DNA of 64,000 nucleotides from a virus. Lineage: Duplodnaviria > Heunggongvirae > Uroviricota > Caudoviricetes. The translations under genes were made by a program, and so were the position numbers. Each line of letters begins with the position of its first letter. Positions within the stretch are counted from its first letter, which is position 1. The notes under the pieces are model-generated. The model was not told where the DNA came from. It saw only the letters and a program-made list of their open reading frames with translations, and ran no database searches. The stretch is from IMG/VR virus record IMGVR_UViG_3300005544_000021. One strand, 5' to 3'. Shown here in pieces: positions 1 to 64,000 of this stretch.

Positions 1-124
1 ATAGTTTCTTAATATATTTTATGCGTTTCAAGTCTTCTAAAAATTCTTTTACATTATAGCAATTTGGATTTTCATAATATTTTGCACAATATAAAAGAAA
101 ATTTTCATGGTTTAGTATATTCAT
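1..124 (-). CDS. N-terminal fragment of hypothetical protein running off the window start
   Basis: Minus-strand ATG at 124-122, open to position 1 (MNILNHENFLLYCAKYYENPNCY...); partial. Confidence 0.2.
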   Translation of the reverse strand, partial: MNILNHENFLLYCAKYYENPNCYNVKEFLEDLKRIKYIKKL

Positions 125-346
125 TCATCGTCTGCGAAACCCCCATTCGTCGGGGTCTGTCCACTCTCCTTTTCCATTATCAAACTCCTCAGGACGATCA
201 TAATCTCGGTGATATTTGTTTTTCTTAATAGCCTTTATAGTTCTATTGTAACCCCCAAGAGATCGTAATTTACCCTTGGCTGTGTATGCGTCGGCCCCAC
301 TTCCGTTCTTTCGTATTATATCTCGTAATTTTTTACTTAGAGGCAT
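125..346 (-). CDS. small basic hypothetical protein
   Basis: ORF track 73 aa, K/R-rich; tightly packed with neighbours. Confidence 0.3.
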   Translation of the reverse strand: MPLSKKLRDIIRKNGSGADAYTAKGKLRSLGGYNRTIKAIKKNKYHRDYDRPEEFDNGKGEWTDPDEWGFRRR

Positions 347-500
347 TTACTTTTGGAGGAGAATCTGCAATCTCCTTAGCTACCTCAAGATTCATGCAAT
401 ATGCCACATGAGCCCCTTTTTTATCAACAATCTGATAATTGTGTTCATGAGGTTTAACAACTCCAAACTTACCCTCATAAACATTTTTTACGTATGCCAT
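333..500 (-). CDS. 55-aa hypothetical protein (below ORF-track cutoff)
   Basis: ATG at 500-498, stop at 335-333, MAYVKNVYEGKFGVVKPHEHNYQIVDKKG...; overlaps next gene start by a few codons, typical phage packing. Confidence 0.25.
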   Translation of the reverse strand: MAYVKNVYEGKFGVVKPHEHNYQIVDKKGAHVAYCMNLEVAKEIADSPPKVNASK

Positions 501-518
501 TTTCTCTCTTTTTCCTTC

Positions 519-728
519 TTAAGTGATAGAAACTACTAAACCATTTACAATAATCAAAGTATTACCTCCAACGGCAATATTTGCTGATATTCCTAAAGTA
601 TTTGCGATAACTCCTTTTAATCCCCAATTGTTTGCCGTATGATTACGAACAACAATTATCATATCAGAATTTGCTAGCGAATTAACTACAGAAATAGAAT
701 TAGCAGTTAATTCGCTATTACTAGACAT
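519..728 (-). CDS. hypothetical small N/G/S-rich protein
   Basis: ORF track 69 aa, starts where 728..1636 ends. Confidence 0.25.
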   Translation of the reverse strand: MSSNSELTANSISVVNSLANSDMIIVVRNHTANNWGLKGVIANTLGISANIAVGGNTLIIVNGLVVSIT

Positions 729-1636
729 TATGCCGCAACGGTTAAGGTAGCGTTTGTGCTAAAGGTGTTTGGCACATCAACACCATTTATCCGAACTCGG
801 AAAATAAGTCCATCATCCGTGCTATGTATGGCATTGGTAATCACAAAAGATTTTGTGGTTACGTTTGTCCAAGTTGCGTTTGCCGTAATATCCGCAAAGC
901 TTGCCCCGCCCCATTTCTGCCAATGATAAAGCAAGGTTGGACCAGTTGGAACCGATACCGCATTAACAGAAAATGTAGCTGCCGCATTATTTGCGACAGA
1001 ATTATCGGCGGGTTGAGACGTTACGTTCACCGAAGCCCAAGTGACTGTCAACTTAGCATTTGCCGAAGTTTGGGTAGTAGCTCCAGTCTCTAGAACGAGA
1101 ACCCGATAAGAAACCGCATTCAAGGTGGCTGTATTTGAAATGCTTAAGACATTAGTAGTACTATTGCTATAAACTCCAGCATCCGAAAGGTTCGCAAACC
1201 CCGAACCAGTATTAGCCTGCCAAACATAAGAAATAGTGGTATTTGGGCTTCCAACTGCCCCGACACTAAAAGTTGTGGCAACGTGAGTATTAACCGTTGA
1301 GTTAGATGGTTGGGAAGTGATGCTTAAAAGAATATCGTCCACAGTATCAGTACCAAAACCCCCCGCAACTAAAACTTCAGTCTGAACTCGGCCCGCTCTA
1401 CCACCAGAACCAACTCGTTTTAGAACCCAACCTGTATGCGTCATTGCTCCTGAATATGCAGATATTTCGTTTGCCGCAACTCCAAAAACACCAATGGTTT
1501 CTCCCGTAACAAAAGAATCAGGAGTAGAATTTTGATAAAGTAAATCTCGGTTTGCGGAATTTGGAGATAAGTTTACCAAGGCACCCCCCCAAAGTGGGCT
1601 GCTTGAAGTGTTATCAGTTGAGGACCATTGAGCCAT
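728..1636 (-). CDS. virion-associated protein with tandem Ig-like beta-sandwich repeats
   Basis: Internally repetitive T/S/N/V-rich sequence with recurring ...TQPxNxTVxxxxxATFSVxAVG...YxWQ... units typical of phage Ig-like (BIG/Hoc-like) decoration or fibre domains. Confidence 0.4.
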   Translation of the reverse strand: MAQWSSTDNTSSSPLWGGALVNLSPNSANRDLLYQNSTPDSFVTGETIGVFGVAANEISAYSGAMTHTGWVLKRVGSGGRAGRVQTEVLVAGGFGTDTVDDILLSITSQPSNSTVNTHVATTFSVGAVGSPNTTISYVWQANTGSGFANLSDAGVYSNSTTNVLSISNTATLNAVSYRVLVLETGATTQTSANAKLTVTWASVNVTSQPADNSVANNAAATFSVNAVSVPTGPTLLYHWQKWGGASFADITANATWTNVTTKSFVITNAIHSTDDGLIFRVRINGVDVPNTFSTNATLTVAA

Positions 1637-1667
1637 TTATAATTTCCTACCCTTTTTTATTGTTAAC

Positions 1668-1943
1668 TTAGTATTTATTAAACTTTTCCATATAAGACTT
1701 TAACATCTTTCTGGATTCTTTAATGTATTCAGGATGATATTTTTCATTTGGAAACTCAGCTAATAAAGCCTCAAATGATTTATCTTCCATTCCCAATTGC
1801 GTGAGACTATTGATTGAATCAACAACCCGAACATTATGTATATGTTTTTTATGAAGAACATATTCCTTCAAATTAACAGATTGACTGCCACAACGTTGGC
1901 AAATTAATCCAAGTTCCTCGGGTTTTTTCTTCGTTCCAATCAT
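1668..1943 (-). CDS. C2H2 zinc-finger-like small protein
   Basis: C-x2-C-x12-H-x3-H pattern (CQRCGSQSVNLKEYVLHKKHIH). Confidence 0.3.
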   Translation of the reverse strand: MIGTKKKPEELGLICQRCGSQSVNLKEYVLHKKHIHNVRVVDSINSLTQLGMEDKSFEALLAEFPNEKYHPEYIKESRKMLKSYMEKFNKY

Positions 1944-2224
1944 TTAAATTTTTTCGTTCTGCGTAAACGTCTATATTCACGTGCTATTTGTATGCCATGT
2001 TTTACTCCATAGGCTCCTGCCCCGAAAGCAGCTTGGGCTGCTGCCCCTTTAAAATGTCCTGATGCTGCTGATATTACCCCAGAAATAGTGGGAGTAGTTA
2101 ATAAAGGACCATCCAAAAAATCAAATTTTCCTTTATTTCTTACAGCCTGTTTTAAGGCATTAATTCTCTTACCTTCATCCAATGGAAGAATTTCTCTTAG
2201 GCGTTTCATTATTCGTGACCACAA
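1940..2224 (-). CDS. hypothetical Gly/Ala-rich protein
   Basis: ORF track 94 aa, G/A-rich central segment, basic ends. Confidence 0.25.
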   Translation of the reverse strand: MWSRIMKRLREILPLDEGKRINALKQAVRNKGKFDFLDGPLLTTPTISGVISAASGHFKGAAAQAAFGAGAYGVKHGIQIAREYRRLRRTKKFK

Positions 2225-4914
2225 GCCTTTAAGAATCTATGGGGATTAAATAAAGGATTAGCCCGATGCCCAACTTCGGTATAATGTCTGGTCATATGCT
2301 CTTTCACTTCTGCATCTGGGATGTGCCGAATATGATGGGCAATATGCTCAAAATCTTTCCGAGTTAAACGGGGAAGAGCATTTTTCTCCTGATAAACCTT
2401 ACCTTTATCTACAGCTCCAGCAAATCTATCATGTTTAAAATTATGATTCATGGACTTCAAAAGCGTGGCATGAGCCTCAGATACCCCTTGTTTTAAATGC
2501 TCGGGAACTGAATGAACATGATTTACGGCAGCTTGCATATGAGCCCGAGAAACTTCATCTAATGTGCTTTCTCCCCCAGTTTCAATAGCATGGGCAGCAG
2601 TAAGCATGGCCACAGCCTCCCCCTCCGAGAAACCATTCTTCATTAGGTCTTCAATATCCTCAGTCTTAAACCCTAGGGCTTTCCCTTTTGCCGCCCCTTT
2701 TTTAATAGCCTGACCAGCAAATTTGGTTCTAATATCCCATTTTGCCTTTAATCGCTCATGATGTCTCGCTACGGCTTCATGATCATTGGCATTTTTAAAT
2801 GCATTAGCCGCTTCTTGCTCTTTTCCTTTACGCATTGCAATAGCATTTGCCCCGCCAACTCTTCGGGCTAAACCTGTAAAACTATGTTGTTTTTGATTTA
2901 AACCAATTCCCCGATCTAATTCTCCACTAGCAACAATTCTATGATACTTAGCGGAATTGCCATGAGAAATAGCTTCTTTACCAAACTTTCCGGGTTTATC
3001 TGATGTGCCAACAGCTTGTTTTACTGTCTTACCAGACTTATCATTCCACCACTTACGCAAACCACTTTTCATTTGAGCCCCTAAGGGTTTTGCTTTTGGT
3101 TTTTGTGGCTTTGCAGAAAGCTGTCCCATTCTAGCTTTGCGAGCAGCATTAATACCGGCTGCTAATTCTCGGCCTCTAGGAGGAGGAGTAGGTTTATATG
3201 GAACCATATCCTCCTCTAAATCTTCAGGGGTTTCTTCATCTAAGGAATACTTGGCAAGTAAACCATTTTCTAGAGAAGACTGTGCGCGAGCTAATCTTTG
3301 GCCATTCATGCGACCAGACTTAAGCCAATAACCTAATCGGCTTTGGGTTTCATTATCTAAATCTTCATTTGTTAGAACGGCAAAAGCTTGCTCTTCGGAG
3401 AAAAACGGGAGCATCTGTGTCATAAGTTCCGAAAGATAATCTTCATCAATACCTAGATTAGTTCCCCTATACATATTGTCGGTCTTGACAAAATAGTTTG
3501 CTGTATCAAAATCTTCATATGTGGTTTTTGAAGATTTGAACCCCAATCCTTTACCTTTCTTCACAGCATCTTTAGCTGTTCCTTTTCCAAGGTAGTATGG
3601 TTCACCTTTCTCATTTTTATATTGTACTGTTAGTAATTTATTCTTTTTATTTGTTACTGCCTCATTCAATTGCTCTTGCTCAATGAACCAATCTTCCATT
3701 TTCTCAATGATATCCTGAGGCATCTGAGCGAGTTCCCCAGTCTCCTCTAAGTGCTCAAAGAAATCGCTTCCCGAAACACCTTCTGCTAATAGGTCAGTTA
3801 GGACTGGCTCTATTTCTTCCTTCCAAGTTTTCTCGTCATATCCCAGACCCTTAGCTTGCTTCATGTGAAACTTTACTCCTTTTAGAAAATTCTTTGCTTT
3901 TGCCTTATTATTAGTTTTGCTATGCTTTTCCGATTTCTTTTTCCAATGCTCGGCAAACTTCAAGTGCCGATCAATAGCTGTTTTATTATCATGGGAAGCC
4001 CGAGCCTTGGAAACCATCTTGAAAGCTTTATCGGGCGGCATATTAAAAGTATCAACTAGTTGTTTCAAAGCATCTTTGGAAGGCTTTATTGGAATACCCT
4101 TATAGCTGCCATGGAACATTTCTGTGTCGCCATGGAACTTTAATTCTTCATTCACACCTTCTTTAATATCTTTTAGTTTACTTCCAATATGTTTAATGTA
4201 CTCTTTAGCCTCGGGATGTTTTTGTATATCTTTCTCATCCATTTTGCTTAGATGATTAAGGTGTTCAATCGCATGACTTAAGTGTTCATCTCTTATCCCA
4301 TGATCCCCTCTCAAATGAGCGGCATGAGCTTTATCTACATGATAAGCAATATGTTTGAAATGATCTACAACTGGATTTTTGCTCGTTTCCCCATTTGACC
4401 ATCCTTCTTTTGCAGCCTTTATAAAGGCTGCTGCTTTTTCATTACTAAAACCATGAACCGTGGTTAGGTGCTTATATAATCCAGGTTCTTTCATGGTTTT
4501 GACAGGATGTCCATTCACATGTCCATTAAACATCTTGTATTCAGAATTATAATGAATTTCAGATTCCGGGTCTTTTATCCCAAAGAGTTTCTTAAAGAAC
4601 CCCTCTTCTAAAACTTCACAAATTTCCCCCTCTTTCAAATCTTCCTTTTTCCATTGATATAAAGATTTATGACCCATAGCCTGAGCCCATTCCTTGGCAA
4701 GCTGGATTGCTAGTTTTTCATCATCATGAGGAATTACAACATAATCCTCGTTTGCCTTGTCCTTATTATAATCAACATCCCCCTTCTTTTTCGTGAAGGT
4801 ATATTTCTTCACGCCCGAAGATTTCTTCTTTTTCTCATTCAAAACAAATGAAGCCGTAAATGGATTAGAATGAACCATGCTTATTCCCATGCAATTCCCC
4901 AACCACTTTATCAA
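2209..4914 (-). CDS. large Lys/His-rich protein, candidate packaged internal head protein
   Basis: 901 aa, K/H/E-rich; N-terminal ...FVLNE-KKKK resembles the LxE capsid-targeting/prohead-protease cleavage motif shared with basic proteins at 58892..60638; precise start uncertain (several ATGs in the first 15 codons). Confidence 0.35.
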   Translation of the reverse strand: MIKWLGNCMGISMVHSNPFTASFVLNEKKKKSSGVKKYTFTKKKGDVDYNKDKANEDYVVIPHDDEKLAIQLAKEWAQAMGHKSLYQWKKEDLKEGEICEVLEEGFFKKLFGIKDPESEIHYNSEYKMFNGHVNGHPVKTMKEPGLYKHLTTVHGFSNEKAAAFIKAAKEGWSNGETSKNPVVDHFKHIAYHVDKAHAAHLRGDHGIRDEHLSHAIEHLNHLSKMDEKDIQKHPEAKEYIKHIGSKLKDIKEGVNEELKFHGDTEMFHGSYKGIPIKPSKDALKQLVDTFNMPPDKAFKMVSKARASHDNKTAIDRHLKFAEHWKKKSEKHSKTNNKAKAKNFLKGVKFHMKQAKGLGYDEKTWKEEIEPVLTDLLAEGVSGSDFFEHLEETGELAQMPQDIIEKMEDWFIEQEQLNEAVTNKKNKLLTVQYKNEKGEPYYLGKGTAKDAVKKGKGLGFKSSKTTYEDFDTANYFVKTDNMYRGTNLGIDEDYLSELMTQMLPFFSEEQAFAVLTNEDLDNETQSRLGYWLKSGRMNGQRLARAQSSLENGLLAKYSLDEETPEDLEEDMVPYKPTPPPRGRELAAGINAARKARMGQLSAKPQKPKAKPLGAQMKSGLRKWWNDKSGKTVKQAVGTSDKPGKFGKEAISHGNSAKYHRIVASGELDRGIGLNQKQHSFTGLARRVGGANAIAMRKGKEQEAANAFKNANDHEAVARHHERLKAKWDIRTKFAGQAIKKGAAKGKALGFKTEDIEDLMKNGFSEGEAVAMLTAAHAIETGGESTLDEVSRAHMQAAVNHVHSVPEHLKQGVSEAHATLLKSMNHNFKHDRFAGAVDKGKVYQEKNALPRLTRKDFEHIAHHIRHIPDAEVKEHMTRHYTEVGHRANPLFNPHRFLKACGHE

Positions 4915-5656
4915 TTAAACGATCAACCAATCCTTTTGGCTTCAAACTTGTTTTTGCCTGATTCGGATTTACTGGAATCGCCATTGGTTTAGTGGGATTA
5001 TGATAATTGTATCTTTCCTCGGGAGAATCAAACCACATCGGGGAACCTTTTTTCTTTTTGTTGTTTACATTATAAAATCCTGGTCCGGTCCAAGATTTTT
5101 GAACCCCCTCCCAAGATACTCCTTTGGTACTATGTAAATCTCTCTTCTTACGAGCCGCCCGTGCCCGTTGTCTTTCAACCTTTACCGCCTGAGCAGATAT
5201 TTTCTTGGTTGTATATTTCTTGGAGCGTTTTTGCTTTACCTCATTAGCCGCTTGTCTGATAGTTCGGGCAATACTCTTAGGATTACCAATCTTTAAGGTC
5301 TGACTAATTTTTTCAAACTTTTTGGCATGAGTGCTACCACTCATTAAATGCTTTTTAAGAGTGTTATATGCCTCAGTTTTCTTGGGGGGTTTTAGTTTAT
5401 CCCGGCGAGATATTTCGGCTCGGGCTTGAGCCCCAATTTCATCTTTACGCTTTTTTAGCTTACCCAAAGATTTATTGGACGTTTTGTGGGTAATTCTAAT
5501 CTTGCGGGCTTCTAAAAGAGCCAACTCAAATTCTTCCACGGTTAATGGTTTATGGGGGGCAACGGTGCGAGCCGATAATGTTTGTCGGGCATCTTCAACT
5601 TCTGGTTTAGTATTAATAACCTGATTAATGGAAGGTTGTTTCTTCTTTTTCGCCAT
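4865..5656 (-). CDS. highly basic Lys-rich protein (internal/DNA-associated candidate)
   Basis: 263 aa, very K/R-rich, no enzymatic motif. Confidence 0.3.
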   Translation of the reverse strand: MAKKKKQPSINQVINTKPEVEDARQTLSARTVAPHKPLTVEEFELALLEARKIRITHKTSNKSLGKLKKRKDEIGAQARAEISRRDKLKPPKKTEAYNTLKKHLMSGSTHAKKFEKISQTLKIGNPKSIARTIRQAANEVKQKRSKKYTTKKISAQAVKVERQRARAARKKRDLHSTKGVSWEGVQKSWTGPGFYNVNNKKKKGSPMWFDSPEERYNYHNPTKPMAIPVNPNQAKTSLKPKGLVDRLIDKVVGELHGNKHGSF

Positions 5657-5694
5657 GAATCCTTATTTATTCCCTAAAATCTAATTCCTTTTAT

Positions 5695-6381
5695 TTAGGA
5701 AATAGATTCAGGTAAAAAAAGCGTATCTGAACATGATCTTGCCACAATTTTATAATTCAAAGGTTTCAGCAAATTTTGAATAGAAAATGTTGGCATTTCT
5801 AGTAATAAGGCTGGTTTGTGTGTCTCCAAAGTTTTCATGGCTCCCTGTAAACATCGTAATTCATACCCTTCTACATCCAAATGAATTAAATCCAGGGTTG
5901 GAAATTCAAAATCATCAAGTCTAAGCATCGGGATAATACCTTGGGTGCGTTCTTCAATACTATGCATGCCAGTATTCTCTAAACACTTTTTTCGCATCCT
6001 AATCATGTGATGTTCATTACCCAAGGCGGCTTGAATTTTAATGATATTTTCTTTTTGGCAGTTATTTACTAAACAGTGAAAATTCAGTTCATCGGGTTCA
6101 AAGGTGTAGACGAGAGAAAAGAATTCTGAGTAAAGGCGGGGATAAAGCCCCATGTTTCCTCCCGCCTGAACTACACAATCAAACTTTTTGACATGTTGTT
6201 TTACAATGTTTCGGTGAGATTTTTCCCAATCGTCTTTTGGGCCATCCCAAGAACCATTATCTATTTTGATCCATGTCCATGGACCAACATTATCAACGAA
6301 CTCATTCCGAATATATGTTAATTCTTCCATCAATTTTCCCATAAAAAAAGAGGCCAAAAATGGCCTCCTATTTATAGACAA
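5695..6381 (-). CDS. FkbM-family SAM-dependent methyltransferase
   Basis: FDCVVQAGGNMGLY...YTFEPDELNFHCLVNN resembles the FkbM GxGxxG SAM-binding and FEP motifs; the ORF-track start is a TTG, and the true start is probably a downstream ATG (MGKL or MEEL). Confidence 0.5.
   Translation of the reverse strand: MSINRRPFLASFFMGKLMEELTYIRNEFVDNVGPWTWIKIDNGSWDGPKDDWEKSHRNIVKQHVKKFDCVVQAGGNMGLYPRLYSEFFSLVYTFEPDELNFHCLVNNCQKENIIKIQAALGNEHHMIRMRKKCLENTGMHSIEERTQGIIPMLRLDDFEFPTLDLIHLDVEGYELRCLQGAMKTLETHKPALLLEMPTFSIQNLLKPLNYKIVARSCSDTLFLPESIS
6369..6376 (-). promoter_or_regulatory. T4-type late promoter motif TATAAATA followed directly by AGGAGG
   Basis: Minus-strand reading ...GTTGTCTATAAATAGGAGGCCATTTTTGGCC... 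sits just upstream of the methyltransferase ATGs. Confidence 0.3.
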
Positions 6382-6387
6382 CTTTAG

Positions 6388-6567
6388 TTAACTTTGGTCA
6401 ACTTTGGGGTCTTTGTTTTTCATACCCTTAATCGCTGACGCGAGGTCAAGCACGAACTTACGCCAATGTTCTTTTTGCTCTTCCGTGTAGTGTGTTGCCC
6501 ACTCGCCACCATTGTTCCCCTTGGCCGCACGAATGGCGAATGCCTCAACGTCCTCCTTGCGGATCAT
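6388..6567 (-). CDS. 59-aa GC-rich hypothetical protein
   Basis: ATG at 6567-6565 preceded by GAGGAGG; MIRKEDVEAFAIRAAKGNNGGEWATHYTEEQKEHWRKF...; GC-richer than its surroundings. Confidence 0.3.
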   Translation of the reverse strand: MIRKEDVEAFAIRAAKGNNGGEWATHYTEEQKEHWRKFVLDLASAIKGMKNKDPKVDQS

Positions 6568-6628
6568 CGTCTATACCTCCTCAATTTCATACCCTTAGAT
6601 TACTAATCGTCTAGACCGGGCCAGCCAT

Positions 6629-6716
6629 CCTACGCCCACGTAGGCTTGGAGCCGTAATACATCGTCTTACGGCAGACGAATCGGAAAGGTTTATATTAGC
6701 GCGCTCTTACCTTTCC
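6629..6716. other. three consecutive stem-loops in a GC-rich intergenic spacer
   Basis: CCTACG-ccca-CGTAGG (6629-6644); GCCGTAA-9nt-TTACGGC (6651-6673); GGAAAGGT-18nt-ACCTTTCC (6683-6716, overlaps the stop of the 6707..6940 ORF). Confidence 0.35.
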
Positions 6717-6940
6717 AATCTCTCTCTATTATTTTCAAGTGTTATAACACCAGAAAAGACTAAGAACAGGCCCTCAATCCAATCTGTTCTATATTCTGAC
6801 TTTCCCCTATCAACAATATTTATTCCGCAGCGAGGAGATATAAAATAGACTATTTGAGATTCACTACCAGTAATTCCAATATATGGATACGTTCTATTTT
6901 TTAGTTCATGAAACCCCGTTACTTGTACTTTGACTGACAT
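6707..6940 (-). CDS. hypothetical protein
   Basis: ORF track 77 aa. Confidence 0.3.
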   Translation of the reverse strand: MSVKVQVTGFHELKNRTYPYIGITGSESQIVYFISPRCGINIVDRGKSEYRTDWIEGLFLVFSGVITLENNRERLER

Positions 6941-6949
6941 AGTTGTTTC

Positions 6950-7198
6950 CTAGCGTATCCACTTCCTATTTTCCAGGAAGATGCCTCCATTGAAGTTTAC
7001 CCACATCGCAATTGTTGCTAATACAGCATTATAATCTTTGCAAGAGGCAATATCTGCCCGAAACTTTTGTATTAGGCGTATATCAACTTTGTTTCTGGCC
7101 AGAGCATTCATAACTCTGGCCAGAACAACAAATTGGCTTCCGTCTTCTCCAGACAAATCAATATCAACTTTGATTTCGGGAAAACGGGGATATTCCAT
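6950..7198 (-). CDS. hypothetical protein
   Basis: ORF track 82 aa; its stop overlaps the start of the His-rich gene (ATGA). Confidence 0.3.
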   Translation of the reverse strand: MEYPRFPEIKVDIDLSGEDGSQFVVLARVMNALARNKVDIRLIQKFRADIASCKDYNAVLATIAMWVNFNGGIFLENRKWIR

Positions 7199-7497
7199 CA
7201 GTAGTAACAGAAACCTGTGGTTGCCCAGAGGACAGGATCACACCAAGGACCATAAGGACCACCATACCACCACCAGCGACCGCCGTGCCAATGCCTACGG
7301 CCTCCATGCTCGGCATGACCATGATGCCCAGAATGACCGGCGTGGTGGCCCCCATAATGGCCTCCAGAATGACCACCAGAATGGCCTCCATGACCACCAC
7401 TATGGCCTCCAGAATGACCGCCATGATGTTGAGCAGCAACAGGGCTTGAAAAGGCTAAAGCTCCCGCAAATGCCAAAGCGATTTTCCAGTTCTTCAT
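7198..7497 (-). CDS. secreted His/Gly-rich repeat protein (candidate metal-binding)
   Basis: Clear signal peptide MKNWKIALAFAGALAFSSPVAAQ, then five HSGGHxGG repeats and a W/Y/C-rich tail; the high local GC comes from Gly/His codons. Confidence 0.5.
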   Translation of the reverse strand: MKNWKIALAFAGALAFSSPVAAQHHGGHSGGHSGGHGGHSGGHSGGHYGGHHAGHSGHHGHAEHGGRRHWHGGRWWWYGGPYGPWCDPVLWATTGFCYY

Positions 7498-7542
7498 ACT
7501 TTCAGTTCCTTTCTTCGTTTCGTTTAGAGGTAGATAATAATC

Positions 7543-7818
7543 TTATTGAAGTCTTTTGGCTAAATCTTTAAAATTCCAAGGATGTTGGCAAGCTGGTAAT
7601 GCCCAATCCTTTGGTAAATTGTGGCTGATATTATTCTCGTCATACCAATGATGAGCAGTAACTGATTTTACATTAACACCTTTAGAAATTAAATATTGAT
7701 GAATGGCACACCTCTGCTGGTAAGGATAGAGGTAATTGCCATAATAATTATATTTTTTATCTCCTTGTTGTTCACACCACTCAGCAAAGGCTTCGTTTGA
7801 GAAGATGTTCTTGCTCAT
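7543..7818 (-). CDS. MSKNIF-family small protein, paralog 1
   Basis: MSKNIFSNEAFAEW...CAIHQYLISKG...; clear paralog of 52580..52840 (MSKNIFTTEAFAEW...CAIAQYLTSKG...). Confidence 0.4.
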   Translation of the reverse strand: MSKNIFSNEAFAEWCEQQGDKKYNYYGNYLYPYQQRCAIHQYLISKGVNVKSVTAHHWYDENNISHNLPKDWALPACQHPWNFKDLAKRLQ

Positions 7819-7851
7819 TTTGAAACTCTCCTATGGTTTCAAGAGCACACC

Positions 7852-8073
7852 CTACACCATTTCCTTCTTCTTGTCTAACAAAAAATTTGGAGTATAACCA
7901 TTAAATCCCGAACCCCGATTAAGTTTGGAACACAACTGTTGAGCTTCTTTAGAATTGAGAAATGTTTTGATTAAAACTTCAGTAAATGGGGTCTTTTCCA
8001 TTACTGCTACCTTTTCATTCAATTTCGCAACCCAATATTTTACTCTTCTAGTTTTGCCGTCTATCTTTTTCAT
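7852..8073 (-). CDS. hypothetical protein
   Basis: ORF track 73 aa. Confidence 0.3.
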   Translation of the reverse strand: MKKIDGKTRRVKYWVAKLNEKVAVMEKTPFTEVLIKTFLNSKEAQQLCSKLNRGSGFNGYTPNFLLDKKKEMV

Positions 8074-9470
8074 TGAAAGTCCTGAAAGTGTTTCTTTGGA
8101 TACTTTTGTTGAGCGAATTCTTCTTCTAGACGTTCTCCAAACTCAGAATTATCCATCACTGGCGTGTCATGAATTATATCCTCTTGGGCTGATTGTTCCA
8201 CCGAATAAAGCCGCATCTTATCTTTATCAACACCAATTACAAATTTCCGAGTTTTTGCAACATCAGAATATCTGTTTTTCAGTTGTTTAACCAAAATCTG
8301 ACCCAATTTCTCTAACTCCTCAGAAGTTATTAAAGCCAACATTAAGTCTACTGTCATAGGTAAGCCAAACGAGTCCGAAGTATTATCCATGTCAGGATCA
8401 CTATTCTTAAAACCTGGACGATTTAATTGGGTTGCCGAAATAACCGGAAGATTAAACTCAACCCCCAAACCTCTCAATTCTTCGGAAATACTTTTGATGT
8501 AAGTATAACTATTCACATTTGGTCCAAGCTTAACTCGGGCCGAAGCACAAATATTTATGTAATCCACATAAATAATATCTGGGATGAAATTTGATTTGAT
8601 CTTCAACTCATTCAACAAACTCCTAAAATGAAGGGTGCTTCCAGCTCCGTTTGGGTATTCCTTAATTTTTATATTGCCTTCAGTTTTTATCGTCACCTTT
8701 TGAATCTTGGCGGCAAAATTATCTCGGGAAACATCATAAACATTATCTAAATTCATATTTAAGACGTTTGCATCAATTCTACGAGCAACTTCTTCTTCAG
8801 ACATCTCCAAGGTAATATAAAGAACCTTATAACCTGCTATTAGATTTGCCGCTGCCATATGGCACATAACCATGGATTTACCCACGCCTGTGCCAGCCAT
8901 AATGACATTCAAAGTTTTCTTTGCAACTCCTCCTTTTGTTATGGTGTTAAGTAATTCAATATCAAAAGGAATTTTGCGTTGCTTTGAATTAAAATAATCA
9001 TAACGATGTAAGTAGTCACTAAGGAAATCGTGGCCAACGGATGTGTTGAATGAAATAGAAAGAGCATCTTGAAGTAATTGCGGAATAGACCCTTTATTCT
9101 TTTTACCATCTTTATCATCCAAGATAGAGATAGAAGAGCGAATAGCATTATATAAAGCTTTATCTTGACAAAATTTCTCTGTCTGATCCAATAACCATTG
9201 CGGATCAGATTTTTCCTCAATTTCCAGGTTTTGGATTACCTGCTGGCATTCTTTATATAAATCTTCGTTTAAGTCATTTTTATCCGATAACTCAACATAT
9301 AATGTTTCTCTGGTAGATGAAGTGTTGTATTTTTGAATATGCTGATTAATTAAGTCAAAAACTATTTGATCTTTTTTGTCATGAAAATATTCAGATTTGA
9401 GAAACGGAATAACTTTACGAACATAATCATCATTGTATATCAGATTTGATAGAATTATTGATTCTAGCAT
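8070..9470 (-). CDS. 41: DnaB-like replicative DNA helicase (T4 gp41 homolog)
   Basis: N-terminus MLESIILSNLIY...SEYF parallels T4 gp41 (MVEIILSHLIF...SEYF); Walker A GTGVGKS; LYITLEMSEEE...RIDAN motif. Confidence 0.85.
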   Translation of the reverse strand: MLESIILSNLIYNDDYVRKVIPFLKSEYFHDKKDQIVFDLINQHIQKYNTSSTRETLYVELSDKNDLNEDLYKECQQVIQNLEIEEKSDPQWLLDQTEKFCQDKALYNAIRSSISILDDKDGKKNKGSIPQLLQDALSISFNTSVGHDFLSDYLHRYDYFNSKQRKIPFDIELLNTITKGGVAKKTLNVIMAGTGVGKSMVMCHMAAANLIAGYKVLYITLEMSEEEVARRIDANVLNMNLDNVYDVSRDNFAAKIQKVTIKTEGNIKIKEYPNGAGSTLHFRSLLNELKIKSNFIPDIIYVDYINICASARVKLGPNVNSYTYIKSISEELRGLGVEFNLPVISATQLNRPGFKNSDPDMDNTSDSFGLPMTVDLMLALITSEELEKLGQILVKQLKNRYSDVAKTRKFVIGVDKDKMRLYSVEQSAQEDIIHDTPVMDNSEFGERLEEEFAQQKYPKKHFQDFQ

Positions 9471-9613
9471 TTACTCTCTTAAGTTCATAAGATAAAGCAA
9501 TATGAGACGTTATCAAAAACCCAATTGGATCATCTCCACATCCTATTTGGCCCTTCAGGATTTTTTGAAGATAATCACATACTCTCTGTTCATCAGAAGA
9601 GTATGGTTTTATG

Positions 9614-10111
9614 TCAAGGTTTCTCTCCATTTTCAACAATACTCTCCCAAGAGGCATGCATTCCGTTTTGACCAATTTTATTAATAGCCTGAATAGCCTT
9701 TTCAATGGGCTTTGGAACGACATCCTTGATTTTTGCATCGTCTTGAGCCTTAAGTTTCATTAAAGCATTATCCATAGCTATTGCCACATCACTCAAGTCA
9801 TTATACTCTTTTTGAAGCTGGTTCAACTTCTTTTCTTGCTCCATAAACTTCTTGGCCAAATTAATAATGCCAGCATAACCTCTTGTTTCCTTAACTTGCC
9901 ATGGATCACCAGAAATTGTGCCATCACTATTAATTGTCATGACAGCAGTAGACTTATCATAATTGAAGCTAATATTGTTTGGAATATCGTAGCTGCTACT
10001 CAAAGCATAGCAAGAACTATTACATGTTGTCAGAAATGAACTCACTTCTCCTTTAACATTAAGCAACGAATATTCTTTTGCTGGGGTAATAACACTTTTT
10101 GTGGCAGTCAT
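9614..10111 (-). CDS. hypothetical protein at the T4 gene-40 position (between uvsX and 41)
   Basis: ORF track 165 aa; synteny only. Confidence 0.3.
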   Translation of the reverse strand: MTATKSVITPAKEYSLLNVKGEVSSFLTTCNSSCYALSSSYDIPNNISFNYDKSTAVMTINSDGTISGDPWQVKETRGYAGIINLAKKFMEQEKKLNQLQKEYNDLSDVAIAMDNALMKLKAQDDAKIKDVVPKPIEKAIQAINKIGQNGMHASWESIVENGEKP

Positions 10112-11154
10112 AGTTTATCCTTTCCTAAATCCGCAATAGCATATTTCTTACTTATCCAATCAGAAAATGTGGTTTCGGTTAAAAATTTGTTCCAAAACTC
10201 ATCAGTTTCTAAATCTTCGTTTGTAATCTTCACGTTCTCATTGATAACTCCATCTTTATCCACTAAACGAAATGATCTACCGCTCTTAGTGAGGAAACCA
10301 GCCTCCAGAGCCAAATCTACCATGCCTGAGTGTTTTTGTATACCTCCATTCCATAATACAGAAATAGGAATCTTGGATTTCTCTTTCACATAACGAGACT
10401 TTTCAACATTGATAATGAAATTATATCCAACAACCTTGTTCTCCCCCTCAACCTTTTCCTTTTCTTGCTGCCGCCCAACTACCCAAATATTTTCGCTGGA
10501 ATAATAACTTCCTGTTCCTCCCGACACCACATCCTTACTATATAACTCCAAGGTTTTATAGGTATGATTCACTATAACGCACGGAATATTTTTCATCGTG
10601 AAATATGGTGTAACCATTCGGAAAAACGACTTCAAAGCCTTGGCTCGGGTTCCTACTTCAGCAATATTCTTTTCTGATAAGGCATCTTGAAGTTCTTTAG
10701 TTGAGGCAAGATTACCAATAGAATCAATAACTACAATAGCCTTATCCCCTCGCTCTAATCCCTCTAGCTGTTTGACAGCATCAAATTTTAATTGTTCTAT
10801 GTTCATTAAAGGAGAATGAACTACTCTATTTTCCACGTCAATATTGAAAAAATCAAAGTAGGAAATTGGACTCCCAAATTCTGAGTTATAAAACAACATC
10901 ATACTATCAGGATGATGTTTCAAATAAGCGGAAGCCAAAAGCAAGGCAAACATAGTCTTGAAATGTTTACTTTGTCCAGCTATTTGAGTTATACCCGGAG
11001 TTATACCGCCATTTATACTTCCTGATAAGGCAACATTAATCATCGGATAATCTGTCGGAACCATATCCTTTTCGGTATAAAATTTACTTTCGGTAAGGAT
11101 AGTAGTATCGGCAATCGTGGTGTTTTTTAAAAGTTTAGCCCGAAGTTTGTTCAC
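10108..11154 (-). CDS. uvsX: UvsX RecA-like recombinase
   Basis: Colinear similarity to T4 UvsX throughout (PMINVALSG...GG, LFYNSEFG, VVIDSIGNLASTKE, RAKALKSFFRMVTPYF, NIPCVIVNHTY, NVEKSRYVKEKSK). Confidence 0.9.
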   Translation of the reverse strand: MNKLRAKLLKNTTIADTTILTESKFYTEKDMVPTDYPMINVALSGSINGGITPGITQIAGQSKHFKTMFALLLASAYLKHHPDSMMLFYNSEFGSPISYFDFFNIDVENRVVHSPLMNIEQLKFDAVKQLEGLERGDKAIVVIDSIGNLASTKELQDALSEKNIAEVGTRAKALKSFFRMVTPYFTMKNIPCVIVNHTYKTLELYSKDVVSGGTGSYYSSENIWVVGRQQEKEKVEGENKVVGYNFIINVEKSRYVKEKSKIPISVLWNGGIQKHSGMVDLALEAGFLTKSGRSFRLVDKDGVINENVKITNEDLETDEFWNKFLTETTFSDWISKKYAIADLGKDKL

Positions 11155-11372
11155 ATTTTCTCCTTCACAAAAATATTATTACATAACTCTGGTGTTGGTT
11201 CTCGTCTACTTTCCATTATTTTCCGACATGATTCAATAAACTCGGCCCGAGCTTTTGATTCTTTAGTCTCCGTACCACTAAGCCAAGTACCAAACGCAAT
11301 TGCTATCACCACAATTGCTATTCCAAGCCAATAAATAAAATCTTCAAGAATTTCTAGTATCTTTTTGTTCAT
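11151..11372 (-). CDS. small membrane protein
   Basis: Central hydrophobic helix WLGIAIVVIAIAFGTWL. Confidence 0.3.
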   Translation of the reverse strand: MNKKILEILEDFIYWLGIAIVVIAIAFGTWLSGTETKESKARAEFIESCRKIMESRREPTPELCNNIFVKEKM

Positions 11373-11889
11373 CTTTAGTTTTTCTCTTTAAATCATATTT
11401 CATCTCAGAAACAATAATAGGATGATGGATTGGAGTAAACATATTACACATTATCAGCAGATTTTGTGGAGTGATTTTGTTATGACCCGCAAATAAAGGA
11501 TAAGGAAGAAAACCACTTTCTTGTAAAGCAGCGGCAATTAATTCGGAACAAAACCAGGAATCGTGTTGCTGCCAATCTCGCTCAAAAGCGAAAGCTATGA
11601 TCGCCCCCATGTCATATGGTTTTCCGACTTGAGCATAACAAAAATCATAAAATGCATCATGTGTTCTTTGGTCGGTTGGCAACTCAACAAGTAGGGTTTT
11701 TGTGAAACCAACATTTCGTCGGGCCATAACTCCCCCAAAATATTTTGCTCCTAAAAGTTTACCATCAGTTAAGACAGCATCAACATGACTTGCCCATACA
11801 TGATCATAATAATGGAGGATTTTTGATCCGATATTTGCTTCCGTAGAAAATTGTAATTTAATTCTATATGTTGCTACTTCGTACATCAA
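11344..11889 (-). CDS. putative permuted papain-fold (YiiX/YaeF-like) hydrolase
   Basis: His-containing N-terminal segment then SWFCSELIAAAL Cys motif, reminiscent of permuted NlpC/P60-like enzymes; weak. Confidence 0.3.
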   Translation of the reverse strand: MMYEVATYRIKLQFSTEANIGSKILHYYDHVWASHVDAVLTDGKLLGAKYFGGVMARRNVGFTKTLLVELPTDQRTHDAFYDFCYAQVGKPYDMGAIIAFAFERDWQQHDSWFCSELIAAALQESGFLPYPLFAGHNKITPQNLLIMCNMFTPIHHPIIVSEMKYDLKRKTKDEQKDTRNS

Positions 11890-12055
11890 AATGTCCTTTT
11901 ACAATTTCTAAATCAGTAGAATTGCCAAACTTAAAAACCCAGGTTCTGTTTGGCTCGTAGGATAATCCATATTTAATTTCCCAACGATGGCAATACTCAA
12001 TAATTTCTTCCGCCAAAAAACCATTATTGATTGTTAGAGCTAGTGCTTGACACAT
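11864..12055 (-). CDS. hypothetical small protein
   Basis: ORF track 63 aa. Confidence 0.2.
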   Translation of the reverse strand: MCQALALTINNGFLAEEIIEYCHRWEIKYGLSYEPNRTWVFKFGNSTDLEIVKGHFDVRSSNI

Positions 12056-12536
12056 TTTTATTTTGCCTTTTTATCAAATTACCAAAACACTTATAAATGT
12101 TGTTACATCTTCTCACCGCTGAGGGATGAGTTTCTGTCTCAGGAGCCCCTTCCCAGGATGCACAGATTTCGGGAAGATTTTCTTTTTTTAACCAGTTGCC
12201 TTTAACCCCCTCATTGATAGCCCAACAATCTGCCAATAATTCGCTTTCTCCAATATGGGAATGGGCACACTCATGATAGAAGATGAATTTCTTTAAAACA
12301 ACAGAATAACTTCGCATCATTCGCATATTCAATAAAATAAAATTGTGGCGTCCATTTCCAAGATTCAATCCTTCCGAGGGAATATTATTATCAGTAGCTA
12401 CAGTTGTATTTTTACAAATTAATTTTTCGCCGTTGATAGTAGGTTCAGCAGATTTAGTAATTGTTGGTATCATAATTAAGGTTGAGGCAAAGATAACCAG
12501 ACAGCAAAAGCCGAACCAAAAAATACGATAAAACAT
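12024..12536 (-). CDS. membrane-anchored HExxH zinc-metallopeptidase-like protein
   Basis: N-terminal TM/signal-anchor (FWFGFCCLVIFASTLIMIP), then YHECAHSHIGESE (HExxH plus downstream Glu), several Cys. Confidence 0.4.
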   Translation of the reverse strand: MFYRIFWFGFCCLVIFASTLIMIPTITKSAEPTINGEKLICKNTTVATDNNIPSEGLNLGNGRHNFILLNMRMMRSYSVVLKKFIFYHECAHSHIGESELLADCWAINEGVKGNWLKKENLPEICASWEGAPETETHPSAVRRCNNIYKCFGNLIKRQNKNVSSTSSNNQ

Positions 12537-12550
12537 TATCTAACCCTCTT

Positions 12551-13579
12551 TTAGAACAAATCTACCGAGTCTTCGTTTCTTTGTCTAAAATAGTGACGAA
12601 TATGATCACGTAATCTTCTTGAACGGTCTCCATGATGCATATTCAAACGATAAAGACCCGAAGGCTCACGCAAGATGTCTATCATAGGATCGTACTTATA
12701 ATCAATCAAAATCTTCCACCGATCAACATATTTTCTATGGACTTTATTACCATGCCAATGATGGAAAATAGTTCCTGGAACATAACCAATATTTCTTTTG
12801 ATTTCTTGTTCTGCAACATCTTGCCAATTTATTACCGCATTATAATACGCATAAGTTACTCCCCTTGGAATTGAACGTTGAGCTTGTCCAATTAAAGCCA
12901 TGGCCATATGATGATCAGCACTGCCAAGAATTGCCTTATCAAAAAGTTGAAGTTTCTCTAAGGCTTCCCGACGTGCGGCCCACGCATATCCGCAATGCCA
13001 AAACGATCCTTTAACTATTGCCCCATAGTAATTTTGAACTTCGGTATCTTGGATTAATTCGGGAAAAGCATTTCTCTTTGGAGTATATCCCGGACCAACA
13101 GGAGCCTCAAAGTTATTATGGAAATAAGACCAGACAAACCCATTTTGTTGCTGGACAGGTTCATAACGAGGCCCAGAATCTATGACATGGGAAAATAGTT
13201 GTACAAAATCATAATGCTGGAGTTGATGTATCGTTTCCTGGGCAATATCTGGTCTCTGGAAAGTAATGTCCCCATCAATCCAGGCTATGTATTTCCAATT
13301 TGGATCAAGTTGGGTTAGATATTGAATACCAAGATTAATCATGTTTTCTTTATGCCACAATTCCTGACGGGTTCGGAATTGCATATCATATGGGTTATTC
13401 TTGCTTGTAAGTTCATGTTCCCGTTCCCCATAAGCACATTCAACAGTTAATAGCTTAAAGCCACAATCTGCCATGTGCTTTCGGAAGTCTTGAAATAACC
13501 TGTAACGAGAATGATATCTTACAGGATTTGAACAAACCGCAATGGCATAAAAATTAGTATCATCAATTTTTTTAATCAT
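12551..13579 (-). CDS. putative glycosyltransferase (GT-A fold, DxD motif)
   Basis: YAIAVCSNP ... WIDGDITF DxD-type motif; similar motif architecture to 31435..32397. Confidence 0.4.
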   Translation of the reverse strand: MIKKIDDTNFYAIAVCSNPVRYHSRYRLFQDFRKHMADCGFKLLTVECAYGEREHELTSKNNPYDMQFRTRQELWHKENMINLGIQYLTQLDPNWKYIAWIDGDITFQRPDIAQETIHQLQHYDFVQLFSHVIDSGPRYEPVQQQNGFVWSYFHNNFEAPVGPGYTPKRNAFPELIQDTEVQNYYGAIVKGSFWHCGYAWAARREALEKLQLFDKAILGSADHHMAMALIGQAQRSIPRGVTYAYYNAVINWQDVAEQEIKRNIGYVPGTIFHHWHGNKVHRKYVDRWKILIDYKYDPMIDILREPSGLYRLNMHHGDRSRRLRDHIRHYFRQRNEDSVDLF

Positions 13580-16053
13580 TAAAAAAAGCTCTCCAGCGTG
13601 TTAATATTTTCTTTTCTCCATCCAATTAAATTCAACAAAGATTGCAAAGGGGACATGAAGGTTTTCTCCCACATTAAATCCCGATCAATATACTTGTCCA
13701 AGCCAAATTCTTCGGGAAGATACCGAGGAACAGCGATAACCGGGGATAACGTAGGATTTGGCATTTTTAGATAGCAAAACTTGATCTTATCCTTATTATA
13801 GATAAGGGGATATTGGTCTTGTAAATTTTTGTCTTTTAGTAGTTTATTGTAGACGATAGAACCTTTGACATGCACGGGGGCACCTTTTTTCCATAATGAA
13901 ATTGGACACATGTATTTAGAAATTCCATTAACTCCCCGAGGAAACGCAACATCATGAAAAGCCAATGAATCAAAGGTTTTTCGGAACTCTTCAATGAATT
14001 TTATTACGTCTGCTTCATTTTTATTCATAATAATTGAAATTGCTTCTTTCAGGGCAGAACGACACGCCTGGGGTATAACAGCCTTTACTGCCTCCAATCC
14101 CATAATCTTAAGTTGAGGCTTCTCAAATCTAACCCCTTCTTGATCCCAGATATTCATTACATAGTTTTTCTTTTCTCGCCAAATTACTTTATCACAAATA
14201 ACATCCCGCTTCATTACCATGGCGTTTTCATAGGCATTCATAGTTTTTGCTAGTTCTGCAAATCCTTTATCAATAGCAGGTTGGACTTGACTTTCACAAA
14301 AAACGTTTAGGGTATCAATTAAGACTTTTTTTGGTAAAGTAGCATCTAAATTATGAAACGTATTAAATTTAATATAACACGAATCTGTGTCCATAGCAAT
14401 AACATAATCAACATTTTTAGTCTTAAAACGGCTATTCATAAAAATGTTGATTTTCTTCTCAATCCAACGAACCGCAAGCTGGCCAGATAAAGTGATAGCA
14501 CTAGCTAATCGCCAGTCATAAAATCTAAACCATTCGTTGGCCAAGGCACCGTATGCTGAATTGAGCTGAATTTTCTTGGCAAGCTGATAGTTGTGATACT
14601 TCTGAATTTCATTCTTATTATCAGGATCATTCTTCTTTAGTTCAAGCATTTTAGCCTTATATTCGGCTCTTTTCTTGAATTGTATCTTCATTAACTCAGG
14701 CAAAAATCCCTGAAATTTATTGGAAAATCTAGCTCCATTTGCCGCAAAACTTTCCTTATCATTAGTTGCCTTGAATTCTCCTGTTAGAACTTTTTGAATA
14801 TCATTTTCTGTCCAAGGTTCTATTCCCGTCATCGTTTCGGGAGATATATTATATGACATAATTAAGTGCGGATATAGAGACTGCAAATCAAAAGAAACTA
14901 CCCATTCATGCATCCCAATCTGAGGTTGTTTTACATAACCCCCCGGAATAGTCATGGGTTCAGTTCGCATATCTTTCGGAATAACTATTTTTTTATCCAT
15001 CAAGTTATTATGAATAATAACATCCCAAAGACGGACTGAAGTTAGAGCATCAACAAAGTTGACCTTGGCATCATAAGCAATTGCATAAACAAGTTCTATA
15101 AACTTGTTCTTTTCATCTATATCAGCAACCCGATCAATATCAGTTATGTTATACTCAACATACTTTTCAAAGTTAGTTTCATAAAGTTCATCTAGATTAT
15201 TCACTTCCGAAAAATCAAGTTTTCTCTTCCCTGTTTCAACAAAGGCAATATGATCTAGAGTATAGGATTCTTGTTGACTATATGTAAACTTTTTGTAAAG
15301 ATCATAGTAGTCAAGAATGCTAATACCAACAGGCTCATAAACCTGAACCTCTCGTCCCCGTATTTCCAGTTTTTTCTCTTTAAGAATACCCCAAGGGGAT
15401 AATTTCTTAGCTTCAGTATCTCCTAATAATTTTCTGATACGATTAATTAAAAATGGCATATCATATTTTTCGCAGTTCCAACCTGTTATGACATCAGGCC
15501 GCAAATCGGGATCACTCCAAAACTTGATGACCTTTTGGAGCATATCTTTTTCGTCTTTGCAGTTGACAAAGCGAGGATGCCGAAAATTTTTCTTATACCC
15601 AAAGATATATCGCTCTTTTTTAATTCCAATTCCAATTAGAGTAATCGGACCATTTGCTAACTCAACATCTGCGAAAGCCCCAGATTCAGTTCTTCCAGTC
15701 TCAATATCTATATTATGAACCTTAATTAAGGAAGCATCAAACTTGATTTCTCCCGGAAAATTATCATAGATATAAGGGTAAATAAATTGGTTCATTCCAT
15801 ATAATTGAAAGCCCTCAACATCAGAATATGTCTGATAAAAATCCCGAGCATCCCGAATGGTTTCAAAATCCATTCGTTCTACTGGTTGCTTTTGTAGATT
15901 CTTGTAAGGAGATTTTTTCTTAGCAGGAACAAAAAGATATGGTTTATATTTTATTTTTTGGGTATATCTTTCCCCATCCAAATATCCACAAACTAAAATC
16001 TCATTTCTATGAATAGCGACATTAGTATACATATCAGCCATTAAAATATCCAA
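13579..16053 (-). CDS. 43: family B DNA polymerase (T4 gp43 homolog)
   Basis: Exo I FDIETG, motif A DLQSLYPHLIM (DxxSLYPS), motif C AMDTDS (YGDTDS-like). Confidence 0.9.
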   Translation of the reverse strand: MDILMADMYTNVAIHRNEILVCGYLDGERYTQKIKYKPYLFVPAKKKSPYKNLQKQPVERMDFETIRDARDFYQTYSDVEGFQLYGMNQFIYPYIYDNFPGEIKFDASLIKVHNIDIETGRTESGAFADVELANGPITLIGIGIKKERYIFGYKKNFRHPRFVNCKDEKDMLQKVIKFWSDPDLRPDVITGWNCEKYDMPFLINRIRKLLGDTEAKKLSPWGILKEKKLEIRGREVQVYEPVGISILDYYDLYKKFTYSQQESYTLDHIAFVETGKRKLDFSEVNNLDELYETNFEKYVEYNITDIDRVADIDEKNKFIELVYAIAYDAKVNFVDALTSVRLWDVIIHNNLMDKKIVIPKDMRTEPMTIPGGYVKQPQIGMHEWVVSFDLQSLYPHLIMSYNISPETMTGIEPWTENDIQKVLTGEFKATNDKESFAANGARFSNKFQGFLPELMKIQFKKRAEYKAKMLELKKNDPDNKNEIQKYHNYQLAKKIQLNSAYGALANEWFRFYDWRLASAITLSGQLAVRWIEKKINIFMNSRFKTKNVDYVIAMDTDSCYIKFNTFHNLDATLPKKVLIDTLNVFCESQVQPAIDKGFAELAKTMNAYENAMVMKRDVICDKVIWREKKNYVMNIWDQEGVRFEKPQLKIMGLEAVKAVIPQACRSALKEAISIIMNKNEADVIKFIEEFRKTFDSLAFHDVAFPRGVNGISKYMCPISLWKKGAPVHVKGSIVYNKLLKDKNLQDQYPLIYNKDKIKFCYLKMPNPTLSPVIAVPRYLPEEFGLDKYIDRDLMWEKTFMSPLQSLLNLIGWRKENINTLESFF

Positions 16054-16181
16054 TCCACTAAATCATAAAACAAAATACCAAACACAAAATAAGTAACCCC
16101 AAAACCCAGAAAAACAATTCCGATACGGCACACCGTCTTCATTGGACAACCTCCTCTGGTTGTCCATACTTTAGCACTCCA

Positions 16182-16889
16182 TCAACCACTTGCCAAGGAA
16201 TTTTTTATAACCTTGGAAGCAAACCAATGCTTACTATCTGGCTGAACATGATAGGGGCGAACCCATTTCGCTACATATATTCCGAAATCTTTATATGGGA
16301 TTTCTCCGCTATAACGCAGAACAAATCCTTCGTTGAATTGAGTATTGATTCTAGAAGATATGCTTGTCAATGTTTCAAAAGAAAACTTTCCCTCATAAAT
16401 TACTGGCACGGAAACAATTTTTGCATCCTGAAACACCTTTAACGTATCTTTCCAAGATAACGCTATATTATCTGCATTCCAAACAGAAAATCCATAGAAA
16501 TAATCTTGTAAATTAGTATATTGAATTGAGTGCTTAGCATAAAGATTTTCTCCACAAAATCGCCAATGCTGGGGAATCTTGTGAGCCTTTGAAGCCCAAA
16601 AATTTGCTAACCAGTCTCGGGATTCGTGTTTGCGTCGGGAATCCAACCCCCGAGCATGCCAATGTGTTTTATAGAGGGAGGTATTTTCTCCATCCATTTT
16701 TTCAGTTACAACAACATCTAGTCCATCAAATATTGATAAATCGTTTAATAATTCATCATCAAAAGAATATCCTGGAGAAAAAGGCATATGATTTGTTCTT
16801 GGATACTTCACGCTTGACACATAAAACTCCATTAATAAAAGATTATGAGGGTTCCACACGCGTCTGGGGCGGCGCGTAGTCACCCACAA
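16182..16889 (-). CDS. ATP-dependent RNA ligase, Rnl2-like nucleotidyltransferase domain
   Basis: Motif I VVTEKMDGEN (KxDGxN), motif IV-like EGFVL, motif V-like K-containing segment; short, so a stand-alone NTase-domain ligase. Confidence 0.55.
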   Translation of the reverse strand: MWVTTRRPRRVWNPHNLLLMEFYVSSVKYPRTNHMPFSPGYSFDDELLNDLSIFDGLDVVVTEKMDGENTSLYKTHWHARGLDSRRKHESRDWLANFWASKAHKIPQHWRFCGENLYAKHSIQYTNLQDYFYGFSVWNADNIALSWKDTLKVFQDAKIVSVPVIYEGKFSFETLTSISSRINTQFNEGFVLRYSGEIPYKDFGIYVAKWVRPYHVQPDSKHWFASKVIKNSLASG

Positions 16890-16903
16890 CCAAAAAAACT
16901 AGT

Positions 16904-17869
16904 TTATTGACGTGGGACGATTCCGTCTTTATCCACCCGCATAAATGGTGTGGTATTGCTTAGCATAGTTGAGGGAAGTTGTCCATTCCATCTTTCGGCT
17001 TTTCGTAATTCTGTTAAGTTGGCATTTTGAGCTAGGGCTTCGGCTTGGGCTTTAATGGCGGCGGCTTCTGCCTCGCCTTTTAGCTTAATTGCTTTGGCTT
17101 CAGCTTCGGCGGCTAACACACGGGAATCAGCATCTCCCCGAGCCTTTGTTCTTACTGTTTCCGCAACAGCCTTGGCTTGTTCCCATTCTTGATTCCGGGT
17201 TTCCACATTAGCCTTTGCAGCCGAAGCAGCATCAACAGCCTTGCGGAAAGATTCGGTAAATTCCAAGTTTGGAAGTTGGGTATCTATTACCTTTACTCCA
17301 AGTATTTTTGCATCTTCTACTAAGACATTATGTATTCGTAGAATTAACTCCCCCCGATGTTCCGAGACATGAGCCATATTAACCTTTCCCATTTCTCGCT
17401 TAATACGATCAAGGATAATACTCTGTAGTTGAGTTTTATACCCTTGAGCGTTTATGTAAATGAACTTTAAATTTTCTGGGGGCACTTGCCATAACACCTT
17501 ATAATAAACATCAACTTCCTGATTATCCAAGGTATATGTATTAGCTATTTTATCATTATGAGTATCTTGAATACCAATAGAAAATCTCTGAATTTCATTC
17601 ACGAATGGTGCCTTGAAGTGTAGTCCTGGACCTTCAACGGATTGAAATACACCAAACCTAGTTAAAACAACTCTTTCATATTCATCTACTGTATAGTATG
17701 TCATGAAGAATATCATAATACCAAAAAGAGCGAGGATTGCCCCGCCGACCGTGGTTATAATCTTTCCCATGGAAGATTCATCCTTTCTTGGATTTTGGGG
17801 TAGACTTTTGGGTGAGATGTTTTCGGAGTTCCGTTTCAAGGTCTTTGAGTTTCTGGGCTTCTTTTCCAT
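16904..17869 (-). CDS. SPFH/band-7 (HflK/C-prohibitin-like) membrane protein
   Basis: N-terminal TM (ITTVGGAILALFGIMIFF), SPFH-like core (ERVVLTRFG..., QLPNLEFTESF), then A/E/K-rich coiled-coil tail typical of HflK/C. Confidence 0.65.
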   Translation of the reverse strand: MEKKPRNSKTLKRNSENISPKSLPQNPRKDESSMGKIITTVGGAILALFGIMIFFMTYYTVDEYERVVLTRFGVFQSVEGPGLHFKAPFVNEIQRFSIGIQDTHNDKIANTYTLDNQEVDVYYKVLWQVPPENLKFIYINAQGYKTQLQSIILDRIKREMGKVNMAHVSEHRGELILRIHNVLVEDAKILGVKVIDTQLPNLEFTESFRKAVDAASAAKANVETRNQEWEQAKAVAETVRTKARGDADSRVLAAEAEAKAIKLKGEAEAAAIKAQAEALAQNANLTELRKAERWNGQLPSTMLSNTTPFMRVDKDGIVPRQ

Positions 17870-17935
17870 GTTCTCTCCATATCATCAGAAATAAAAACAA
17901 GGCAGTTAATAACAATAACAAAACAATCGCAGCAA

Positions 17936-18520
17936 TCATGTATGCCTCCTCATAAACTCTTCTTCTCCAAATTTCAACAATTCCCGAATTCTTTTTGCTA
18001 CGGCTTTTGGGTTTCTTCTCTTCTTCTCAAGATAATAATGCGGCAGAAACAAAAGTTCAGGAATCCGATAATGATCAAATTGATCAAAATCAAAAAATAC
18101 CTCGGCGGCTCTCATCTCAGTAAAATATCCATCTTTCGTTTTTAAACATATTTCGGCAATTCCATCATTATCAAGTTGAAGTTTTAAACCAGCCTTACGA
18201 AAAGATGGAATAGTCGTTGCCCAACCCATGGCACAACCAACAGTGCGACATTCTATAGGATTACAATTTTTATCAAAGGCTGGTAAATTTTCAGTCTTTT
18301 TTGCTAATTTTTGATACATTGAATCCCGCATCATGTCATAACTAGACATCCAAGTATTAAGATCAAATTTTCCTTTTTTCTGGAGTAAAGGATTGGTTTC
18401 CAGAAAATCTGCCAACTTTTCTAGTCGCTTACGGTTCATGATGATACGCTCCCGAAAAAATCCGGCTTGTTTAGGTTGATCTCCTAACAGGGTTTCAAAG
18501 GTTGGCTCTTTAACTACCAA
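17936..18520 (-). CDS. hypothetical protein, GCAxGWA-motif family, paralog 1
   Basis: Shares LEKLADFLET, C-x3-GCAMGWATT-P-FKK-GLKL and NPKAVAKRxR with 24936..25445. Confidence 0.35.
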   Translation of the reverse strand: MVVKEPTFETLLGDQPKQAGFFRERIIMNRKRLEKLADFLETNPLLQKKGKFDLNTWMSSYDMMRDSMYQKLAKKTENLPAFDKNCNPIECRTVGCAMGWATTIPSFRKAGLKLQLDNDGIAEICLKTKDGYFTEMRAAEVFFDFDQFDHYRIPELLFLPHYYLEKKRRNPKAVAKRIRELLKFGEEEFMRRHT

Positions 18521-18567
18521 CTCTGCTCATCAACAACCAACCAACAAGCCGGGTCTAGACCCTTCCT

Positions 18568-19584
18568 TTATACAGCATTCGCCCAATAAAGCAAGCTCGT
18601 TCCCATTTTTAGTTTACGATTTGTTGAGGTAGATTGGACAAAAATTTTCCAATTCCCATGATCCCCCGGCGCAACTTTAATAGAACCGAACTCAGGAAAC
18701 CCGAGCATTTTCCGAGCCGCAGAACCCCCATAAACCTTTCCGTTATTTTTGTCCTGGATTACAAGTTTCTTGTAATCTTGAATATCTCTCTCTGGTTTCG
18801 TAAGTTCATAAAAAGCACAACCCTTAATTAAGGGATGCTTCAAAGCATCAAACACAAAATCTCCAATTAACCAATCATGTTTTGTTGCTGAAACCGCCAA
18901 TATCTTTACTTCCGAGGATATATCCTTTAGATTTGCCTTGATTTCCTGGGGAGTAACTTTACTCATATCTGTATAAAAAGTTCTTGTGGAAGTAACACCC
19001 TTAGAACGCATGCCATAATAAGATGACAAACTTGCCGATGTTTGAAAAGATGTTTGAATTAAGCTTTCCTCATTTTGATCCCATTCAACAATATTTCCAC
19101 TAGGGATTCCTAGGGCAGTTAAATTACTCCCATAACCTCGGGGTACTCGGAACACAAAAGACCAACGATCTGTCTTTTGTAATTCTTGAATTTTTCCCTT
19201 TAGTTTTGTTTTCCATCTATAAGAAGCATTTTCCGCCCCATCAGTAATAACCATGATAAGAAAAGCAACATCAGACTTATTAGCGTCTGGAACATCTTCA
19301 AAAATTTCAATTAAGTCCCCAATCCCATCAAATAATGGAGTCATTCCCTCAGTACGATAATGATCCAGAGGTTTTAGGGTGTGAACATTAGAATTTACAA
19401 TTTCTCTTTCAATTCCCCTATTAACACCGCACAAAACGGTGCTAACAATTGTGTCCTGCTCATTTTTTATGGATTCTTCTTTGATGGTAGCAATGTTTTG
19501 ATTATAGTCTTTCAAGGCGGCGTGTCTTAAGCCTTGCATTGAACCGCTATGATCCCGACAGATTCCGACATATGTTTTTGTCAT
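18568..19584 (-). CDS. von Willebrand factor A domain protein with MIDAS motif
   Basis: VGICRDHSGSM (DxSxS), TPLF..G (Thr), ITDGAEN (D) form a complete MIDAS; about 150-aa C-terminal domain of unknown function. Confidence 0.55.
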   Translation of the reverse strand: MTKTYVGICRDHSGSMQGLRHAALKDYNQNIATIKEESIKNEQDTIVSTVLCGVNRGIEREIVNSNVHTLKPLDHYRTEGMTPLFDGIGDLIEIFEDVPDANKSDVAFLIMVITDGAENASYRWKTKLKGKIQELQKTDRWSFVFRVPRGYGSNLTALGIPSGNIVEWDQNEESLIQTSFQTSASLSSYYGMRSKGVTSTRTFYTDMSKVTPQEIKANLKDISSEVKILAVSATKHDWLIGDFVFDALKHPLIKGCAFYELTKPERDIQDYKKLVIQDKNNGKVYGGSAARKMLGFPEFGSIKVAPGDHGNWKIFVQSTSTNRKLKMGTSLLYWANAV

Positions 19585-19873
19585 GTTTCGTATTCTCCGT
19601 GTTTAGTGTTTTTAGTATTTTAGTATTTTTATGTAAAGTCAGATATGTCTTGACACCACATTTCTTTAATCAACCAATATGGATTATTTGGATAATTTTC
19701 TCTAAACCATTTATCTTTTTCAATATTGATACCATTTATAGCACATGTTTTTGCTTCATGATATAGAGCAATTGTTTCTTTCCGACAAACTTTTGGTTCC
19801 CCGATAAAACAAACAATAAAATATAATTCAAAAAGAATAGGAGTCTCCTTTCATATCAAACCTGACGAGATAT

Positions 19874-20386
19874 TTATCTTCCCTCTTCTCTGGTTACACT
19901 CTCGCTTACTTGTCTATTATCAACCCAACCAGAACCCTGTGCCCCCCCATGAATAGACACGGGAATTGTTTTATGAATTTGTTCTCGTATCATATTAGGG
20001 GCAAACACTCTGGTGAAACTATCCTTATAAGCATCCGCCACAGCCTTGTGTAATTCCGCTGCGGCGATTGCTTTTTCCGCTTCTTTTTCTCTCTTCAATA
20101 AAGCATCTTCTCGGGCTTTCCATTGAGCGAGATTTTCATTTAATTTTGATATCTCGGAGTTATCCTCTACATGCAGTTTTCTATAGATTTCAATTTGACT
20201 GAGTTGTTCCTCACAAAGTTTAGCTAATCTCTGGCCTCGTTCTTTAATTTCTACCAACCCCCGCATAGCATCAAGAGATAACGTTTTCTCCTCAACCAGA
20301 GCATTGATACTGGCTAGTAATTCTGTGTCTATTGCCATTTTACTTTGTCTCCGTATAAGCCGTGGCTCTTCTGTCCGCCGCATCAT
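19874..20386 (-). CDS. coiled-coil hypothetical protein
   Basis: Heptad-like E/K/L-rich sequence. Confidence 0.3.
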   Translation of the reverse strand: MMRRTEEPRLIRRQSKMAIDTELLASINALVEEKTLSLDAMRGLVEIKERGQRLAKLCEEQLSQIEIYRKLHVEDNSEISKLNENLAQWKAREDALLKREKEAEKAIAAAELHKAVADAYKDSFTRVFAPNMIREQIHKTIPVSIHGGAQGSGWVDNRQVSESVTREEGR

Positions 20387-20888
20387 TAAAATGTCTTTTT
20401 GCGATCATATCATATATTCTCGCAAATTTGCGTACTACAAAATCAACTACGTCCTGAATCAAGTCTGAGAATATATACCAAAACGCACTTGCCCACCAAA
20501 GTATAATCCAGGTAAAAAACTTATGTTTATTATTTAAGGCGAGAGGCAGATAATTTTCAATGAGAATATCCACAGTTCGATATTTTTTCTTATCTTCTTC
20601 AAATCTCACTCGCTCTTTAGCACAAAAACGATCCCATTTGAAAAAGCTCCAAATAATTCCCGCCACAACATAGAGGACAGCATAAATGATAATTACATAT
20701 GCATGAGATAACAAATAGTGGAAATCTAATTTTCCATAGTACCAACATCCTCCCAAAAATAAAACCCAAACTAAAGCTGCTATTTCTGGGGTTTCTTGTT
20801 CACTACAAATAATAGCAAGGATAAACAAAGCTAAAACTATCCCCCAGAAGAATAAGCCTAGGGTGCCAAGAAATGCAAAAAATTCCAT
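20340..20888 (-). CDS. polytopic membrane protein
   Basis: At least four hydrophobic helices. Confidence 0.35.
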   Translation of the reverse strand: MEFFAFLGTLGLFFWGIVLALFILAIICSEQETPEIAALVWVLFLGGCWYYGKLDFHYLLSHAYVIIIYAVLYVVAGIIWSFFKWDRFCAKERVRFEEDKKKYRTVDILIENYLPLALNNKHKFFTWIILWWASAFWYIFSDLIQDVVDFVVRKFARIYDMIAKRHFNDAADRRATAYTETK

Positions 20889-20903
20889 GTTATTTTCCTT
20901 TCA

Positions 20904-20978
20904 TGGCAGGAGAGTTGGGACTCGAACCCAATCTAAGAGTTTTGGAGGCTCTGGTGCTAACCCTTACACTACACTCCC
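20904..20978 (-). tRNA. tRNA-Trp (anticodon CCA)
   Basis: Minus-strand cloverleaf: acceptor GGGAGTG/CTCTCCT (one mismatch), D-stem GTGT/GCAC, anticodon loop CTCCAAA with U33, T-arm TTGGG-TTCGAGT-CCCAA, encoded CCA. Confidence 0.5.
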
Positions 20979-21509
20979 TTACACGTCAAAACTTTTCAGA
21001 ATTGAGAATAACTTTTTCATATTTATGAAGAACTCATCCAATTCAGCATCGCTACGTGGAATTTTATTATGGTGCGGTATTTGTAATACTATTTGCATTT
21101 TGGCTTCATTAATCGCCAATCCAAATATTGGTCTCCTTATTATTGCCTCTTGCATGTAAATATATGCAGCGAAGATGTCTAATTTTCGCAAGGCATCAAT
21201 CGCCAACATCTTATTCTTAATGTGTACATCTAACTTAGATGCTGTCATAGTTGTTGTTTTACGCACCTCAAACGAATTATATAAAACAGCTCCCGCCATA
21301 CATCCGGAGCAAAGGCATTTGGGAGCAATGGATTCTAACCAGAAATGCATGTTTATTTTAAACTCTGGATTCTTGCGGACTATATCCAAGTCCTCAATCG
21401 CAATCTTTAAGAGTTGCCAAAGCTTCGTGGTAATCAACACTTTCTCGGCCCGACTTCTAGTCGTCCAGTCAAACTGAATCATGTTCATGATATTACCCCA
21501 AGGTTCCAC
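20979..21509 (-). CDS. hypothetical protein
   Basis: ORF track 176 aa. Confidence 0.3.
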   Translation of the reverse strand: MEPWGNIMNMIQFDWTTRSRAEKVLITTKLWQLLKIAIEDLDIVRKNPEFKINMHFWLESIAPKCLCSGCMAGAVLYNSFEVRKTTTMTASKLDVHIKNKMLAIDALRKLDIFAAYIYMQEAIIRRPIFGLAINEAKMQIVLQIPHHNKIPRSDAELDEFFINMKKLFSILKSFDV

Positions 21510-21636
21510 TTCTGTTCCTCATACAACCCAATCCTACAGGTTCAGCTTTAGCTTGGCAAGGAAAAAAGTTAACCGAATGGAACAAAAATAGAACTACAAA
21601 TTGGATCACAAGTTCGTGAACAAGAATGATTTAGGA

Positions 21637-21665
21637 TTGACATAAGAGAATGCAAACTCTATATT
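21637..21665 (+). promoter_or_regulatory. sigma70-like promoter (TTGACA-17-TATATT) for the plus-strand island
   Basis: Consensus -35 and near-consensus -10 with 17-nt spacer, about 45 nt upstream of the ATG at 21710, in a divergent intergenic region. Confidence 0.45.
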
Positions 21666-21709
21666 ACAAACAAGGACGAAAAATCCTTGCCAAACCATAG
21701 GGGACTATC

Positions 21710-23221
21710 ATGGTAAAGTTCTCTCCACAACAGCAAGCCTTTCTTGACTGGTATTCAAATAGTCAAGGGTCATGTGTCCTTGAAGCCAGGGCAGGAACTG
21801 GCAAATCCTTTACCCTTAAGGCGGCGGCAATTTCTAACCCTAAAGTACGGGTTGCGATAATTGCTTACAATAGTACCATTGCCGCCGAGATGAAGGAAAA
21901 AGTTAAAGATTATTCACATATCCATGCGGGAACGGTCCATTCGTTTGGTCTTTCTGCTTATCGTAAAGTCCACAAATATGCCAAAGTTGATAAGTTTAAG
22001 GTTCTCAATATCATTGACAATCTTGTTCCTTCCGACTTCTTTTGGAAGCAAACAATCAACAAATTAGTAAGCATGGCCAAACAGCATGCTCTTGGTATCA
22101 TCGGCAAAATAGAGGATGATCATGAATGGTGGGCTTTGGCCGATCATTATGATATTTTCCGGCAAGCCGAAGAAAAGGGTAAGGCCATGCCGACCGAAGA
22201 AATTATCATGTATGCCAAACAGGCCATCGTAGCTTCTACCAAGCAATTTGATATCATTGACTTTGATGATATGCATTATATGCCCCTCTTTTATTCCATG
22301 CCTTTCTGGACCTACGATGTGGTCATGGTTGATGAAGCTCAAGACACGAATCAGGTTCGCCGTATGGCTGCAAATGCCATGCTTAAGAAGGGGGGTCGCC
22401 TGATTGCCGTGGGTGATAGGTTCCAAGCCATCTATGGTTTCACGGGAGCCGATAGTGATAGCCTAGATAAAATAGCGGCGGATTTTTCGGCGGTTAGGTT
22501 CCCCCTGACAGTAACCTATCGCTGTCCCAAGGCTGTTATCAAATATGCTCAACAATGGGTGCCGGATATTGAAGCCCTCCCGAATGCCGAGGAAGGCAAG
22601 ATTTCCGACTCCACGATGGAAGAGTTCCTAAAGCTTGGAAGCCAACTTAATGGTAATGCAGCGGTTCTCTGCCGTGTTACCAAGCCGCTAGTGGCTCTTG
22701 CGTTCTCTTGCATCCGTAATCGCATCCCCTGCAAAATTGAAGGCCGTAAGGATGTAGGGGAAGGATTGAAGCAATTGGCCAACAAGTGGAAATCCATTAA
22801 GTCTCTGGACAAGCTCCGGGATAAGCTGGACACATATTTTGACAAGGAGAAAACCAAGCTTCTGGCCAAGAAGCGTGAAGCCCAGGTTGCGGCCCTGGAG
22901 GATAAGGTTGAAACCCTCAAAGTGATTATTGACCAGTGCGAACTTGAAGGCAAATCCCAAGTAGCCGACGTCCATGCCTATATTGACTCGCTCTTTGCCG
23001 AAGACGTGTATAAGATGGGAATCCTGGTTCTCAGCACCATTCACAAGAGCAAGGGACGGGAGTGGGAGCGGGTATACTGGCTTGATAAGGATGGCACGTG
23101 CCCGAATAAATGGGCTCGGCAACAATGGCAGAAGGATCAAGAAATCAACCTGATGTATGTGGCCGCAACTCGGGCCATGAAGGAACTGATTCACCTAGAA
23201 CCCGAAATCAAAAAGGAGTAA
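21710..23221 (+). CDS. UvrD/PcrA-like SF1 DNA helicase
   Basis: Motif I ARAGTGKSFT, motif II VVMVDEAQDTNQ, motif VI-like LMYVAATRAM and TIHKSKGREWERV. Confidence 0.7.
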   Translation: MVKFSPQQQAFLDWYSNSQGSCVLEARAGTGKSFTLKAAAISNPKVRVAIIAYNSTIAAEMKEKVKDYSHIHAGTVHSFGLSAYRKVHKYAKVDKFKVLNIIDNLVPSDFFWKQTINKLVSMAKQHALGIIGKIEDDHEWWALADHYDIFRQAEEKGKAMPTEEIIMYAKQAIVASTKQFDIIDFDDMHYMPLFYSMPFWTYDVVMVDEAQDTNQVRRMAANAMLKKGGRLIAVGDRFQAIYGFTGADSDSLDKIAADFSAVRFPLTVTYRCPKAVIKYAQQWVPDIEALPNAEEGKISDSTMEEFLKLGSQLNGNAAVLCRVTKPLVALAFSCIRNRIPCKIEGRKDVGEGLKQLANKWKSIKSLDKLRDKLDTYFDKEKTKLLAKKREAQVAALEDKVETLKVIIDQCELEGKSQVADVHAYIDSLFAEDVYKMGILVLSTIHKSKGREWERVYWLDKDGTCPNKWARQQWQKDQEINLMYVAATRAMKELIHLEPEIKKE

Positions 23222-23227
23222 TGTATC

Positions 23228-23407
23228 ATGTCTGATCGAATCATGATTTCTATTTTAATCGGAGGCGGTATACTATTCTTCATTGTTATGATAAGTATAT
23301 TTTCGGACCAAAACGCCAAATGTGAGGCGAAAGGTGGAGAAATGCACCGAGGTCAAGGCATCGTTTTATGTCTACCAAAAGGGACAGCGATTAATCTCAA
23401 AAACTAA
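23228..23407 (+). CDS. 59-aa single-pass membrane protein
   Basis: MSDRIMISILIGGGILFFIVMISIF...; overlaps the helicase stop. Confidence 0.25.
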   Translation: MSDRIMISILIGGGILFFIVMISIFSDQNAKCEAKGGEMHRGQGIVLCLPKGTAINLKN

Positions 23408-23510
23408 AAGAAATTTGGGAAGGGTCAGAAAAGGAGGTTGCCAACTTAGGAAAAATAGAGTAAGGCGAAATGGCAAGTCAACTAAACCCTAGAAAAGCGA
23501 GGACTAAGTT

Positions 23511-23975
23511 ATGCCGACGAATCTTAGAAAAGAGACTATGTACCAGCAGCTTGTGCGAGGCATTCAAGACGAGTTTGCCAGTCAGTGGATACACGATGGT
23601 CTCAAGGTCAAGACCATGGTTGAACGCACGGGACTGGCAGCACAGACTGTCAAACGAAACCTTAACCATGAGTGCCGGTTCCCTTGGATGCAAACCATTC
23701 TAGCTTTGTCTGATGGTCTGGGAGCGGAAATTATCATCAAGGGTAGCAAGGTCACAATCAACGGTCGGGTTGCCAAGCTCCGTAAGGCAGGGGTGAGGCC
23801 AACGATCATCAAGGTTGATGGTAAGCCCGTGTTCAAGGTCTACACCAATAAGGGGAAGATCAAGCCTGCCAAGGCCGCTAAAATGATCAATCCTCAGGAT
23901 GCAAACCAGACGTGGGCAGGAAGGGGACGGAAGCCTAACTGGCTGTTAGCCTTGGAAGCTAAGAAGTCTGCCTAA
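23511..23975 (+). CDS. H-NS-like DNA-binding protein (HTH N-terminal region, H-NS-type C-terminal motif)
   Basis: C-terminus KPAKAAKMINPQDANQTWAGRGRKPNWL matches the H-NS family DNA-binding signature (PAKY.Y.D.NGET.TWTGQGRTP); HTH-like segment KTMVERTGLAAQTVKRNL. Confidence 0.5.
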   Translation: MPTNLRKETMYQQLVRGIQDEFASQWIHDGLKVKTMVERTGLAAQTVKRNLNHECRFPWMQTILALSDGLGAEIIIKGSKVTINGRVAKLRKAGVRPTIIKVDGKPVFKVYTNKGKIKPAKAAKMINPQDANQTWAGRGRKPNWLLALEAKKSA

Positions 23976-23982
23976 AAAGACA

Positions 23983-24019
23983 AGCGGGGTTAGACTGGAG
24001 GATTTGGTCTAACCCCGCT
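23983..24019. terminator. bidirectional stem-loop terminator
   Basis: Perfect 13-bp inverted repeat AGCGGGGTTAGAC / GTCTAACCCCGCT with an 11-nt loop, between convergent genes. Confidence 0.45.
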
Positions 24020-24060
24020 CTGCTTTGGCCAGTTCAAGCCAACGCCCTAGAAAAGAATGT

Positions 24061-24414
24061 CTAGATGGTGTTGGGTTTGTTGTCAACCACGACTTTTTGG
24101 GGTTCTTGAACTACCTTATTAAAATTTAGTGTCGCCAACCCAACGAGAAGTTCAGTTACAAGATTCATGGGAAACTTTGGAGATGTATCAACGGACATTG
24201 ACGACTTAAAGGAAAATTCGTTTTCCACAAATGCAATCTCCATGATTTGTTCCCCCATCCCCGTTATTGTAACAGTGATGAGATAATTATTATCGTTTTG
24301 AGGAACTATCGTACACATGGCTTGTGTCAGAGGAATTTCCTCTATATTTGCCACGACAAACTTCCGCAAGCTCTTTTCAAAGTTGTCTATTAGAGATTTC
24401 AGACTTGTCGCCAT
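24061..24414 (-). CDS. hypothetical protein
   Basis: ORF track 117 aa. Confidence 0.3.
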   Translation of the reverse strand: MATSLKSLIDNFEKSLRKFVVANIEEIPLTQAMCTIVPQNDNNYLITVTITGMGEQIMEIAFVENEFSFKSSMSVDTSPKFPMNLVTELLVGLATLNFNKVVQEPQKVVVDNKPNTI

Positions 24415-24435
24415 GGTATTCTTTCTCCTTGTGTT

Positions 24436-24933
24436 TTAGTCGCAGTCTTCGGAATTAATAATTATTGGCTCGTCAAACCATTCATATTTAATTTCAGTTC
24501 TGGTTGTGGGAAATTCCTTAGTTGTCCGAGTACAATACTTCGTACCCTCATACGGAATACAAAGATATAACACAACGGAACGTCTATCTAGTAAATGCCA
24601 AACAATAGTAAGATAAGAATCATGTGAACCTCGGGCTGGTATACCGTCCCGATGTAATTGTTTCTCTAGGAGAACTTTGCCGATACTCTCAATCAAAGGT
24701 TCAAAATCCCTTTTGTGGTTATCGTACATTAAGTGAATTAATGATTCAATTCTTTTTCCAGCAATATCAATACTAGTTTCATTATCAAGATTTGCCGCAA
24801 CAAAACAGTCCTTAACTAAATTATATGGTTGCTGCATGGTCTCAATATCTTGAATAATCTTTTGATATTCAGAAACCTTCTTCTCAAATATATCAATAAA
24901 CAATTCATAGCGGTGTGCTGGCACTGGGGGCAT
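24436..24933 (-). CDS. hypothetical protein
   Basis: ORF track 165 aa. Confidence 0.3.
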   Translation of the reverse strand: MPPVPAHRYELFIDIFEKKVSEYQKIIQDIETMQQPYNLVKDCFVAANLDNETSIDIAGKRIESLIHLMYDNHKRDFEPLIESIGKVLLEKQLHRDGIPARGSHDSYLTIVWHLLDRRSVVLYLCIPYEGTKYCTRTTKEFPTTRTEIKYEWFDEPIIINSEDCD

Positions 24934-24935
24934 GA

Positions 24936-25445
24936 TTATTTCTCCTGATCGTTTACGAAAGTTCTCAGTCGCTTGGCTACAGCCTTCGGTGTGTTTCTTG
25001 TGCGGTGACAGGTAAATAAAAATTCGGCGCTGGACATACTAATACCAAAAAGTTTTTCCGCTACTTCAAACCCAGAATATACACTTCCGTCTTTAGTGAT
25101 TATCGTTGGAAGTGCCAACGGCCGATCACTCTCTCCTACTAACTTTAAACCTCGCTTTTTGAATTCAGGCATTGTAGCAGCCCAACCCAAAGCACAACCC
25201 GCAGTTTTACAATGTAAAGGTTCTACAACAACAGCATCCTGATAAGTTCCATAATAATGCAAATGATTTGGCAATGTTTTAATTACCTTAAAATCCTCTG
25301 ATTTTAATTTCTTAGAATACATCCACCCCGCCATGTCAAATTTCTTACTGGGTATAGTTTCCAGGAAGTCTGCCAGTTTCAACATTAATTCTTTCTGGTT
25401 CTTGTTCATGTAAAGCCCTCCAAGGATGACATCACAAGACACCAT
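24936..25445 (-). CDS. hypothetical protein, GCAxGWA-motif family, paralog 2
   Basis: LKLADFLETIP, CKTAGCALGWAATMPEFKKRGLKL, NTPKAVAKRLR; paralog of 17936..18520. Confidence 0.35.
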   Translation of the reverse strand: MVSCDVILGGLYMNKNQKELMLKLADFLETIPSKKFDMAGWMYSKKLKSEDFKVIKTLPNHLHYYGTYQDAVVVEPLHCKTAGCALGWAATMPEFKKRGLKLVGESDRPLALPTIITKDGSVYSGFEVAEKLFGISMSSAEFLFTCHRTRNTPKAVAKRLRTFVNDQEK

Positions 25446-25842
25446 AGCCTCCTGTCTCTAGGGTGTACACAACTTTCTTAATTCCGAATGTAGATATTGC
25501 CCGAGCACAACCCGAACATGGTTTAGCTAATCCTGGAATAAAAAATTCCTTATATTGAGATTTGTATTTTACCCGAGAAACATATAAAGTTGATTTTGAT
25601 ATTTCTTCAGCATTGATTACTCGCAAGGCATTTCTAATGGCCGAAGTTTCGGCATGAAGAAAAATAGAATCCTCATTCTTTCCAAACTTCTTTTGAAAAG
25701 GCGAGGACTTGCGGGAATTTATTCCCAGGGAAACAATTTCCTTTTTGTAAACAAGGGCGGCAGCTAAACGTGCGTTAGCAACGGGAGGAACATCACATGC
25801 TAGTTTGTTGAGAAGAATTAAATACTTCTGGTGCGGGTCCAC
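25432..25842 (-). CDS. cd: dCMP/cytidine deaminase-family zinc enzyme
   Basis: HAETSAI (H-A-E) and PCSGCARAI (PCxxC) zinc-binding motifs. Confidence 0.65.
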   Translation of the reverse strand: MDPHQKYLILLNKLACDVPPVANARLAAALVYKKEIVSLGINSRKSSPFQKKFGKNEDSIFLHAETSAIRNALRVINAEEISKSTLYVSRVKYKSQYKEFFIPGLAKPCSGCARAISTFGIKKVVYTLETGGYGVL

Positions 25843-25859
25843 ATAATATATCCATGTTA

Positions 25860-26444
25860 TTATTCATACAAACCAGATGAGGTAATTAGGGTAACTCTTT
25901 TTTCTTGTGTTTGTTCTTGCGGCTGTACTTTTTCTTGCTCTTGACTATTTTCGGTTTGAACGGGCTGTCCTTCTTGAACAACTCCAGGGCTCGTCTCTTG
26001 AATATTCTCTTTCTGCTTTTCATTTTCTAACACCGCCAACACTTCTTTCAATTTCATAGTTCTACCATCAGGATGTTTTAAATGCGGAACTCCTTTTGGC
26101 CATCCTCCCGCAGGCTTCCTTGCTTTTAATGTAGCTAGTTTTAAATCAGATGGTAAACGAATAACTCCAGCTTCTACTTCCTTTGTTACTTTCTTCAAAC
26201 TAGCATTATGAAGGTCAACCAAATGACGCCCAATCATTTGTTCTATTTCCCCTTTATAATCAGGACCAAACCACCTTTGCATATTGGCAAGACGATATCC
26301 TGCCCGAGGCTTATCATCATAGGGGCTGGTTGAAATATAAGCTTCATAATGAACTGAGGGAATTAAATCATCATTCAATACCGTTCTTGTCCTTTCAATT
26401 AAATACCACTCACTGTCCATCATACTTTCTATCCAATTTTTCAT
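25860..26444 (-). CDS. hypothetical protein with Q/E-rich low-complexity tail
   Basis: ORF track 194 aa. Confidence 0.3.
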   Translation of the reverse strand: MKNWIESMMDSEWYLIERTRTVLNDDLIPSVHYEAYISTSPYDDKPRAGYRLANMQRWFGPDYKGEIEQMIGRHLVDLHNASLKKVTKEVEAGVIRLPSDLKLATLKARKPAGGWPKGVPHLKHPDGRTMKLKEVLAVLENEKQKENIQETSPGVVQEGQPVQTENSQEQEKVQPQEQTQEKRVTLITSSGLYE

Positions 26445-26445
26445 A

Positions 26446-26850
26446 TTATTTTTTCACTCCGATTTGATATTTAGATTCCAAGGTCCAGTTCGGCTTATCT
26501 TTGAAGGATATTACCTTAATGTTTGATAAGGTAGTTTTTGGTTCCTTTACTTTCTCGGGATCAACAATATTAAGAAGTTTCCACTCCTCAAGCAAAGAAG
26601 TTATAGTGTTACGTCGGGCTTTATCTTCCTCGGAAAAATTTGTTTCCTTGCCATCCAAGGCAAATAATTCTTTGAAATGGAGTAGGCTATATTTACCCTG
26701 CTTGTGTAATATATGAACAGACTGATAAATAGTTTTGGTTTTCTTGGAGGCTATCCCTATTCTTGTGAGGGTTTCTTTTATCTTGAGAAAATCATTTGGG
26801 TCTTTTAATGTTATTTCAACCCCAAAACCCTTAAATAAATCATTTGTCAC
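26446..26850 (-). CDS. regA: RegA translational repressor
   Basis: Near-colinear similarity to T4 RegA (EITLKDPNDFLKIKETLTRIGIA...YQSVHILHKQGKYSLLHFKE...VISFKDKPNW). Confidence 0.8.
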   Translation of the reverse strand: MTNDLFKGFGVEITLKDPNDFLKIKETLTRIGIASKKTKTIYQSVHILHKQGKYSLLHFKELFALDGKETNFSEEDKARRNTITSLLEEWKLLNIVDPEKVKEPKTTLSNIKVISFKDKPNWTLESKYQIGVKK

Positions 26851-27247
26851 TTTTCAATCCACCTTTTTTATATCTTATAGCATTTAATTCTTCCTTACTA
26901 AGGATTGATAAGGCGGATCGGGCTTTTTGTATATTGTAGTTGAAGTGTTCCTGAACCATCCTTAAATCGTCGGGCTCTGATTTAGTATTAGAGCGACGCA
27001 CAAACTTAGTAAAGCGTTTAGCTTTCTTAACTTTATTTAGGAGATAGAAGTATTGATGGGATTTAGAAAGGCCAGAATACTTATCCATTTTGAATGCATG
27101 AATAAGGGTATCTAAATGATAAGATAAAGACCTATTAATAAAGAATGGATTGTAATCTTTTTCTAATTCAGGATCATCAATTAATTTATCATTCTTTAAG
27201 TTATTGATTGAATTGATAAAACGCCACTTATCATCCTCGGTTGACAT
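26840..27247 (-). CDS. 62: probable clamp-loader small subunit (gp62 position)
   Basis: Synteny between gp44 and regA, as in T4 (45-44-62-regA-43); no strong motif. Confidence 0.4.
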   Translation of the reverse strand: MSTEDDKWRFINSINNLKNDKLIDDPELEKDYNPFFINRSLSYHLDTLIHAFKMDKYSGLSKSHQYFYLLNKVKKAKRFTKFVRRSNTKSEPDDLRMVQEHFNYNIQKARSALSILSKEELNAIRYKKGGLKSDK

Positions 27248-27452
27248 CTTTATGTTTCACCTTAATTAACTTCATAATATCCGCACAATTTTTACAGATT
27301 CTCATTTCATGGAGCTTGTTTTTTCCACAGTCTTCCGCCAGATAAACAATAGTGTCCTTAAAACGCCGAAACGATGAACTACCACAAACCCCACATAAAT
27401 GAGCTTTCAAGCCGAGAAGTTTGTATAACCAATCTAGAAATCTATGTAACAT
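27231..27452 (-). CDS. zinc-ribbon small protein
   Basis: CGVCG ... CKNC paired CxxC. Confidence 0.3.
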   Translation of the reverse strand: MLHRFLDWLYKLLGLKAHLCGVCGSSSFRRFKDTIVYLAEDCGKNKLHEMRICKNCADIMKLIKVKHKDVNRG

Positions 27453-27918
27453 TCATACCACTTCTAAATCTTTCTATAGCAAGTTTTGCTTCAATAAGAG
27501 TAAGAAATCTTCCTAGATACACTTGTTTTTTATTTTTGTATAAGCGAACAACAAATTTCATATTTTCACTATAAGTAATACCTCGTTCTAGATTAGCTTT
27601 CCCTTTATAATTTTGATTGCTCCTATTTAGAGACTTTGTACACTCTCTTAAATTATCCCATCTATCGTCGTCTCGTATTCTGTTTTCATGATCAATTTCT
27701 GGATCAGGCCATCTTCCTTTCATATAAAAAAATGCAAGTCTACCGCTAAGATATATTATATTATCTATTTTAATCGTTCTATAACCATCTTTTCTAACCG
27801 TTCCTGCTCTTTTACCGATTAGTTTATTACGCCACATATTAACTTTCCATATGAAGTGTCCTGTAAGTGGTTCGTATTCTAAAACTTCAAATAATCTTTC
27901 TGTTGTAATCATTTCCAT
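27442..27918 (-). mobile_element. free-standing HNH homing endonuclease gene (HNH plus AP2-like domain)
   Basis: YRTIKIDNIIYLSGRLAFFYMKGRWP...IDHENRIRDDDRWDNLRE (HNH motif), C-terminal GITYSENMKFVVRLYKNKKQVYLGRF (AP2-like); inserted between gp44 and gp62. Confidence 0.6.
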
Positions 27919-28850
27919 TCATTATCTAATTGGATCATCATTTCTACTAAACATGCGGATTTGTTAATCTCTTGATTGACACTGAATGAACTTTCATATT
28001 GATACTTAGCTAAAATCAATATCGCATTTGCGAAACCAATTTTGCTAAGATAAGTAGGTAGATGTTCAAAAAGCTTAGTATAAAAATCATTCACATCTAG
28101 GTCTGAATGTTGAGCGATCCAGGATCGCACCTTAGTAAAATTCTTCTCCTTTAAACTAGTCATCAAATCTTTAAGAACAATTTCCTGAAAATTAGTTAAA
28201 ATACCCGAATCAATTCTACCAGTTGCTGAATATCTTTGTAACTCATTAATAATACGTCGGCAATCAGGAAACCATTTCTGAACTAATTGAGCTATTACAT
28301 CTTCTTCATATTTAATCTTTTCTAGGTTAAGAATTTCAATACATCGCTTGAAAATTTTAGCGGCTAGTTTTGGTTTCTCAGAATTCTGGAACTTAAAATC
28401 AACAACCGTCACCCGAGAATGCAGAGGCTCTATAAGCTTATGAAGATAGTTTACTGTAAACAAAAATCCACAATTTTTTGAGAATGACTCCAGAAAGTTT
28501 CTCAAGGCTGGCTGAAATGAATTAGGATTTAGATAATCAGCTTCATCAAGAATTACATATTTGCGAGTTCCATAAAACGACATAGAGCTTGCATATTCAG
28601 CAATTTTGGTTCTTAGGGTGTCAATATTCCGATCCAAGGATGCATTAATCATAATATAATCACAACCAACCTCTTCTACCATAGCTTTGGCCACACTAGT
28701 TTTGCCAACTCCTGGAGGACCAGTTAGGATAAGATTTGGTATTTGTTTGTTATTAACGAAAGCCTGAAATGTTGTTTTTAGGTCTTGAGGAAGAATACAA
28801 TCCTTAATCTTTTTTGGTCTATAACGCTCAACCCAAAGCAATTCATTCAT
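27909..28850 (-). CDS. 44: clamp loader AAA+ ATPase (T4 gp44 homolog)
   Basis: Walker A LTGPPGVGKTS, Walker B YVILDEADYL, RFC-like architecture. Confidence 0.85.
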   Translation of the reverse strand: MNELLWVERYRPKKIKDCILPQDLKTTFQAFVNNKQIPNLILTGPPGVGKTSVAKAMVEEVGCDYIMINASLDRNIDTLRTKIAEYASSMSFYGTRKYVILDEADYLNPNSFQPALRNFLESFSKNCGFLFTVNYLHKLIEPLHSRVTVVDFKFQNSEKPKLAAKIFKRCIEILNLEKIKYEEDVIAQLVQKWFPDCRRIINELQRYSATGRIDSGILTNFQEIVLKDLMTSLKEKNFTKVRSWIAQHSDLDVNDFYTKLFEHLPTYLSKIGFANAILILAKYQYESSFSVNQEINKSACLVEMMIQLDNEWK

Positions 28851-29097
28851 CTTTTACCACTTCATACCAATGTAAGTTATCCAAACTTAAAATATCTTTC
28901 TCATCTAATACCCCTTTTTCATATAATTTTTGTGTCAATTCCCCTAAAAATTGAATTGCATTTTCTGCTTCCGAGCGTGCCGATTCCGCAATACCACTAT
29001 CATATCCCCTATCACTTAATTCATGTTCAATAACGTGGGCTATTGACATGGGGGAGTTCTTAGCTCCCCATGCTCCAGTTTTATGCCGCAACTTCAT
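28843..29097 (-). CDS. hypothetical protein
   Basis: ORF track 84 aa. Confidence 0.3.
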   Translation of the reverse strand: MKLRHKTGAWGAKNSPMSIAHVIEHELSDRGYDSGIAESARSEAENAIQFLGELTQKLYEKGVLDEKDILSLDNLHWYEVVKDE

Positions 29098-29458
29098 TTT
29101 TTCTCTCTTTCGTTCCCCAACTACCTATTCCCCGATCTTCAATTAAGCCAATATTCACATAATTTTGCCGAACCCCTTCTAAAGATACTCCTTCTATAAT
29201 TGGAGTGGCAAACTCCCGATTAATTTCTCCAGTATTAGATAGCTCCTTAATCACATAACGAATTCTTCCATCTTTGATAATAGACTTATCCAGAATCAAC
29301 TCCATGTAGGGTTCAATATGATTATTATTTCCAAAACGCACGACAATAGTATCTCCATGATAATCTTCAAGCAAACGCTCAAGGTCTATATTCACCACAC
29401 TCATTACTTCCCTCCAACTGTGTGCATACAGTAGAGCCACGAATGACTCTGACGACAT
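29081..29458 (-). CDS. hypothetical protein
   Basis: ORF track 125 aa. Confidence 0.3.
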   Translation of the reverse strand: MSSESFVALLYAHSWREVMSVVNIDLERLLEDYHGDTIVVRFGNNNHIEPYMELILDKSIIKDGRIRYVIKELSNTGEINREFATPIIEGVSLEGVRQNYVNIGLIEDRGIGSWGTKERKNEVAA

Positions 29459-29543
29459 TCATTCCAGATAGACCATCTTAAGGCACATGAACCAAGAACT
29501 AAAACAATGATTACTAAAACAACGCCGATTGTAGTCAAAAAAT

Positions 29544-29828
29544 TCATTTATTTTCTCCCAAAAGTCCAGCAATCTTCCGAGCTTTTTCATAAGCCTCATC
29601 TAACATTCTAATGGCACTTTCAACTGAAACAGCATCTTCCATAAAGAGTTGAGCCCGAACACTTAATCCATTATTCATATAATCTCTTAATAAAAAATCA
29701 ACAACTTGTCCTAGAGGAGAATCATCATAATCATAATATGATGGAACACTAGTTCTAACAACAGAAGTAGTGGTTTTCTCATATTCAAGTACTATCATTT
29801 TTAAATTCCCGGAGGCAGAAACAAACAA
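29544..29828 (-). CDS. hypothetical protein
   Basis: ORF track 94 aa. Confidence 0.3.
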   Translation of the reverse strand: MFVSASGNLKMIVLEYEKTTTSVVRTSVPSYYDYDDSPLGQVVDFLLRDYMNNGLSVRAQLFMEDAVSVESAIRMLDEAYEKARKIAGLLGENK

Positions 29829-30151
29829 ATCAGTTGCCCATTAAATCCAATGCAAGCATGTAGTTTATTATCGGGGGAAGGTTTAACTTTTTGAAAATTG
29901 TGTGGAACTGGAGCCGACACCATTGTCCCCCCTCTATTAATGGTTACAATCATCTCAGGTAAAGAGCCATCCTTTGGCTCTGTTCTAGATGTACTAATAA
30001 CTTCTCCACAATCCATATTACTACAACATTCTAAGGGATATTGCCATCCTGACGGTGCGTCATGGGCATATGCAACTAATATCATAGATAAAATCAAACA
30101 GAATAATAAACCTAAAAATAAACTAGCTCTTTTCATTATCCACATCCTCAT
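29801..30151 (-). CDS. secreted Cys-containing small protein
   Basis: Signal peptide MKRASLFLGLLFCLILSMILVAYA; six Cys. Confidence 0.35.
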   Translation of the reverse strand: MRMWIMKRASLFLGLLFCLILSMILVAYAHDAPSGWQYPLECCSNMDCGEVISTSRTEPKDGSLPEMIVTINRGGTMVSAPVPHNFQKVKPSPDNKLHACIGFNGQLICLFLPPGI

Positions 30152-30341
30152 CTGGAAAAACTAATACCCAATCATTAGAAAACAAGTCATTTGTATAAAG
30201 TTGGAACGTTCCTCCATCTTTTGTCATAAAGAAGGGAGGATTATAATAAATATAAGTAGGTAAATTCCCCCAAGCTTCTCTGGTGACTTTTCCTCCTTCT
30301 TTCAGATGCAGCAAAGCTGTTTCAAAAGGAAGTTGGCTCAT
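30123..30341 (-). CDS. DUF2829-like protein (Tad2 anti-Thoeris family candidate)
   Basis: FETALLHLKEGGKVTREAWGN...YIYY and C-terminal DLFSNDWVLV match the DUF2829 pattern (F.EAL.ALK.GKKV.R.GW...I...DG...DWEVV). Confidence 0.45.
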   Translation of the reverse strand: MSQLPFETALLHLKEGGKVTREAWGNLPTYIYYNPPFFMTKDGGTFQLYTNDLFSNDWVLVFPDEDVDNEKS

Positions 30342-30592
30342 TTTTTCTGTTCCTTGATTGAAGAGAAACTATTCTTATTCCTATCTCGTTTTCTTTTTTC
30401 TACCAACCATTTTTCATCAAATGGCGGATCATAAACATTAACTACTTCCCACCATCCATCTTCTCCTTTTAATTCTACAGCAGCTCCTACTTTAGCTCCA
30501 TAGTCAGGTATCCAAGCCTTTAATTGTTCTCCTGAATGACCAGAACCTCTTCCCTCATTTAATCGGCATAAGTAACACTGATAATATTTCAT
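30338..30592 (-). CDS. hypothetical protein
   Basis: ORF track 84 aa. Confidence 0.3.
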   Translation of the reverse strand: MKYYQCYLCRLNEGRGSGHSGEQLKAWIPDYGAKVGAAVELKGEDGWWEVVNVYDPPFDEKWLVEKRKRDRNKNSFSSIKEQKK

Positions 30593-31263
30593 AGTTTGGT
30601 AAAGTCTGATTTCTTTTCAACTGCCAGCCAATAATCTACATATTCTCCTTTCCAATGACTAATTCCCTTGGATGAAACTGTGACTTGATAATCCAGGGGA
30701 AGAAACTTTAGATAATCAACCTTGAAAACTACCAAAAATTCCTTTGTCGTTTCTCCAATTTCAACACTATATAAATCTACATTCTTATTTGTTTCCTTGT
30801 CGTCGGCGGAAAATGCTTGAATGTAAATCTTTTCTCCATCCCCAACAATCGCAATTTCTGAAACCCCCAGAATACTGCACGCATTTTGTGTTGACTTCAG
30901 AACCGCATAGCTAATGGAGCATCGCACATCCATGCTGGGCACCTTGGGTTCTTTGTCTGAGGCTGACAAGATAGTCTCGGGATCAGCGTATGTATAGTGA
31001 ATTTTTTGCTTGTCCGACGCAATTTTTACTTGATCTTTCCCGAACGTCAATTCAGGTTCCTTGAATAAGGAAAGAGCCCCCAGAAATCTAGATAAGTCAT
31101 AAATGGCAAATGATTTATCAAAGGCTTGATCCAATTTAGCTCGGGCCATAATAGTTTTAGAAGAAGAAACTGTTGCCAGATATACTCCTTCCCGAAATAA
31201 AATAGAAGGGTTGATTGTAGAAAAGGATTTCAAAACATTCATGGTCTGTTGAGTAAGTTTCAT
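30589..31263 (-). CDS. 45: sliding clamp (T4 gp45 homolog)
   Basis: MKLTQQTMNVLKSFSTIN...AIYDLSRFLGALSLF parallels T4 gp45 (MKLSKDTTALLKNFATIN...AIYDLNGFLGILSLV). Confidence 0.8.
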   Translation of the reverse strand: MKLTQQTMNVLKSFSTINPSILFREGVYLATVSSSKTIMARAKLDQAFDKSFAIYDLSRFLGALSLFKEPELTFGKDQVKIASDKQKIHYTYADPETILSASDKEPKVPSMDVRCSISYAVLKSTQNACSILGVSEIAIVGDGEKIYIQAFSADDKETNKNVDLYSVEIGETTKEFLVVFKVDYLKFLPLDYQVTVSSKGISHWKGEYVDYWLAVEKKSDFTKL

Positions 31264-31451
31264 TCATGCTCCTTTGTATATTGATACAATAACGAAATAA
31301 CTATACCACTAATCACAAAACTTATCAAACCTATTCCTATCGCTCCTCCTACGGCTACATTATAAAACCAACCTGCTATTAACCCTGACCCTAAAGCACA
31401 TAAAATTGCCAGAAAGAAAATAGCCGAGCCAATATCAGACTTTTGATTCAT
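31260..31451 (-). CDS. small two-helix membrane protein
   Basis: Hydrophobic, 63 aa. Confidence 0.3.
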   Translation of the reverse strand: MNQKSDIGSAIFFLAILCALGSGLIAGWFYNVAVGGAIGIGLISFVISGIVISLLYQYTKEHE

Positions 31452-32397
31452 CTTTTGGTTGCCATTCTAAAAGTTTAGCCCCAGGATTTTCTTTAATAGG
31501 CTCTGGTTCAACAGGTTTAAGGGCGATAGGTTTAGGTTCCTCCATTTTCTTCTTATGCTTCAGTTCATCTGGATTAGCTGTCGCACTCGCCCCAATAGAC
31601 GCCAAGTCCGCCAATGAACCCCCGAACACAAACGTTCCAACATGACTCAATTGCATCCAGGGACACAACCAAATTCTACCCCCCACTGCATTTATTTGCT
31701 GGCAAAAAAGATAATCTTCCGACAAATATCTTTTTGTTTTTGGATCAATCTCCGCATTAAAATACATCATAATTTCTCGGGAACCATCAAATGCCTCGGT
31801 TCGCACGTGATCAGGCTTATAATATTTCTCGGGATATGCCTTTTTATACATTTCCAGAGTTTTCTTTTTCATCATCATAAAACCTGTGCCAGTTTCTAAA
31901 ACTTCCGCAGGTTCAGAAATAGCAATCTGTGTCTGGTTAGCCTTTGGGTTAAAAACAAAATCCCCAACATACTTGTCTAGATTATTAGGGTTTTCGTCCG
32001 CCATTCCCTTGTCAACAGCTCTTTTAATCTTTTCCCAGCTAATACATTTTTTAGGGTATGGTGCCCCAAGGATATCATAGGGTGAATCATCAGACATCAT
32101 AGCCAACATAGCCAGCACATCATTAGGATTAAATCCAATGTCCGAATCAATAAACATCATATGAGTTGAAGGGGAACGATCAAATTCATCCATGATATAA
32201 TTTCTGGCTCGGGTAATCAGACTTTCATTCATTAAGAAATACATCTGTAAACCAACCCCATAATGCTGACACATTGCTGCCAAATCAGCAATAGAGCGGG
32301 CAAATAATGCCGCACAAGCTCCGCCGTAGCACGGAAGGCCGAGAAATAATTTTCTGGTTTTTAATTCATCTCCACTAATACGAATTTCCAAGTTCAA
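31435..32397 (-). CDS. putative glycosyltransferase (GT-A fold, DxD motif)
   Basis: LGLPCYGG ... MMFIDSDIGFNP DxD-type motif; Pro/Glu/Lys-rich C-terminal tail. Confidence 0.4.
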   Translation of the reverse strand: MNLEIRISGDELKTRKLFLGLPCYGGACAALFARSIADLAAMCQHYGVGLQMYFLMNESLITRARNYIMDEFDRSPSTHMMFIDSDIGFNPNDVLAMLAMMSDDSPYDILGAPYPKKCISWEKIKRAVDKGMADENPNNLDKYVGDFVFNPKANQTQIAISEPAEVLETGTGFMMMKKKTLEMYKKAYPEKYYKPDHVRTEAFDGSREIMMYFNAEIDPKTKRYLSEDYLFCQQINAVGGRIWLCPWMQLSHVGTFVFGGSLADLASIGASATANPDELKHKKKMEEPKPIALKPVEPEPIKENPGAKLLEWQPKDESKV

Positions 32398-32591
32398 TAT
32401 ACTCCTTTTTTAGTATCAACTTCAACTTCCTCTATTACATAAGAAGGATTATCTCTAATTTGATGAAGTCTGGTTCTAGCCGCTTCTTCGGATTCAAAAA
32501 AAGCAAATGCTTCCCATTGCTCCGATACTAATCCTTTTTTACATAACTCATATCTTCCATTTTCCGCATTATAGCGTGCCCGATATTTCAA
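32394..32591 (-). CDS. small protein, tandem paralog a
   Basis: MKYRARYNAENGRYEL...; similar to adjacent 32588..32803. Confidence 0.35.
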   Translation of the reverse strand: MKYRARYNAENGRYELCKKGLVSEQWEAFAFFESEEAARTRLHQIRDNPSYVIEEVEVDTKKGVY

Positions 32592-32803
32592 AAATTATAT
32601 TCCTTTATAATCTTAGATGGTTTCTTTTTCATGCGATTAATTTTGTAGGTAGCTTGCTTTTGAGTATCGTGAGAAGAAACAAGATTCCATTCTATTTTGT
32701 TATAGCCTCCAGTCATGCCAAATTTTTCCAATGGACTATATTCTTCTTCCTCCCAAACTTCATATTTTTCATTATGTGAATTATATCTAAGTTGATATTT
32801 CAT
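32588..32803 (-). CDS. small protein, tandem paralog b
   Basis: MKYQLRYNSHNEKYEV... Confidence 0.35.
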   Translation of the reverse strand: MKYQLRYNSHNEKYEVWEEEEYSPLEKFGMTGGYNKIEWNLVSSHDTQKQATYKINRMKKKPSKIIKEYNF

Positions 32804-33162
32804 CCAAATTTCTTCCTTAATCTTTCATAATCTTTTAATTCTTGTTGTTTTCGTTTTTCTTTTAAAGCTCTTTCATACTCTAACATTCTATCAATACGAA
32901 CATCAACCTCTGCATCTGTTTCGGGAACTGAGTATTCAAGGGACAGTATCGTACTTCTTTCTTCATAATTATCATAGTGCATATTTAATATAGCTTTATT
33001 TTTATATTCCTCTGGAATTTTTTCCAAATATTCTTGAAGAACACTTATAGCAGTTATCAAGTCACATCCATCCAACACCCCAATAATATCAGGACAAAAT
33101 GTTTTTAATTTATGTTCTCTCCATTTTTCTCGCAATTTTGTTCTTGTTTTATTTCTAATCAT
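32800..33162 (-). CDS. hypothetical protein
   Basis: ORF track 120 aa. Confidence 0.3.
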   Translation of the reverse strand: MIRNKTRTKLREKWREHKLKTFCPDIIGVLDGCDLITAISVLQEYLEKIPEEYKNKAILNMHYDNYEERSTILSLEYSVPETDAEVDVRIDRMLEYERALKEKRKQQELKDYERLRKKFG

Positions 33163-33572
33163 TTTTTAGAATGAAGCTCAGTGTTGTAATACAATAACAT
33201 TAAACAATAGTGCATAGCTTTGAGAATATCTTTTCTATTGTGACCACCTTTTTTTCCATAACGATAAAGATATTTAATTGCAGTATTTCTATGTGTTGGG
33301 GAAGGATCGCCATCCAATGCTTTCCAAAGATCAAAAGCCTGAACGTTGTCTTCTTGATTTGAATAATGTTCCGAGTATGTTTGTCTGATATACTCAGCAA
33401 ATTCGGCTATATTTATGTCTTCCTTATATTTGTATTTTGGGATTGTATTTGCACCGAATTGAAAAGTTCCACTAGTTCCATCCCTAATCGTTATTGTCTC
33501 AATACATTTTCCAGCGATGCTTTTTTTAAACTCTTCGGGAACTTGGTCATAGTAATCAGGCTTATATGCCAA
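33159..33572 (-). CDS. DUF3310-like phage protein
   Basis: C-terminal NTAIKYLYRYGKKGGHNRKDILKAMHYCLMLLY resembles the DUF3310 signature (GNAIKYI.R.G.K...EDL.KA..YL). Confidence 0.4.
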   Translation of the reverse strand: MAYKPDYYDQVPEEFKKSIAGKCIETITIRDGTSGTFQFGANTIPKYKYKEDINIAEFAEYIRQTYSEHYSNQEDNVQAFDLWKALDGDPSPTHRNTAIKYLYRYGKKGGHNRKDILKAMHYCLMLLYYNTELHSKK

Positions 33573-33574
33573 AA

Positions 33575-34069
33575 TTATCTCCTTCGCTTCTTTGCTTTTT
33601 TACGTAACATCTCAAGTTGTAGTCTGGATAAATTATCCCAAATAACCTTTCCTTGTAAATGATCAAATTCATGTAAAAAGAAACGAGCTGTCATATCATT
33701 CCAAATTTGGGTCTGAACTTCCCCAGTTGGAAGGGCGAATCTAACCTTGATTGTTCGGGGTCTTTTTACCTTTATAATAAGTCCGGGAAAACTTAAACAT
33801 CCCTCTTCAAGTTCTATTTCCTCGGAAGAATGATCAACCAGAATTGGATTAAAACAGGAATATACTGGATTAGTATTCATCACAAAAACATTATAACGCA
33901 GCCCACACTGAGGAGCCGCAAGTCCAACCCCCCCAAAATGAAACATTGTATCAGCCAAATTACGGGAAAGCTCCACCGAATCCATCGGGGGATTATTGAA
34001 ATCCCACTTCGGCATTTTTTCCCGAAGTATTGGATCGTAGTTAGGTACGAGCTTTAAAATCATCCTCAA
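33575..34069 (-). CDS. def: peptide deformylase
   Basis: All three PDF motifs: GVGLAAPQ, EGCLS, HEFDHLQG. Confidence 0.85.
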   Translation of the reverse strand: MRMILKLVPNYDPILREKMPKWDFNNPPMDSVELSRNLADTMFHFGGVGLAAPQCGLRYNVFVMNTNPVYSCFNPILVDHSSEEIELEEGCLSFPGLIIKVKRPRTIKVRFALPTGEVQTQIWNDMTARFFLHEFDHLQGKVIWDNLSRLQLEMLRKKAKKRRR

Positions 34070-34232
34070 ACCTCGTTAGGGACACGTCATAGTCATATAC
34101 TCCACTGTCTGATAAAGCATTTATGATAATCTGTTTAACTTCCTCACAGCCAGTTTTATTATACCTTTCTAATTCTTCCCAAAATTCATCATGACCTTCG
34201 TGAAGGGTAACGATAAAAGTGTATTTTTTCAT
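34041..34232 (-). CDS. hypothetical protein
   Basis: ORF track 63 aa. Confidence 0.25.
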   Translation of the reverse strand: MKKYTFIVTLHEGHDEFWEELERYNKTGCEEVKQIIINALSDSGVYDYDVSLTRFEDDFKART

Positions 34233-34441
34233 AGCACAATAACTCTTGTTTTTGGATTTTCGTGAGTTTCTTGATTGATAAGGTTTAAGAGAATTGGCTT
34301 ATTTGGAACAATAATATATCCTCTATTTTTTAGATTTTGAATAAACGTTTTTATCATTCTATCATTCAAATAATATATATTACCCTCATCAAGAGTATCA
34401 TTAATAGCCCGTAAAATAGCCTCTCTTTGTACCTTTTTCAT
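34229..34441 (-). CDS. hypothetical protein
   Basis: ORF track 70 aa. Confidence 0.25.
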   Translation of the reverse strand: MKKVQREAILRAINDTLDEGNIYYLNDRMIKTFIQNLKNRGYIIVPNKPILLNLINQETHENPKTRVIVL

Positions 34442-34683
34442 CCCGGAACCTCTAGAATAAAAGCTAGAGCCATTGCGGCAACTTGTTTCGCTTCCTGTTT
34501 AGCATGAGCAATATCATTTTTCTTGATAGCATCCCACATTTCGTCAACTTCCTCTAAAAGTACTCCATACCCCTCGTGTGAACTATGCATCGGCTGATGT
34601 GATTTTCTGGCTCGCAAATATTCATCTAGTATTGAAGTTAAAGTTGCATCCTTAAGATTCATTCTGTTATAATCCTTTTCCAT
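34438..34683 (-). CDS. possible MazG-like all-alpha NTP pyrophosphohydrolase
   Basis: EGYGVLLEEVDEMWDAI acidic EExxE/D-type motif; weak. Confidence 0.25.
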   Translation of the reverse strand: MEKDYNRMNLKDATLTSILDEYLRARKSHQPMHSSHEGYGVLLEEVDEMWDAIKKNDIAHAKQEAKQVAAMALAFILEVPG

Positions 34684-34901
34684 TTTCCATCTACTCTAAT
34701 CCAGAGATGATTATCCTGACCTACTGATATTCCGCATTCATTATCTAACCTTTTAAAAACTATATCTCCATATGGTTGATGAAATGGACCCTTAGGTAAT
34801 TCAATAGGTTCATCTGATTTTCTTGCATGTGCCAAAACTGCTCCCGAACCAACAATTGGAGCTAATCCAAGAAAACGTAGAAAGTTACGACGACTGTTCA
34901 T
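34659..34901 (-). CDS. Tat-signal (twin-arginine) exported protein
   Basis: Internal ATG at 34901 preceded by AAGGAG; MNSRRNFLRFLGLAPIVGSGAVLAHA has the RRxFL twin-arginine consensus plus an AxA site. Confidence 0.45.
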   Translation of the reverse strand: MNSRRNFLRFLGLAPIVGSGAVLAHARKSDEPIELPKGPFHQPYGDIVFKRLDNECGISVGQDNHLWIRVDGKWKRIITE

Positions 34902-35003
34902 TTTCTTCTCCTTGGTAAGTCTATTATCAACGATATCACCAACCCAAACGATATTCCAAGTAATATCATTGAAAAATAAGTGCCCCATACAAAAATTAGC
35001 TCA

Positions 35004-35468
35004 CTACATGTCATCCTTTTTCTCCGGGGTGAAGTTGTAAGTTAGAGACACTACCTCATAAGGTTTCTCTAGTTCCTTCATCGTCTCAATCATATTTTTA
35101 GTACCTGTAGAAATTTTATCCCAAAAAGCCAGCAAATTATTAGCATATTCTCCCATTTGCCGATTTCTAATAGGGCCAGCAGCCTTCCCATGTTTAGACC
35201 ATTCAGCAGGAAAAAACTTAATAGGTATACCCCGATGTGACGCCCAAATTTCTCCAACTCTGTCTACTCCTGTTGCTCGTCCAGAAACCACTTCAGTTAT
35301 AGGATTTTTCTGGTGAAAACCATCAATCTGATCTAATATCCATTGAATTTCAGTATAAAGTAAGGGTCTCTTCGGATATCCTAATGCCGAAACTTGTCTA
35401 CATCCTGCTATTATTGTATACATATCAGGGCACCATATGGCTGAAGTTTTTAACTTTTTTGAATTCAA
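35004..35468 (-). CDS. DUF2493/SLOG-family (DprA/LOG-like Rossmann) protein
   Basis: VVSGRATGVDRVGEIWA and FPAEWSKHGKAAGPIRNRQM match the DUF2493 pattern. Confidence 0.4.
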   Translation of the reverse strand: MNSKKLKTSAIWCPDMYTIIAGCRQVSALGYPKRPLLYTEIQWILDQIDGFHQKNPITEVVSGRATGVDRVGEIWASHRGIPIKFFPAEWSKHGKAAGPIRNRQMGEYANNLLAFWDKISTGTKNMIETMKELEKPYEVVSLTYNFTPEKKDDM

Positions 35469-37173
35469 TTGTTCGGTTAAATCTATCTTGCAGGGCTCCT
35501 TTATGGGAAATCACAAACACATTCCTTTCCTCAGCAATTGGTTTCAAAAGTTTCAGGAACAAATCTGTTCCTTCTATATCCAAAGAACCATCTAATACTT
35601 CATCTAAAATCAGCAAGGAACAAGAGGCTGAATTACGCATCTTAGCTATTGTCATCCAAGCAAAGAGTAAAGCTAAATTAATCCGAACCTTTTCTCCCTC
35701 GCTGAAATTCTCATAGGAAAATTCATCCCTAAATCTTGATTTAATGGTTTCATTAAAGTTTTCGTCTAACTCAAAATTAACAAAGAAGTCAAGCTCTTCC
35801 AAGTACCGATTTATCAGCTTATTCATGATTGGAATATATTGCTGAACGATTTTTCCCTTAATACCCCCATCTTTCAGAAGAATAGATGATACTTGATATA
35901 AATCTTTAGTTTCTCCTAATTGTGTTCTCAAAGTTGTGTACTGATTCAGATTGTCATATAAACTAACTGTCAAATCGTCATCAGCTTTAATTTTCATACT
36001 CTTCTTCTTATAGGAATCAATCTCTTTCGTCAAGTCTTTTATACGTTCTTCCAATAGATTTATTTTGGTCTTGCCTTCTGTCATTTTGGTGTGCAATTCA
36101 TCTATTTGGCTGTCAATAGATTTTATTTCCTCAATTAAAAGAACTCGGGCGTTTTCTTCTTTTTCCATGTCTTTCAGCCCTCGTTTCAACCGATCAATAA
36201 CTGATAACTTTGTTTTAATGATATTGTCCTTAAAATCAAGATTAATCGGTTGTTTGCAAGTGGGGCAATTATTGTTTAGTTCATAGAATGCCGTTTCATT
36301 ATATAAACGCTTTATCTTTTCCTCTATATCCTTTCCCATTTGCAAGATGTTTTCAATCGTGTCTTGCTCCTTCATTTTTTCCGAAAAGACTTTCTTTAAG
36401 TCATGTCTTTGTTTGGTGTATTTTGATATATCTTGTTTTTCGGCTTCTATCTCAATTTTGGTTGTGTTAATATTATCTTGACACGCCTGAACTAACTCCG
36501 CATTATTTTCCTTGAGAGCCTGAATATGTTTTTCATTCATCTCAATTTTATTTTGACATAAATCAATCTTATATTCTATTTCCTGGATGTCAGTCTTATT
36601 CTTATTGATTTTTTCCTTTAGCAAAGAATTCATTACGGAAAAGACTTGAATATCTAAAAGGTCTTCAATTACTTCCCGTCTGGCTTGAGCTGGTAATTTC
36701 ATAAAGGGAACATAGCTACCCGAGCCAAGAATTACAATTTGGGTGAAAGCTTTGAAATTCATCTTAAGGATTTGTTTCTCAAGAATCGCTTGATAGTCTC
36801 CAATTCCAGTTGTTTGATCAATTAGCTTATCATCTTTATATATTTCAAAGATGTTTGGTTTCATTCCTCGGATTATCCGGTAGGAACGATTATTAATATC
36901 AAAGGTAATTTCTACCCAAAGATTGCGACAGGTTATGGAATTAATAAGATTCGGTTTATTGATATTCCGAAAAGACTTACCATATAAGGCATACGTGATA
37001 GCATCCAGAAACGTAGATTTTCCAGCCCCATTCACTCCCACAATCAAAGATGTTTTGTGAGAGTTAAGGTCTAGCTCTGTTAAGTAATTACCAGTACCAA
37101 GTAGGTTTTTATATCTCAGAGTTTTAAATAAGATCATTTTTTCAAGTATTGCTATCCCAATATCTATCGGCAC
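35425..37173 (-). CDS. 46: Rad50/SbcC-like recombination ATPase (T4 gp46 homolog)
   Basis: N-terminal Walker A GVNGAGKSTFLDAITYALYG, long coiled-coil with CPTC zinc hook, C-terminal signature/Walker B LLILDEVLDGSLD. Confidence 0.8.
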   Translation of the reverse strand: MPIDIGIAILEKMILFKTLRYKNLLGTGNYLTELDLNSHKTSLIVGVNGAGKSTFLDAITYALYGKSFRNINKPNLINSITCRNLWVEITFDINNRSYRIIRGMKPNIFEIYKDDKLIDQTTGIGDYQAILEKQILKMNFKAFTQIVILGSGSYVPFMKLPAQARREVIEDLLDIQVFSVMNSLLKEKINKNKTDIQEIEYKIDLCQNKIEMNEKHIQALKENNAELVQACQDNINTTKIEIEAEKQDISKYTKQRHDLKKVFSEKMKEQDTIENILQMGKDIEEKIKRLYNETAFYELNNNCPTCKQPINLDFKDNIIKTKLSVIDRLKRGLKDMEKEENARVLLIEEIKSIDSQIDELHTKMTEGKTKINLLEERIKDLTKEIDSYKKKSMKIKADDDLTVSLYDNLNQYTTLRTQLGETKDLYQVSSILLKDGGIKGKIVQQYIPIMNKLINRYLEELDFFVNFELDENFNETIKSRFRDEFSYENFSEGEKVRINLALLFAWMTIAKMRNSASCSLLILDEVLDGSLDIEGTDLFLKLLKPIAEERNVFVISHKGALQDRFNRTIEFKKVKNFSHMVP

Positions 37174-37453
37174 TTTCTAACGCAGCTTTGAGATTCAAGC
37201 GTCCTACTGGATTAGCTGAATGAATAGACCATTTAATGCGAGGTAATTCATTACGATAAGCTCCTTCTTCAATCATTTTAGCAACAGGAATTGTCGTGTC
37301 ATCTCCTCCTAAATCGTGATCAAAAGATATTTCTTCTAATATCAATCCATTAGAATGAGCTAATGCAACTAACCCTTGAGCGACAGACGATTCTTGTACC
37401 CAAACCCAACTGTCATCAGGAGGAGCCCGCAAATCGTCAATCCAAAGCTTCAT
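37142..37453 (-). CDS. receiver-like small domain protein (possible cyclic-phosphate-processing REC family)
   Basis: MKLWIDDLRAPPDDSWVWV...ISFDHDLG pattern recalled from phage REC-like proteins; weak. Confidence 0.3.
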   Translation of the reverse strand: MKLWIDDLRAPPDDSWVWVQESSVAQGLVALAHSNGLILEEISFDHDLGGDDTTIPVAKMIEEGAYRNELPRIKWSIHSANPVGRLNLKAALESADRYWDSNT

Positions 37454-37778
37454 TTTCCCACTTCCTCAAGACTTTTTTCATCCGACGATAAACATACCAA
37501 CAGCCAATAATATCATTTACGTTAGCAATATCATATTTGAACCCTAATAATTCATTCCAGAAGAAAAAAGACCTCTTAATTCCTAATTCATACTTCGCTT
37601 CATCAAGAACACCTAAAGCACAATATGAATTGTTTTCATGGAACTTAAAACGAATTCTTTTCTTAGGATCACTCCATATTTTAATAGCCCGCCGCAAGAC
37701 CCGCACATGATCCGATTCCTGTTGTTCCACTTCAACCATATCACGCGGCATAGGATGATCCTTTTTCCATTGCTTCAT
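37437..37778 (-). CDS. hypothetical protein
   Basis: ORF track 113 aa. Confidence 0.3.
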   Translation of the reverse strand: MKQWKKDHPMPRDMVEVEQQESDHVRVLRRAIKIWSDPKKRIRFKFHENNSYCALGVLDEAKYELGIKRSFFFWNELLGFKYDIANVNDIIGCWYVYRRMKKVLRKWENEALD

Positions 37779-38010
37779 GATCTAGGCGTTGCAAGAGTTC
37801 ATTCTGAAATTTCCGAATGGCTCTTTCTAGGTCAAACTTACTCCAACGCTTCTCGCCATACTCTTTATTTCCTTTTGGAAAAACTTCCGCTTTCACCATC
37901 ATTCGGAATTCCCCAACAGAAAGCTTAGCATAATGAGCTGCTTGGGCTTCTGTTAAGAAATATGGATAATTCCTCTTGTGAGATACGTTACTGTAGTCCA
38001 ACGGGTCCAT
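37741..38010 (-). CDS. small HTH DNA-binding protein (Xis/AlpA/MerR-like)
   Basis: LTEAQAAHYAKLSVGEFRMMVKA helix-turn-helix. Confidence 0.3.
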   Translation of the reverse strand: MDPLDYSNVSHKRNYPYFLTEAQAAHYAKLSVGEFRMMVKAEVFPKGNKEYGEKRWSKFDLERAIRKFQNELLQRLDHEAMEKGSSYAA

Positions 38011-38022
38011 CCGTTTCTCCCC

Positions 38023-39078
38023 CTAGTCTCCAATTGACAGAGCCTCATTGTATAAATTCGTTAAAAAATTGTCAAGTTGTTTTTTATCCAAAGTTACGTC
38101 TGCCTCATTAATGAATTTCTTTAATATCGTGATTGTGTCTTCGCCATTTTCAATATTACTGTTTTCTTCCTTATTCACTAAGTTTTCTAAAATCTTTACA
38201 TCCACTGCATACTTCTCTAACTCTTCAACCAGCATATCTAACCAATATGGATTTGTTTTCTTTTCAACCAAAATCTTAATATAGCAATTCTTGAATTTCT
38301 CAAAATCCAAATTCATAATTTCATCAAGTTCTTTATTTTCATCATTATAATTTATCTTATGGAATATATAATTATGATTCTGATAATATTTCAATATGCC
38401 TGTTGTGGTTTCAAAGGTATGCCAACCTCGGGGACAATTGAAGTCCGCCCACGTCATTTCAGCAACACTTCCAAGATAAAAAATATTTTTGTTATGCGAT
38501 TTCTTATGGAAATGACCTGATAAGACAGCACTAAATTTGCTAAAAGGAGCACTATCAAGGCCATGGTCACAGAATCTCCCAGCATTCATTTCAAATCCTT
38601 CTAGTTCTAAATGAGCAAAGCAATATTTTGACTGACTATCATTTATTGCTTGCATACACCTTTCTTTATTATCTGCACATATCCAGGGAAGAAATAATAT
38701 CTTACATCCATCTCCATAATTCATTTCCATGGGGTCGGTTACGATAGTAAAATGACGATCATTCTGAATTAACTCATGAAGAGAATTAACTTCTAAGGTG
38801 TTTGAATGATAAACGTCGTGATTGCCTGCAATAATGAATACATGACAATTCATTCCAATAAATCGTTCAATGAAGTATCGGCGCACAAAATTTAATGTTG
38901 AAATATTTGCATATTTTCTCCGATCAAAGAAATCCCCAAGAATAACAATCTCATGTATTCCGAGTTCATCAATAACGGGAAAAAATTCCTCGTCATAATA
39001 TTTTCGGAAATGATCTAGAAATATTGGGCTGTCATTTCTAATTCCCCAGTGAAGGTCTGCCAATAGAGCTAATTTCAT
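38023..39078 (-). CDS. 47: Mre11/SbcD-like nuclease (T4 gp47 homolog)
   Basis: Calcineurin-like phosphoesterase motifs LADLHWG, ILGDFFD, IIAGNHD. Confidence 0.8.
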   Translation of the reverse strand: MKLALLADLHWGIRNDSPIFLDHFRKYYDEEFFPVIDELGIHEIVILGDFFDRRKYANISTLNFVRRYFIERFIGMNCHVFIIAGNHDVYHSNTLEVNSLHELIQNDRHFTIVTDPMEMNYGDGCKILFLPWICADNKERCMQAINDSQSKYCFAHLELEGFEMNAGRFCDHGLDSAPFSKFSAVLSGHFHKKSHNKNIFYLGSVAEMTWADFNCPRGWHTFETTTGILKYYQNHNYIFHKINYNDENKELDEIMNLDFEKFKNCYIKILVEKKTNPYWLDMLVEELEKYAVDVKILENLVNKEENSNIENGEDTITILKKFINEADVTLDKKQLDNFLTNLYNEALSIGD

Positions 39079-39243
39079 TTAGCTTGACAAACCTTTCCTA
39101 TAGATGCAACAAATTGCCAACCTCCCCCCTTCTCCAAACAAAGCTTTTGTAGTTCCCAATCTTTAGCATTATTATGCATACAGCCTGCAAATAAGCAAAA
39201 AATATATATAATTATTGCAACTAATATAACCCATTTCATATCT

Positions 39244-39741
39244 TCAGACATGTTTAAACCTTGAAGCTAGTTTGGGGGTTGGCGTCTTTTTTACGACTGG
39301 TATCTGCTCTAATAAAGGTATTTCGGGACCATATAACTTTGTTTCTTTATCTACTACCGCAACAGGTTTTTGGTTTGCGATAGGGGTTGGTTCCACAGCC
39401 TTTGGTAAAGGTTTACCTTCCCGAGCCATGGTTGGAACAGTATTAACTGTGACAGGTTTTGGTTCATCATTAAGTAAAGATGAATATTTTTCAATTTCTT
39501 TTTGCTGACGCCAATAATTTAAGAGCAACCAAAAAATGATTCTATCTTCCGCAAAAGCTGTCATCTTAGTATGACGTAACCAACTTTCTACGGCTTTATA
39601 ATCTCCTTCAATACTACCATCTTCCCGAAGAACAATCTTATTATGTCCCAGGTAAGTCTTGATTGGAATAATAGCTTCCTCAACTGGAACAATATAGTTA
39701 TTATCTTTCATTCCAAAGATTGTACGGAGATATCCAAGCAT
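39244..39741 (-). CDS. hypothetical protein
   Basis: ORF track 165 aa. Confidence 0.3.
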   Translation of the reverse strand: MLGYLRTIFGMKDNNYIVPVEEAIIPIKTYLGHNKIVLREDGSIEGDYKAVESWLRHTKMTAFAEDRIIFWLLLNYWRQQKEIEKYSSLLNDEPKPVTVNTVPTMAREGKPLPKAVEPTPIANQKPVAVVDKETKLYGPEIPLLEQIPVVKKTPTPKLASRFKHV

Positions 39742-39744
39742 GGT

Positions 39745-39951
39745 CTAAGCCTTTTTCTTAGAACGGGATTTATTGGAGTAGTTATTTTGCATCGCCCGAA
39801 ATTTAGTAACCTCAGTTAATGCCGCTTCATATACAGATAGTAACATTCTACAATAATTTTCTCTGATATGCAAAGGATTACTTGGATTGTGTAAATTTTC
39901 AATCCAACCTTCTAAGATTGGTGGAATTGTATACTTGTTATCTTTCATCAT
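39745..39951 (-). CDS. hypothetical protein
   Basis: ORF track 68 aa. Confidence 0.25.
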   Translation of the reverse strand: MMKDNKYTIPPILEGWIENLHNPSNPLHIRENYCRMLLSVYEAALTEVTKFRAMQNNYSNKSRSKKKA

Positions 39952-39965
39952 TTTTTCTCAACCAT

Positions 39966-40472
39966 TTAAGTTAGAAACTTCTCTATGCCACTCACTTTAG
40001 CTTTCTTCTTCTTTGCCGTCAAGCGATTTTCAAACTGTCGTATAAAATCGTAGTTGTTCTCGTATAATGAATTTGCATCCAAAAGATTTTCACTGGATAA
40101 ATCATTCGCCAGAAAAAATGATTCTGTATTCTTGAGCTTAATATATTGCTGCTTCTTTTCCTTATCCAATCGTCTTTTGAATGCATAATAGACTATTTGA
40201 CTTATGTAGGCGAATGGATTGGTTGATTTAGCGGGATCAAAGTTATGTAGATACATAATAACATTTTCATGAGCATCCCCGATCATTTCCTCTTTCCAAT
40301 GGGGACTGTAATTACAAAACCAACGATGATTAGACATCTTTTTAGCGATCATCATAATGCATACCCCGATATAATGAGGAATGGGGGGATTTAGTCCATT
40401 ATTGTAATCATCTTTATAACTAATCATAGCTTTCAATAGATCGTCGTTATTGACATAATTGATTTTTTTCAA
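39966..40472 (-). CDS. 55: late-transcription sigma factor (T4 gp55 homolog)
   Basis: NYVNNDDLLKAMISYK, HNFDPAKSTNPFAYISQ parallel T4 gp55 (NYVNNKELLQAIIDWK, HNFDETKYKNPHAYITQ). Confidence 0.75.
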   Translation of the reverse strand: MKKINYVNNDDLLKAMISYKDDYNNGLNPPIPHYIGVCIMMIAKKMSNHRWFCNYSPHWKEEMIGDAHENVIMYLHNFDPAKSTNPFAYISQIVYYAFKRRLDKEKKQQYIKLKNTESFFLANDLSSENLLDANSLYENNYDFIRQFENRLTAKKKKAKVSGIEKFLT

Positions 40473-40608
40473 TGACTTACCAACTTTCTTCTTAAAGGGC
40501 TAATTTGTAACTTGACAAGCTTTTTTGATTCGGGTAGAACTTCAATCCACGCGCACGCGCTATCCTGAAGTGAGCACTTGCGAACGAAGGATATAGTAGC
40601 TACTACAT

Positions 40609-40675
40609 AACTACACATTGTTACCTCTGAACTACCCCTTAGCTTCCTAACTACCTGTTCCAACCTGCAACTACC
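40609..40675. repeat. four direct AACTAC(C/A) repeats at about 20-bp spacing in the gp55 upstream region
   Basis: AACTACA at 40609, AACTACC at 40630, 40649, 40669; GC-richer non-coding spacer. Confidence 0.4.
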
Positions 40676-40727
40676 TTGTAGCTATAGAGTCTATCCCCTC
40701 TGGCCACTAAATGGAGGAATCCGTCTA

Positions 40728-40826
40728 ATGGATAATTCATCGGCTTTTGATCCTGTATTATTAATTTATCTAGGATTAGGTATTGGACTTGTTATTGGTT
40801 TTCTTATTGGCAGACGTTTTCAGTGA
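40728..40826 (+). CDS. 32-aa hydrophobic micro-ORF
   Basis: ATG preceded by GGAGGA; MDNSSAFDPVLLIYLGLGIGLVIGFLIGRRFQ; speculative. Confidence 0.2.
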   Translation: MDNSSAFDPVLLIYLGLGIGLVIGFLIGRRFQ

Positions 40827-41272
40827 AACTTTGTGGAAATATTATCTGGAATCCTATGAGCAAACTTTCTAATATTACTTGTAAATTGTTGTTGATCATC
40901 AGATAGATGTTGTTCCAGGGTTTTATTTATCTGCAAGAGATTTGAATCTGTTTGGGGTTGGATAAACAATTCACTATAATGGACGCTGTTGTAGTAATAT
41001 TGAGCGAATGAAGTTGTCACGTTGGTCATGCTTACAATATGCATTTTGTTTAGGATTAACACTTGTTCGGTATTGAAAGGTAAATATTTTACCAGATTAA
41101 TTGCCGACACCCCTCCAGCATCCTTATGTTCTATTAACATAGGATATACAAATTTCAAATATCCTTCCTGAATTTCTTCATCCACATATCTTGCGGCGAT
41201 TTGTTCGCCATTTATGAGACGAATAAAAAGAATATCACCAGACATCTTTATCTCCTTTAATAAGAGGACCAA
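40820..41272 (-). CDS. hypothetical protein
   Basis: ORF track 150 aa. Confidence 0.3.
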   Translation of the reverse strand: MVLLLKEIKMSGDILFIRLINGEQIAARYVDEEIQEGYLKFVYPMLIEHKDAGGVSAINLVKYLPFNTEQVLILNKMHIVSMTNVTTSFAQYYYNSVHYSELFIQPQTDSNLLQINKTLEQHLSDDQQQFTSNIRKFAHRIPDNISTKFH

Positions 41273-41513
41273 ATGCGGCTGTCATTTGAGCTTCAAAAGC
41301 ATCTGCCGCATCCCAGTGGGCTTTACGTTCATCAAGAAATAATTTTTCCGCAAAATTATAAACTTCCCAGATACGATCCGCCATTTCTTTCATATTTTCT
41401 TCTTTAGCTGTTGCATGAGCCTCATATAAAAACGATTTTGCATTTCCGAGGACTCCTAACATTTTCTTGCGTCCCTTGGATATACCCCCACTATAGTCTA
41501 TTTCTTTTATCAT
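41235..41513 (-). CDS. hypothetical protein
   Basis: ORF track 92 aa. Confidence 0.3.
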   Translation of the reverse strand: MIKEIDYSGGISKGRKKMLGVLGNAKSFLYEAHATAKEENMKEMADRIWEVYNFAEKLFLDERKAHWDAADAFEAQMTAAFGPLIKGDKDVW

Positions 41514-42952
41514 ATCTTTACCTTGTAGTTTTTCACGGAAAAGTCCTCTTCCAAGTAATATTTCATTCTCTCGGTAAAATGTCTAAGGGTATGATTATAC
41601 CATTTGCCTGAACTCAAATCATCACAAAAATCAAACAACGTGCATTTTTCCTTGGTTTCTCCTTTACGTAAACCTCGCCCAATACTCTGAAGAACTGCAA
41701 TTCTTGATTTGATTGGGGTAGCGAAAATAATATTATGTAAATTTACGATTGAGATTCCTTCGGAAAAACATCCTAGACTGGCGACGATTATTGAATTTTT
41801 TTCCTTATCTACAATCTTACGAATTTCATTCCTTTCTTCGGAATCTATCTTCCCATGAATTAAGTAGACTTTTCTATCCTTGGCGTTCTCTTTAATCAAG
41901 TTATAAAGAGGAATTCCATGGTTCTCTACATAGCGATAAAGAACTAATATATTACCATTCAAGGATAATGTCAAGTTCTTTAGGAAGTCATTTCTGTTTT
42001 TATTCTGTATCAACCAAGCGATTTCATCCTGATATTTAGCTTTCTTAAGTAATTTGGCATCTTCTATTGAGTGTTTTAGAGTAATAGTCTTGATTTTTAA
42101 GTTAGAGATATATCCATCATTCATAAGCTCTTTGGTTGTAATAATTTGCTTGCTTTGCCCGAACAACCCTTCTAGAACCATCTGGTTGACTTCCAAACCA
42201 TCTAGAGTTCCTGTAAAACCAAATTTATAGGGGATATGAGGAGTTTTCTTCATTAGTTCAGTCAGGCTTTTGGCCTTAAATTTGTGAGCTTCGTCTCCAA
42301 CAATAACCTCAAAATTCTTGAACCATTCGGAGGATAATTTATAAGCGGATTGCCATGTAGCTATTACAATATCAGCCCCAATATCCTTTTCCTGTCCCGA
42401 ATATATTTTCTGAATATCTTTTGTGTATCCATAGCTTTCAAAATCAGAAGCCATTTGATGAATTAGGGTTGTATTTGGAACAATAATCAAGGTTCGTTTT
42501 TTTAAATATCTAACTAGAAAATATATAATTAGCGATTTTCCCGAACTTGTCGGGGAAACAAACAAAGCTCTTTTTTTCCTAATACAATGAACAAATGTTT
42601 TGACTTGATAATCTCGGAGTTCAAACTTTCCTGGAATTTTCAGACTATTGATAAAGTCTTGAGATTCAACTAAGGAAAAGTTATTATCAGAAAAGTCTCC
42701 CTCATATTCAATCTCATAATCTCTAGTCTTGGCAAATTCTTCTATCTTTGGTAATAAACCAATATAGATAAGATGGGTTGATAAGCTGAATAGTTTTAGC
42801 TTACCATCCCAGACTCTGGCTTTAAACTTTGGGTGATGTTGATAGTTTTGAGCATAGAAAGAAAAACAATCAGATAATTCTTTGGCTACACTTCTTTCAC
42901 ATTCAACCAGAATATAAACATTATCTACATACCGAATTATTATTTCTGTCAC
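41510..42952 (-). CDS. uvsW: UvsW-like SF2 DNA/RNA helicase
   Basis: LRDYQ, Walker A SPTSSGKS, DEAH-like VIVGDEAH, helicase C-terminal motifs. Confidence 0.8.
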   Translation of the reverse strand: MTEIIIRYVDNVYILVECERSVAKELSDCFSFYAQNYQHHPKFKARVWDGKLKLFSLSTHLIYIGLLPKIEEFAKTRDYEIEYEGDFSDNNFSLVESQDFINSLKIPGKFELRDYQVKTFVHCIRKKRALFVSPTSSGKSLIIYFLVRYLKKRTLIIVPNTTLIHQMASDFESYGYTKDIQKIYSGQEKDIGADIVIATWQSAYKLSSEWFKNFEVIVGDEAHKFKAKSLTELMKKTPHIPYKFGFTGTLDGLEVNQMVLEGLFGQSKQIITTKELMNDGYISNLKIKTITLKHSIEDAKLLKKAKYQDEIAWLIQNKNRNDFLKNLTLSLNGNILVLYRYVENHGIPLYNLIKENAKDRKVYLIHGKIDSEERNEIRKIVDKEKNSIIVASLGCFSEGISIVNLHNIIFATPIKSRIAVLQSIGRGLRKGETKEKCTLFDFCDDLSSGKWYNHTLRHFTERMKYYLEEDFSVKNYKVKI

Positions 42953-43379
42953 CTATATATTTTTCTCCCCGAGTATATTCTCTGGTTAACATGAATCCAG
43001 GTTTAAAATACATCTCCAAGACTGGAATAATCAATTTTGGATTACATTGCCCGCAAGTAAACATATCAACGGCCGCAAATTCTTCTTCAGGCCAAGTATG
43101 TATTGACATGTGTGATTCTGCTAAAATTGCGGTTCCTGTTACTCCAAATCCTTCCCCAAAATCATGAACATGAATATGTAGCATGCAAGCATTAACTGCC
43201 TGAATACAATTCAGCATAGCTTCCTTGACCAATTTTGCATTATCTAAATTTTTAGCCGAATATATATCAACATGAACATGTTTACCTGCATATTTGATAT
43301 TACCATCTTCAATAAAATTTCCATAAGTTTGGGCAGTTATATTAGCAGCTTCCTGGAACTTTTCGTCTTGATATGTCAT
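42921..43379 (-). CDS. speD: S-adenosylmethionine decarboxylase (pyruvoyl-dependent, SpeH/SpeD class)
   Basis: AESHMSIHTWPEE and VDMFTCG signatures. Confidence 0.8.
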   Translation of the reverse strand: MTYQDEKFQEAANITAQTYGNFIEDGNIKYAGKHVHVDIYSAKNLDNAKLVKEAMLNCIQAVNACMLHIHVHDFGEGFGVTGTAILAESHMSIHTWPEEEFAAVDMFTCGQCNPKLIIPVLEMYFKPGFMLTREYTRGEKYIGDRNNNSVCR

Positions 43380-43382
43380 ATC

Positions 43383-43835
43383 TTATTCCCCGAGATTGAA
43401 CTTATGTGCTTCCAAGGCGTTCCTAATGATAAAGGAACGAGTTTTTATTGAAGATAATATTTCTTCTAAAATGGTAATCAATTCTTTCGCCTCTCCTAAT
43501 TGTTTTACCTTAGCTATATAATCCGTATCCCCTTCAATATAATAATTCAATTCCCTGGATTTCTGGGCAGCTCCTTTAGAAGGAAATGAACTAGAACCAT
43601 CCCATTTACCCTTTTTCTTATCTTCGGGGGATGGGCCTTGAGAATATAATATGTATTTTTCTTTCTGGAGTATAGATAACTCCCCTTCTATATCCCGACT
43701 GATTTTTCTTGCCTTTGCAAGCAAAGTGAGATATTTATGGTGTAGCTTTGGAATTCGTAAGGATTCATCCACAAGCTTAAGAGGATTAAGATGACTATCC
43801 TTTTCCCATTCTTGTAAGACAACTTCCTCGTTCAT
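43383..43835 (-). CDS. uvsY: UvsY-like recombination mediator
   Basis: Adjacent to uvsW; weak colinear similarity to T4 UvsY (KYLTLLAKARK...LYS; C-terminal FIIRNALEAHKF versus FAIKHIQDMRAF). Confidence 0.45.
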   Translation of the reverse strand: MNEEVVLQEWEKDSHLNPLKLVDESLRIPKLHHKYLTLLAKARKISRDIEGELSILQKEKYILYSQGPSPEDKKKGKWDGSSSFPSKGAAQKSRELNYYIEGDTDYIAKVKQLGEAKELITILEEILSSIKTRSFIIRNALEAHKFNLGE

Positions 43836-43899
43836 AAATTCGTCCTTTCGTTTACCTTGGCTTAATGTTACTATTCTTTTAATTTGTTGTCAATAAGTA

Positions 43900-44337
43900 T
43901 TGACACAGATATCAAACTTAGTTAGAAGAGCGAACAACCAAAAGGAGAAAGAGAAAATGAAAGTTGGTGACATCGTAATCTGTATTGATGACAGTCATTC
44001 TAAAATGGATAGGAATGGTACTATGGTACAAATCTTAACAAAAGGTAATTCATATATTGTTAAGGGTATTGGAGACTTAATTGATATTGGATGTGGAATG
44101 GGACAGGCGTGGTTTCCCGATAGATTTAAAGTAGCTGAGCCTGGAACAAGAGATTATGATTTTGTAGAATACTTTAAGCGTGGAAGTGTTAAGCATGGGA
44201 TTGTTGGGACATGTAAACCTAAATCTTCGCTTGATCCTTTCTTACGGAAAATGCTTGAAGATCATTTAGAAGGTCGGGCTCTGAAAAGTACAAAAGAATA
44301 TCACGAACTCAAGGCACTTTTACAAAATAGTAACTAA
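43900..44337 (+). CDS. hypothetical protein (probable start at internal MKVGDIV)
   Basis: ORF track 145 aa; GGAGAAAGAGAAA precedes the internal ATG. Confidence 0.3.
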   Translation: MTQISNLVRRANNQKEKEKMKVGDIVICIDDSHSKMDRNGTMVQILTKGNSYIVKGIGDLIDIGCGMGQAWFPDRFKVAEPGTRDYDFVEYFKRGSVKHGIVGTCKPKSSLDPFLRKMLEDHLEGRALKSTKEYHELKALLQNSN

Positions 44338-44349
44338 GAGGAGTAAAGG

Positions 44350-45108
44350 ATGATATACAAACTCTTTGCGTTTATTATCATACTAGGAATCTTTGGAGGA
44401 CAAGCAAATGCTAAAGTTGATGCAACGGGAAACCCAATCGTCATAAAAACAATTACCCTGAAAAATCCCGCAATTGATAACGGGAGAGCAAATATCGTTT
44501 TTTCCGAAGAATTTGATATTAACAAAACCTTTACGATTATTTATTATTTCCATGGTAATTCTCCTTCTAATCCAATAGCAAACATTAAGAATATTACAAA
44601 AGCTAATAAAGGAGATAATTTTGTTGTCGTTGCCGCAGACCTTGGGGATACTCCCGGAGCCTATGAGGGAAATTTTGCGGCCAAAAATGTCTTTAATAAA
44701 TTCTTAAATGAAATGTCTGAAAGACTTGCCATAGCTTATGGAGATAAAAGTAAGACCCAGAGATTTGCTGAGGCAGATAAAATATTTGAGGCTTATAGTG
44801 GAGGTTTCAAACCTCTGGCTGCGGGAATTAGAATGTTAGATAAAAATGTTAAAGTCAAATGTATTGTTCTAGTTGATGCATTATATGGTCAATTAGATAC
44901 ATATGTAAAATGGATTAAGACAAATCCAAATAGTTATTTTGTCAATCTTTATATTGAGAATGGTTCAACAGCGTCCGGGAACTATAATTTGGTACGCTCA
45001 TTTAATGGTAGAATCCCAAAAAATGTCACGATTGTTCAAACAAAAACTGGACACTATGCCTTGCCAGGGTCTAAGGTGCTGGCAGAGGTTCACCGAAAAT
45101 TGCTGTAG
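44350..45108 (+). CDS. secreted alpha/beta-hydrolase-fold esterase/lipase-like protein
   Basis: Signal peptide MIYKLFAFIIILGIFGGQANA; oxyanion-hole-like FHG; nucleophile-elbow-like AYSGG (AxSxG); downstream Asp/His candidates. Confidence 0.45.
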   Translation: MIYKLFAFIIILGIFGGQANAKVDATGNPIVIKTITLKNPAIDNGRANIVFSEEFDINKTFTIIYYFHGNSPSNPIANIKNITKANKGDNFVVVAADLGDTPGAYEGNFAAKNVFNKFLNEMSERLAIAYGDKSKTQRFAEADKIFEAYSGGFKPLAAGIRMLDKNVKVKCIVLVDALYGQLDTYVKWIKTNPNSYFVNLYIENGSTASGNYNLVRSFNGRIPKNVTIVQTKTGHYALPGSKVLAEVHRKLL

Positions 45109-45116
45109 GAGTCGGT

Positions 45117-45365
45117 ATGGAAGTCAAAGAACTGACAGCCAAATGGGAACCAACACGGGCGAGGTATACCTTTAATCTAGGCAACCGAGCCTTCCACGCT
45201 AAACTAGATCACAAGATAACCCTGATTTGCGGAACCCGCAAGTTTCAGGGTATCATTCCATTTAAGGCTATGGATCATTTGGCGGGTCCATATATTCACA
45301 TCAGATCAAAGAACACAGGGGAACCAACGGGACAGTTTGCAAAGTACTTTCGGGAAATCACTTAG
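45117..45365 (+). CDS. small protein, tRNA-island paralog A
   Basis: GIIPFKAMDHLAGPYIHIRSKNTGEPTGQFAKYF shared with 45975..46271. Confidence 0.35.
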   Translation: MEVKELTAKWEPTRARYTFNLGNRAFHAKLDHKITLICGTRKFQGIIPFKAMDHLAGPYIHIRSKNTGEPTGQFAKYFREIT

Positions 45366-45438
45366 TCCTGTAGCTCAACGGTAGAGCCGTGTCCTCATAA
45401 GACATTGGTTGTAGGTTCGAATCCTACCAGGACTACCA
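45364..45438 (+). tRNA. tRNA-Met (anticodon CAT)
   Basis: Perfect acceptor stem AGTCCTG/CAGGACT, D-arm GCTC-AACGGTA-GAGC, anticodon loop CTCATAA, T-arm GTAGG-TTCGAAT-CCTAC, encoded CCA. Confidence 0.8.
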
Positions 45439-45463
45439 ATCTTAGAAGAGAAAGGAACAAAAA

Positions 45464-45877
45464 ATGAAGCGGCGGGAGTTCCTAACATCTTTGGCTGGAG
45501 TCAGTGCATTTATGATTGGGAGTAATTACTTGGCTCCCGCTAAAGCATCCTTAAACACGGCTAGTGCCAAAGTAACACCTTATGCTTGGAACAGTCTTGT
45601 TTCAGAAATCAAGGAAGCTTTGTCGGATGCAGTAGAATATTACATTAAAGAAGAACAATTTAATATGTCATCACAAGAATTTCGGAAAATGGTGTTTTTG
45701 TGGTTAGAATCTGAGTTAACTTCCACAAATAATGTGGCCGCACATTTGTGTTCGGGTTGGCAGTTAATGTTTGAGAAGGAAGATAATTCTAGCATGACCA
45801 TTAATCTTTCCTTGTGCAGAAAACAAAACTATACCTGGACTAAGATTAAAATAGAAACAGGAATAGCCTGGACTTAA
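45464..45877 (+). CDS. Tat-signal (twin-arginine) exported protein
   Basis: MKRREFLTSLAGVSAFMIGSNYLAPAKA has RRxFL consensus, hydrophobic core, AxA. Confidence 0.45.
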   Translation: MKRREFLTSLAGVSAFMIGSNYLAPAKASLNTASAKVTPYAWNSLVSEIKEALSDAVEYYIKEEQFNMSSQEFRKMVFLWLESELTSTNNVAAHLCSGWQLMFEKEDNSSMTINLSLCRKQNYTWTKIKIETGIAWT

Positions 45878-45878
45878 C

Positions 45879-45955
45879 CCCGATTTAGTGTTAGTGGTTT
45901 AGCACGTTTGGTTGTGGACCAGGAAGGCCAAGTTCGAATCTTGGGATCGGGACCA
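45879..45955 (+). tRNA. tRNA-His (anticodon GTG)
   Basis: Acceptor CCCGATT/GATCGGG, D-arm GTGT/GCAC, anticodon loop TTGTGGA, T-arm CCAAG-TTCGAAT-CTTGG, encoded CCA. Confidence 0.6.
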
Positions 45956-45974
45956 ATAAAAAAGGGGAGCAGAG

Positions 45975-46271
45975 ATGATGGCCGCATATCGTCGGAAAGA
46001 ATTCAAAGTGGTTGTGCGGAACAAAGAATACATTATGGTAGCTAATCCAAGATTTGGCTATCAACATTTTTTCAATAGGAAATATGGAGAAGATCGGGAT
46101 TTTACGTTAGTGGCCCCTCACACGGGACGCCGCTGGCGTGGAGTTATTCCCTACAAAATTCTTGATGAAAATGTACAAGGAGAATATCTACGCATTAGAA
46201 TGAATCCAGATGGGAGTCCAACTGGAAAGTACGCCAAATATTTTTCAGAGCAACTTGCCGGAGAAATATAA
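45975..46271 (+). CDS. small protein, tRNA-island paralog B
   Basis: GVIPYKILDENVQGEYLRIRMNPDGSPTGKYAKYF. Confidence 0.35.
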   Translation: MMAAYRRKEFKVVVRNKEYIMVANPRFGYQHFFNRKYGEDRDFTLVAPHTGRRWRGVIPYKILDENVQGEYLRIRMNPDGSPTGKYAKYFSEQLAGEI

Positions 46272-46272
46272 G

Positions 46273-46566
46273 ATGTGTCACATCCCCCGACCACTCAAAT
46301 CAAAAATGATCATAAAACACACCACAACACCATTGCGGCTAAAATACAAGATTATTATACCTCCAAATTATCATTATACTTGGCGTGGACGACCTATTGA
46401 AATTACATTGATACATTTGGAAAAAAATTGGGTTGGGGTGTTACCGTATTCCAAATGGGCCAATCATAAAACAATACATATTGCCTGCAATGAAAACGGG
46501 GAGCCTCAAAAATTTATCAGATATGTAGGCTATATTCCTCATCCTCTGTTTAAAAAGGTGGGGTGA
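46273..46566 (+). CDS. small protein, tRNA-island paralog C (divergent)
   Basis: Start at ATG 46273 right after the previous stop; GVLPYSKWANHKTIHIACNENGEPQKFIRY. Confidence 0.3.
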   Translation: MCHIPRPLKSKMIIKHTTTPLRLKYKIIIPPNYHYTWRGRPIEITLIHLEKNWVGVLPYSKWANHKTIHIACNENGEPQKFIRYVGYIPHPLFKKVG

Positions 46567-46718
46567 TGAAAGAACTTCCAAGTAATGCCTTTGATTATGT
46601 TATTGCCGTTGATCGTGTTGTAGAGAAGTGGAAAGCGGGAACAATTTCAGCTCAGGAAGCTATGATAGAAATTCATCAGTTAATGGGGTATGCCAAGTGG
46701 ATGTTAGGAATGTATTAA
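46566..46718 (+). CDS. 50-aa hypothetical protein
   Basis: ATGA overlap with previous stop; MKELPSNAFDYVIAVDRVVEKWKAGTISAQEAM... Confidence 0.25.
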   Translation: MKELPSNAFDYVIAVDRVVEKWKAGTISAQEAMIEIHQLMGYAKWMLGMY

Positions 46719-46724
46719 CTCTAT

Positions 46725-46752
46725 TTGCACTACATTACGTAATGTAGTGCAA
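46725..46752. terminator. bidirectional terminator, perfect 28-nt palindrome
   Basis: TTGCACTACATTACGTAATGTAGTGCAA between convergent plus and minus gene blocks. Confidence 0.5.
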
Positions 46753-46755
46753 GGA

Positions 46756-48315
46756 TTAACGCCATTGAATTTTAACTCTTCCCCCTTGCCCGACTGCTAT
46801 TGGGTCTTGACTATGTTGGGTTGCTGCCCCTCCAAGTCCAGCCGTTAATGTCATGGTTGATCCAATTGTTATTTGAGTATTGCTGGTAAATATTTTTTTG
46901 GCATAAGCCCCGCCGCCTCCCCCGCCGCCAAAACTTCCATTATTCCAAATCGGATTTCCTCCTCCTCCTGTTCCTGGAGAACTGTCAAGAAAAATTGTCG
47001 TATCGTCAAGAAATGGTGGGGGATTTGGAACGGGGGTTAATAGACGCCAATAACCTCCTCCCCCAACCAAATTATTTGCTGAGTTTTGAATCCCGCTTGC
47101 CCCTCCAATATCTAAGTATCCATTTGCCCCATTAAAATTGATATCTCCTCCCGAAGCAATTCCCCCATCTCCCGGAGCATTAGCATGTCCCCCCTTACCC
47201 CCTCCCGCAGTAATTGTAGTATTACCACATACAAAAGATGATTGCTGACCATTTGCTCCTGCATCAGGGTTCCAAGCCCCTTGTCCCCCTCCCCCCCAGA
47301 CTTCTACAATAAATGTATGGGCAAACCATGGAACTTGATAAGAAATAACTTGAGCAAATTGTACTCCATCTATTTGATAATAACGATAAAAATCTGGAGT
47401 ATTAACTCCAATACTTACATTCGCAACATTTAGATAATTTGGCCAACCAGCCTTAATAACTGCAATATCTCCAACTGGAAGACTTGTTCCCGTAAACGTT
47501 ACATTGGCAAGGGAATTTACGGATAGAACTTTATGACTCAAATAACCAAGATTGGTATCAAGAGAAATTTTTGTCTGGGCGGATGGATAAATTAAGTTAT
47601 TTGAATATGTAACTTTGGCTACAATATTAATGACTGCATCTATATCCCCAGTATTACTTGCCGTAAGATTAATAGAAGGGAGATAAGTGACAAAGGTATT
47701 TTGAACATTTGAAGTTGGAGTTAAGGTTTTGTTTGAATAATAGCCATAATTTGAATTATAATGAAATACTACGGCTGAGTTTGTTAATCCAGAATTATCT
47801 AATCCAACAGCTACTTGAACCAGAGGAGTATAATTGAAATCTACCACGGGAGTTGCGGCCAAAGACTTATCAAGAATAAATTTGTTGGGGATACTAAGAA
47901 AGCCCTCTTCGGTACTTAAAATTTCCCAGAACTGTAATCCTTTAACTCCATCTGTATCAAAACTTGCATTAGCAGAAAATTGATAGTAGGCACTTTCCCG
48001 AAGGAAGAAAAGAGAGGTAGCATTTACTCCCCCGATTTGAGACCCCTTAAACGTTTTTACATTTAGAAGGGTATTCACGGTGTTTGAGAGAAAAACTGTG
48101 TTTGTCAGGTTCGCAATATTGAGAAAATCTGAGGCTTCCTGATCAGAAAAAATATCACTATGATCATCCAGGGCATAAAAGTTTTCATATAAAGCATCTT
48201 CTATATCTTGGGAAACTTTGAAAAAACTGAGAACATAAATTTTGCCTGAACTTTCGTCGGTATAAAACCAGGGCAAAACTTTATAAGGAATAGTGTTGGC
48301 AAGAAAATAAGACAT
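46756..48315 (-). CDS. tail-fibre/baseplate-associated structural protein with Gly-rich C-terminal domain
   Basis: 519 aa; N-terminal S/T/N-rich beta-type sequence; C-terminal runs GGGGQGAWNPDAGANG...GGGGNPIWNNGSFGGGGGGGAY typical of phage glycine-rich fibre domains. Confidence 0.45.
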   Translation of the reverse strand: MSYFLANTIPYKVLPWFYTDESSGKIYVLSFFKVSQDIEDALYENFYALDDHSDIFSDQEASDFLNIANLTNTVFLSNTVNTLLNVKTFKGSQIGGVNATSLFFLRESAYYQFSANASFDTDGVKGLQFWEILSTEEGFLSIPNKFILDKSLAATPVVDFNYTPLVQVAVGLDNSGLTNSAVVFHYNSNYGYYSNKTLTPTSNVQNTFVTYLPSINLTASNTGDIDAVINIVAKVTYSNNLIYPSAQTKISLDTNLGYLSHKVLSVNSLANVTFTGTSLPVGDIAVIKAGWPNYLNVANVSIGVNTPDFYRYYQIDGVQFAQVISYQVPWFAHTFIVEVWGGGGQGAWNPDAGANGQQSSFVCGNTTITAGGGKGGHANAPGDGGIASGGDINFNGANGYLDIGGASGIQNSANNLVGGGGYWRLLTPVPNPPPFLDDTTIFLDSSPGTGGGGNPIWNNGSFGGGGGGGAYAKKIFTSNTQITIGSTMTLTAGLGGAATQHSQDPIAVGQGGRVKIQWR

Positions 48316-48842
48316 TATAGACTATCAGCTTTGATTGTGTAGTTTGTATACTTGAACACAGATGAACATGTAATATAGTTTACATCATTGTCCGTGGAAC
48401 CCATTTGAAATTCTGATAAGCTGATTGGGAAAGCATCTTTTATAATACATTCTAGAAACGGATTATGTGAGGAATCAAGGATCAAGACTGAGATATCAGA
48501 TTTTAATCCCGTACCTGTCCAAAGAGGTTCATTTTCCAGGGATGCATATTGATCCCAATCTTCGGGAAATCCAAGTTTCATTAGCCAAGTATAAATCTCT
48601 TTCCAGTTTTGCATTTTTTCATCAACCTTAAATGTCACGGAAAGTTCCTCAAATGTAACTATATCTCCTGAATATGGAATCGTGGAAAATGGGTTTGGAA
48701 AATTTGCGGGGGGTATTGATACTCCCGGAATATTAATTCTCTGGGTGAAAAAATTAACCGAAGGTAGGTTGAGAATTTTGAATTTGTAATTTAATGGGGA
48801 GAGAAAATTCAAAGTCTCAGGTACTTGGCTTATTGCCGACAT
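48315..48842 (-). CDS. hypothetical virion structural protein
   Basis: ORF-track start is a TTG; probable ATG at 48842 with AAGGA RBS; adjacent to the fibre gene. Confidence 0.3.
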   Translation of the reverse strand: MSAISQVPETLNFLSPLNYKFKILNLPSVNFFTQRINIPGVSIPPANFPNPFSTIPYSGDIVTFEELSVTFKVDEKMQNWKEIYTWLMKLGFPEDWDQYASLENEPLWTGTGLKSDISVLILDSSHNPFLECIIKDAFPISLSEFQMGSTDNDVNYITCSSVFKYTNYTIKADSL

Positions 48843-48881
48843 ATAAATCCTTCTTGACAAGAAATTGATGGGAAGCTAAGG

Positions 48882-48889
48882 TATTTATG
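48882..48889 (-). promoter_or_regulatory. late-promoter-like motif CATAAATA (T4 late consensus TATAAATA)
   Basis: Minus strand, about 40 nt upstream of the structural gene ATG at 48842. Confidence 0.25.
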
Positions 48890-48917
48890 CTGAACCCCTT
48901 AAAAGGAGGAATGTCAA

Positions 48918-49283
48918 ATGAACCTTGTTGAGGCTTTGCAAAAAGCAAAAGCTTTTATTGCCAACGAAAACAATTGGTTGCAAGGGGATAGATATGGAGA
49001 TAGTAGAGATGGTAAAGGTAAAGGTTTTTGTGCCCTAGGAGCCCTAGATAAAGCGTTGTATAACGGAACCAATATACGAAGTGATGTGTATGCTATTCTA
49101 GCCAAAACAGCAAAGTTAACTTCCGAAAGTCCAAAAGACCCCTATAATAGTGATTACAGGGGTTATGATTTATATGATAATGAAAGCAGAATTGCTCATT
49201 ATAATAATATTTCCGATCATCAAACAGTGATGAAATGGTTTGATGAAGCAATTAAGGATGCTGAAAGGTTTGTGTCCGCTTAG
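48918..49283 (+). CDS. ENW-QG / FCALGAL-motif family protein, paralog 1
   Basis: NENNWLQGDRYG...GFCALGALDKA. Confidence 0.35.
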   Translation: MNLVEALQKAKAFIANENNWLQGDRYGDSRDGKGKGFCALGALDKALYNGTNIRSDVYAILAKTAKLTSESPKDPYNSDYRGYDLYDNESRIAHYNNISDHQTVMKWFDEAIKDAERFVSA

Positions 49284-49308
49284 GGCAATTTTCTCATGGA
49301 GAAACAGT

Positions 49309-49668
49309 ATGTCTGATCGTAAAATCAGTGCGGTAACAAAACATCTCATGCTAACTCGTGAGATTTTGGCAAAGCCTGAACATTGGTGTAAGGGTTGGTT
49401 TATTCTTGATAAGAACGGTGGATATCTTTATTATGTTGATGATGTTGAAGCTTATTCGTTTTGTTTAGCGGGGGCCTTGAGAAAGGCTTCTTGGAGTTTT
49501 CCCGCTGACCCCATGAACGATGGGGTTCTGGATCAATACTTTAAAACTCTGAAGATATTGAATAATATGTTTCCAACGCTTAATATCGCTGAATTTAATG
49601 ATCACCGAAACACAACTCACGCCAAGATTTTACAATTTTTAGATGAGGCAATTGCAGCTTCTATGTAA
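49309..49668 (+). CDS. MSDRKIS-family protein, paralog 2
   Basis: Start at ATG 49309 with GGAGAAACAGT RBS; MSDRKISAVTKHLMLTREILAKPEHWCKGWF...SFCLAGALRKA...FNDHRNTTHAKILQFLDEAI. Confidence 0.35.
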   Translation: MSDRKISAVTKHLMLTREILAKPEHWCKGWFILDKNGGYLYYVDDVEAYSFCLAGALRKASWSFPADPMNDGVLDQYFKTLKILNNMFPTLNIAEFNDHRNTTHAKILQFLDEAIAASM

Positions 49669-49683
49669 CCGGGAGGAATCACC

Positions 49684-49911
49684 ATGGCAAAGTATCAGGT
49701 TAAGATAACTCGGGATATTTCGGCTCAACAAACTCGGGTAATCTATATCCAGGCTGATAGTCATGAGCAGGCCACAAATATGCTCAATGACATGGATTTA
49801 GAAAATGAGGAAGAAAATTATCCCGGAACCGAATGGAAAACAGACTCGGAGTCCATTGAGGCGGTCTCCGAGCCTGAGGTTAACGGACAGCTTGAACGTT
49901 ATAGACCCTGA
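49684..49911 (+). CDS. hypothetical acidic protein
   Basis: ORF track 75 aa. Confidence 0.3.
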   Translation: MAKYQVKITRDISAQQTRVIYIQADSHEQATNMLNDMDLENEEENYPGTEWKTDSESIEAVSEPEVNGQLERYRP

Positions 49912-50519
49912 TTCATCTTCAACCCTGCATCCCGAGCCGCATTTAGTTCGGCGGCATTATTATCGTGTCCCCCAATATCGGGATGTAGGGACTTCATTTT
50001 GGTTCGCCATGCATCTTTGATGGTATCCTCGCTGGCGAATTCGTTTACCCCCAGGACATGCCACCATTGTTTTGGGGCAGGTAGGGCTTGCAATTCCAGC
50101 CCGCTAAAGGCTCGTTCCATGGCTTCTGAGCAACCCCAATAGTCTATTTTGTAGAGCCCCATTACCGTGGCGGTTAAAGCTTTCAGATTGTCTCGGGGGC
50201 GATTCCACTTATCGCATGCGAGAATGATTTCCTTGTCCTTTCGCACAAAGGATACCGCCACCCCCGGAGAATCTATTCCCTGACCACTCCAGTAATAGAC
50301 ATCCTTGGCCTTGCCTTCCAGGTTTGGATCATCGGCCTTTAGGTTAGTGGATATGATTAGGCCAAAGTGTGGGGTTCGGGTTAGGCTTAGTAGAGTACGC
50401 CGCATTTCCTGTTGAGCCATTTTCCAGGTGCCCTGAAACTTTCCCTTGCGGCGGACAGCGTCAGGCGTGCGTTTCCAGCCCTTGGGCCAATCCAAGGGAT
50501 ACTCTCGGATGCGTTCCAT
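49899..50519 (-). CDS. J-domain (DnaJ-like) protein with N-terminal domain of unknown function
   Basis: C-terminal WWHVLGVNEFASEDTIKDAWRTKMKSLHPDIGG carries the HPD tripeptide; probable start at ATG 50519 (AGGAGAA RBS); GC-richer than the phage backbone. Confidence 0.55.
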   Translation of the reverse strand: MERIREYPLDWPKGWKRTPDAVRRKGKFQGTWKMAQQEMRRTLLSLTRTPHFGLIISTNLKADDPNLEGKAKDVYYWSGQGIDSPGVAVSFVRKDKEIILACDKWNRPRDNLKALTATVMGLYKIDYWGCSEAMERAFSGLELQALPAPKQWWHVLGVNEFASEDTIKDAWRTKMKSLHPDIGGHDNNAAELNAARDAGLKMNQGL

Positions 50520-50529
50520 TTGCGTTCTC

Positions 50530-50787
50530 CTAATGTTTGGTTCTGGTTGGAAAGGCGGTATTGAAAAGAATAACATTTTTTCGGAAATTGTTTATGAATT
50601 CCGCATATTCTTCGGGGGTAAATATTTTCTCGGCTTCAATTTCTGCTAGGGAATTGATTTCTTGGTCTGTTACCTCTACATGGGTATCATATAGATGAGT
50701 GTTGAAAAACTTATTCGCTTCCTCTGCTGTATTGAATGGCCCAATACAATGCGGAGGTTGATAATCATCAACCCAAAAGATCAGCAT
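50530..50787 (-). CDS. hypothetical protein
   Basis: ORF track 85 aa. Confidence 0.3.
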   Translation of the reverse strand: MLIFWVDDYQPPHCIGPFNTAEEANKFFNTHLYDTHVEVTDQEINSLAEIEAEKIFTPEEYAEFINNFRKNVILFNTAFPTRTKH

Positions 50788-50938
50788 TGGAGTTCTCCTT
50801 CTGTTCCTCTTTGTTCATGTTGAACATCTTGCATGATAATCATCATACGTTCAAAGTCAAGTAACATAAACGTGATTGGACATGTTTAACGTCCGTATGC
50901 TAGGCTGATATGAAGTGAGGCAAAGGTGGAGGAAAGTT

Positions 50939-51142
50939 ATGTCAAAAGATAATCTAACACCCGAGCAAGAAGAAGCTGTTGAATTTCTATTATCTGATGG
51001 CATGACTGCCGAGGAAATTATTTTAGGTATTGCGTTTGCGAAATTTGGAATTGAAACTCAAGAACAACTTAATGAAATCTGGAATAGGTATGATGGAGAT
51101 TATGAAGCCATTTTGACTTTCTTGAACAAGAAGCAAAATTAA
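50939..51142 (+). CDS. small acidic hypothetical protein
   Basis: ATG at 50939 preceded by GGTGGAGGAAAG; the ORF-track GTG start at 50915 is less likely. Confidence 0.3.
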   Translation: MSKDNLTPEQEEAVEFLLSDGMTAEEIILGIAFAKFGIETQEQLNEIWNRYDGDYEAILTFLNKKQN

Positions 51143-51143
51143 C

Positions 51144-52232
51144 ATGGCTAAATCTCCAACTCTTCTAGACGATCTTTATCAGAACACCTTCAAGGTGGAT
51201 CGTCTGAAATATTTGCGGCCGTTGATCTTATCGGCTCGCAAATTCGTCCTGGATACGGAGATGTCTTCGTTCTTGGCTGATTTAGCTATTCAGGGTTTCA
51301 AAGGCACAAAATCATCTTCTTATGTATATCCAGCAGGATCACCTGTTGCAGATATAGAAACAATAGTAGATTTGGCATTTGAAGAGTCTCGTAAGAGAAC
51401 AGAAAAATCTCGTCTGGGTTTGATTGAGAATATGCGGCACTCGGCCAGACTTCCGTTTCCTGTTACCTGGATTGAGTTTGATCATCATGCCTTATTCAAG
51501 AGACGAAAGGAGCTTGCCCCTGAACAAGTAACATCTGAGCCTGAACAAACTTGTAAGAACGAAGGCTGGTTACTTGTTCAACATCCAGGATTGGATACAG
51601 TGTTCCATTCAACCTTGGTGTTTGGGGATATAATAAATCAAGATCGTTATATGCCTGGTTTACCAGCCCCTTATTCTTGGGCATGGTCATGTGATGATGA
51701 AACACATTTACCTTATGCTCCCGTGGCTCAGGTTTCGTCTGAGAATCATTGCAGGATTCCTGTTGGAATTTCAGACTACAATACTCCATTCGTGAAGATT
51801 ATCTATCGTCCGGGATTAGAGAAGAAATATCAAGACCCCCATGAAATTGCGGGGTTTGATCATATGTTTCTGAAAGAGTTTGTTGGTGATTTACGTTATA
51901 CGTGGGCCTTGCTTGCTACCTTGAATGATCTTCCGGTGGAAAACAAGATTGTGGAAACATCCAAGGGATTTTTGGGCCGAGGTAAGTTTCGCAAGTTCCT
52001 CACCCATTCGCTGATTACTCTGAAGGTTCCAACTAAGGAATCTCGGGTAAAACTGGCTCGTAAGTTAATTGCTTTGTCTAGACGGCGTCGCCATGAGGTT
52101 AGGGGACATTTCCGCAAGGATTGGCGTAACCCTCTGGAAAAGATTTGGATACCAGCCCATGAACGGGGGGATGCAACCCTTGGGTTTGTGACACATTCTT
52201 ATAAGGTGGAAAGAAACAAGGAAAACGCTTAA
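51144..52232 (+). CDS. 362-aa protein of unknown function (GC-richer island)
   Basis: No recognisable motif by eye; basic C-terminus RRRRHEVRGHFRKDWRNP...IPAHERGD. Confidence 0.35.
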   Translation: MAKSPTLLDDLYQNTFKVDRLKYLRPLILSARKFVLDTEMSSFLADLAIQGFKGTKSSSYVYPAGSPVADIETIVDLAFEESRKRTEKSRLGLIENMRHSARLPFPVTWIEFDHHALFKRRKELAPEQVTSEPEQTCKNEGWLLVQHPGLDTVFHSTLVFGDIINQDRYMPGLPAPYSWAWSCDDETHLPYAPVAQVSSENHCRIPVGISDYNTPFVKIIYRPGLEKKYQDPHEIAGFDHMFLKEFVGDLRYTWALLATLNDLPVENKIVETSKGFLGRGKFRKFLTHSLITLKVPTKESRVKLARKLIALSRRRRHEVRGHFRKDWRNPLEKIWIPAHERGDATLGFVTHSYKVERNKENA

Positions 52233-52389
52233 TCATCTTTGGAGGATTTCAAATGCGTATTGTAGAAAAATTTAATCATTGCCAACATGTGGCTGATTAT
52301 TACTGGCTGAAATACACGGGTAACAACATAACTTCAACGTATTTTATGTACTTTAGAATCTGGAGAAAATACAATTTAATGGCTGGAAA

Positions 52390-52566
52390 TTAATCGTCGG
52401 AATATACCATAAGTCCGAGCCCGAAACCTATTAGGCTTCCACTTATAACCGATGCTATATAAGGAGCTACAAAGGCATTTGGATACACGGGTAAGAATAA
52501 ACTTGCCAAACCTAAGATAAACATAGCGGTTCCAACACAGATGCAACCGATTCTTAGGTTTGACAT
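52390..52566 (-). CDS. 58-aa two-helix membrane protein
   Basis: MSNLRIGCICVGTAMFILGLASLFLPVYPNAFVAPYIASVISGSLIGFGLGLMVY. Confidence 0.3.
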   Translation of the reverse strand: MSNLRIGCICVGTAMFILGLASLFLPVYPNAFVAPYIASVISGSLIGFGLGLMVYSDD

Positions 52567-52579
52567 TTGGTTTCTCTCT

Positions 52580-52840
52580 TTACCTCAACGCTTTCAGCCG
52601 AGTAGTTAAATCCTGAAAGTTGTGAGGAAATTGATTTGCTGCCTCACTCCAACCAGCAGGTATTGAAACTGCCTCATTATTATCCCTCCAATAACGATAC
52701 CCAATTGAAGTTACCTGTAATCCTTTTGATGTTAAATATTGGGCGATAGCACAATTTCCACAGTTGAACTGGTAGTCTTGGTTTCCTTGTTTTGCCGTCC
52801 ATTCCGCAAAGGCTTCTGTCGTGAAGATATTCTTGGACAT
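52580..52840 (-). CDS. MSKNIF-family small protein, paralog 2
   Basis: See 7543..7818. Confidence 0.4.
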   Translation of the reverse strand: MSKNIFTTEAFAEWTAKQGNQDYQFNCGNCAIAQYLTSKGLQVTSIGYRYWRDNNEAVSIPAGWSEAANQFPHNFQDLTTRLKALR

Positions 52841-52857
52841 TTGGGAAAACTCCTCTC

Positions 52858-53400
52858 TTAGTCTTTGGGGATGCCTAGGAAGAAAATCGTACCACTAACG
52901 TCCCGGAGCTTCAAGATGAAAATCGGATGGTTCTCATCATCGCCTCGCACACTTTGTTCTATCGCCTGAAAATATCCATCATTATAAAACCCGCATGGTA
53001 TATCGCCCCCATGGGCTTTACGCATGCTATCAATTGCCTGTAAAGGACTTTCCCCCTCGTATAACTTTTTGGCAAATGATATTGCAAAAGCTGCGGGATT
53101 ATCCCGACTAACTAAGCTTACCTTACAGACGGCATTCTCATTACCCTTGAAACGCAAACGGGAATATTCCTCACTCACAGGACGGAAATGATAACGATCC
53201 GGAGGCAGTATCTTTTGGGATGGCATAACAATTTCCCGATAAATCGGCCATTTATGCCAAGGCCGAGTTTGCAATTGCCGAGGCGGATGGTATCCAGGGG
53301 GCAATTCAGAAGGGGAAGGACGACGCCCTTGTGTATCTTGGGCCAGAGATGGTAGGCTGAAGCTAAGCAAGGCTAAGGCAAAAGCTGCTGTCTTACGCAT
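52858..53400 (-). CDS. secreted protein of unknown function
   Basis: Probable start at ATG 53400 (GGAGGA RBS); signal peptide MRKTAAFALALLSFSLPSLAQ; Pro-rich N-terminal region. Confidence 0.4.
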   Translation of the reverse strand: MRKTAAFALALLSFSLPSLAQDTQGRRPSPSELPPGYHPPRQLQTRPWHKWPIYREIVMPSQKILPPDRYHFRPVSEEYSRLRFKGNENAVCKVSLVSRDNPAAFAISFAKKLYEGESPLQAIDSMRKAHGGDIPCGFYNDGYFQAIEQSVRGDDENHPIFILKLRDVSGTIFFLGIPKD

Positions 53401-53477
53401 GGCATCCTCCATTGGTTCCCTTGTAGGGACAACATCCCAGTCAAGCTTACGATTGTGTCAAAACAAAGGAGAGAAAA

Positions 53478-53789
53478 ATGTCAGACAGAAAAATCAGTGA
53501 AGATACCAAAAAACTTATGAGAGCCCGTAAGCTGATTGAGCAACCAGAAAATTGGACTCAAGGAATATTTGCCCGAACTAAAGAAGGTATGAAAATAAAC
53601 CCGCAGAGTTATTTGGCGTATTCATTTTGTATAATAGGGGCTTTGCAAAAGGTAAGATTTGATAACTTAGATATTTTGCATAATATACATGTAATTATAA
53701 ACTTCAATGATATGTCAACACACGATGAAGTTTTGCGGTTTTTGGACAGAGCGATTTTAAAGTCCATAACGCAGGATCAGAAATCATGA
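53478..53789 (+). CDS. MSDRKIS-family protein, paralog 3
   Basis: MSDRKISEDTKKLMRARKLIEQPENWTQGIF...SFCIIGALQKV...FNDMSTHDEVLRFLDRAI. Confidence 0.35.
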   Translation: MSDRKISEDTKKLMRARKLIEQPENWTQGIFARTKEGMKINPQSYLAYSFCIIGALQKVRFDNLDILHNIHVIINFNDMSTHDEVLRFLDRAILKSITQDQKS

Positions 53790-54004
53790 CTCAAGCAAAT
53801 GAAGTGTCCTTACGGGACTGGTTTGCGAGCCAAGTATATGCTCAAGCCTATGAAGCCGCCAGACATATAACTGAGGGAGATTTAAACAGGATGTTTGGTT
53901 CCAACAAAATTGATATGCGTCTGGAAGCTATTGCGGCGGCTTTAGCTTATCGTTATGCCGATGAATTAATGAAACGACGAGCAACCGAAGGAGAATCGTC
54001 ATGA
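53786..54004 (+). CDS. hypothetical protein
   Basis: ORF track 72 aa, ATGA-overlapped operon. Confidence 0.3.
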   Translation: MTQANEVSLRDWFASQVYAQAYEAARHITEGDLNRMFGSNKIDMRLEAIAAALAYRYADELMKRRATEGESS

Positions 54005-54225
54005 AGAAAACTTTTGATGTGATCCTGGAACGGGAAATCATGATTACGCAAACCAAAAAAATAAGGGTTAATGCTTATAATGAGGACGAGGCTCAAGATA
54101 TTGCATTCAGGAGAACGAATATGAATGAGGGGGCAAAACATCCTATCCGTTGGAAACGGGGTTGGAAAACAAAAGAGGCGGACTTGGAGACAATTACTAC
54201 GAATTTTGTGGAGATAAAGAAATGA
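54001..54225 (+). CDS. hypothetical protein
   Basis: ORF track 74 aa. Confidence 0.3.
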   Translation: MKKTFDVILEREIMITQTKKIRVNAYNEDEAQDIAFRRTNMNEGAKHPIRWKRGWKTKEADLETITTNFVEIKK

Positions 54226-54422
54226 ATAAACATTGCGTTGCTATTGTTGATGGGGGAACTTTAATTGGCGAGAACGGAACTTTGGATATCACGGGAATAG
54301 ATGATGTTGAGATTAGAATACGTTCGGATGGAAAGGTGATTTGGGTTAATGGCCCAGATTGTAAAGTTCGTATTTGTTCAATCCGGGGGGTGGTAAATGT
54401 GGTTGATGAGCGAAACAACTGA
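54222..54422 (+). CDS. hypothetical protein (start at MNKHC)
   Basis: ATGA overlap with upstream stop. Confidence 0.3.
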   Translation: MNKHCVAIVDGGTLIGENGTLDITGIDDVEIRIRSDGKVIWVNGPDCKVRICSIRGVVNVVDERNN

Positions 54423-54585
54423 GGAGGCTGTCCGTGGGCGAAGTGTTCTTCTGGCTTTTAGTCGTGCTGTTCGCCCTGGTGCTGATGTACCGACTCGGCG
54501 TGACCATCCGCTCATTTATGGATACGAACGACGCATTCCGTCACTGGAGTGCAGTTAACAAACAGAAAAGAATGGAAAACAAACG

Positions 54586-54828
54586 ATGAAAACTTACTAT
54601 TCAGGAATGACATTGGCAGAAATGTTAATGTTAATTAGTGCTGTTAAGGCATCAGCAGACGATCTTGTCAAATATGAAACATGGATTAATGATAGACCAG
54701 CATTACCAGCCAGAGAACTTGCTATCAATATGGTAAGAGCGGAAACTAAAAAATACAGAGAACTACAATTAAAGCTTATGGAAATATTGGACAAGGAAGA
54801 AACAAAGATGATGGAGATAAAACGATGA
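54586..54828 (+). CDS. hypothetical protein
   Basis: ORF track 80 aa. Confidence 0.3.
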   Translation: MKTYYSGMTLAEMLMLISAVKASADDLVKYETWINDRPALPARELAINMVRAETKKYRELQLKLMEILDKEETKMMEIKR

Positions 54829-55058
54829 AAAAGTCTGAGTATATGGAAGCCATGTTTGGGGAAGAATGGCGCAAATGTGTGCGGGAAGGACGATGTTGGA
54901 TTATACAAAACACTATCTTTAATCCATTTGATGGTCAGGGATTAAATTTGATTTGTCAGGTACATGAAGAGGAGTTTAATATTCCGGTAAAACGTGGAGA
55001 GTGGAATGTACCAATACCTTCTATTTGCCCCAAGGGGGAGAAGAATAAGCTTATCTAA
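54825..55058 (+). CDS. hypothetical Cys-containing protein
   Basis: ORF track 77 aa. Confidence 0.3.
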   Translation: MKKSEYMEAMFGEEWRKCVREGRCWIIQNTIFNPFDGQGLNLICQVHEEEFNIPVKRGEWNVPIPSICPKGEKNKLI

Positions 55059-55068
55059 TAATAAAAAA

Positions 55069-55084
55069 GGGAGCCGAAGCTCCC
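55069..55084. terminator. bidirectional rho-independent terminator
   Basis: GGGAGC-cgaa-GCTCCC hairpin; on the minus strand it is followed by TTTTTTATTATT, directly downstream of the capsid gene. Confidence 0.6.
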
Positions 55085-55117
55085 TAATTTACGACACTAT
55101 ATAGAATGTCTTTCTGA

Positions 55118-56467
55118 TTACATCAGGTTTTGAACCAGGAACTTCCTGTAATACACGTTACTATCAACGTGAATGGTTCCAGAACCTTTTGTTAATCCCT
55201 CGGCAAATGGGTTGGCTGTCATGCCATAGCGAGTCTTAAACCCAAGGCGAGGAGTAAATGAATCGGGACGAACCGCATTCATCAACTGGAGAGGAACGTA
55301 TGGGCAGTAGTAAATACCCGCATCCCAGGCACTTGCCCCTTTATAACCGACCGTGATATAATGACCCCCAGAAGCATATGGATCAATATAACACTTAATA
55401 CGCCCATTTAGAACTCCGATAAAGGTACTACCTGTATCATCTGGATTGAGGGAGTTTTGTAGGGCTGGAGTATAATCTAATTGCTGAGCCGCTTGAAGGG
55501 CTGAAGCAACATCGGAAGTCATGATAGCGATATTACCGCGTCCCCGACGTGTAGCCTTAGCCAGAGCATTACATTCACGCTCTAGTTGGAAATGAATACC
55601 TTTCCACTTCTCTACTGACCAACGACCATTAGAATCGGTATCAAGATCAAAGAAACCAGCAGTCGTGGTGTTTTCCTGACAACCAATTTGGGCCGCAAGG
55701 TTAACAGTTCTCACAACTTCCCGATTAATTTCCGCAAGGATTTCAGTTGAAAGAATATTGATCAATTCTGCCCGAGCGTCCATACCATGAACAGCCTTTA
55801 GGTCTTGAGCAAGTTCAAGAGTATATTCAGCCGCCAGAGCCCGAGACTTTGCAGTTACGGTATTCTTTTCAATGCTGAAGCCCATCTGAGCAAAATCAGA
55901 GTTTGAATCCGTACCCAAAGCTTCGGCTTGGGCTGTGCTCATTCCACCGCCATAGTTATAGATACCAGTGGCTGCAAGGTTTGAAATTGCTGAAGAGTTA
56001 CCAGGAAGGGAACCGACATGTTTCAAGCCAAGTGTGTTTGCCCCTGAGAGTACTGAGGAAAACATGGTGTTGACTTCGTTATAGAAGGTTTCCGAACCAG
56101 TCTGGTTTGAATAGCGGGAACGCATGGCGAAAATCAAACCTGTTGGACCAGTCATTGGCTGCACGCCAACTAGATCATAAGCAATCAGATTTGGGGCCGA
56201 ACGCCGAACCATATTGATTAGAATTGGATCAAAGGTATCAATACCTCCTGATCCAGCAGTTGAGCTTGAAGCACCCATAAAGTTTACAGGGATAGCAGCT
56301 TCCAAGAGGTCACGGGGAATAGATTCCCGATTTAGCTTTAGTTCTCTCTCAGTATTCTCCATCAGAATGGCAGTAACAGTCTCCCGATGAGAATCTTTAA
56401 TCTTGGCATGTGAGGGATGCTCTAAAAGTCCGCCCCACTTGTCCTTTAGTTCTTCAGATAAAAACAT
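55118..56467 (-). CDS. 23: major capsid protein (T4 gp23 homolog)
   Basis: FDPILINMVRRSAPNLIAYDLVGVQPMTGPTGLIFAMRSRY parallels the conserved gp23 segment; strong terminator downstream. Confidence 0.85.
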   Translation of the reverse strand: MFLSEELKDKWGGLLEHPSHAKIKDSHRETVTAILMENTERELKLNRESIPRDLLEAAIPVNFMGASSSTAGSGGIDTFDPILINMVRRSAPNLIAYDLVGVQPMTGPTGLIFAMRSRYSNQTGSETFYNEVNTMFSSVLSGANTLGLKHVGSLPGNSSAISNLAATGIYNYGGGMSTAQAEALGTDSNSDFAQMGFSIEKNTVTAKSRALAAEYTLELAQDLKAVHGMDARAELINILSTEILAEINREVVRTVNLAAQIGCQENTTTAGFFDLDTDSNGRWSVEKWKGIHFQLERECNALAKATRRGRGNIAIMTSDVASALQAAQQLDYTPALQNSLNPDDTGSTFIGVLNGRIKCYIDPYASGGHYITVGYKGASAWDAGIYYCPYVPLQLMNAVRPDSFTPRLGFKTRYGMTANPFAEGLTKGSGTIHVDSNVYYRKFLVQNLM

Positions 56468-56516
56468 TAATTTATTTACTCCCTGTAATTTTCTTTATAC
56501 TTGTTTTATTTAGGAA

Positions 56517-57530
56517 TTACTTCATTTTAGAAGCAGCAAATACATACTGATTCATTTCTTTTGAAGTAATTGGTTTATCAGTTTCATCATCTAGGTGTTC
56601 AGATAGTAAATCTGAAGATGATTCATCCGCCGAACTTTTCTTGTTGGGAAAATACTTGGTCTTAACAGTTTGAAGTTTGTTTTGATAAGTATTCGGATCA
56701 AAGTCTAAATCCTCAACCAGAGTCCGGAATTTCTCTTTCTGAGAAAGAACTAGACCTTCGGTTACTTTATCAATTACTTCGTTCTTTTGATATTCAACAA
56801 GTTCATCCTTCAGAGCCATATTCTCTTCCATCGTGGAATTGAGTTTGGTTTCCATGGAATCAATTCTCTCAGCCATAGCTTCCAGAACGTCTTGTTTGTT
56901 TTCAGGAATGTTGAAATAATGTGCCTCAAACAGACCTTTTAGATCGCCAATAAAATCCTCAAAGATTTCAAGTTTGAGAGCATTTTCCACGGCGACTTCA
57001 TTCTCGTTTAGCCATTCTTGGGCAACATAGGTAATGTATTCATCAAAATTCTCGGTGAGGGCTTCAACAGCCTCGGAGATTTCTACTTCGGCGGCTTCCT
57101 GGATTTCTTCTTTGAGAACTGCTAAACGAGTACTTAGAGCAGCTTCAAATAAAGTTTCGGTCTTTTCCTTGAATTCAGCGGATAGTTCCTCGGTATCTTC
57201 CCCAAAGATTTCGGCAATGGCTTCTTTAATACTTTCCTTCATTGCGGCGTTTGCAAAAGAAGGTTTCATCATAATGCCAGCTTTGTTCTTATCTGACGTG
57301 CCATCAGGAATCTGATCGGACGCGGAACCACCCTGCATCTGTTTAACCATGTCCATAAAGTTATTAATATCGGCCCCATCCATGGTTCCAATCAGATTAA
57401 TAGCCTGAGACATAGCTTCCATTTTACTCATGGAAGGTTTCATTGCTACTGAATCAACATTATCAGAGTGTTGATCTTCGTCCACATTATCAATCTCGTT
57501 TTCTGTCATTACTTTCTTCTTTCTCGCCAT
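56517..57530 (-). CDS. 22: prohead core scaffold protein (gp22-like)
   Basis: Highly acidic, helical, between prohead protease and capsid genes. Confidence 0.55.
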   Translation of the reverse strand: MARKKKVMTENEIDNVDEDQHSDNVDSVAMKPSMSKMEAMSQAINLIGTMDGADINNFMDMVKQMQGGSASDQIPDGTSDKNKAGIMMKPSFANAAMKESIKEAIAEIFGEDTEELSAEFKEKTETLFEAALSTRLAVLKEEIQEAAEVEISEAVEALTENFDEYITYVAQEWLNENEVAVENALKLEIFEDFIGDLKGLFEAHYFNIPENKQDVLEAMAERIDSMETKLNSTMEENMALKDELVEYQKNEVIDKVTEGLVLSQKEKFRTLVEDLDFDPNTYQNKLQTVKTKYFPNKKSSADESSSDLLSEHLDDETDKPITSKEMNQYVFAASKMK

Positions 57531-57583
57531 TTTTAGAACAATCTCCGGATGTTAAAACTTGTGTTTATATTTAGTAATACTGT

Positions 57584-58441
57584 TTATTTACTAGGCCAGC
57601 GCCCTTGTTTAGCAGTAGTTTTTTGACCCTGTAAACCTAAACCTTTGGCTTTTTTGAGCATATTTGAAGCCGCTTTACCAGTCATATTAACGTGGGTAAC
57701 ACTACGGTCATGATTAATAATCGTTTTTTGTCCTCCCCCTAATGGGTTTAGCTTTCTATGAACCAGAAACTGGTTGTTATCTTCTTCGGGTAACATTAAA
57801 CCCAAGTAATAGCGGAATAACTCATACTTCTTTTCAAGTAGCTCACGCTTAGATATCTTTTTCATAGCCTTAGCAAGGTCTTCCACCTTGTTTTCCATAT
57901 AAGAACCCCGAGCGGCATCATATACCCAATCCACGCCTTCCATGATACCATTAACCCAACAATTTAAGCCTGAAGGATCAGTAACTGCATCTACCGTAAC
58001 AAGTTTGAAGTCATTTTGAACTTCCTGGAGACCTTGGGAATTGGGCTTTACGGAGCCTAAACCTCGGGTACTCATTCCAAACCGACCCCCCGATTCAATA
58101 ATGGAACGCATAATTTTGCCCTGGCCTTCATCTAAAACTACAGCCTTTCCAATTACATTATTACCATCCCAATCTAGAGACGTAATTCTGTGTGAGATTC
58201 TTTCCTCATTTATCTTTGGTCCCTGAGGGTGTCCCCATTCTCCATAGGCTGTTTTGTTATTGATCTTATCCTTGACAAAACCTTCAACCACAGGTTCCAT
58301 AATTCCCTTAGAATAAATTCTATTATTCCGATTAGGAGTATTAACGCTAATGTAAGGTCCAGCGACATAGAGGAACTTTTTTCCGTCCTTTTCTTCGGTG
58401 AGGTATTGAACGTCTTGGGATATTTCGGATATTAACTTCAT
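57584..58441 (-). CDS. 21: prohead core protease (T4 gp21 homolog)
   Basis: AYGEWGHPQGP...GMSTRGLGS...FKLVTVDAVTDPS parallels T4 gp21 (ALGELNHPPRA...GVSSRGLGS...FKLTVGVDAVWGPS). Confidence 0.75.
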   Translation of the reverse strand: MKLISEISQDVQYLTEEKDGKKFLYVAGPYISVNTPNRNNRIYSKGIMEPVVEGFVKDKINNKTAYGEWGHPQGPKINEERISHRITSLDWDGNNVIGKAVVLDEGQGKIMRSIIESGGRFGMSTRGLGSVKPNSQGLQEVQNDFKLVTVDAVTDPSGLNCWVNGIMEGVDWVYDAARGSYMENKVEDLAKAMKKISKRELLEKKYELFRYYLGLMLPEEDNNQFLVHRKLNPLGGGQKTIINHDRSVTHVNMTGKAASNMLKKAKGLGLQGQKTTAKQGRWPSK

Positions 58442-58887
58442 TTCTTCTTTCTTTTCTTTGGTGGTTTTGGAAAATCTATACCAGCATTTGATAAGCTTCC
58501 GTGTCTTCCTTTACCCTTAACAGATGAGACAACAGAACCAGGAGTTATTGGAGAGTCGTCATAAGTTACTGGATTTACTCTTTTTTTTGCCCCCCGTTTT
58601 TTTGGATATGAGATAAGATTATCTTTTCCTACTGGAGAAGAAGAAGTTAGTTTATTTTTTAGCCATTTTTTCCAATCAAACACTTCTTTTATTCCTGACA
58701 TACCATGATTTGGGGGAACTAAACGACGCTTTCTAATTTGCTCAATATCATAATCCATACTATCTTTATGTGGTAAACCAGCTTTTCTTCTGGCTTTACT
58801 ATCATTTATAGCATCAATATCATAATCCATACTGTCTTTGGGAGGACAATTCTTTTTTCTTTTGAGTATGTCTCGTAATTTTTTCAT
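58438..58887 (-). CDS. basic protein with internal KDSMDYDI repeat (prohead core/internal protein candidate)
   Basis: PPKDSMDYDIDAIND and LPHKDSMDYDIEQIRK duplicated; K/R-rich. Confidence 0.3.
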   Translation of the reverse strand: MKKLRDILKRKKNCPPKDSMDYDIDAINDSKARRKAGLPHKDSMDYDIEQIRKRRLVPPNHGMSGIKEVFDWKKWLKNKLTSSSPVGKDNLISYPKKRGAKKRVNPVTYDDSPITPGSVVSSVKGKGRHGSLSNAGIDFPKPPKKRKKK

Positions 58888-58891
58888 GCTT

Positions 58892-59935
58892 CTATTTATT
58901 ATTTTCTTTTAATTCCCCAACATAATCATGTATTCTATGTCCTGGAAGATCAAAATCTCCTCCTGGATATTTCATACCTTTCCAGGAACATTTTGGGCAA
59001 GAATGTAAAACTGATCCCTGATGGTTTGTGCCTATCTTTTCTAAATTTCCACAAGCCCGACATTTATACATTCGGCGTTTATGTTGGGGGTAATGTTCTT
59101 TTGGGGGCTCCTTTTTCTTCTTTGGAAATTGTATTACGTCCCCTTCTTTCAAACCAATCTTTGCTTTAATCTTATCTTTCAGGCTCTTTGGTTTAACTCC
59201 AAATAGTTGTTCTCCTGCTTTTTTAGCCTTGGATTTATTCCGAACAACTTTATTATGATGAACCGACTGATCCCCCGCCACATGAATCGCATGATGAATT
59301 AAGTGATGGGATTCATTTTTGGATGTAATTGGTTTTTTGAATTTGGTATATTTTCTCTTGACTCGTTCAACCTTGGCATATATCTTAACTAGATCAGCCG
59401 CAGGCTTGACTAATTGTTTATTATATGGCAAGGCGGCTATGGTTGCAGCCCCAATTGTGTTGCGTATTTTCTTACGTAGTTTTTTGTCGTTAAATTTTGT
59501 CTTTGCCCAATCCGAGAAATCTGAATTCTCTTTGAGTTTATAAGGATGGGTATATTTTACCGGGTGGGCATCTCGCCATTTTCCATGATCATAACCCTTA
59601 CTCCAGGGAGCATCTTTTTGTCCGGGTTCTTTTTCATAACCATCCTTGGGATGATGGGATTTAGACCATAAGGCTCTTTTTAATGCTGAATCCCCTTTTC
59701 GTTTTTGTAGCATACCTTGGGCAGTTTTCCAGGCTTTCATATTTCTATGAGCCTTATGATAATCCTTTGCCACGGGATCAAATTCTGCACTTCGGAATGG
59801 ACCAGAACCTGAGCCTTTATTTTTTAAGTGATCAACAATTTTATTCCGATGCTTTAATGCCCGATGTCCATATTTTGCAATGGCATCTTTTAATTCATCA
59901 TCAGAATGGGGGTTCTCGTTAAGCATCCGAATCAA
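58892..59935 (-). CDS. basic His/Lys-rich internal head protein candidate with C-terminal zinc ribbon
   Basis: N-terminal MIRMLNE motif (LxE); CRACG...CPKC. Confidence 0.35.
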   Translation of the reverse strand: MIRMLNENPHSDDELKDAIAKYGHRALKHRNKIVDHLKNKGSGSGPFRSAEFDPVAKDYHKAHRNMKAWKTAQGMLQKRKGDSALKRALWSKSHHPKDGYEKEPGQKDAPWSKGYDHGKWRDAHPVKYTHPYKLKENSDFSDWAKTKFNDKKLRKKIRNTIGAATIAALPYNKQLVKPAADLVKIYAKVERVKRKYTKFKKPITSKNESHHLIHHAIHVAGDQSVHHNKVVRNKSKAKKAGEQLFGVKPKSLKDKIKAKIGLKEGDVIQFPKKKKEPPKEHYPQHKRRMYKCRACGNLEKIGTNHQGSVLHSCPKCSWKGMKYPGGDFDLPGHRIHDYVGELKENNK

Positions 59936-60638
59936 CTAATTCATTAGGTTTCTTATGACGAAACGATTTCACTTCTATTTTTTTATCATGTCCAAAATGT
60001 TCTTTTGCTTTATGTTCAATGTCATATGAGGATATATAAGCGTCATTATTTTTAGCATATTTCATCATATACCCTTGAGAGAAACCATATGTATTCAAAT
60101 GCTTTAATCCATGTTGTTTCATGTGCTCATGGAATTTTTTTTCTTTAGCTTCCCCAAATTTTGAATGAACATTCACCCATACTCCCCCATGTCTAGGGTT
60201 TTTATGATCTATTTCATAAGCTAAGTTTTGTACATATTCAGGCTTCATTCTAGTTTTAATACCTAAAGCCATTCCCCGATAATACAATTCTGCAACTTCA
60301 GTAGGAGATTTACCCTGAGATAAATGACGAGCAATATGTATTGTTACTATTTTTCGTTCATCTTTGGAAAGTTGGAAACGTTTGGGTTTTGCATACTCTT
60401 TAGGTCTTTTACCCGCCGCAGGATACTTATGTTTATCTGGTAGGTTTACAAAAGAACCAGATTTTCCATCTTTACCTGAACGATAATTTTTTCCCTTGTT
60501 ATGATTTTTCCAGGCTAAAGCATATGCTAGTCCAGGAGCCATACCTTCTTTTTTGCGATGTTCTATCCATTTCCGCATTGCAGGAGTTGGAGCTTTTTCA
60601 TTTAGAATATCCCGGAAACGTTTAATCATAAATGGCAC
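59919..60638 (-). CDS. basic His/Lys-rich internal head protein candidate
   Basis: N-terminal RDILNEK (LxE); KHLNTYGFS segment resembles KHLTTVHGFS in 2209..4914. Confidence 0.35.
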   Translation of the reverse strand: MPFMIKRFRDILNEKAPTPAMRKWIEHRKKEGMAPGLAYALAWKNHNKGKNYRSGKDGKSGSFVNLPDKHKYPAAGKRPKEYAKPKRFQLSKDERKIVTIHIARHLSQGKSPTEVAELYYRGMALGIKTRMKPEYVQNLAYEIDHKNPRHGGVWVNVHSKFGEAKEKKFHEHMKQHGLKHLNTYGFSQGYMMKYAKNNDAYISSYDIEHKAKEHFGHDKKIEVKSFRHKKPNELVDSDA

Positions 60639-60993
60639 TACTATTAGATGAGGTTTTTCCTAATTCAAGCATAATGAAAGAATTTGCGGTATCAGTACAA
60701 GTACAATTAATGGTTGCCGCCGCATCAAGGCTCATACTTGCCCCCTCACCCATTAAGTCCAGAAATTGTTCAGTTCCCGGAGCCAAGATAAGAACGGTAT
60801 TTGAACCTCTTTTTACAAACCAGTTTGCGGCTCCACTCCACCAAACTCGGCGTATAGTAGCTGATTGAACAACCTCAGTGGTAGTTGCAATATTAGAAGT
60901 GGCATTATTTCCCGCAACTGTTATGGCCACATTTGCCACAGAATGCAGCAAAACTTTACCATAAGGTTGATTCACCATTAATCTCTCGGCCAT
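60622..60993 (-). CDS. hypothetical protein
   Basis: ORF track 123 aa, A/T/S-rich. Confidence 0.25.
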   Translation of the reverse strand: MAERLMVNQPYGKVLLHSVANVAITVAGNNATSNIATTTEVVQSATIRRVWWSGAANWFVKRGSNTVLILAPGTEQFLDLMGEGASMSLDAAATINCTCTDTANSFIMLELGKTSSNSSAIYD

Positions 60994-60994
60994 T

Positions 60995-61276
60995 TTACTT
61001 CTTTACTCCATATAAGTCTTTACAAGTTATTCCAGGTTTTAACCCTCCGGGACGCATTAAATCAAATCCCAGAACATAGGCTGGTATAATTATTGTTGGG
61101 AAGAATATAGCCCCGATAATAACTCCCGGATAATTTAAATGATAGTTAACTGTTCCATCAGCATTCATAATATTCAACATCCCATAACCAGGATAATAAG
61201 AACCACAGATTGTTTTAGCTTCCACGCTCGTAAATGCGAAAATTGAAATTAGAAATGCTAGGATAAATTTATTCAT
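60995..61276 (-). CDS. small secreted/membrane protein encoded directly downstream of the C1 peptidase
   Basis: ATGA overlap with peptidase stop; signal peptide MNKFILAFLISIFAFTSVEA; C-terminal hydrophobic segment; two Cys. Confidence 0.35.
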   Translation of the reverse strand: MNKFILAFLISIFAFTSVEAKTICGSYYPGYGMLNIMNADGTVNYHLNYPGVIIGAIFFPTIIIPAYVLGFDLMRPGGLKPGITCKDLYGVKK

Positions 61277-62028
61277 ATAACTTGTTGAATACTCCAGAAA
61301 TCGTCGCAAAGATTTGCGTTTGTTAAGTAAGAATATGGCATATAATAAATCCCATGATCCCCAACCGATGTTCCCCAAGAATTACGAATCATAAATTCCT
61401 TGGTGAAATCATTATATCCAACACAACAAATTGCATGTCCGCCAAGCATCTTTTCATGTACCTGAGGCATCGGAACATGACCCCCTTTATCTCCCTGATA
61501 AAAACTATCATAGATTGCCGCCCCGAAAACAAACAGTTCTCCATTATCCAAACAGCTTCTTAAGACATCAAGGTTGGTATTATCCAGGCGATAATAATTC
61601 AGAGCTTTGTATTTCTTGGCATTCTGGTAACAAGCCGCTGGAGGTTTGAAGGCAAAATATTCAGGATGATAAGCCCAAAGATGTTCATCACAATATCCCT
61701 GAGTGGCTACTGATTTAATGCCATCTCGTATTTCAGCCCCAGCATCTGAGGTAATTGTGCCTTCCATCCAACGCTCATTATAATAAATGAATAGACGGGA
61801 GGGAGTGAAGTCTTGAATTTTTTGTTGAATACGATTATATTCTAGAATGGCGGCAATAGCATGGGCTGTGCAAGAACCAAGTTCCCCTTGATCCCAAATA
61901 GGGGGACAATTATGGCGTAAATCAACAACCTTATCTTGACGAGCCGCAAGGTGCATAAGTTTATAGTTATGATACCATAAGTCTCGTTGATCAGGTTTGT
62001 CTGGTTTCCATCCTAGTTTCCGATTCAT
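61273..62028 (-). CDS. papain-like cysteine peptidase (C1A family), no pro-domain
   Basis: Catalytic Gln-Cys spacing as in papain (DQGELGSC; Q six residues before C), His in GGHAICCVGY, Asn in RNSWG; begins like a mature papain N-terminus. Confidence 0.7.
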   Translation of the reverse strand: MNRKLGWKPDKPDQRDLWYHNYKLMHLAARQDKVVDLRHNCPPIWDQGELGSCTAHAIAAILEYNRIQQKIQDFTPSRLFIYYNERWMEGTITSDAGAEIRDGIKSVATQGYCDEHLWAYHPEYFAFKPPAACYQNAKKYKALNYYRLDNTNLDVLRSCLDNGELFVFGAAIYDSFYQGDKGGHVPMPQVHEKMLGGHAICCVGYNDFTKEFMIRNSWGTSVGDHGIYYMPYSYLTNANLCDDFWSIQQVI

Positions 62029-62227
62029 TAATACTTGGGCCTTTTATTGTGATATTTTTTTCCTGATTGTCCTTCAAACTCCCTATCTTGTTTTAGGTGT
62101 TTGTTGGACTTTTTTACACTATAAATCTTTCCCGGAGTGCCCCCAAAAGTGTCCTTACCCCGTTCTCTTTCCGTCTTTGTTAACATCTGCCACAAAGAAT
62201 TGATTTTTGTGGTCAGTTTACCTTCAC

Positions 62228-62845
62228 TTAGTTTGGACTCGGCTCGGGAACGAAAGGGCTATCTTCTGATTCAACCTCGCCATCACAATCGTCATCCTTG
62301 GCTTCCTCGGAATCATCATCCTTTTCTTCCTCTGGATCAGGATCAGTAAATAAAGACGCCGCTAGGTTCTTTTTATATTCTTCAATCGCCCCGTCTAGTC
62401 TTTGTTTAATAGCTAGATCAAAAATCTCTGCAACCTTGGCTGGTTCTTTATTCAAGATAGCATCAGCTACTTCCATTAAATTAATAGGCTCTACTACCTT
62501 TTCGGCTGGCTTTTTGGTTTCATCTTCAGCTTCTTCTTCGTTCTCTTCACTAAGAGTTTCAAAGACTTGAACAATTTCATCATCGGATAATCCGTCCTCT
62601 CTCATTTCGGCAATTAGAGCATCAAGCTCGGCATCAATTTGTTCCTCAGTAACTTCCTGCTCTTGATCTTGTTTCATTTCTTCCTCTTCTTTATAGGGGC
62701 GATATTTTTCTCTATTAGCTCTTCCAGTTTCATGCTTTGCAACAGTTTCTCTGTCTTTATCAGACTTAGCATTTACCATTCTACGAAGAATCCGTCCCAT
62801 GTTTTTATCATGTTTTTGGGATTTGGGTGTTGCATATTTCGTCAT
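62228..62845 (-). CDS. highly acidic protein (prohead core/scaffold-associated candidate)
   Basis: E/D-rich low-complexity, located between portal and head protease region. Confidence 0.3.
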   Translation of the reverse strand: MTKYATPKSQKHDKNMGRILRRMVNAKSDKDRETVAKHETGRANREKYRPYKEEEEMKQDQEQEVTEEQIDAELDALIAEMREDGLSDDEIVQVFETLSEENEEEAEDETKKPAEKVVEPINLMEVADAILNKEPAKVAEIFDLAIKQRLDGAIEEYKKNLAASLFTDPDPEEEKDDDSEEAKDDDCDGEVESEDSPFVPEPSPN

Positions 62846-62851
62846 TTTTTA

Positions 62852-64000
62852 TTATGCGGCCTTCTTCGTTGATGATTTGTTATTATTTAGGGGTTTTTGA
62901 CTTTGATCTGTCATCGGGGCTTGAACTGATAAACCTTGTGGACCCCCTTGTTGATCCATTCCGGGTTCTCCCTCCATACCCATAGCTTGTCCTTCAGGCA
63001 TACCCAAAGGAGCCTGATATAATGGATTTTGCAATTCTTCCATAACTTGCTCGTCCATATTCTCAATATCCTCATCGGTTTGTTTTAGGATATTCTTTCT
63101 CACCCATTCATTAGAGAAATACCGCCCAACATAGGGAGCAATTAATTGGAGAGTTGTTAGCCGACCATTAATAACTTCTCGCTCTTTTAATTCGGCAAAG
63201 ATATTATTTCTGGCATAGGTAAATTTGATCTTATAAGAAATAGCATCCCATTCGGTAGGTAATAGAATACCTTTTAAGATAAGCTGTTTCTTCAGGGCTT
63301 CTAGAAATAAGTTATTGAAACGTAAGCGAATATTGTCAATGAACATTCCGAAGTTGATTTCATCTCGGGATATTTCCCCAGCATTCATACCCTGGAACAT
63401 AGATTCGGGGTGGGTGCGAGAAAAAGGAACATTCAAGGCATCATATAATCTTTGTTTGAAGAACTCCACTTCATCAATAACTCCCGAAGAATCTCCCCCC
63501 GGAAGAGTATCAACTTCCGTGCCACCACTTTCCCGTCTGGCTAACCAAAAATCTTCAAGCATCGTCATCATTTTACGATTATCTTGAATCTCTCCAGTCT
63601 CGGCATTATAAACCAAGCGATTCTTGAACTTGGTCATTAATTGCTGAATATATTGCTCGGCCTTAATTCGGGGTAAATTTCCGGTGTCAATATAAAAAAC
63701 TCGTCTTTCGGGTGCCCGAGCCAACCGATAAATGATGGCTGCGTCTTCCAAGGCTCGTAGCTGATTTAGGGGTTTGATCGCCTTATGAAGATGGGATAAA
63801 ACCATCGTTCCTGTTTCGTTGGTGATTCCACTCGTAACATACAGAATGGAATCCTTGGCAATTTTTAATCCTGTCGTGGGGGAAGAATATTGAAACGAGG
63901 GGTTTGCATTAGAAACAAAGCCTCGGGGATTAAAAATGAAATATTCATTCTTAACTTGTGTAACCATTTCCAATCCCGGAACTTTAGATAAAGTCGGATC
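62852..64000 (-). CDS. 20: portal protein (T4 gp20 homolog), C-terminal part; gene continues past the window end
   Basis: Reading frame open through position 64000; RLARAPERRVFYIDTGNLP...KAEQYIQQLM...LEDFWLARRESGGTEVDTLPGG resembles conserved gp20 segments. Confidence 0.6.
   Translation of the reverse strand, partial: DPTLSKVPGLEMVTQVKNEYFIFNPRGFVSNANPSFQYSSPTTGLKIAKDSILYVTSGITNETGTMVLSHLHKAIKPLNQLRALEDAAIIYRLARAPERRVFYIDTGNLPRIKAEQYIQQLMTKFKNRLVYNAETGEIQDNRKMMTMLEDFWLARRESGGTEVDTLPGGDSSGVIDEVEFFKQRLYDALNVPFSRTHPESMFQGMNAGEISRDEINFGMFIDNIRLRFNNLFLEALKKQLILKGILLPTEWDAISYKIKFTYARNNIFAELKEREVINGRLTTLQLIAPYVGRYFSNEWVRKNILKQTDEDIENMDEQVMEELQNPLYQAPLGMPEGQAMGMEGEPGMDQQGGPQGLSVQAPMTDQSQKPLNNNKSSTKKAA

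Follow-up and report, generated by a model that had tools for sequence, protein, structure and literature searches.

Do two distant loci in the genome of a T4-like phage carry the same acquired cassette? We analysed a stretch of 64,000 nucleotides (the window) from a 182-kb T4-like phage, in which a sequence-only reading had described two GC-rich loci, each with a gene for a small protein of one family, here called MSKNIF, immediately downstream of a gene for a secreted protein. It proposed that they represent a horizontally acquired or duplicated module, possibly acting on the host envelope or periplasm. The open reading frames lie where that reading placed them. The sole element that the two loci share is one ~270-bp gene for a small, predicted cytoplasmic alpha/beta MSKNIF protein, and we consider it probable that they are two separate accessory-gene patches in variable T4-like slots, with MSKNIF as the one gene in common and no duplicated cassette.

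The first locus lies beside the gp41-type helicase gene (8070-9470):

6388..8069, minus strand: accessory stretch downstream of the gp41 helicase gene, with a terminator-like hairpin at its end
7543..7818, minus strand: MSKNIF paralog 1, 91 aa
7198..7497, minus strand: 99-aa predicted exported His/Gly-repeat protein, 45 nt downstream of MSKNIF paralog 1

From the helicase gene onward, this stretch encodes a 73-aa ORF, MSKNIF paralog 1 (two genes downstream of the helicase gene), the His/Gly protein, an 82-aa ORF, a 77-aa ORF and a GC-rich 59-aa ORF, and it is closed by the hairpin at 6369-6348. The second locus falls within an island in which about 17 small genes are grouped into five or more blocks of alternating strand:

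48861..55117, both strands: accessory island between a tail-tube-like gene (48315-48860) and the major capsid gene (55118-56467)
48918-49283, 49309-49668 and 53478-53789: three DUF6197 paralogs, from profile matches to DUF6197
49899..50519, minus strand: J-domain protein, 206 aa from Met20 of a 225-aa ORF reaching 50576
50530..50787, minus strand: 85-aa ORF called as a gene, sharing its strand with the J-domain gene and lying upstream of it
50939..52232, plus strand: unit in which a 67-aa ORF (50939-51142) is followed by a 362-aa ORFan (51144-52232)
52390..52566, minus strand: 58-aa protein with two predicted transmembrane helices, beginning 13 nt past the MSKNIF paralog 2 stop
52580..52840, minus strand: MSKNIF paralog 2, 86 aa, modelled as a small cytoplasmic alpha/beta protein
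52858..53400, minus strand: 180-aa predicted exported protein, in an ORF readable as 184 aa from 53412

The resemblance of the two MSKNIF proteins held up in a formal pairwise protein alignment (47% identity, E 9e-26), and both match the HMM built from the family alignment, A3, at 1e-30 to 1e-33. Judged by sequence, they are real paralogs of a duplicated gene family, encoded 45 kb apart. DNA similarity between the loci is confined to the ~270-bp gene and about 14 nt of its ribosome-binding-site region, which is conserved at both; the loci have a single repeat in common, an 82-nt stretch at the 5' end of the MSKNIF ORF, and the alignment decays at the ORF ends. A relationship between the two exported neighbours was rejected, as the 180-aa and His/Gly proteins align at E 38. 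Their position relative to MSKNIF is also reversed: MSKNIF lies immediately downstream of the exported gene at the second locus, as had been claimed, but on the minus strand of the first it lies upstream of the His/Gly gene. Homology thus extends past one gene neither in the DNA nor in the neighbouring proteins, as a segmental duplication would entail, and the claim of a cassette present twice fails. Nor do the J-domain and 362-aa genes belong to any such cassette; they are separate transcription units on other strands with no link to MSKNIF.

Composition gave a more divided answer. The two segments have a GC content of 0.436 and 0.433 against 0.381 for the window, placing them in the 97th and 93rd percentiles among windows of the same length, so both are indeed GC-richer than the window. 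The excess is patchy and carried by individual genes, not cassette-wide, and equally GC-rich places occur elsewhere in the window (e.g. 22.1-24.2 kb). Relative to 27 long backbone genes, third-position GC (GC3) was most deviant in the 59-aa gene at 6388-6567 (z +6.7) and, within the island, in the J-domain gene (GC3 0.531, z +5.4), followed by a 75-aa gene (z +3.3) and the gene for the 180-aa protein (z +2.6). MSKNIF paralog 2 (0.379, z +1.5) and the 58-aa membrane gene (z +0.9) deviate less, MSKNIF paralog 1 has the backbone value (0.315, z -0.1), and the DUF6197 genes are not far from backbone genes. The His/Gly gene, which is made of 12-nt periodic repeats, owes its GC excess to codon positions 1 and 2 (0.65 and 0.62, with GC3 at 0.38) because of its Gly and His content. 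Horizontal acquisition is therefore credible for some genes at both loci, which are foreign in composition, but not on this ground for the MSKNIF genes, which sit at backbone GC3.

At the second locus, the genes for the 180-aa protein, MSKNIF paralog 2 and the 58-aa protein follow one another on the minus strand in head-to-tail order, separated by 17 and 13 nt. The 180-aa protein has an N-terminal Sec-type signal peptide as read from its sequence (MRKTAAFALALLSFSLPSLA/QD), followed by a linker rich in Pro and a domain of ~135 aa containing two Cys. Its description as Pro-rich applies to a stretch of just 20 residues, the linker, which is missing from its sole homolog. We found no family or PDB sequence matches for it, and its AF2 model (pLDDT 48.9) is unusable. 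The His/Gly protein carries a signal peptide of its own (MKNWKIALAFAGALAFSSPVAA/QHHG) and has no homologs that we could find in GenBank phages. In both proteins, the features of Sec export (a positive n-region, a hydrophobic core and a small-x-small cleavage site) are readable by eye, with a hydropathy heuristic in agreement. The 58-aa protein reaches a Kyte-Doolittle maximum of 2.34 over 17 residues. All three proteins flanking MSKNIF therefore look targeted to the envelope, two by Sec-type signal peptides and one by two transmembrane helices, and each window MSKNIF gene is followed after 13-45 nt by a gene for a membrane or exported protein. MSKNIF itself has no signal peptide. Scans for promoter and terminator consensus sequences returned fewer sites than did shuffled sequence, with no site on either side of the three-gene unit.

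Both loci occupy slots whose content varies between T4-like phages. The capsid-side slot extends from the major capsid gene to a tail-completion-like gene, UvsY and UvsW; it is compact in Synechococcus phage DSL-LC03, with one 227-aa hypothetical gene, and holds about 5.5 kb of unrelated ORFs in Caulobacter phage Cr30 and 6.2 kb in the window phage. The position after gp41 is taken in DSL-LC03 by MazG and unrelated small ORFs. The comparison with related phages that the sequence-only reading had proposed thus showed both slots to vary against DSL-LC03, and the capsid-side slot against Cr30 as well. Distant T4-like phages were the sole basis for judging whether the islands are inserted or absent, since the collections searched contained nothing closely related to the window phage. 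The concept of hyperplastic (plastic-periphery) regions in T4-superfamily phage genomes reportedly goes back to Comeau et al. in 2007. Both loci are slots of this kind, lying between core genes with varying content: like those regions, the window islands hold small, mixed-orientation ORFans of partly foreign composition between core modules, and their content is wholly different between related phages. What is unique here is the content itself, namely MSKNIF, the 180-aa protein, the 362-aa ORFan, three DUF6197 genes and a phrog_9210 J-domain protein.

We characterized the one shared gene as a family. Members are unnamed proteins of 80-120 aa with profile similarity to A3 over their full length and with a Cys that never varies at the start of helix 2, features present in both window proteins. 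There are 96 representative matches at E<=1e-3, two of which are spurious repeat proteins. Cys30, at the N-terminus of helix 2, is invariant in 69/69 family sequences; W14, Y23, Y25, Q34, Y35, G40, W51, P61, T74 and R81 are each kept in at least 80% of members, and conservation spans the full length. MSKNIF is a compact small protein in which many aromatics and an Arg are conserved. It matched no Pfam, PHROG or NCBIfam family, and we found no member among 50,697 GenBank phage records and no relative in cultured phages. Structure prediction, which the sequence-only reading had recommended, gave a very confident fold for paralog 2 (AlphaFold, AF2; pLDDT 94.5) with no structural neighbour in the PDB, solved anti-defence proteins included. 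By these sequence comparisons, MSKNIF is an unannotated, previously undescribed family of small phage proteins.

Three known families were considered and rejected. Pfam DUF6197 (PF19698) comprises small proteins from phages, in which a Cys-Ala...Gly-Ala-Leu helix motif is conserved; they are similar in size to MSKNIF, have a W..QG...C-A-hydrophobic motif in common with it and co-occur with it (three copies in the second island, one in contig L004). Homology is nonetheless not at a detectable level, as 0/69 MSKNIF members match PF19698 and hhalign gave a probability of 0.3% (E 0.21) with a 69-sequence profile and 0.1% with a 2-sequence profile. Scores against Lpp-LpqN (PF10738) were 15.5 and 16.8 bits where at least 22.4 are needed, and among the 69 members such sub-threshold scores were confined to the two window paralogs. 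The combination that marks thioredoxin-like CxxC redox proteins, a conserved CxxC at a helix N-terminus with a thioredoxin fold, was not found.

Beyond the window, the most informative relative is contig L010, a 3.4-kb, GC-49% fragment of a different phage. It encodes, in order, sec160 (P0101), the sole homolog of the 180-aa protein (73% protein identity over 141 aa), and then P0002 and P0003, so that both MSKNIF types stand in tandem directly behind the exported protein; no counterpart of the 58-aa membrane protein was seen in L010, its other genes have no homolog in the window and its flanks are unrelated. In a tree, paralog 1 groups with P0002 (59% identity) and paralog 2 with P0003. As both types occur together in L010, the MSKNIF duplication is old. 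The adjacency of exported protein and MSKNIF, with spacers of 12-17 nt, recurs in two otherwise unrelated phage backbones, and the pair is thus supported, from one independent genome, as an apparently conserved and mobile one. Of the proposed acquired or duplicated module, then, what survives is a duplicated MSKNIF gene and a pair that recurs in L010, but not duplication of the whole cassette.

Distant MSKNIF members occur in early accessory regions of temperate phages, in arrays of small same-strand genes between cI-like or S24 repressors and Erf, Rad52, Gp157 or NinB genes. One such array also holds a Gad2-like gene (PF26128), five genes away. In contig L015, the gene for a 156-aa signal-peptide protein shares 4 nt at its start with the MSKNIF homolog. 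Among immediate neighbours, 5/17 are exported against a 13% background; the association with exported or membrane neighbours is not significant across the family (p=0.06, or 0.12 when L010 is left out), and seven contigs (L004, L007, L008, L011, L012, L018 and L023) show neither an exported immediate neighbour nor a homolog of the 180-aa protein. A regular association of MSKNIF with secreted proteins accordingly does not extend to most of its distant relatives.

These results bear unequally on the alternatives. That a GC-rich cassette of secreted protein and MSKNIF was acquired horizontally, duplicated and put to work on the host envelope or periplasm would account for the raised GC, the MSKNIF paralog and the adjoining exported protein at each locus, but it is very unlikely given that the two exported proteins show no relationship and stand on opposite sides of MSKNIF, DNA similarity ends with the MSKNIF ORF, the MSKNIF genes sit at backbone GC3, and the J-domain and 362-aa genes lie on other strands and have other histories. 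The opposite extreme, that the MSKNIF ORFs are chance or decaying sequences without function, might seem to fit short genes with no annotated family and no cultured-phage relatives; it is refuted by family conservation (96 representative matches, an invariant Cys and about 10 near-invariant positions along the full length), to which the confident model and the conserved ribosome-binding-site region add, and we give it almost no credence.

Two functional readings deserve more weight. In one, which we regard as possible but not the likelier course, the 180-aa exported effector and cytoplasmic MSKNIF form an obligate two-component mobile module, with the His/Gly and 58-aa proteins as alternative partners and MSKNIF acting, for example, as the effector's regulator, chaperone or immunity protein, or as a factor for its export or maturation. 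The close spacing kept in two unrelated backbones, the 4-nt overlap in L015 and the membrane or exported gene behind every window MSKNIF gene point this way; most distant members, however, have no exported neighbour and none has a 180-aa homolog, the enrichment is not significant, and the 180-aa family has two known members against 96 MSKNIF representative matches. MSKNIF could alternatively be an anti-defence or host-takeover protein, e.g. an inhibitor or small-molecule sponge, independent of its neighbours. Placement of distant members between repressor and recombination genes, the Gad2-like gene in one array, a compact protein rich in conserved aromatics and Arg, and two diverged paralogs in one phage would suit such a role, which we nevertheless think improbable: the model resembles no solved anti-defence protein or other PDB entry, the Gad2-like gene is five genes away at a single locus, and 0/50,697 GenBank phage records contain a member. 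Similarly doubtful is that MSKNIF founds a class of phage proteins new in fold and function, being either a cytoplasmic Cys-dependent factor in a mobile inside-outside module with exported or membrane partners or a new anti-defence protein, and that it spread between unrelated backbones, duplicated and specialised; such a module, if real, would serve superinfection exclusion or envelope remodelling.

Under the reading we favour, of two separate accessory-gene patches, one follows the gp41 helicase gene and the other lies between the major capsid gene and the tail-completion, UvsY and UvsW genes. Each would be a mosaic of small genes acquired independently, some of them compositionally foreign: those for the J-domain and 59-aa products and, to a degree, that for the 180-aa protein. 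The genes for the 180-aa protein, MSKNIF paralog 2 and the 58-aa protein probably form one operon. Because its distant relatives lie close to repressor and recombination genes in the early operons of temperate phages, we infer that MSKNIF is a non-essential host-interaction or accessory factor. It may work inside the cytoplasm, using a conserved pocket of aromatic residues that surrounds Cys30 at the helix 2 N-terminus; in this phage lineage, exported or membrane proteins might be its partners, e.g. in excluding superinfection or remodelling the envelope. Envelope action is plausible for the exported partners only, since MSKNIF lacks a signal peptide and most of its relatives lack an exported neighbour.

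Known accessory systems offer partial parallels. The lambda pL region carries the accessory genes kil, gam, ral, sieB and cIII, and phage 'morons' are comparable. Distant MSKNIF members are similarly placed between repressor and recombination genes, but they resemble no characterised member of lambdoid early operons in sequence or fold, the window genes belong to a lytic T4-like genome, and the private promoter and terminator of a moron were not found for the three-gene unit in consensus scans. T4 Imm and Sp are small, membrane or periplasmic superinfection-exclusion proteins encoded in non-core regions. By analogy, the small exported and membrane proteins predicted beside the MSKNIF genes could be of this type, although homology was not detected, the window proteins match no PHROG, and cytoplasmic MSKNIF has no counterpart in the Imm/Sp system. 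Both MSKNIF loci are ordinary phage genome architecture, without sign of an unusual mechanism so far, and the main value of the analysis lies in correcting an over-reading: the apparent foreign, duplicated cassette is the ordinary accessory-gene mosaic of a T4-like genome. The lasting gain is a cleanly defined, unannotated small-protein family with an invariant Cys and a confident predicted fold lacking a solved counterpart, a reasonable low-cost candidate for phage accessory-function screens (anti-defence, superinfection exclusion, host takeover).

The remaining island genes have affinities of their own. The 85-aa ORF has no family matches, and the 362-aa protein has none in Pfam, PHROGs, NCBIfam, PADLOC, PDB sequences, GenBank phages, plasmids, or IMG/VR and GTDB genomes. 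Phage J-domain co-chaperone mimics include Rki of phage RB43. The 49899-50519 product likewise has a J domain, as the sequence-only reading had recognised: it scores above the PF00226 cut-off (28.9 bits against 27.8; 1.2e-6) in a match covering profile positions 2-41 of 63, i.e. helices I-II only, and contains the HPD motif ('...KSLHPDIGGH...'). The gene forms a separate unit, unrelated to MSKNIF. The product matches phrog_9210 along its full length (4.4e-35), with the phrog_9210 domain N-terminal and the J domain C-terminal; the N-terminal domain comprises ~165 aa. Viruses of Synechococcus, Microcystis, Caulobacter, Erythrobacter and haloarchaea encode homologs, and in phage Ssp-JY39 the homolog adjoins Bet.

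The two small open reading frames on which the sequence-only reading had built its case are present as described, and the proteins that they encode, members of the MSKNIF family of small proteins, align with 47% identity (E 9e-26), establishing them as paralogs.

MSKNIF genes of the window
7543-7818, minus strand: MSKNIF1 (paralog 1), 91 aa
52580-52840, minus strand: MSKNIF2 (paralog 2), 86 aa

It had been proposed that each gene sits directly downstream of a secreted protein, in a GC-rich cassette present in two copies. On the coding strand of locus 2 (49899-53412), a gene for a 180-aa, putatively exported protein (52858-53400, minus strand) is followed after 17 nt by MSKNIF2 and, 13 nt further on, by a gene for a 58-aa two-helix membrane protein (52390-52566). 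The proposed order therefore holds at locus 2 but not at locus 1 (about 6388-7818), where a 73-aa ORF precedes MSKNIF1 and MSKNIF1 in turn precedes the putatively exported His/Gly protein. The exported proteins of the two loci are not related to each other (E 38). At the DNA level, the loci resemble each other only over the MSKNIF ORF and some 14 nt of its ribosome-binding-site region, the sole inter-locus repeat detected being 82 nt at 72% identity. In and around locus 2, the J-domain gene, an 85-aa gene, a 67-aa/362-aa pair and the DUF6197 genes alternate in strand and form separate units. Given these unlike orders, unrelated exported proteins, ORF-limited similarity and separate units, the duplicated unit is one gene and not a cassette. 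What survives of the duplicated or acquired module is an anciently duplicated MSKNIF gene and a single conserved exported-protein/MSKNIF pair; the two copies occupy ordinary islands of accessory genes, one each, in a T4-like phage.

The two segments are indeed GC-richer than the whole window (0.436 and 0.433 versus 0.381; 97th and 93rd percentiles in the window), but the signal is patchy and tied to particular genes.

GC at third codon positions (GC3), with z-scores relative to 27 long backbone genes (GC3 0.319 +/- 0.039)
59-aa gene, 6388-6567: z +6.7
J-domain gene: z +5.4
75-aa gene: z +3.3
180-aa exported protein gene: GC3 0.42, z +2.6
362-aa gene: z +1.8
MSKNIF2 gene: GC3 0.38, z +1.5
MSKNIF1 gene: GC3 0.315, z -0.1

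In the His/Gly gene, the GC excess falls at codon positions 1 and 2 only, owing to amino-acid composition. The 59-aa gene (GC3 0.583; region 6388-6710, minus strand) is, by GC3, the most foreign in its neighbourhood. Upstream of it lies a GC-rich intergenic stretch of 140 nt (6568-6706), which we rejected as a structured RNA (folding z-score +1.0, no match in Rfam). Similarly GC-rich stretches occur elsewhere in the window, notably at 21.7-24.0 kb. There, a gene for a UvrD-like helicase (503 aa) and one for a 154-aa protein with an H-NS C-terminal domain (21710-23975, plus strand) run opposite to their neighbours and are the window's most GC-rich, with GC3 of 0.51 and 0.60 (z +4.9 and +7.1). 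This pair was probably inserted recently from a foreign source, and an H-NS-like protein encoded by a phage is a hint of a proteobacterial host.

The window belongs to a 181.8-kb metagenomic contig (ENA ERZ27264386 k141_5712269) from a T4-like phage, which encodes a Gp23-type major capsid protein, T4 scaffold, prohead protease, UvsY, UvsW, UvsX and a gp41-type helicase. Shorter contigs from other samples (L002, L003, L009 and L016) were rejected as relatives: at 99.99-100% identity they represent the same phage and are therefore comparatively uninformative. No close relative was found in IMG/VR, JGI metagenome contigs or GenBank phages, the JGI matches all being to the same phage. We therefore turn to more distant T4-like genomes for the comparison of the two slots. 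In the Synechococcus phage DSL-LC03, the order is compact, running from major capsid through one hypothetical gene and a tail-tube-like gene to UvsY and helicase; the Caulobacter phage Cr30 carries a homing endonuclease, about 13 unrelated small ORFs and a tRNA in the equivalent slot, and the window a 6.2-kb island (48861-55117). Downstream of gp41, the place of the window's locus-1 genes is taken in DSL-LC03 by MazG and other small ORFs. Both slots thus differ from DSL-LC03, and the island slot also from Cr30; we conclude that both loci are hyperplastic slots of T4-like architecture.

The history of the MSKNIF genes is illuminated by L010, a 3.4-kb contig of GC 0.49 carrying a fragment of an ATP-dependent DNA ligase. 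The gene for its 160-aa signal-peptide protein, which is 73% identical to the 180-aa protein and the one homolog found for it, is followed directly by tandem MSKNIF genes, P0002 and P0003. A neighbour-joining tree places P0002 beside paralog 1, to which it is 59% identical, and P0003 beside paralog 2, to which it is 53% identical. The window lacks homologs of the remaining L010 genes. The tandem arrangement, the pairing in the tree and the unrelated flanks argue that the duplication is older than the split of the L010 and window lineages, and that the exported-protein/MSKNIF pair is conserved as a unit and has been transferred between unrelated phage backbones. In the window phage, the paralog-1 type now lies 45 kb away. 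The original duplication was probably tandem. MSKNIF1 is fully ameliorated to backbone GC3 (0.315); a bias toward an L010-like composition persists in the 180-aa gene (0.42) and MSKNIF2 (0.38).

A word-indexed search with the MSKNIF protein returned only the self-match; searching exhaustively with HMMER from both paralogs recovered 96 cluster representatives (E<=1e-3). Of these, P0021 and P0038 are long repetitive proteins that we treated as spurious, and the remainder are nearly all 80-120 aa. No family member was detected among 50,697 GenBank phage records or, by the motif queried, among 185,579 GTDB genomes. Close members were not found in IMG/VR, from which two loci with distant members were retrieved. 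By tblastn against GenBank phages, nothing was found for MSKNIF2, proteins P0018 and P0053, or the His/Gly, 180-aa and 362-aa proteins. In a 69-sequence alignment, the cysteine at position 30 of MSKNIF2 is invariant, and W14, Y23, Y25, Q34, Y35, G40, W51, P61, T74 and R81 are conserved in at least 80% of members; the C-terminal helix bears the motif TFGALAxRLR. An AlphaFold2 model built from the alignment is very confident (pLDDT 94.5, pTM 0.85) and predicts helices at 8-18, 31-38, 64-69 and 75-84 and a beta hairpin at 50-59, placing the invariant cysteine at the N-terminus of helix 31-38.

None of the identities considered for the family withstood scrutiny. Its members have no meaningful match in Pfam, PHROGs, NCBIfam or PADLOC and no match among PDB sequences, and Foldseek of the model against the PDB gave a best E of at least 4. 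The single match in a BFVD fold search, the unnamed 99-aa viral protein A0A7S5R9V9 (E 8e-4, TM 0.75), is uninformative and is itself probably a family member. Homology to DUF6197, raised by a common W..QG...CA motif and by co-occurrence, was rejected at an hhalign probability of 0.1-0.3%. Weak Pfam matches to Lpp-LpqN and MgrB are sub-threshold and not common to the family, and a thioredoxin-like CxxC redox protein is contradicted by the fold and by the presence of CxxC in only 10 of 69 members. There is so far no sign of an unusual mechanism; an undescribed small phage protein family with a predicted new fold is nonetheless worth recording.

Distant members occur in early, accessory arrays of temperate phages. 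On three contigs (L004, L005 and L006), which also carry P22-type portal, terminase and integrase, the homolog lies between a cI-like HTH repressor and Gp157, Rad52 and NinB genes; L004 also carries a DUF6197 gene. On L007, whose other genes include an S24 repressor, ParB and integrase, the homolog adjoins Erf, and on L008 it is flanked by an S24 repressor and Dam. HTH repressors, HNH genes and recombinase-like and NinB-like genes are nearby on L018, labels that reflect our reading of the translations and not a domain search. Four further contigs (L011, L012, L015 and L023) have small genes arrayed on one strand, one array including a Gad2-like gene. In L015 (1115-3010), the homolog P0007 overlaps the start of a 156-aa signal-peptide protein by 4 nt and lies five genes upstream of the Gad2-like (PF26128) gene in the same-strand array.

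MSKNIF has no signal peptide and may be a cytoplasmic accessory factor whose Cys30-centred, aromatic-rich surface would bind a partner or ligand. In the window lineage it probably works with exported or membrane proteins, a partnership that points to superinfection exclusion or envelope remodelling. The association with exported neighbours is no more than suggestive when the whole family is considered: 5 of 17 immediate neighbours are exported or membrane proteins, counted manually as automatic gene calling is unreliable on high-GC loci, versus a 13% background, an enrichment that is not significant (p=0.06; p=0.12 without the non-independent L010). An independent role as an anti-defence or host-takeover protein consequently stays a live rival. 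Scans for sigma-70 promoters, terminators and the T4 late-promoter motif gave no informative signal on expression timing. The T4 late-promoter octamer TATAAATA occurs once in the whole window versus 7.2 +/- 2.5 expected from shuffles, at 6369-6376 (minus strand), just upstream of an FkbM-type methyltransferase gene and abutting a terminator-like hairpin; the late-promoter consensus of this phage probably differs from the T4 octamer.

As to the other genes at the two loci, a J-domain protein had been read at locus 2 (49899-50519, minus strand), and PF00226 just over threshold together with an HPD motif upholds that assignment. Its likeliest length is 206 aa, taking Met20 as the start, in line with the gene call on L002. 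The protein matches phrog_9210 (4e-35) and has homologs in cyanobacterial, alphaproteobacterial and haloarchaeal viruses, annotated as chaperones and found beside recombination genes. The 362-aa protein (51144-52232, plus strand) is an ORFan in all resources searched, including GenBank phages, GTDB genomes and plasmids. A model of the 180-aa protein from a two-sequence alignment is unusable (pLDDT 48.9). The His/Gly protein (7198-7497, minus strand) is built of 12-nt periodic repeats encoding HSGG/HGGH units, followed by a Trp/Gly/Cys-rich tail, a composition that suggests a periplasmic metal-binding protein. The island is framed by three diverged paralogs of DUF6197 (PF19698) (48918-49283, 49309-49668 and 53478-53789 (+)).

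Elsewhere in the window, the head-morphogenesis cluster includes a papain-family cysteine protease gene (61273-62028, minus strand; Peptidase_C1, E 1.7e-8), additional to the gp21-type prohead protease (57584-58441). UvsY and the tail genes flank a plus-strand accessory block that contains two of the three tRNA genes.

tRNA genes of the window
20904-20980, minus strand: tRNA Trp-CCA
45364-45438, plus strand: tRNA Met-CAT
45879-45955, plus strand: tRNA His-GTG

Between UvsY and UvsW lies an S-adenosylmethionine decarboxylase gene (42921-43379, minus strand; AdoMet_dc, speD-like), an auxiliary metabolic gene characteristic of T4-like phages of the cyanophage type.

Follow-up and report, generated by a model that had tools for sequence, protein, structure and literature searches.

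A xylellain-type papain-family cysteine peptidase gene in the head-gene block of an uncultured T4-like phage

The stretch of DNA that was analysed, here called the window, comprises 64,000 nucleotides of a T4-like phage (IMG/VR record IMGVR_UViG_3300005544_000021). Between its genes for the portal protein (gp20) and for the prohead protease, scaffold and major capsid proteins (gp21, gp22 and gp23), the window contains a gene for a short C1A (papain-family) cysteine peptidase and, directly downstream, a small ORF of 93 codons. All genes of the region are on the minus strand (Table 1). The placement of the peptidase gene between gp20 and the gp21/gp22/gp23 block, made in a preliminary description from the letters of the sequence, is borne out by the protein families of the genes on either side. 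The same description held that genes of this interval normally encode prohead core or internal proteins, and the other genes of the interval are indeed of that type.

Table 1. Genes and sequence features of the peptidase region, in window coordinates.
Feature	Position	Strand	Description and basis
Portal protein gp20	62852..64000	-	PF07230 (Portal_T4), matched by the full-length gene in L088; tblastn matches with the L006 and L008 portals
Acidic gp67-like prohead core protein	62228..62845	-	205 aa; PHROG 1064 'prohead', E 2.3e-5; homologs in L004 and L006
Small basic ORF	62032..62186	-	About 51 aa from ATG; sequence read; uncalled, also in L088
Peptidase ORF	61273-62028	-	251 aa, ATG start; xylellain-type short C1A (papain-family) cysteine peptidase
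N-terminal extension of the peptidase	61930..62028	-	33 residues (mini pro-region); alignment; shared with xylellain
Codon of Gln47	61888-61890	-	Catalytic residue of the peptidase
Codon of Cys53	61870-61872	-	Catalytic residue of the peptidase
Codon of His198	61435-61437	-	Catalytic residue of the peptidase
Codon of Asn216	61381-61383	-	Catalytic residue of the peptidase
93-aa ORF	60995..61276	-	Small membrane protein
123-aa head-module gene	60622..60993	-	tblastn matches in L004, L006, L008 and L009
Three very basic ORFs	58438..60629	-	236, 344 and 149 aa; pI 9.9-10.3; flanked by the 123-aa gene and gp21
gp21 prohead protease (285 aa), gp22 scaffold, gp23 major capsid protein	55118..58441	-	PF03420, PF25623, PF07068
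Terminator	55068-55085		Terminator scan

The portal gene extends at its 5' end beyond the window and encodes 558 amino acids in the full contig. The small basic ORF that precedes the peptidase gene has a stop codon overlapping the peptidase start (TAATG) and, by positional analogy, takes the place of small basic ORFs of 120 and 85 amino acids in the viral loci L004 and L006. On the other side, the 123-aa gene adjoins the peptidase gene in all head-module loci; its product matches a 114-aa ORF of L093 (45% identity, E 2e-25) and a 105-aa ORF that immediately precedes gp21 in Stenotrophomonas phage DLP6 (30% identity, E 1e-9), and tblastn with the gene gave no GenBank phage match. Two of the three very basic ORFs, those of 236 and 344 amino acids, begin with T4 internal-protein-like leaders ending in LNE (MIKRFRDILNE/K and MLNE/N). 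ORFs of L004 and DLP6 at the same place also have CTS-like leaders ending in [LI]xE, and the basic ORFs of the window are candidates for packaged internal proteins. The annotation of the DLP6 protein at the equivalent position as a holin was discarded as an indication of lysis, the protein having a CTS-like leader and no hydrophobic segment. Searches of Pfam, PHROGs and NCBIfam gave no match for the 93-, 123-, 236- and 149-aa ORFs, and the 344-aa ORF matched no Pfam or PHROG family and, weakly, a zinc ribbon. The prohead protease gp21 is intact (PF03420, E 3.7e-30), and the capsid protein retains a gp21-type site (LLE/A).

The peptidase matches Pfam family PF00112 (Peptidase_C1) over residues 35-231 with a score of 35.3 bits (cut-off 20.7; E 1.7e-8), and PHROG 16701 ('peptidase') with an E value of 4e-15. 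Peptidase_C1 is its only domain, and its length fits the 250-260 amino acids that are usual in the family. The closest solved structure is that of xylellain from Xylella fastidiosa (3OIS; E 2.6e-58), of which residues 33-289 align with residues 5-250 of the peptidase. An AlphaFold model (pLDDT 92.4, pTM 0.91) predicts the two-lobed papain fold, and Foldseek placed 3OIS first among the matches to this model (TM 0.89); next came cathepsins K, S, L and B, papain and Der p 1, with E values of about 1e-12. The full papain catalytic set that had been read from the ORF (Gln-6-Cys, the His of GGHA and the Asn of NSWG) is present as Gln47-x5-Cys53 (in DQGELGSC), G196-G197-His198-Ala199 and Asn216-Ser217-Trp218-Gly219, motifs that line up with DQGSCGSC, GGHAI and NSW of procathepsin B. 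Residues Q47, C53, H198, N216, S217 and W218 are invariant in an alignment of 33 homologs. Cys53 is the predicted nucleophile and His198 the predicted general base, with Asn216 orienting the histidine and Gln47 contributing to the oxyanion hole. Judged by profile, predicted structure and catalytic residues together, the protein is a complete papain-family C1A enzyme with intact catalytic residues, and it is predicted to be active.

The papain-like mature start of the peptidase (VVDLR) is preceded by a 33-residue extension that aligns with xylellain from chain residue 33 onward and contains a family-invariant motif, G6-W7-x4-P12-D13-x-R15-D16. Confidence of the model is lower at residues 11-30 (pLDDT 57-61). 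A Pfam search found no I29 prodomain, and the N-terminus is hydrophilic (MNRKLGWKPDKPDQRD) with no signal peptide; the peptidase does not follow the eukaryote-type C1A zymogen plan of signal peptide plus I29, and has only the 33-residue extension in that place. According to the xylellain structure paper, an N-terminal segment reportedly blocks the active site of that enzyme as part of an activation mechanism. By analogy with xylellain, the conserved extension of the phage peptidase may gate its active site in an autoinhibitory manner. A T4-type capsid-targeting leader (about ten residues ending in [LI]xE) is absent from the N-terminus. The sole [LI]xE of the protein comprises residues 61-63, within the catalytic helix, and both the peptidase and all of its orthologs begin 4-8 residues ahead of the GW motif, like the bacterial proteins, with no CTS-like leader. 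Of three features that the preliminary description had found missing, the signal peptide and the LxE leader are indeed missing, but the pro-region is missing only in the sense of an I29 prodomain, a conserved extension common to xylellain being present.

The peptidase belongs to a large and widely distributed family, with more than 8000 homologs found by sequence search. From bacterial and archaeal genomes, 598 of 600 candidate stretches were confirmed as homologs, and the best 80 of these 598, which come from many phyla, are approximately 48-54% identical to the peptidase. A scan of viral contigs with the single sequence gave no match, and a scan with an alignment identified 505 contigs with confirmed relatives, including jumbo phages and giant-virus bins. 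In Arsenophonus, xylellain-like genes are located in or near phage regions. The available text of a published study describes horizontal acquisition of xylellain-type short C1A peptidases by Myoviridae, Siphoviridae and Mimiviridae, and gives no genomic position or function for the viral proteins (PMC10380794). The peptidase of the window is of exactly the class set out in that text, a short bacterial C1A enzyme acquired by Caudoviricetes and giant viruses, and the novelty at first implied for it was overstated, since xylellain-type C1A enzymes of myoviruses already figure there (PMC10380794). Two observations made here are absent from the available text of PMC10380794, namely the recurrent positions of the gene in T4-like phages and the lack of an I42 inhibitor gene beside the viral copies. 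A literature search for the function of phage C1 peptidases gave nothing specific. No cultured T4-like phage in GenBank possesses the peptidase gene, and a search of GenBank phages for DNA nearly identical to the head region returned no match, which indicates that the phage is uncultured.

Among T4-like phages, the peptidase gene recurs at two places: in the interval between the portal and prohead protease genes (six loci, including the window), or beside the DNA polymerase gene. A search for homologs at the head locus of other T4-like genomes, proposed in the preliminary description, yielded copies in L004 (67% identity to the peptidase), L006 (56%), L008/L009 (54%) and L093 (57%). In L003, L092 and L090 the gene adjoins the DNA polymerase gene (gp43), and in L091 it follows an RNaseH-like gene. 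The peptidases of T4-like phages group together in a neighbour-joining tree and are 58-59% identical between phages with DNA polymerases that are 50-52% identical. Conservation at least equal to that of DNA polymerase, together with two fixed places in the genome, points to a real, selected function. The GC3 of the peptidase gene is that of its neighbours.

The closest cultured phage by capsid protein is DLP6 (64.7%), which has the same head module, including a homolog of the 123-aa protein, without the peptidase. Because DLP6 keeps the 123-aa homolog and has no peptidase, the 123-aa gene was rejected as the true partner of the peptidase. Hundreds of other viral contexts of the peptidase are unrelated to heads. 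The gene would thus be an accessory one that entered T4-like phages by horizontal transfer and is kept under purifying selection, at genome positions that differ among lineages. In the phage of the window and a small clade of relatives, it is located between the portal and prohead protease genes in close packing with late head genes, without being a canonical prohead component. Its occurrence at six head loci, in two arrangements and beside the 123-aa gene, could nevertheless reflect a head-related role and not mere linkage.

The 93-aa ORF was predicted independently by a gene caller on two assemblies, and its ATG overlaps the stop codon of the peptidase gene (ATGA), as originally described. 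Hydrophobic residues 4-18 of its product, followed by VEA/K, resemble a signal peptide; beyond about 30 hydrophilic residues, the hydropathy profile has a second hydrophobic segment at approximately residues 50-70 and a 22-aa tail of net charge +3. The cleavable signal peptide attributed to this protein has its counterpart in the N-terminal sequence, but the hydrophobic tail also attributed to it proves to be a membrane segment inside the protein, with a charged tail after it. At most the 22-aa tail would be cytoplasmic, the remainder being predicted to be exported or embedded in the membrane. A word-indexed search made the ORF appear to be an orphan, a result overturned by a full HMMER scan that found about 60 full-length homologs (E 1e-10 to 1e-3). 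On the strength of these alignments, the protein is assigned to an uncharacterised phage family, whose members are small membrane proteins resembling lipoproteins. Most members have a lipobox, whereas the copy in the window lacks the lipobox cysteine and has FTSVEA/K instead of L-x-G-C. Identification of the protein as a unimolecular spanin was rejected for want of this cysteine and because the hydrophilic segment of about 30 residues is too short to span the periplasm.

Members of the 93-aa family are found among small ORFs in early or replication-type regions of large phages, with no C1 peptidase there; in the 176 other loci examined for this, the family and a C1 peptidase do not co-occur. 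The syntenic loci L004, L006, L008/L009 and L093 do not have the ORF, and Pfam and HMM searches of the 93-aa protein found no signature of I42 or another inhibitor. The ORF would be an independently mobile envelope-protein gene, inserted between the peptidase gene and a resident 123-aa gene, and not a functional partner of the peptidase.

The head block has the layout of a tight operon, with overlapping start and stop codons. Promoter-like matches inside the block are outnumbered by those in shuffled sequence, and scans for sigma-70 promoters and terminators revealed neither a promoter nor a terminator specific to the peptidase gene in its surroundings; the only strong terminator of the block is located after gp23. 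T4 late promoters were also looked for: TATAAATA occurs once, against 7.2 occurrences expected, and CTAAATA is not enriched. The peptidase gene is probably co-transcribed with the late head genes. In bacteria, a gene for a chagasin-type (I42) inhibitor is directly beside the peptidase gene in 10 of the 80 loci of the best homologs. An HMM derived from these ten neighbours was run against 11,566 ORFs from six-frame translation of the window and of the viral loci, and no I42 gene (PF09394) was found in the window or in approximately 95 viral loci. The lack of a chagasin-type inhibitor in the phage copies suggests that the protease is unrestrained in the infected cell.

On balance, the gene probably encodes a xylellain-type accessory protease that is free in the cytoplasm and co-transcribed with late head genes, and to which the 93-aa ORF is unrelated. 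Because the peptidase has neither a signal peptide nor a capsid-targeting leader nor an I42 inhibitor, it most likely acts as a soluble protease, free in the cytoplasm during infection, where it would cut host or phage proteins.

Alternatively, a protease without an inhibitor may have been recruited to the head block for the virion programme, either as injected cargo that needs no leader and acts on host proteins (for example, defence factors), or as an envelope protease that assists lysis late in infection. This is unlikely; if true, the peptidase would be the first effector of the papain family to come from a T4-like phage. The preliminary description had suggested a packaged or injected effector, which in specific form would be loaded into the prohead with the basic internal-protein-like products, injected, and active in cleaving host proteins early. 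The presence of the gene in the portal-to-gp21 interval in six loci fits this idea, as do the absence of an inhibitor gene and the CTS-like leaders ending in [LI]xE on the 236- and 344-aa neighbours and on ORFs there in L004 and DLP6. With such internal-protein-like leaders among the neighbours of the peptidase, packaging by another route may occur. However, the idea is weakened by the lack of a CTS-like leader on the peptidase and its orthologs (the only [LI]xE being at 61-63), by the location of the same gene on the polymerase side, in the replication module, of related T4-like phages, and by the hundreds of viral contexts that have nothing to do with heads, and it is quite improbable.

A role in lysis has a similarly low probability. 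The peptidase and the overlapping membrane protein would form a mini lysis unit, in which the peptidase, released or activated at the envelope along with a holin-like protein, would cleave envelope proteins or peptide stems late in infection. Peptidase_C1 is the sole domain of the peptidase; C1 domains are known from one endolysin with several domains and from some lysis cassettes. Gordonia phage Morgana has a cysteine protease between lysin A and holin, and the 'endolysin' of Alicyclobacillus phage MMB025 consists of Peptidase_C1, a GH25-like domain and PG_binding_1, both examples being more distant C1-family domains. Directly after a close homolog in L005, at +0, comes a Peptidase_M15_4 protein (M15 endolysin); endolysins of an amidase family recur in L010, L032, L037 and L061, no more than 4 kb away from the peptidase (in L032 about 1 kb downstream); and in L037 a 60-aa ORF with two membrane segments directly follows the peptidase. 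The 93-aa protein itself has hydrophobic segments and a basic C-terminal tail, and its gene has the ATGA overlap. However, the 93-aa ORF is absent from all five syntenic relatives, and its family is mostly lipoprotein-like and located in early or replication-type regions. In 80 viral loci, small membrane ORFs show no clear enrichment downstream of the peptidase (about 23%, against a background of 17%), and the copies beside DNA polymerase are probably expressed early. No C1A enzyme that cuts the peptidoglycan of Gram-negative hosts is known to us, and the real lysis genes may lie in the rest of the 182-kb genome, outside the window.

It is very improbable that the peptidase is a second head-maturation enzyme, trimming scaffold, core or internal proteins beside the serine protease gp21. 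Its gene is co-located and probably co-transcribed with gp21, gp22, gp23 and the basic core-like proteins, and it keeps its place beside the 123-aa head-module gene across loci; against this, gp21 is intact and the capsid protein keeps its LLE/A site, DLP6 builds a related head without the peptidase, and orthologs are found in replication modules as well as in viruses outside the T4 group, giant viruses among them. Least probable of all is the initial suggestion that the 93-aa protein serves the peptidase as its own inhibitor, chaperone or membrane anchor, for which the ATGA overlap offers translational coupling and the small I42 gene beside bacterial relatives (10 of 80 best-homolog loci) offers a precedent, but which conflicts with the absence of an I42 signature, the predicted export or membrane embedding of all but the 22-aa tail, the syntenic relatives without the ORF and the lack of co-occurrence of its family with a C1 peptidase in the 176 other loci.

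The peptidase is one more phage copy of a family of proteases whose movement between bacteria and large viruses was already known, and the finding is in itself ordinary for that reason. E-64 or a cognate I42 inhibitor would provide a simple experimental handle on the phage enzyme, and a lytic phage offers what may be an easy way of finding the substrate of xylellain-type enzymes.

Among known systems, the closest is xylellain, to which the peptidase is approximately 40% identical over its whole length (E 2.6e-58, TM 0.89), and with which it shares the absence of a signal peptide and of I29, the short conserved N-terminal extension, and the same catalytic residues. In contrast to xylellain, the phage copy is encoded in the head-gene block of a lytic T4-like phage, and, relative to the crystallised construct (part of it possibly a tag), its N-terminus begins about 28 chain positions later. 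The bacterial pairs of C1A and chagasin (I42) genes involve a peptidase of the same family, whereas the small ORF adjacent to the peptidase gene of the window encodes a membrane protein of another family. With the T4 internal proteins and Alt, which are targeted to the capsid and processed by gp21, the likeness is one of genomic neighbourhood: the peptidase gene is surrounded by prohead-core and internal-protein-like genes, and its neighbours have leaders of the type MK..(F/L)(I/L)xE, but the peptidase has none. T4 Imm/Sp, T5 Llp and the T1 unimolecular spanin gp11 are small proteins that combine a membrane segment with a signal or lipobox at the N-terminus. The 93-aa protein is like them in these general features, namely its small size, its signal/lipobox type of N-terminus and its membrane segment.

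Profile, structure and residue conservation together confirm, in sequence detail, that the 251-aa ORF encodes a papain-family peptidase. It matches Pfam Peptidase_C1 with 35.3 bits, above the cut-off of 20.7, and PHROG 16701; among solved structures, its best match is xylellain from Xylella fastidiosa (3OIS; E 2.6e-58 over peptidase residues 5-250), with cathepsin B and other papain-family enzymes far behind. An AlphaFold model built with 33 homologs as input has a mean pLDDT of 92.4 and a pTM of 0.91, and a Foldseek search of the PDB with this model ranked xylellain first (TM 0.89), followed by cathepsins, papain and Der p 1. Gln47, Cys53, His198, Asn216, Ser217 and Trp218 are unchanged in all 33 homologs, and the catalytic motifs line up with their counterparts in procathepsin B. 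The preliminary description, which had proposed this identity and suggested a profile search and structure prediction as checks, was therefore right about the peptidase, with one correction. It had stated that there is no pro-region: the I29 prodomain of eukaryote-type C1A enzymes is indeed absent, but a 33-residue extension, common to xylellain and holding the family-wide invariant residues G6, W7, P12, D13, R15 and D16, comes before 'VVDLR', where the papain-like mature sequence starts. In xylellain, a stretch of the N-terminus reportedly blocks the active site, and by analogy the extension of the phage enzyme may do the same.

The peptidase belongs to a known and very mobile family. A homolog search returned at least 8000 homologs, and when prokaryotic genomes, one per species, were scanned, at least 598 stretches among 600 candidates listed were confirmed; the best 80 prokaryotic matches of those listed, all approximately 48-54% identical to the peptidase, came from Bacteroidota, Acidobacteriota, Actinomycetota, Chloroflexota, Verrucomicrobiota, Proteobacteria and even one archaeon. 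Relatives are encoded on 505 viral contigs, including 200-600 kb jumbo phages and giant-virus bins. Among the GenBank phages searched, the top matches were an uncultured 595-kb phage and Burkholderia jumbo phage FLC9, and the gene was not found in any cultured T4-like phage. A 2023 papain-family survey (PMC10380794) describes horizontal acquisition of xylellain-type short C1A peptidases by Mimiviridae, Myoviridae and Siphoviridae.

In the final 9 kb of the window (38% G+C), all genes lie close together on the minus strand (see table). An independent gene caller, run on the 181,816-bp parent contig and a second assembly, recovered the same set, the 93-aa ORF among them. No near DNA match to this phage was found in GenBank phages; its nearest cultured relative in terms of capsid protein, Stenotrophomonas phage DLP6, reaches only 64.7%. 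The small basic ORF fills a 200-bp 'gap' upstream of the peptidase, whose start its stop overlaps (TAATG), and basic ORFs of 120 aa (L004) and 85 aa (L006) occupy the equivalent site in two related loci. The gp21 prohead protease has a basic C-terminal extension of about 65 residues that is missing in relatives of 219-228 aa (L004, L008, L093 and DLP6); that of L006 is also of the long form (292 aa).

Features of the window and of compared loci (a slash marks the end of a leader)
Feature	Source	Coordinates	Strand	Remark
Portal	window	62852 to window end	-	
gp67-like acidic protein, 205 aa	window		-	between portal and small basic ORF
Small basic ORF, about 51 aa from its ATG	window	62032-62186	-	uncalled by pipeline on parent contig
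Peptidase, 251 aa	window	61273-62028	-	
93-aa ORF	window	60995-61276	-	
123-aa ORF	window	60622-60993	-	
123-aa family	DLP6 (L085)	6539-6856		
123-aa family	L093	4578-4922		
Very basic ORFs of 236, 344 and 149 aa	window		-	between 123-aa ORF and gp21
Leader-bearing ORFs	window	58892-60629	-	MIKRFRDILNE/K (236 aa); MLNE/N (344 aa)
344-aa protein	window	58892-59926	-	
Leader-bearing ORF, 120 aa	L004	811-1173		MKTLRQVLQNE/G
Leader-bearing ORFs	DLP6 (L085)	5491-6536		MSQKTYNDLINE/V (gp013)
AAY80_013, 85 aa	DLP6 (L085)	5491-5748		GenBank 'holin'
gp21 prohead protease, 285 aa	window	57584-58441	-	after the basic ORFs; then gp22 scaffold, gp23 capsid protein (-)
Terminator	window	55068-55085		sole strong one of head block
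SPFH/Band 7 protein (321 aa) and RNA ligase (235 aa)	window	16182-17869	-	
Peptidase directly upstream of DNA polymerase	L003	10001-13274		
Peptidase directly upstream of DNA polymerase	L092	7001-10269		
Peptidase one gene from DNA polymerase	L090	7001-10305		
Peptidase after RNaseH-like gene	L091			replication module
Peptidase just upstream of portal gene	L054	10001-11062		
SegE-like GIY-YIG homing endonuclease	parent contig (L088)	2983-3825	opposite	past window end, between terminase and tail-sheath genes
753-aa 'endolysin'	phage MMB025 (L086)	3881-6142		
I42 inhibitor	L155	5742-6131		
I42 inhibitor	L126	3479-3772		

Two sites of the peptidase recur in T4-like phages. Homologs at the portal-gp21 interval, which the preliminary description had suggested looking for, are present in L004 (peptidase 67% identical, capsid protein 84%), L006 (56% and 83%), L008/L009 (54% and 72%) and L093 (peptidase 57%); the second site is the replication module. 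The T4-like copies group apart from those of Bacteroidota in a neighbour-joining tree, the peptidases of the window phage and the L003/L092 phages are 58-59% identical whereas their DNA polymerases are less so (50-52%), and the GC3 of the gene is that of its neighbours. These observations indicate that the gene is old in the T4-like group and under purifying selection, yet not tied to the head module. The SPFH/Band 7 membrane-scaffold protein and RNA ligase genes of the window lie just upstream of its DNA polymerase gene, where related phages keep the peptidase. In the more distant T4-like contig L054 (178 kb), an unrelated ORF of 101 aa with a single membrane segment comes after the peptidase.

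A homolog of the 123-aa gene adjoins the peptidase, before or after it, in every portal-gp21 locus. As a partner it was rejected, because the head module of DLP6 comprises a gp67-like gene, leader-bearing ORFs, a 123-aa homolog and gp21 but no peptidase; the gene is a resident of the head module. Its unannotated family (105-131 aa) is conserved in this T4-like branch immediately before gp21 (or the peptidase); no similarity to known prohead core families was detected, and T4 gp68 is a possible counterpart.

The peptidase lacks a signal peptide and a capsid-targeting leader, as originally described, and the block has neither an inhibitor gene of the bacterial type nor a terminator for the peptidase alone in the head-block scan; promoter-like matches within the block are fewer than in shuffled sequence. 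The simplest reading, which we consider rather probable, is that the peptidase would be a soluble cytoplasmic cysteine endopeptidase, produced alongside the late head proteins and targeting proteins within the infected cell, with the conserved N-terminal extension as a possible gate. A single copy of the T4 late-promoter core TATAAATA is present in the 64 kb, versus 7.2 expected by chance, and so the canonical sequence is evidently not in use by this phage.

That the peptidase is a packaged effector, as first suggested, would fit its genome position and its leader-bearing neighbours: ORFs of the portal-gp21 interval in the window, L004 and DLP6 have leaders like those of T4 internal proteins with a gp21-type [LI]xE end, and these proteins (very basic in the window, pI about 10) are probably packaged internal proteins of this clade. 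However, the peptidase itself has no such leader and its orthologs adjoin DNA polymerase, which leaves this suggestion unsupported and unlikely. The 344-aa protein ends in a zinc-ribbon-like CxxC...CxxC motif (residues about 287-314), with weak, below-threshold matches to Zn_ribbon_8 and TIGR02605. AAY80_013 has a capsid-targeting-like leader and no hydrophobic segment, and so its 'holin' annotation looks wrong.

Equally doubtful is a role as lysis helper, although a Gordonia lysis cassette and a multidomain Alicyclobacillus endolysin contain more distant C1 domains, and M15 or amidase endolysins are near close homologs in five loci (L005, L010, L032, L037 and L061). The pairing with the 93-aa ORF is not conserved, small membrane-protein neighbours are not clearly enriched, and the replication-module copies speak against a lysis-specific role. 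The endolysin of Alicyclobacillus phage MMB025 combines an N-terminal Peptidase_C1 with Ig-like, GH25-like glycosidase and PG_binding_1 domains, the papain-family domain serving as one module of a cell-wall lysin. That the peptidase is a second maturation protease is very improbable.

Least probable of all is that the 93-aa ORF is a dedicated partner. Its start does overlap the peptidase end (ATGA), as originally described, and its stop is one base ahead of the next ATG, so that it is predicted to be translationally coupled at both ends; a signal-peptide-like N-terminus is likewise borne out by the hydropathy layout, followed by roughly 30 hydrophilic residues, one hydrophobic stretch and a tail with a net charge of +3. 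A word-indexed search found only the ORF itself, and a full HMMER scan of 1.84 billion representatives found approximately 60 full-length homologs (80-130 aa), with conserved motifs, a lipobox (L-x-G-C) in most members and no Pfam match. Where contigs are long, family members have early or replication-type neighbours in large phages (RNaseH, dCMP deaminase, DNA ligase) and in no case a C1 peptidase beside them; none of the other loci compared that hold a viral or bacterial peptidase homolog contains a member, and all five syntenic relatives lack the ORF. The partnership is thus unsupported, and these contexts point to a small envelope protein, independently mobile and inserted after the peptidase, ahead of the 123-aa gene; by analogy, it might have a superinfection-exclusion-type role.

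The proposal that the 93-aa protein is an inhibitor has a true precedent, but in another protein. When the neighbours of 80 prokaryotic peptidase loci were clustered, the one dominant adjacent family was the chagasin I42 inhibitor (PF09394; E 1e-14 to 1e-20), within about 125 bp of the peptidase in 10 of the 80. An HMM of these inhibitors matched nothing in the window, the 93-aa ORF included, or in approximately 95 viral loci; it seems that phages acquire the protease without its inhibitor. In Arsenophonus, xylellain-like genes are located inside or near phage regions, and no substrate of xylellain itself has yet been identified (PMC12090721); the main value of the phage peptidase is as a tractable entry to this protease family without a known substrate.
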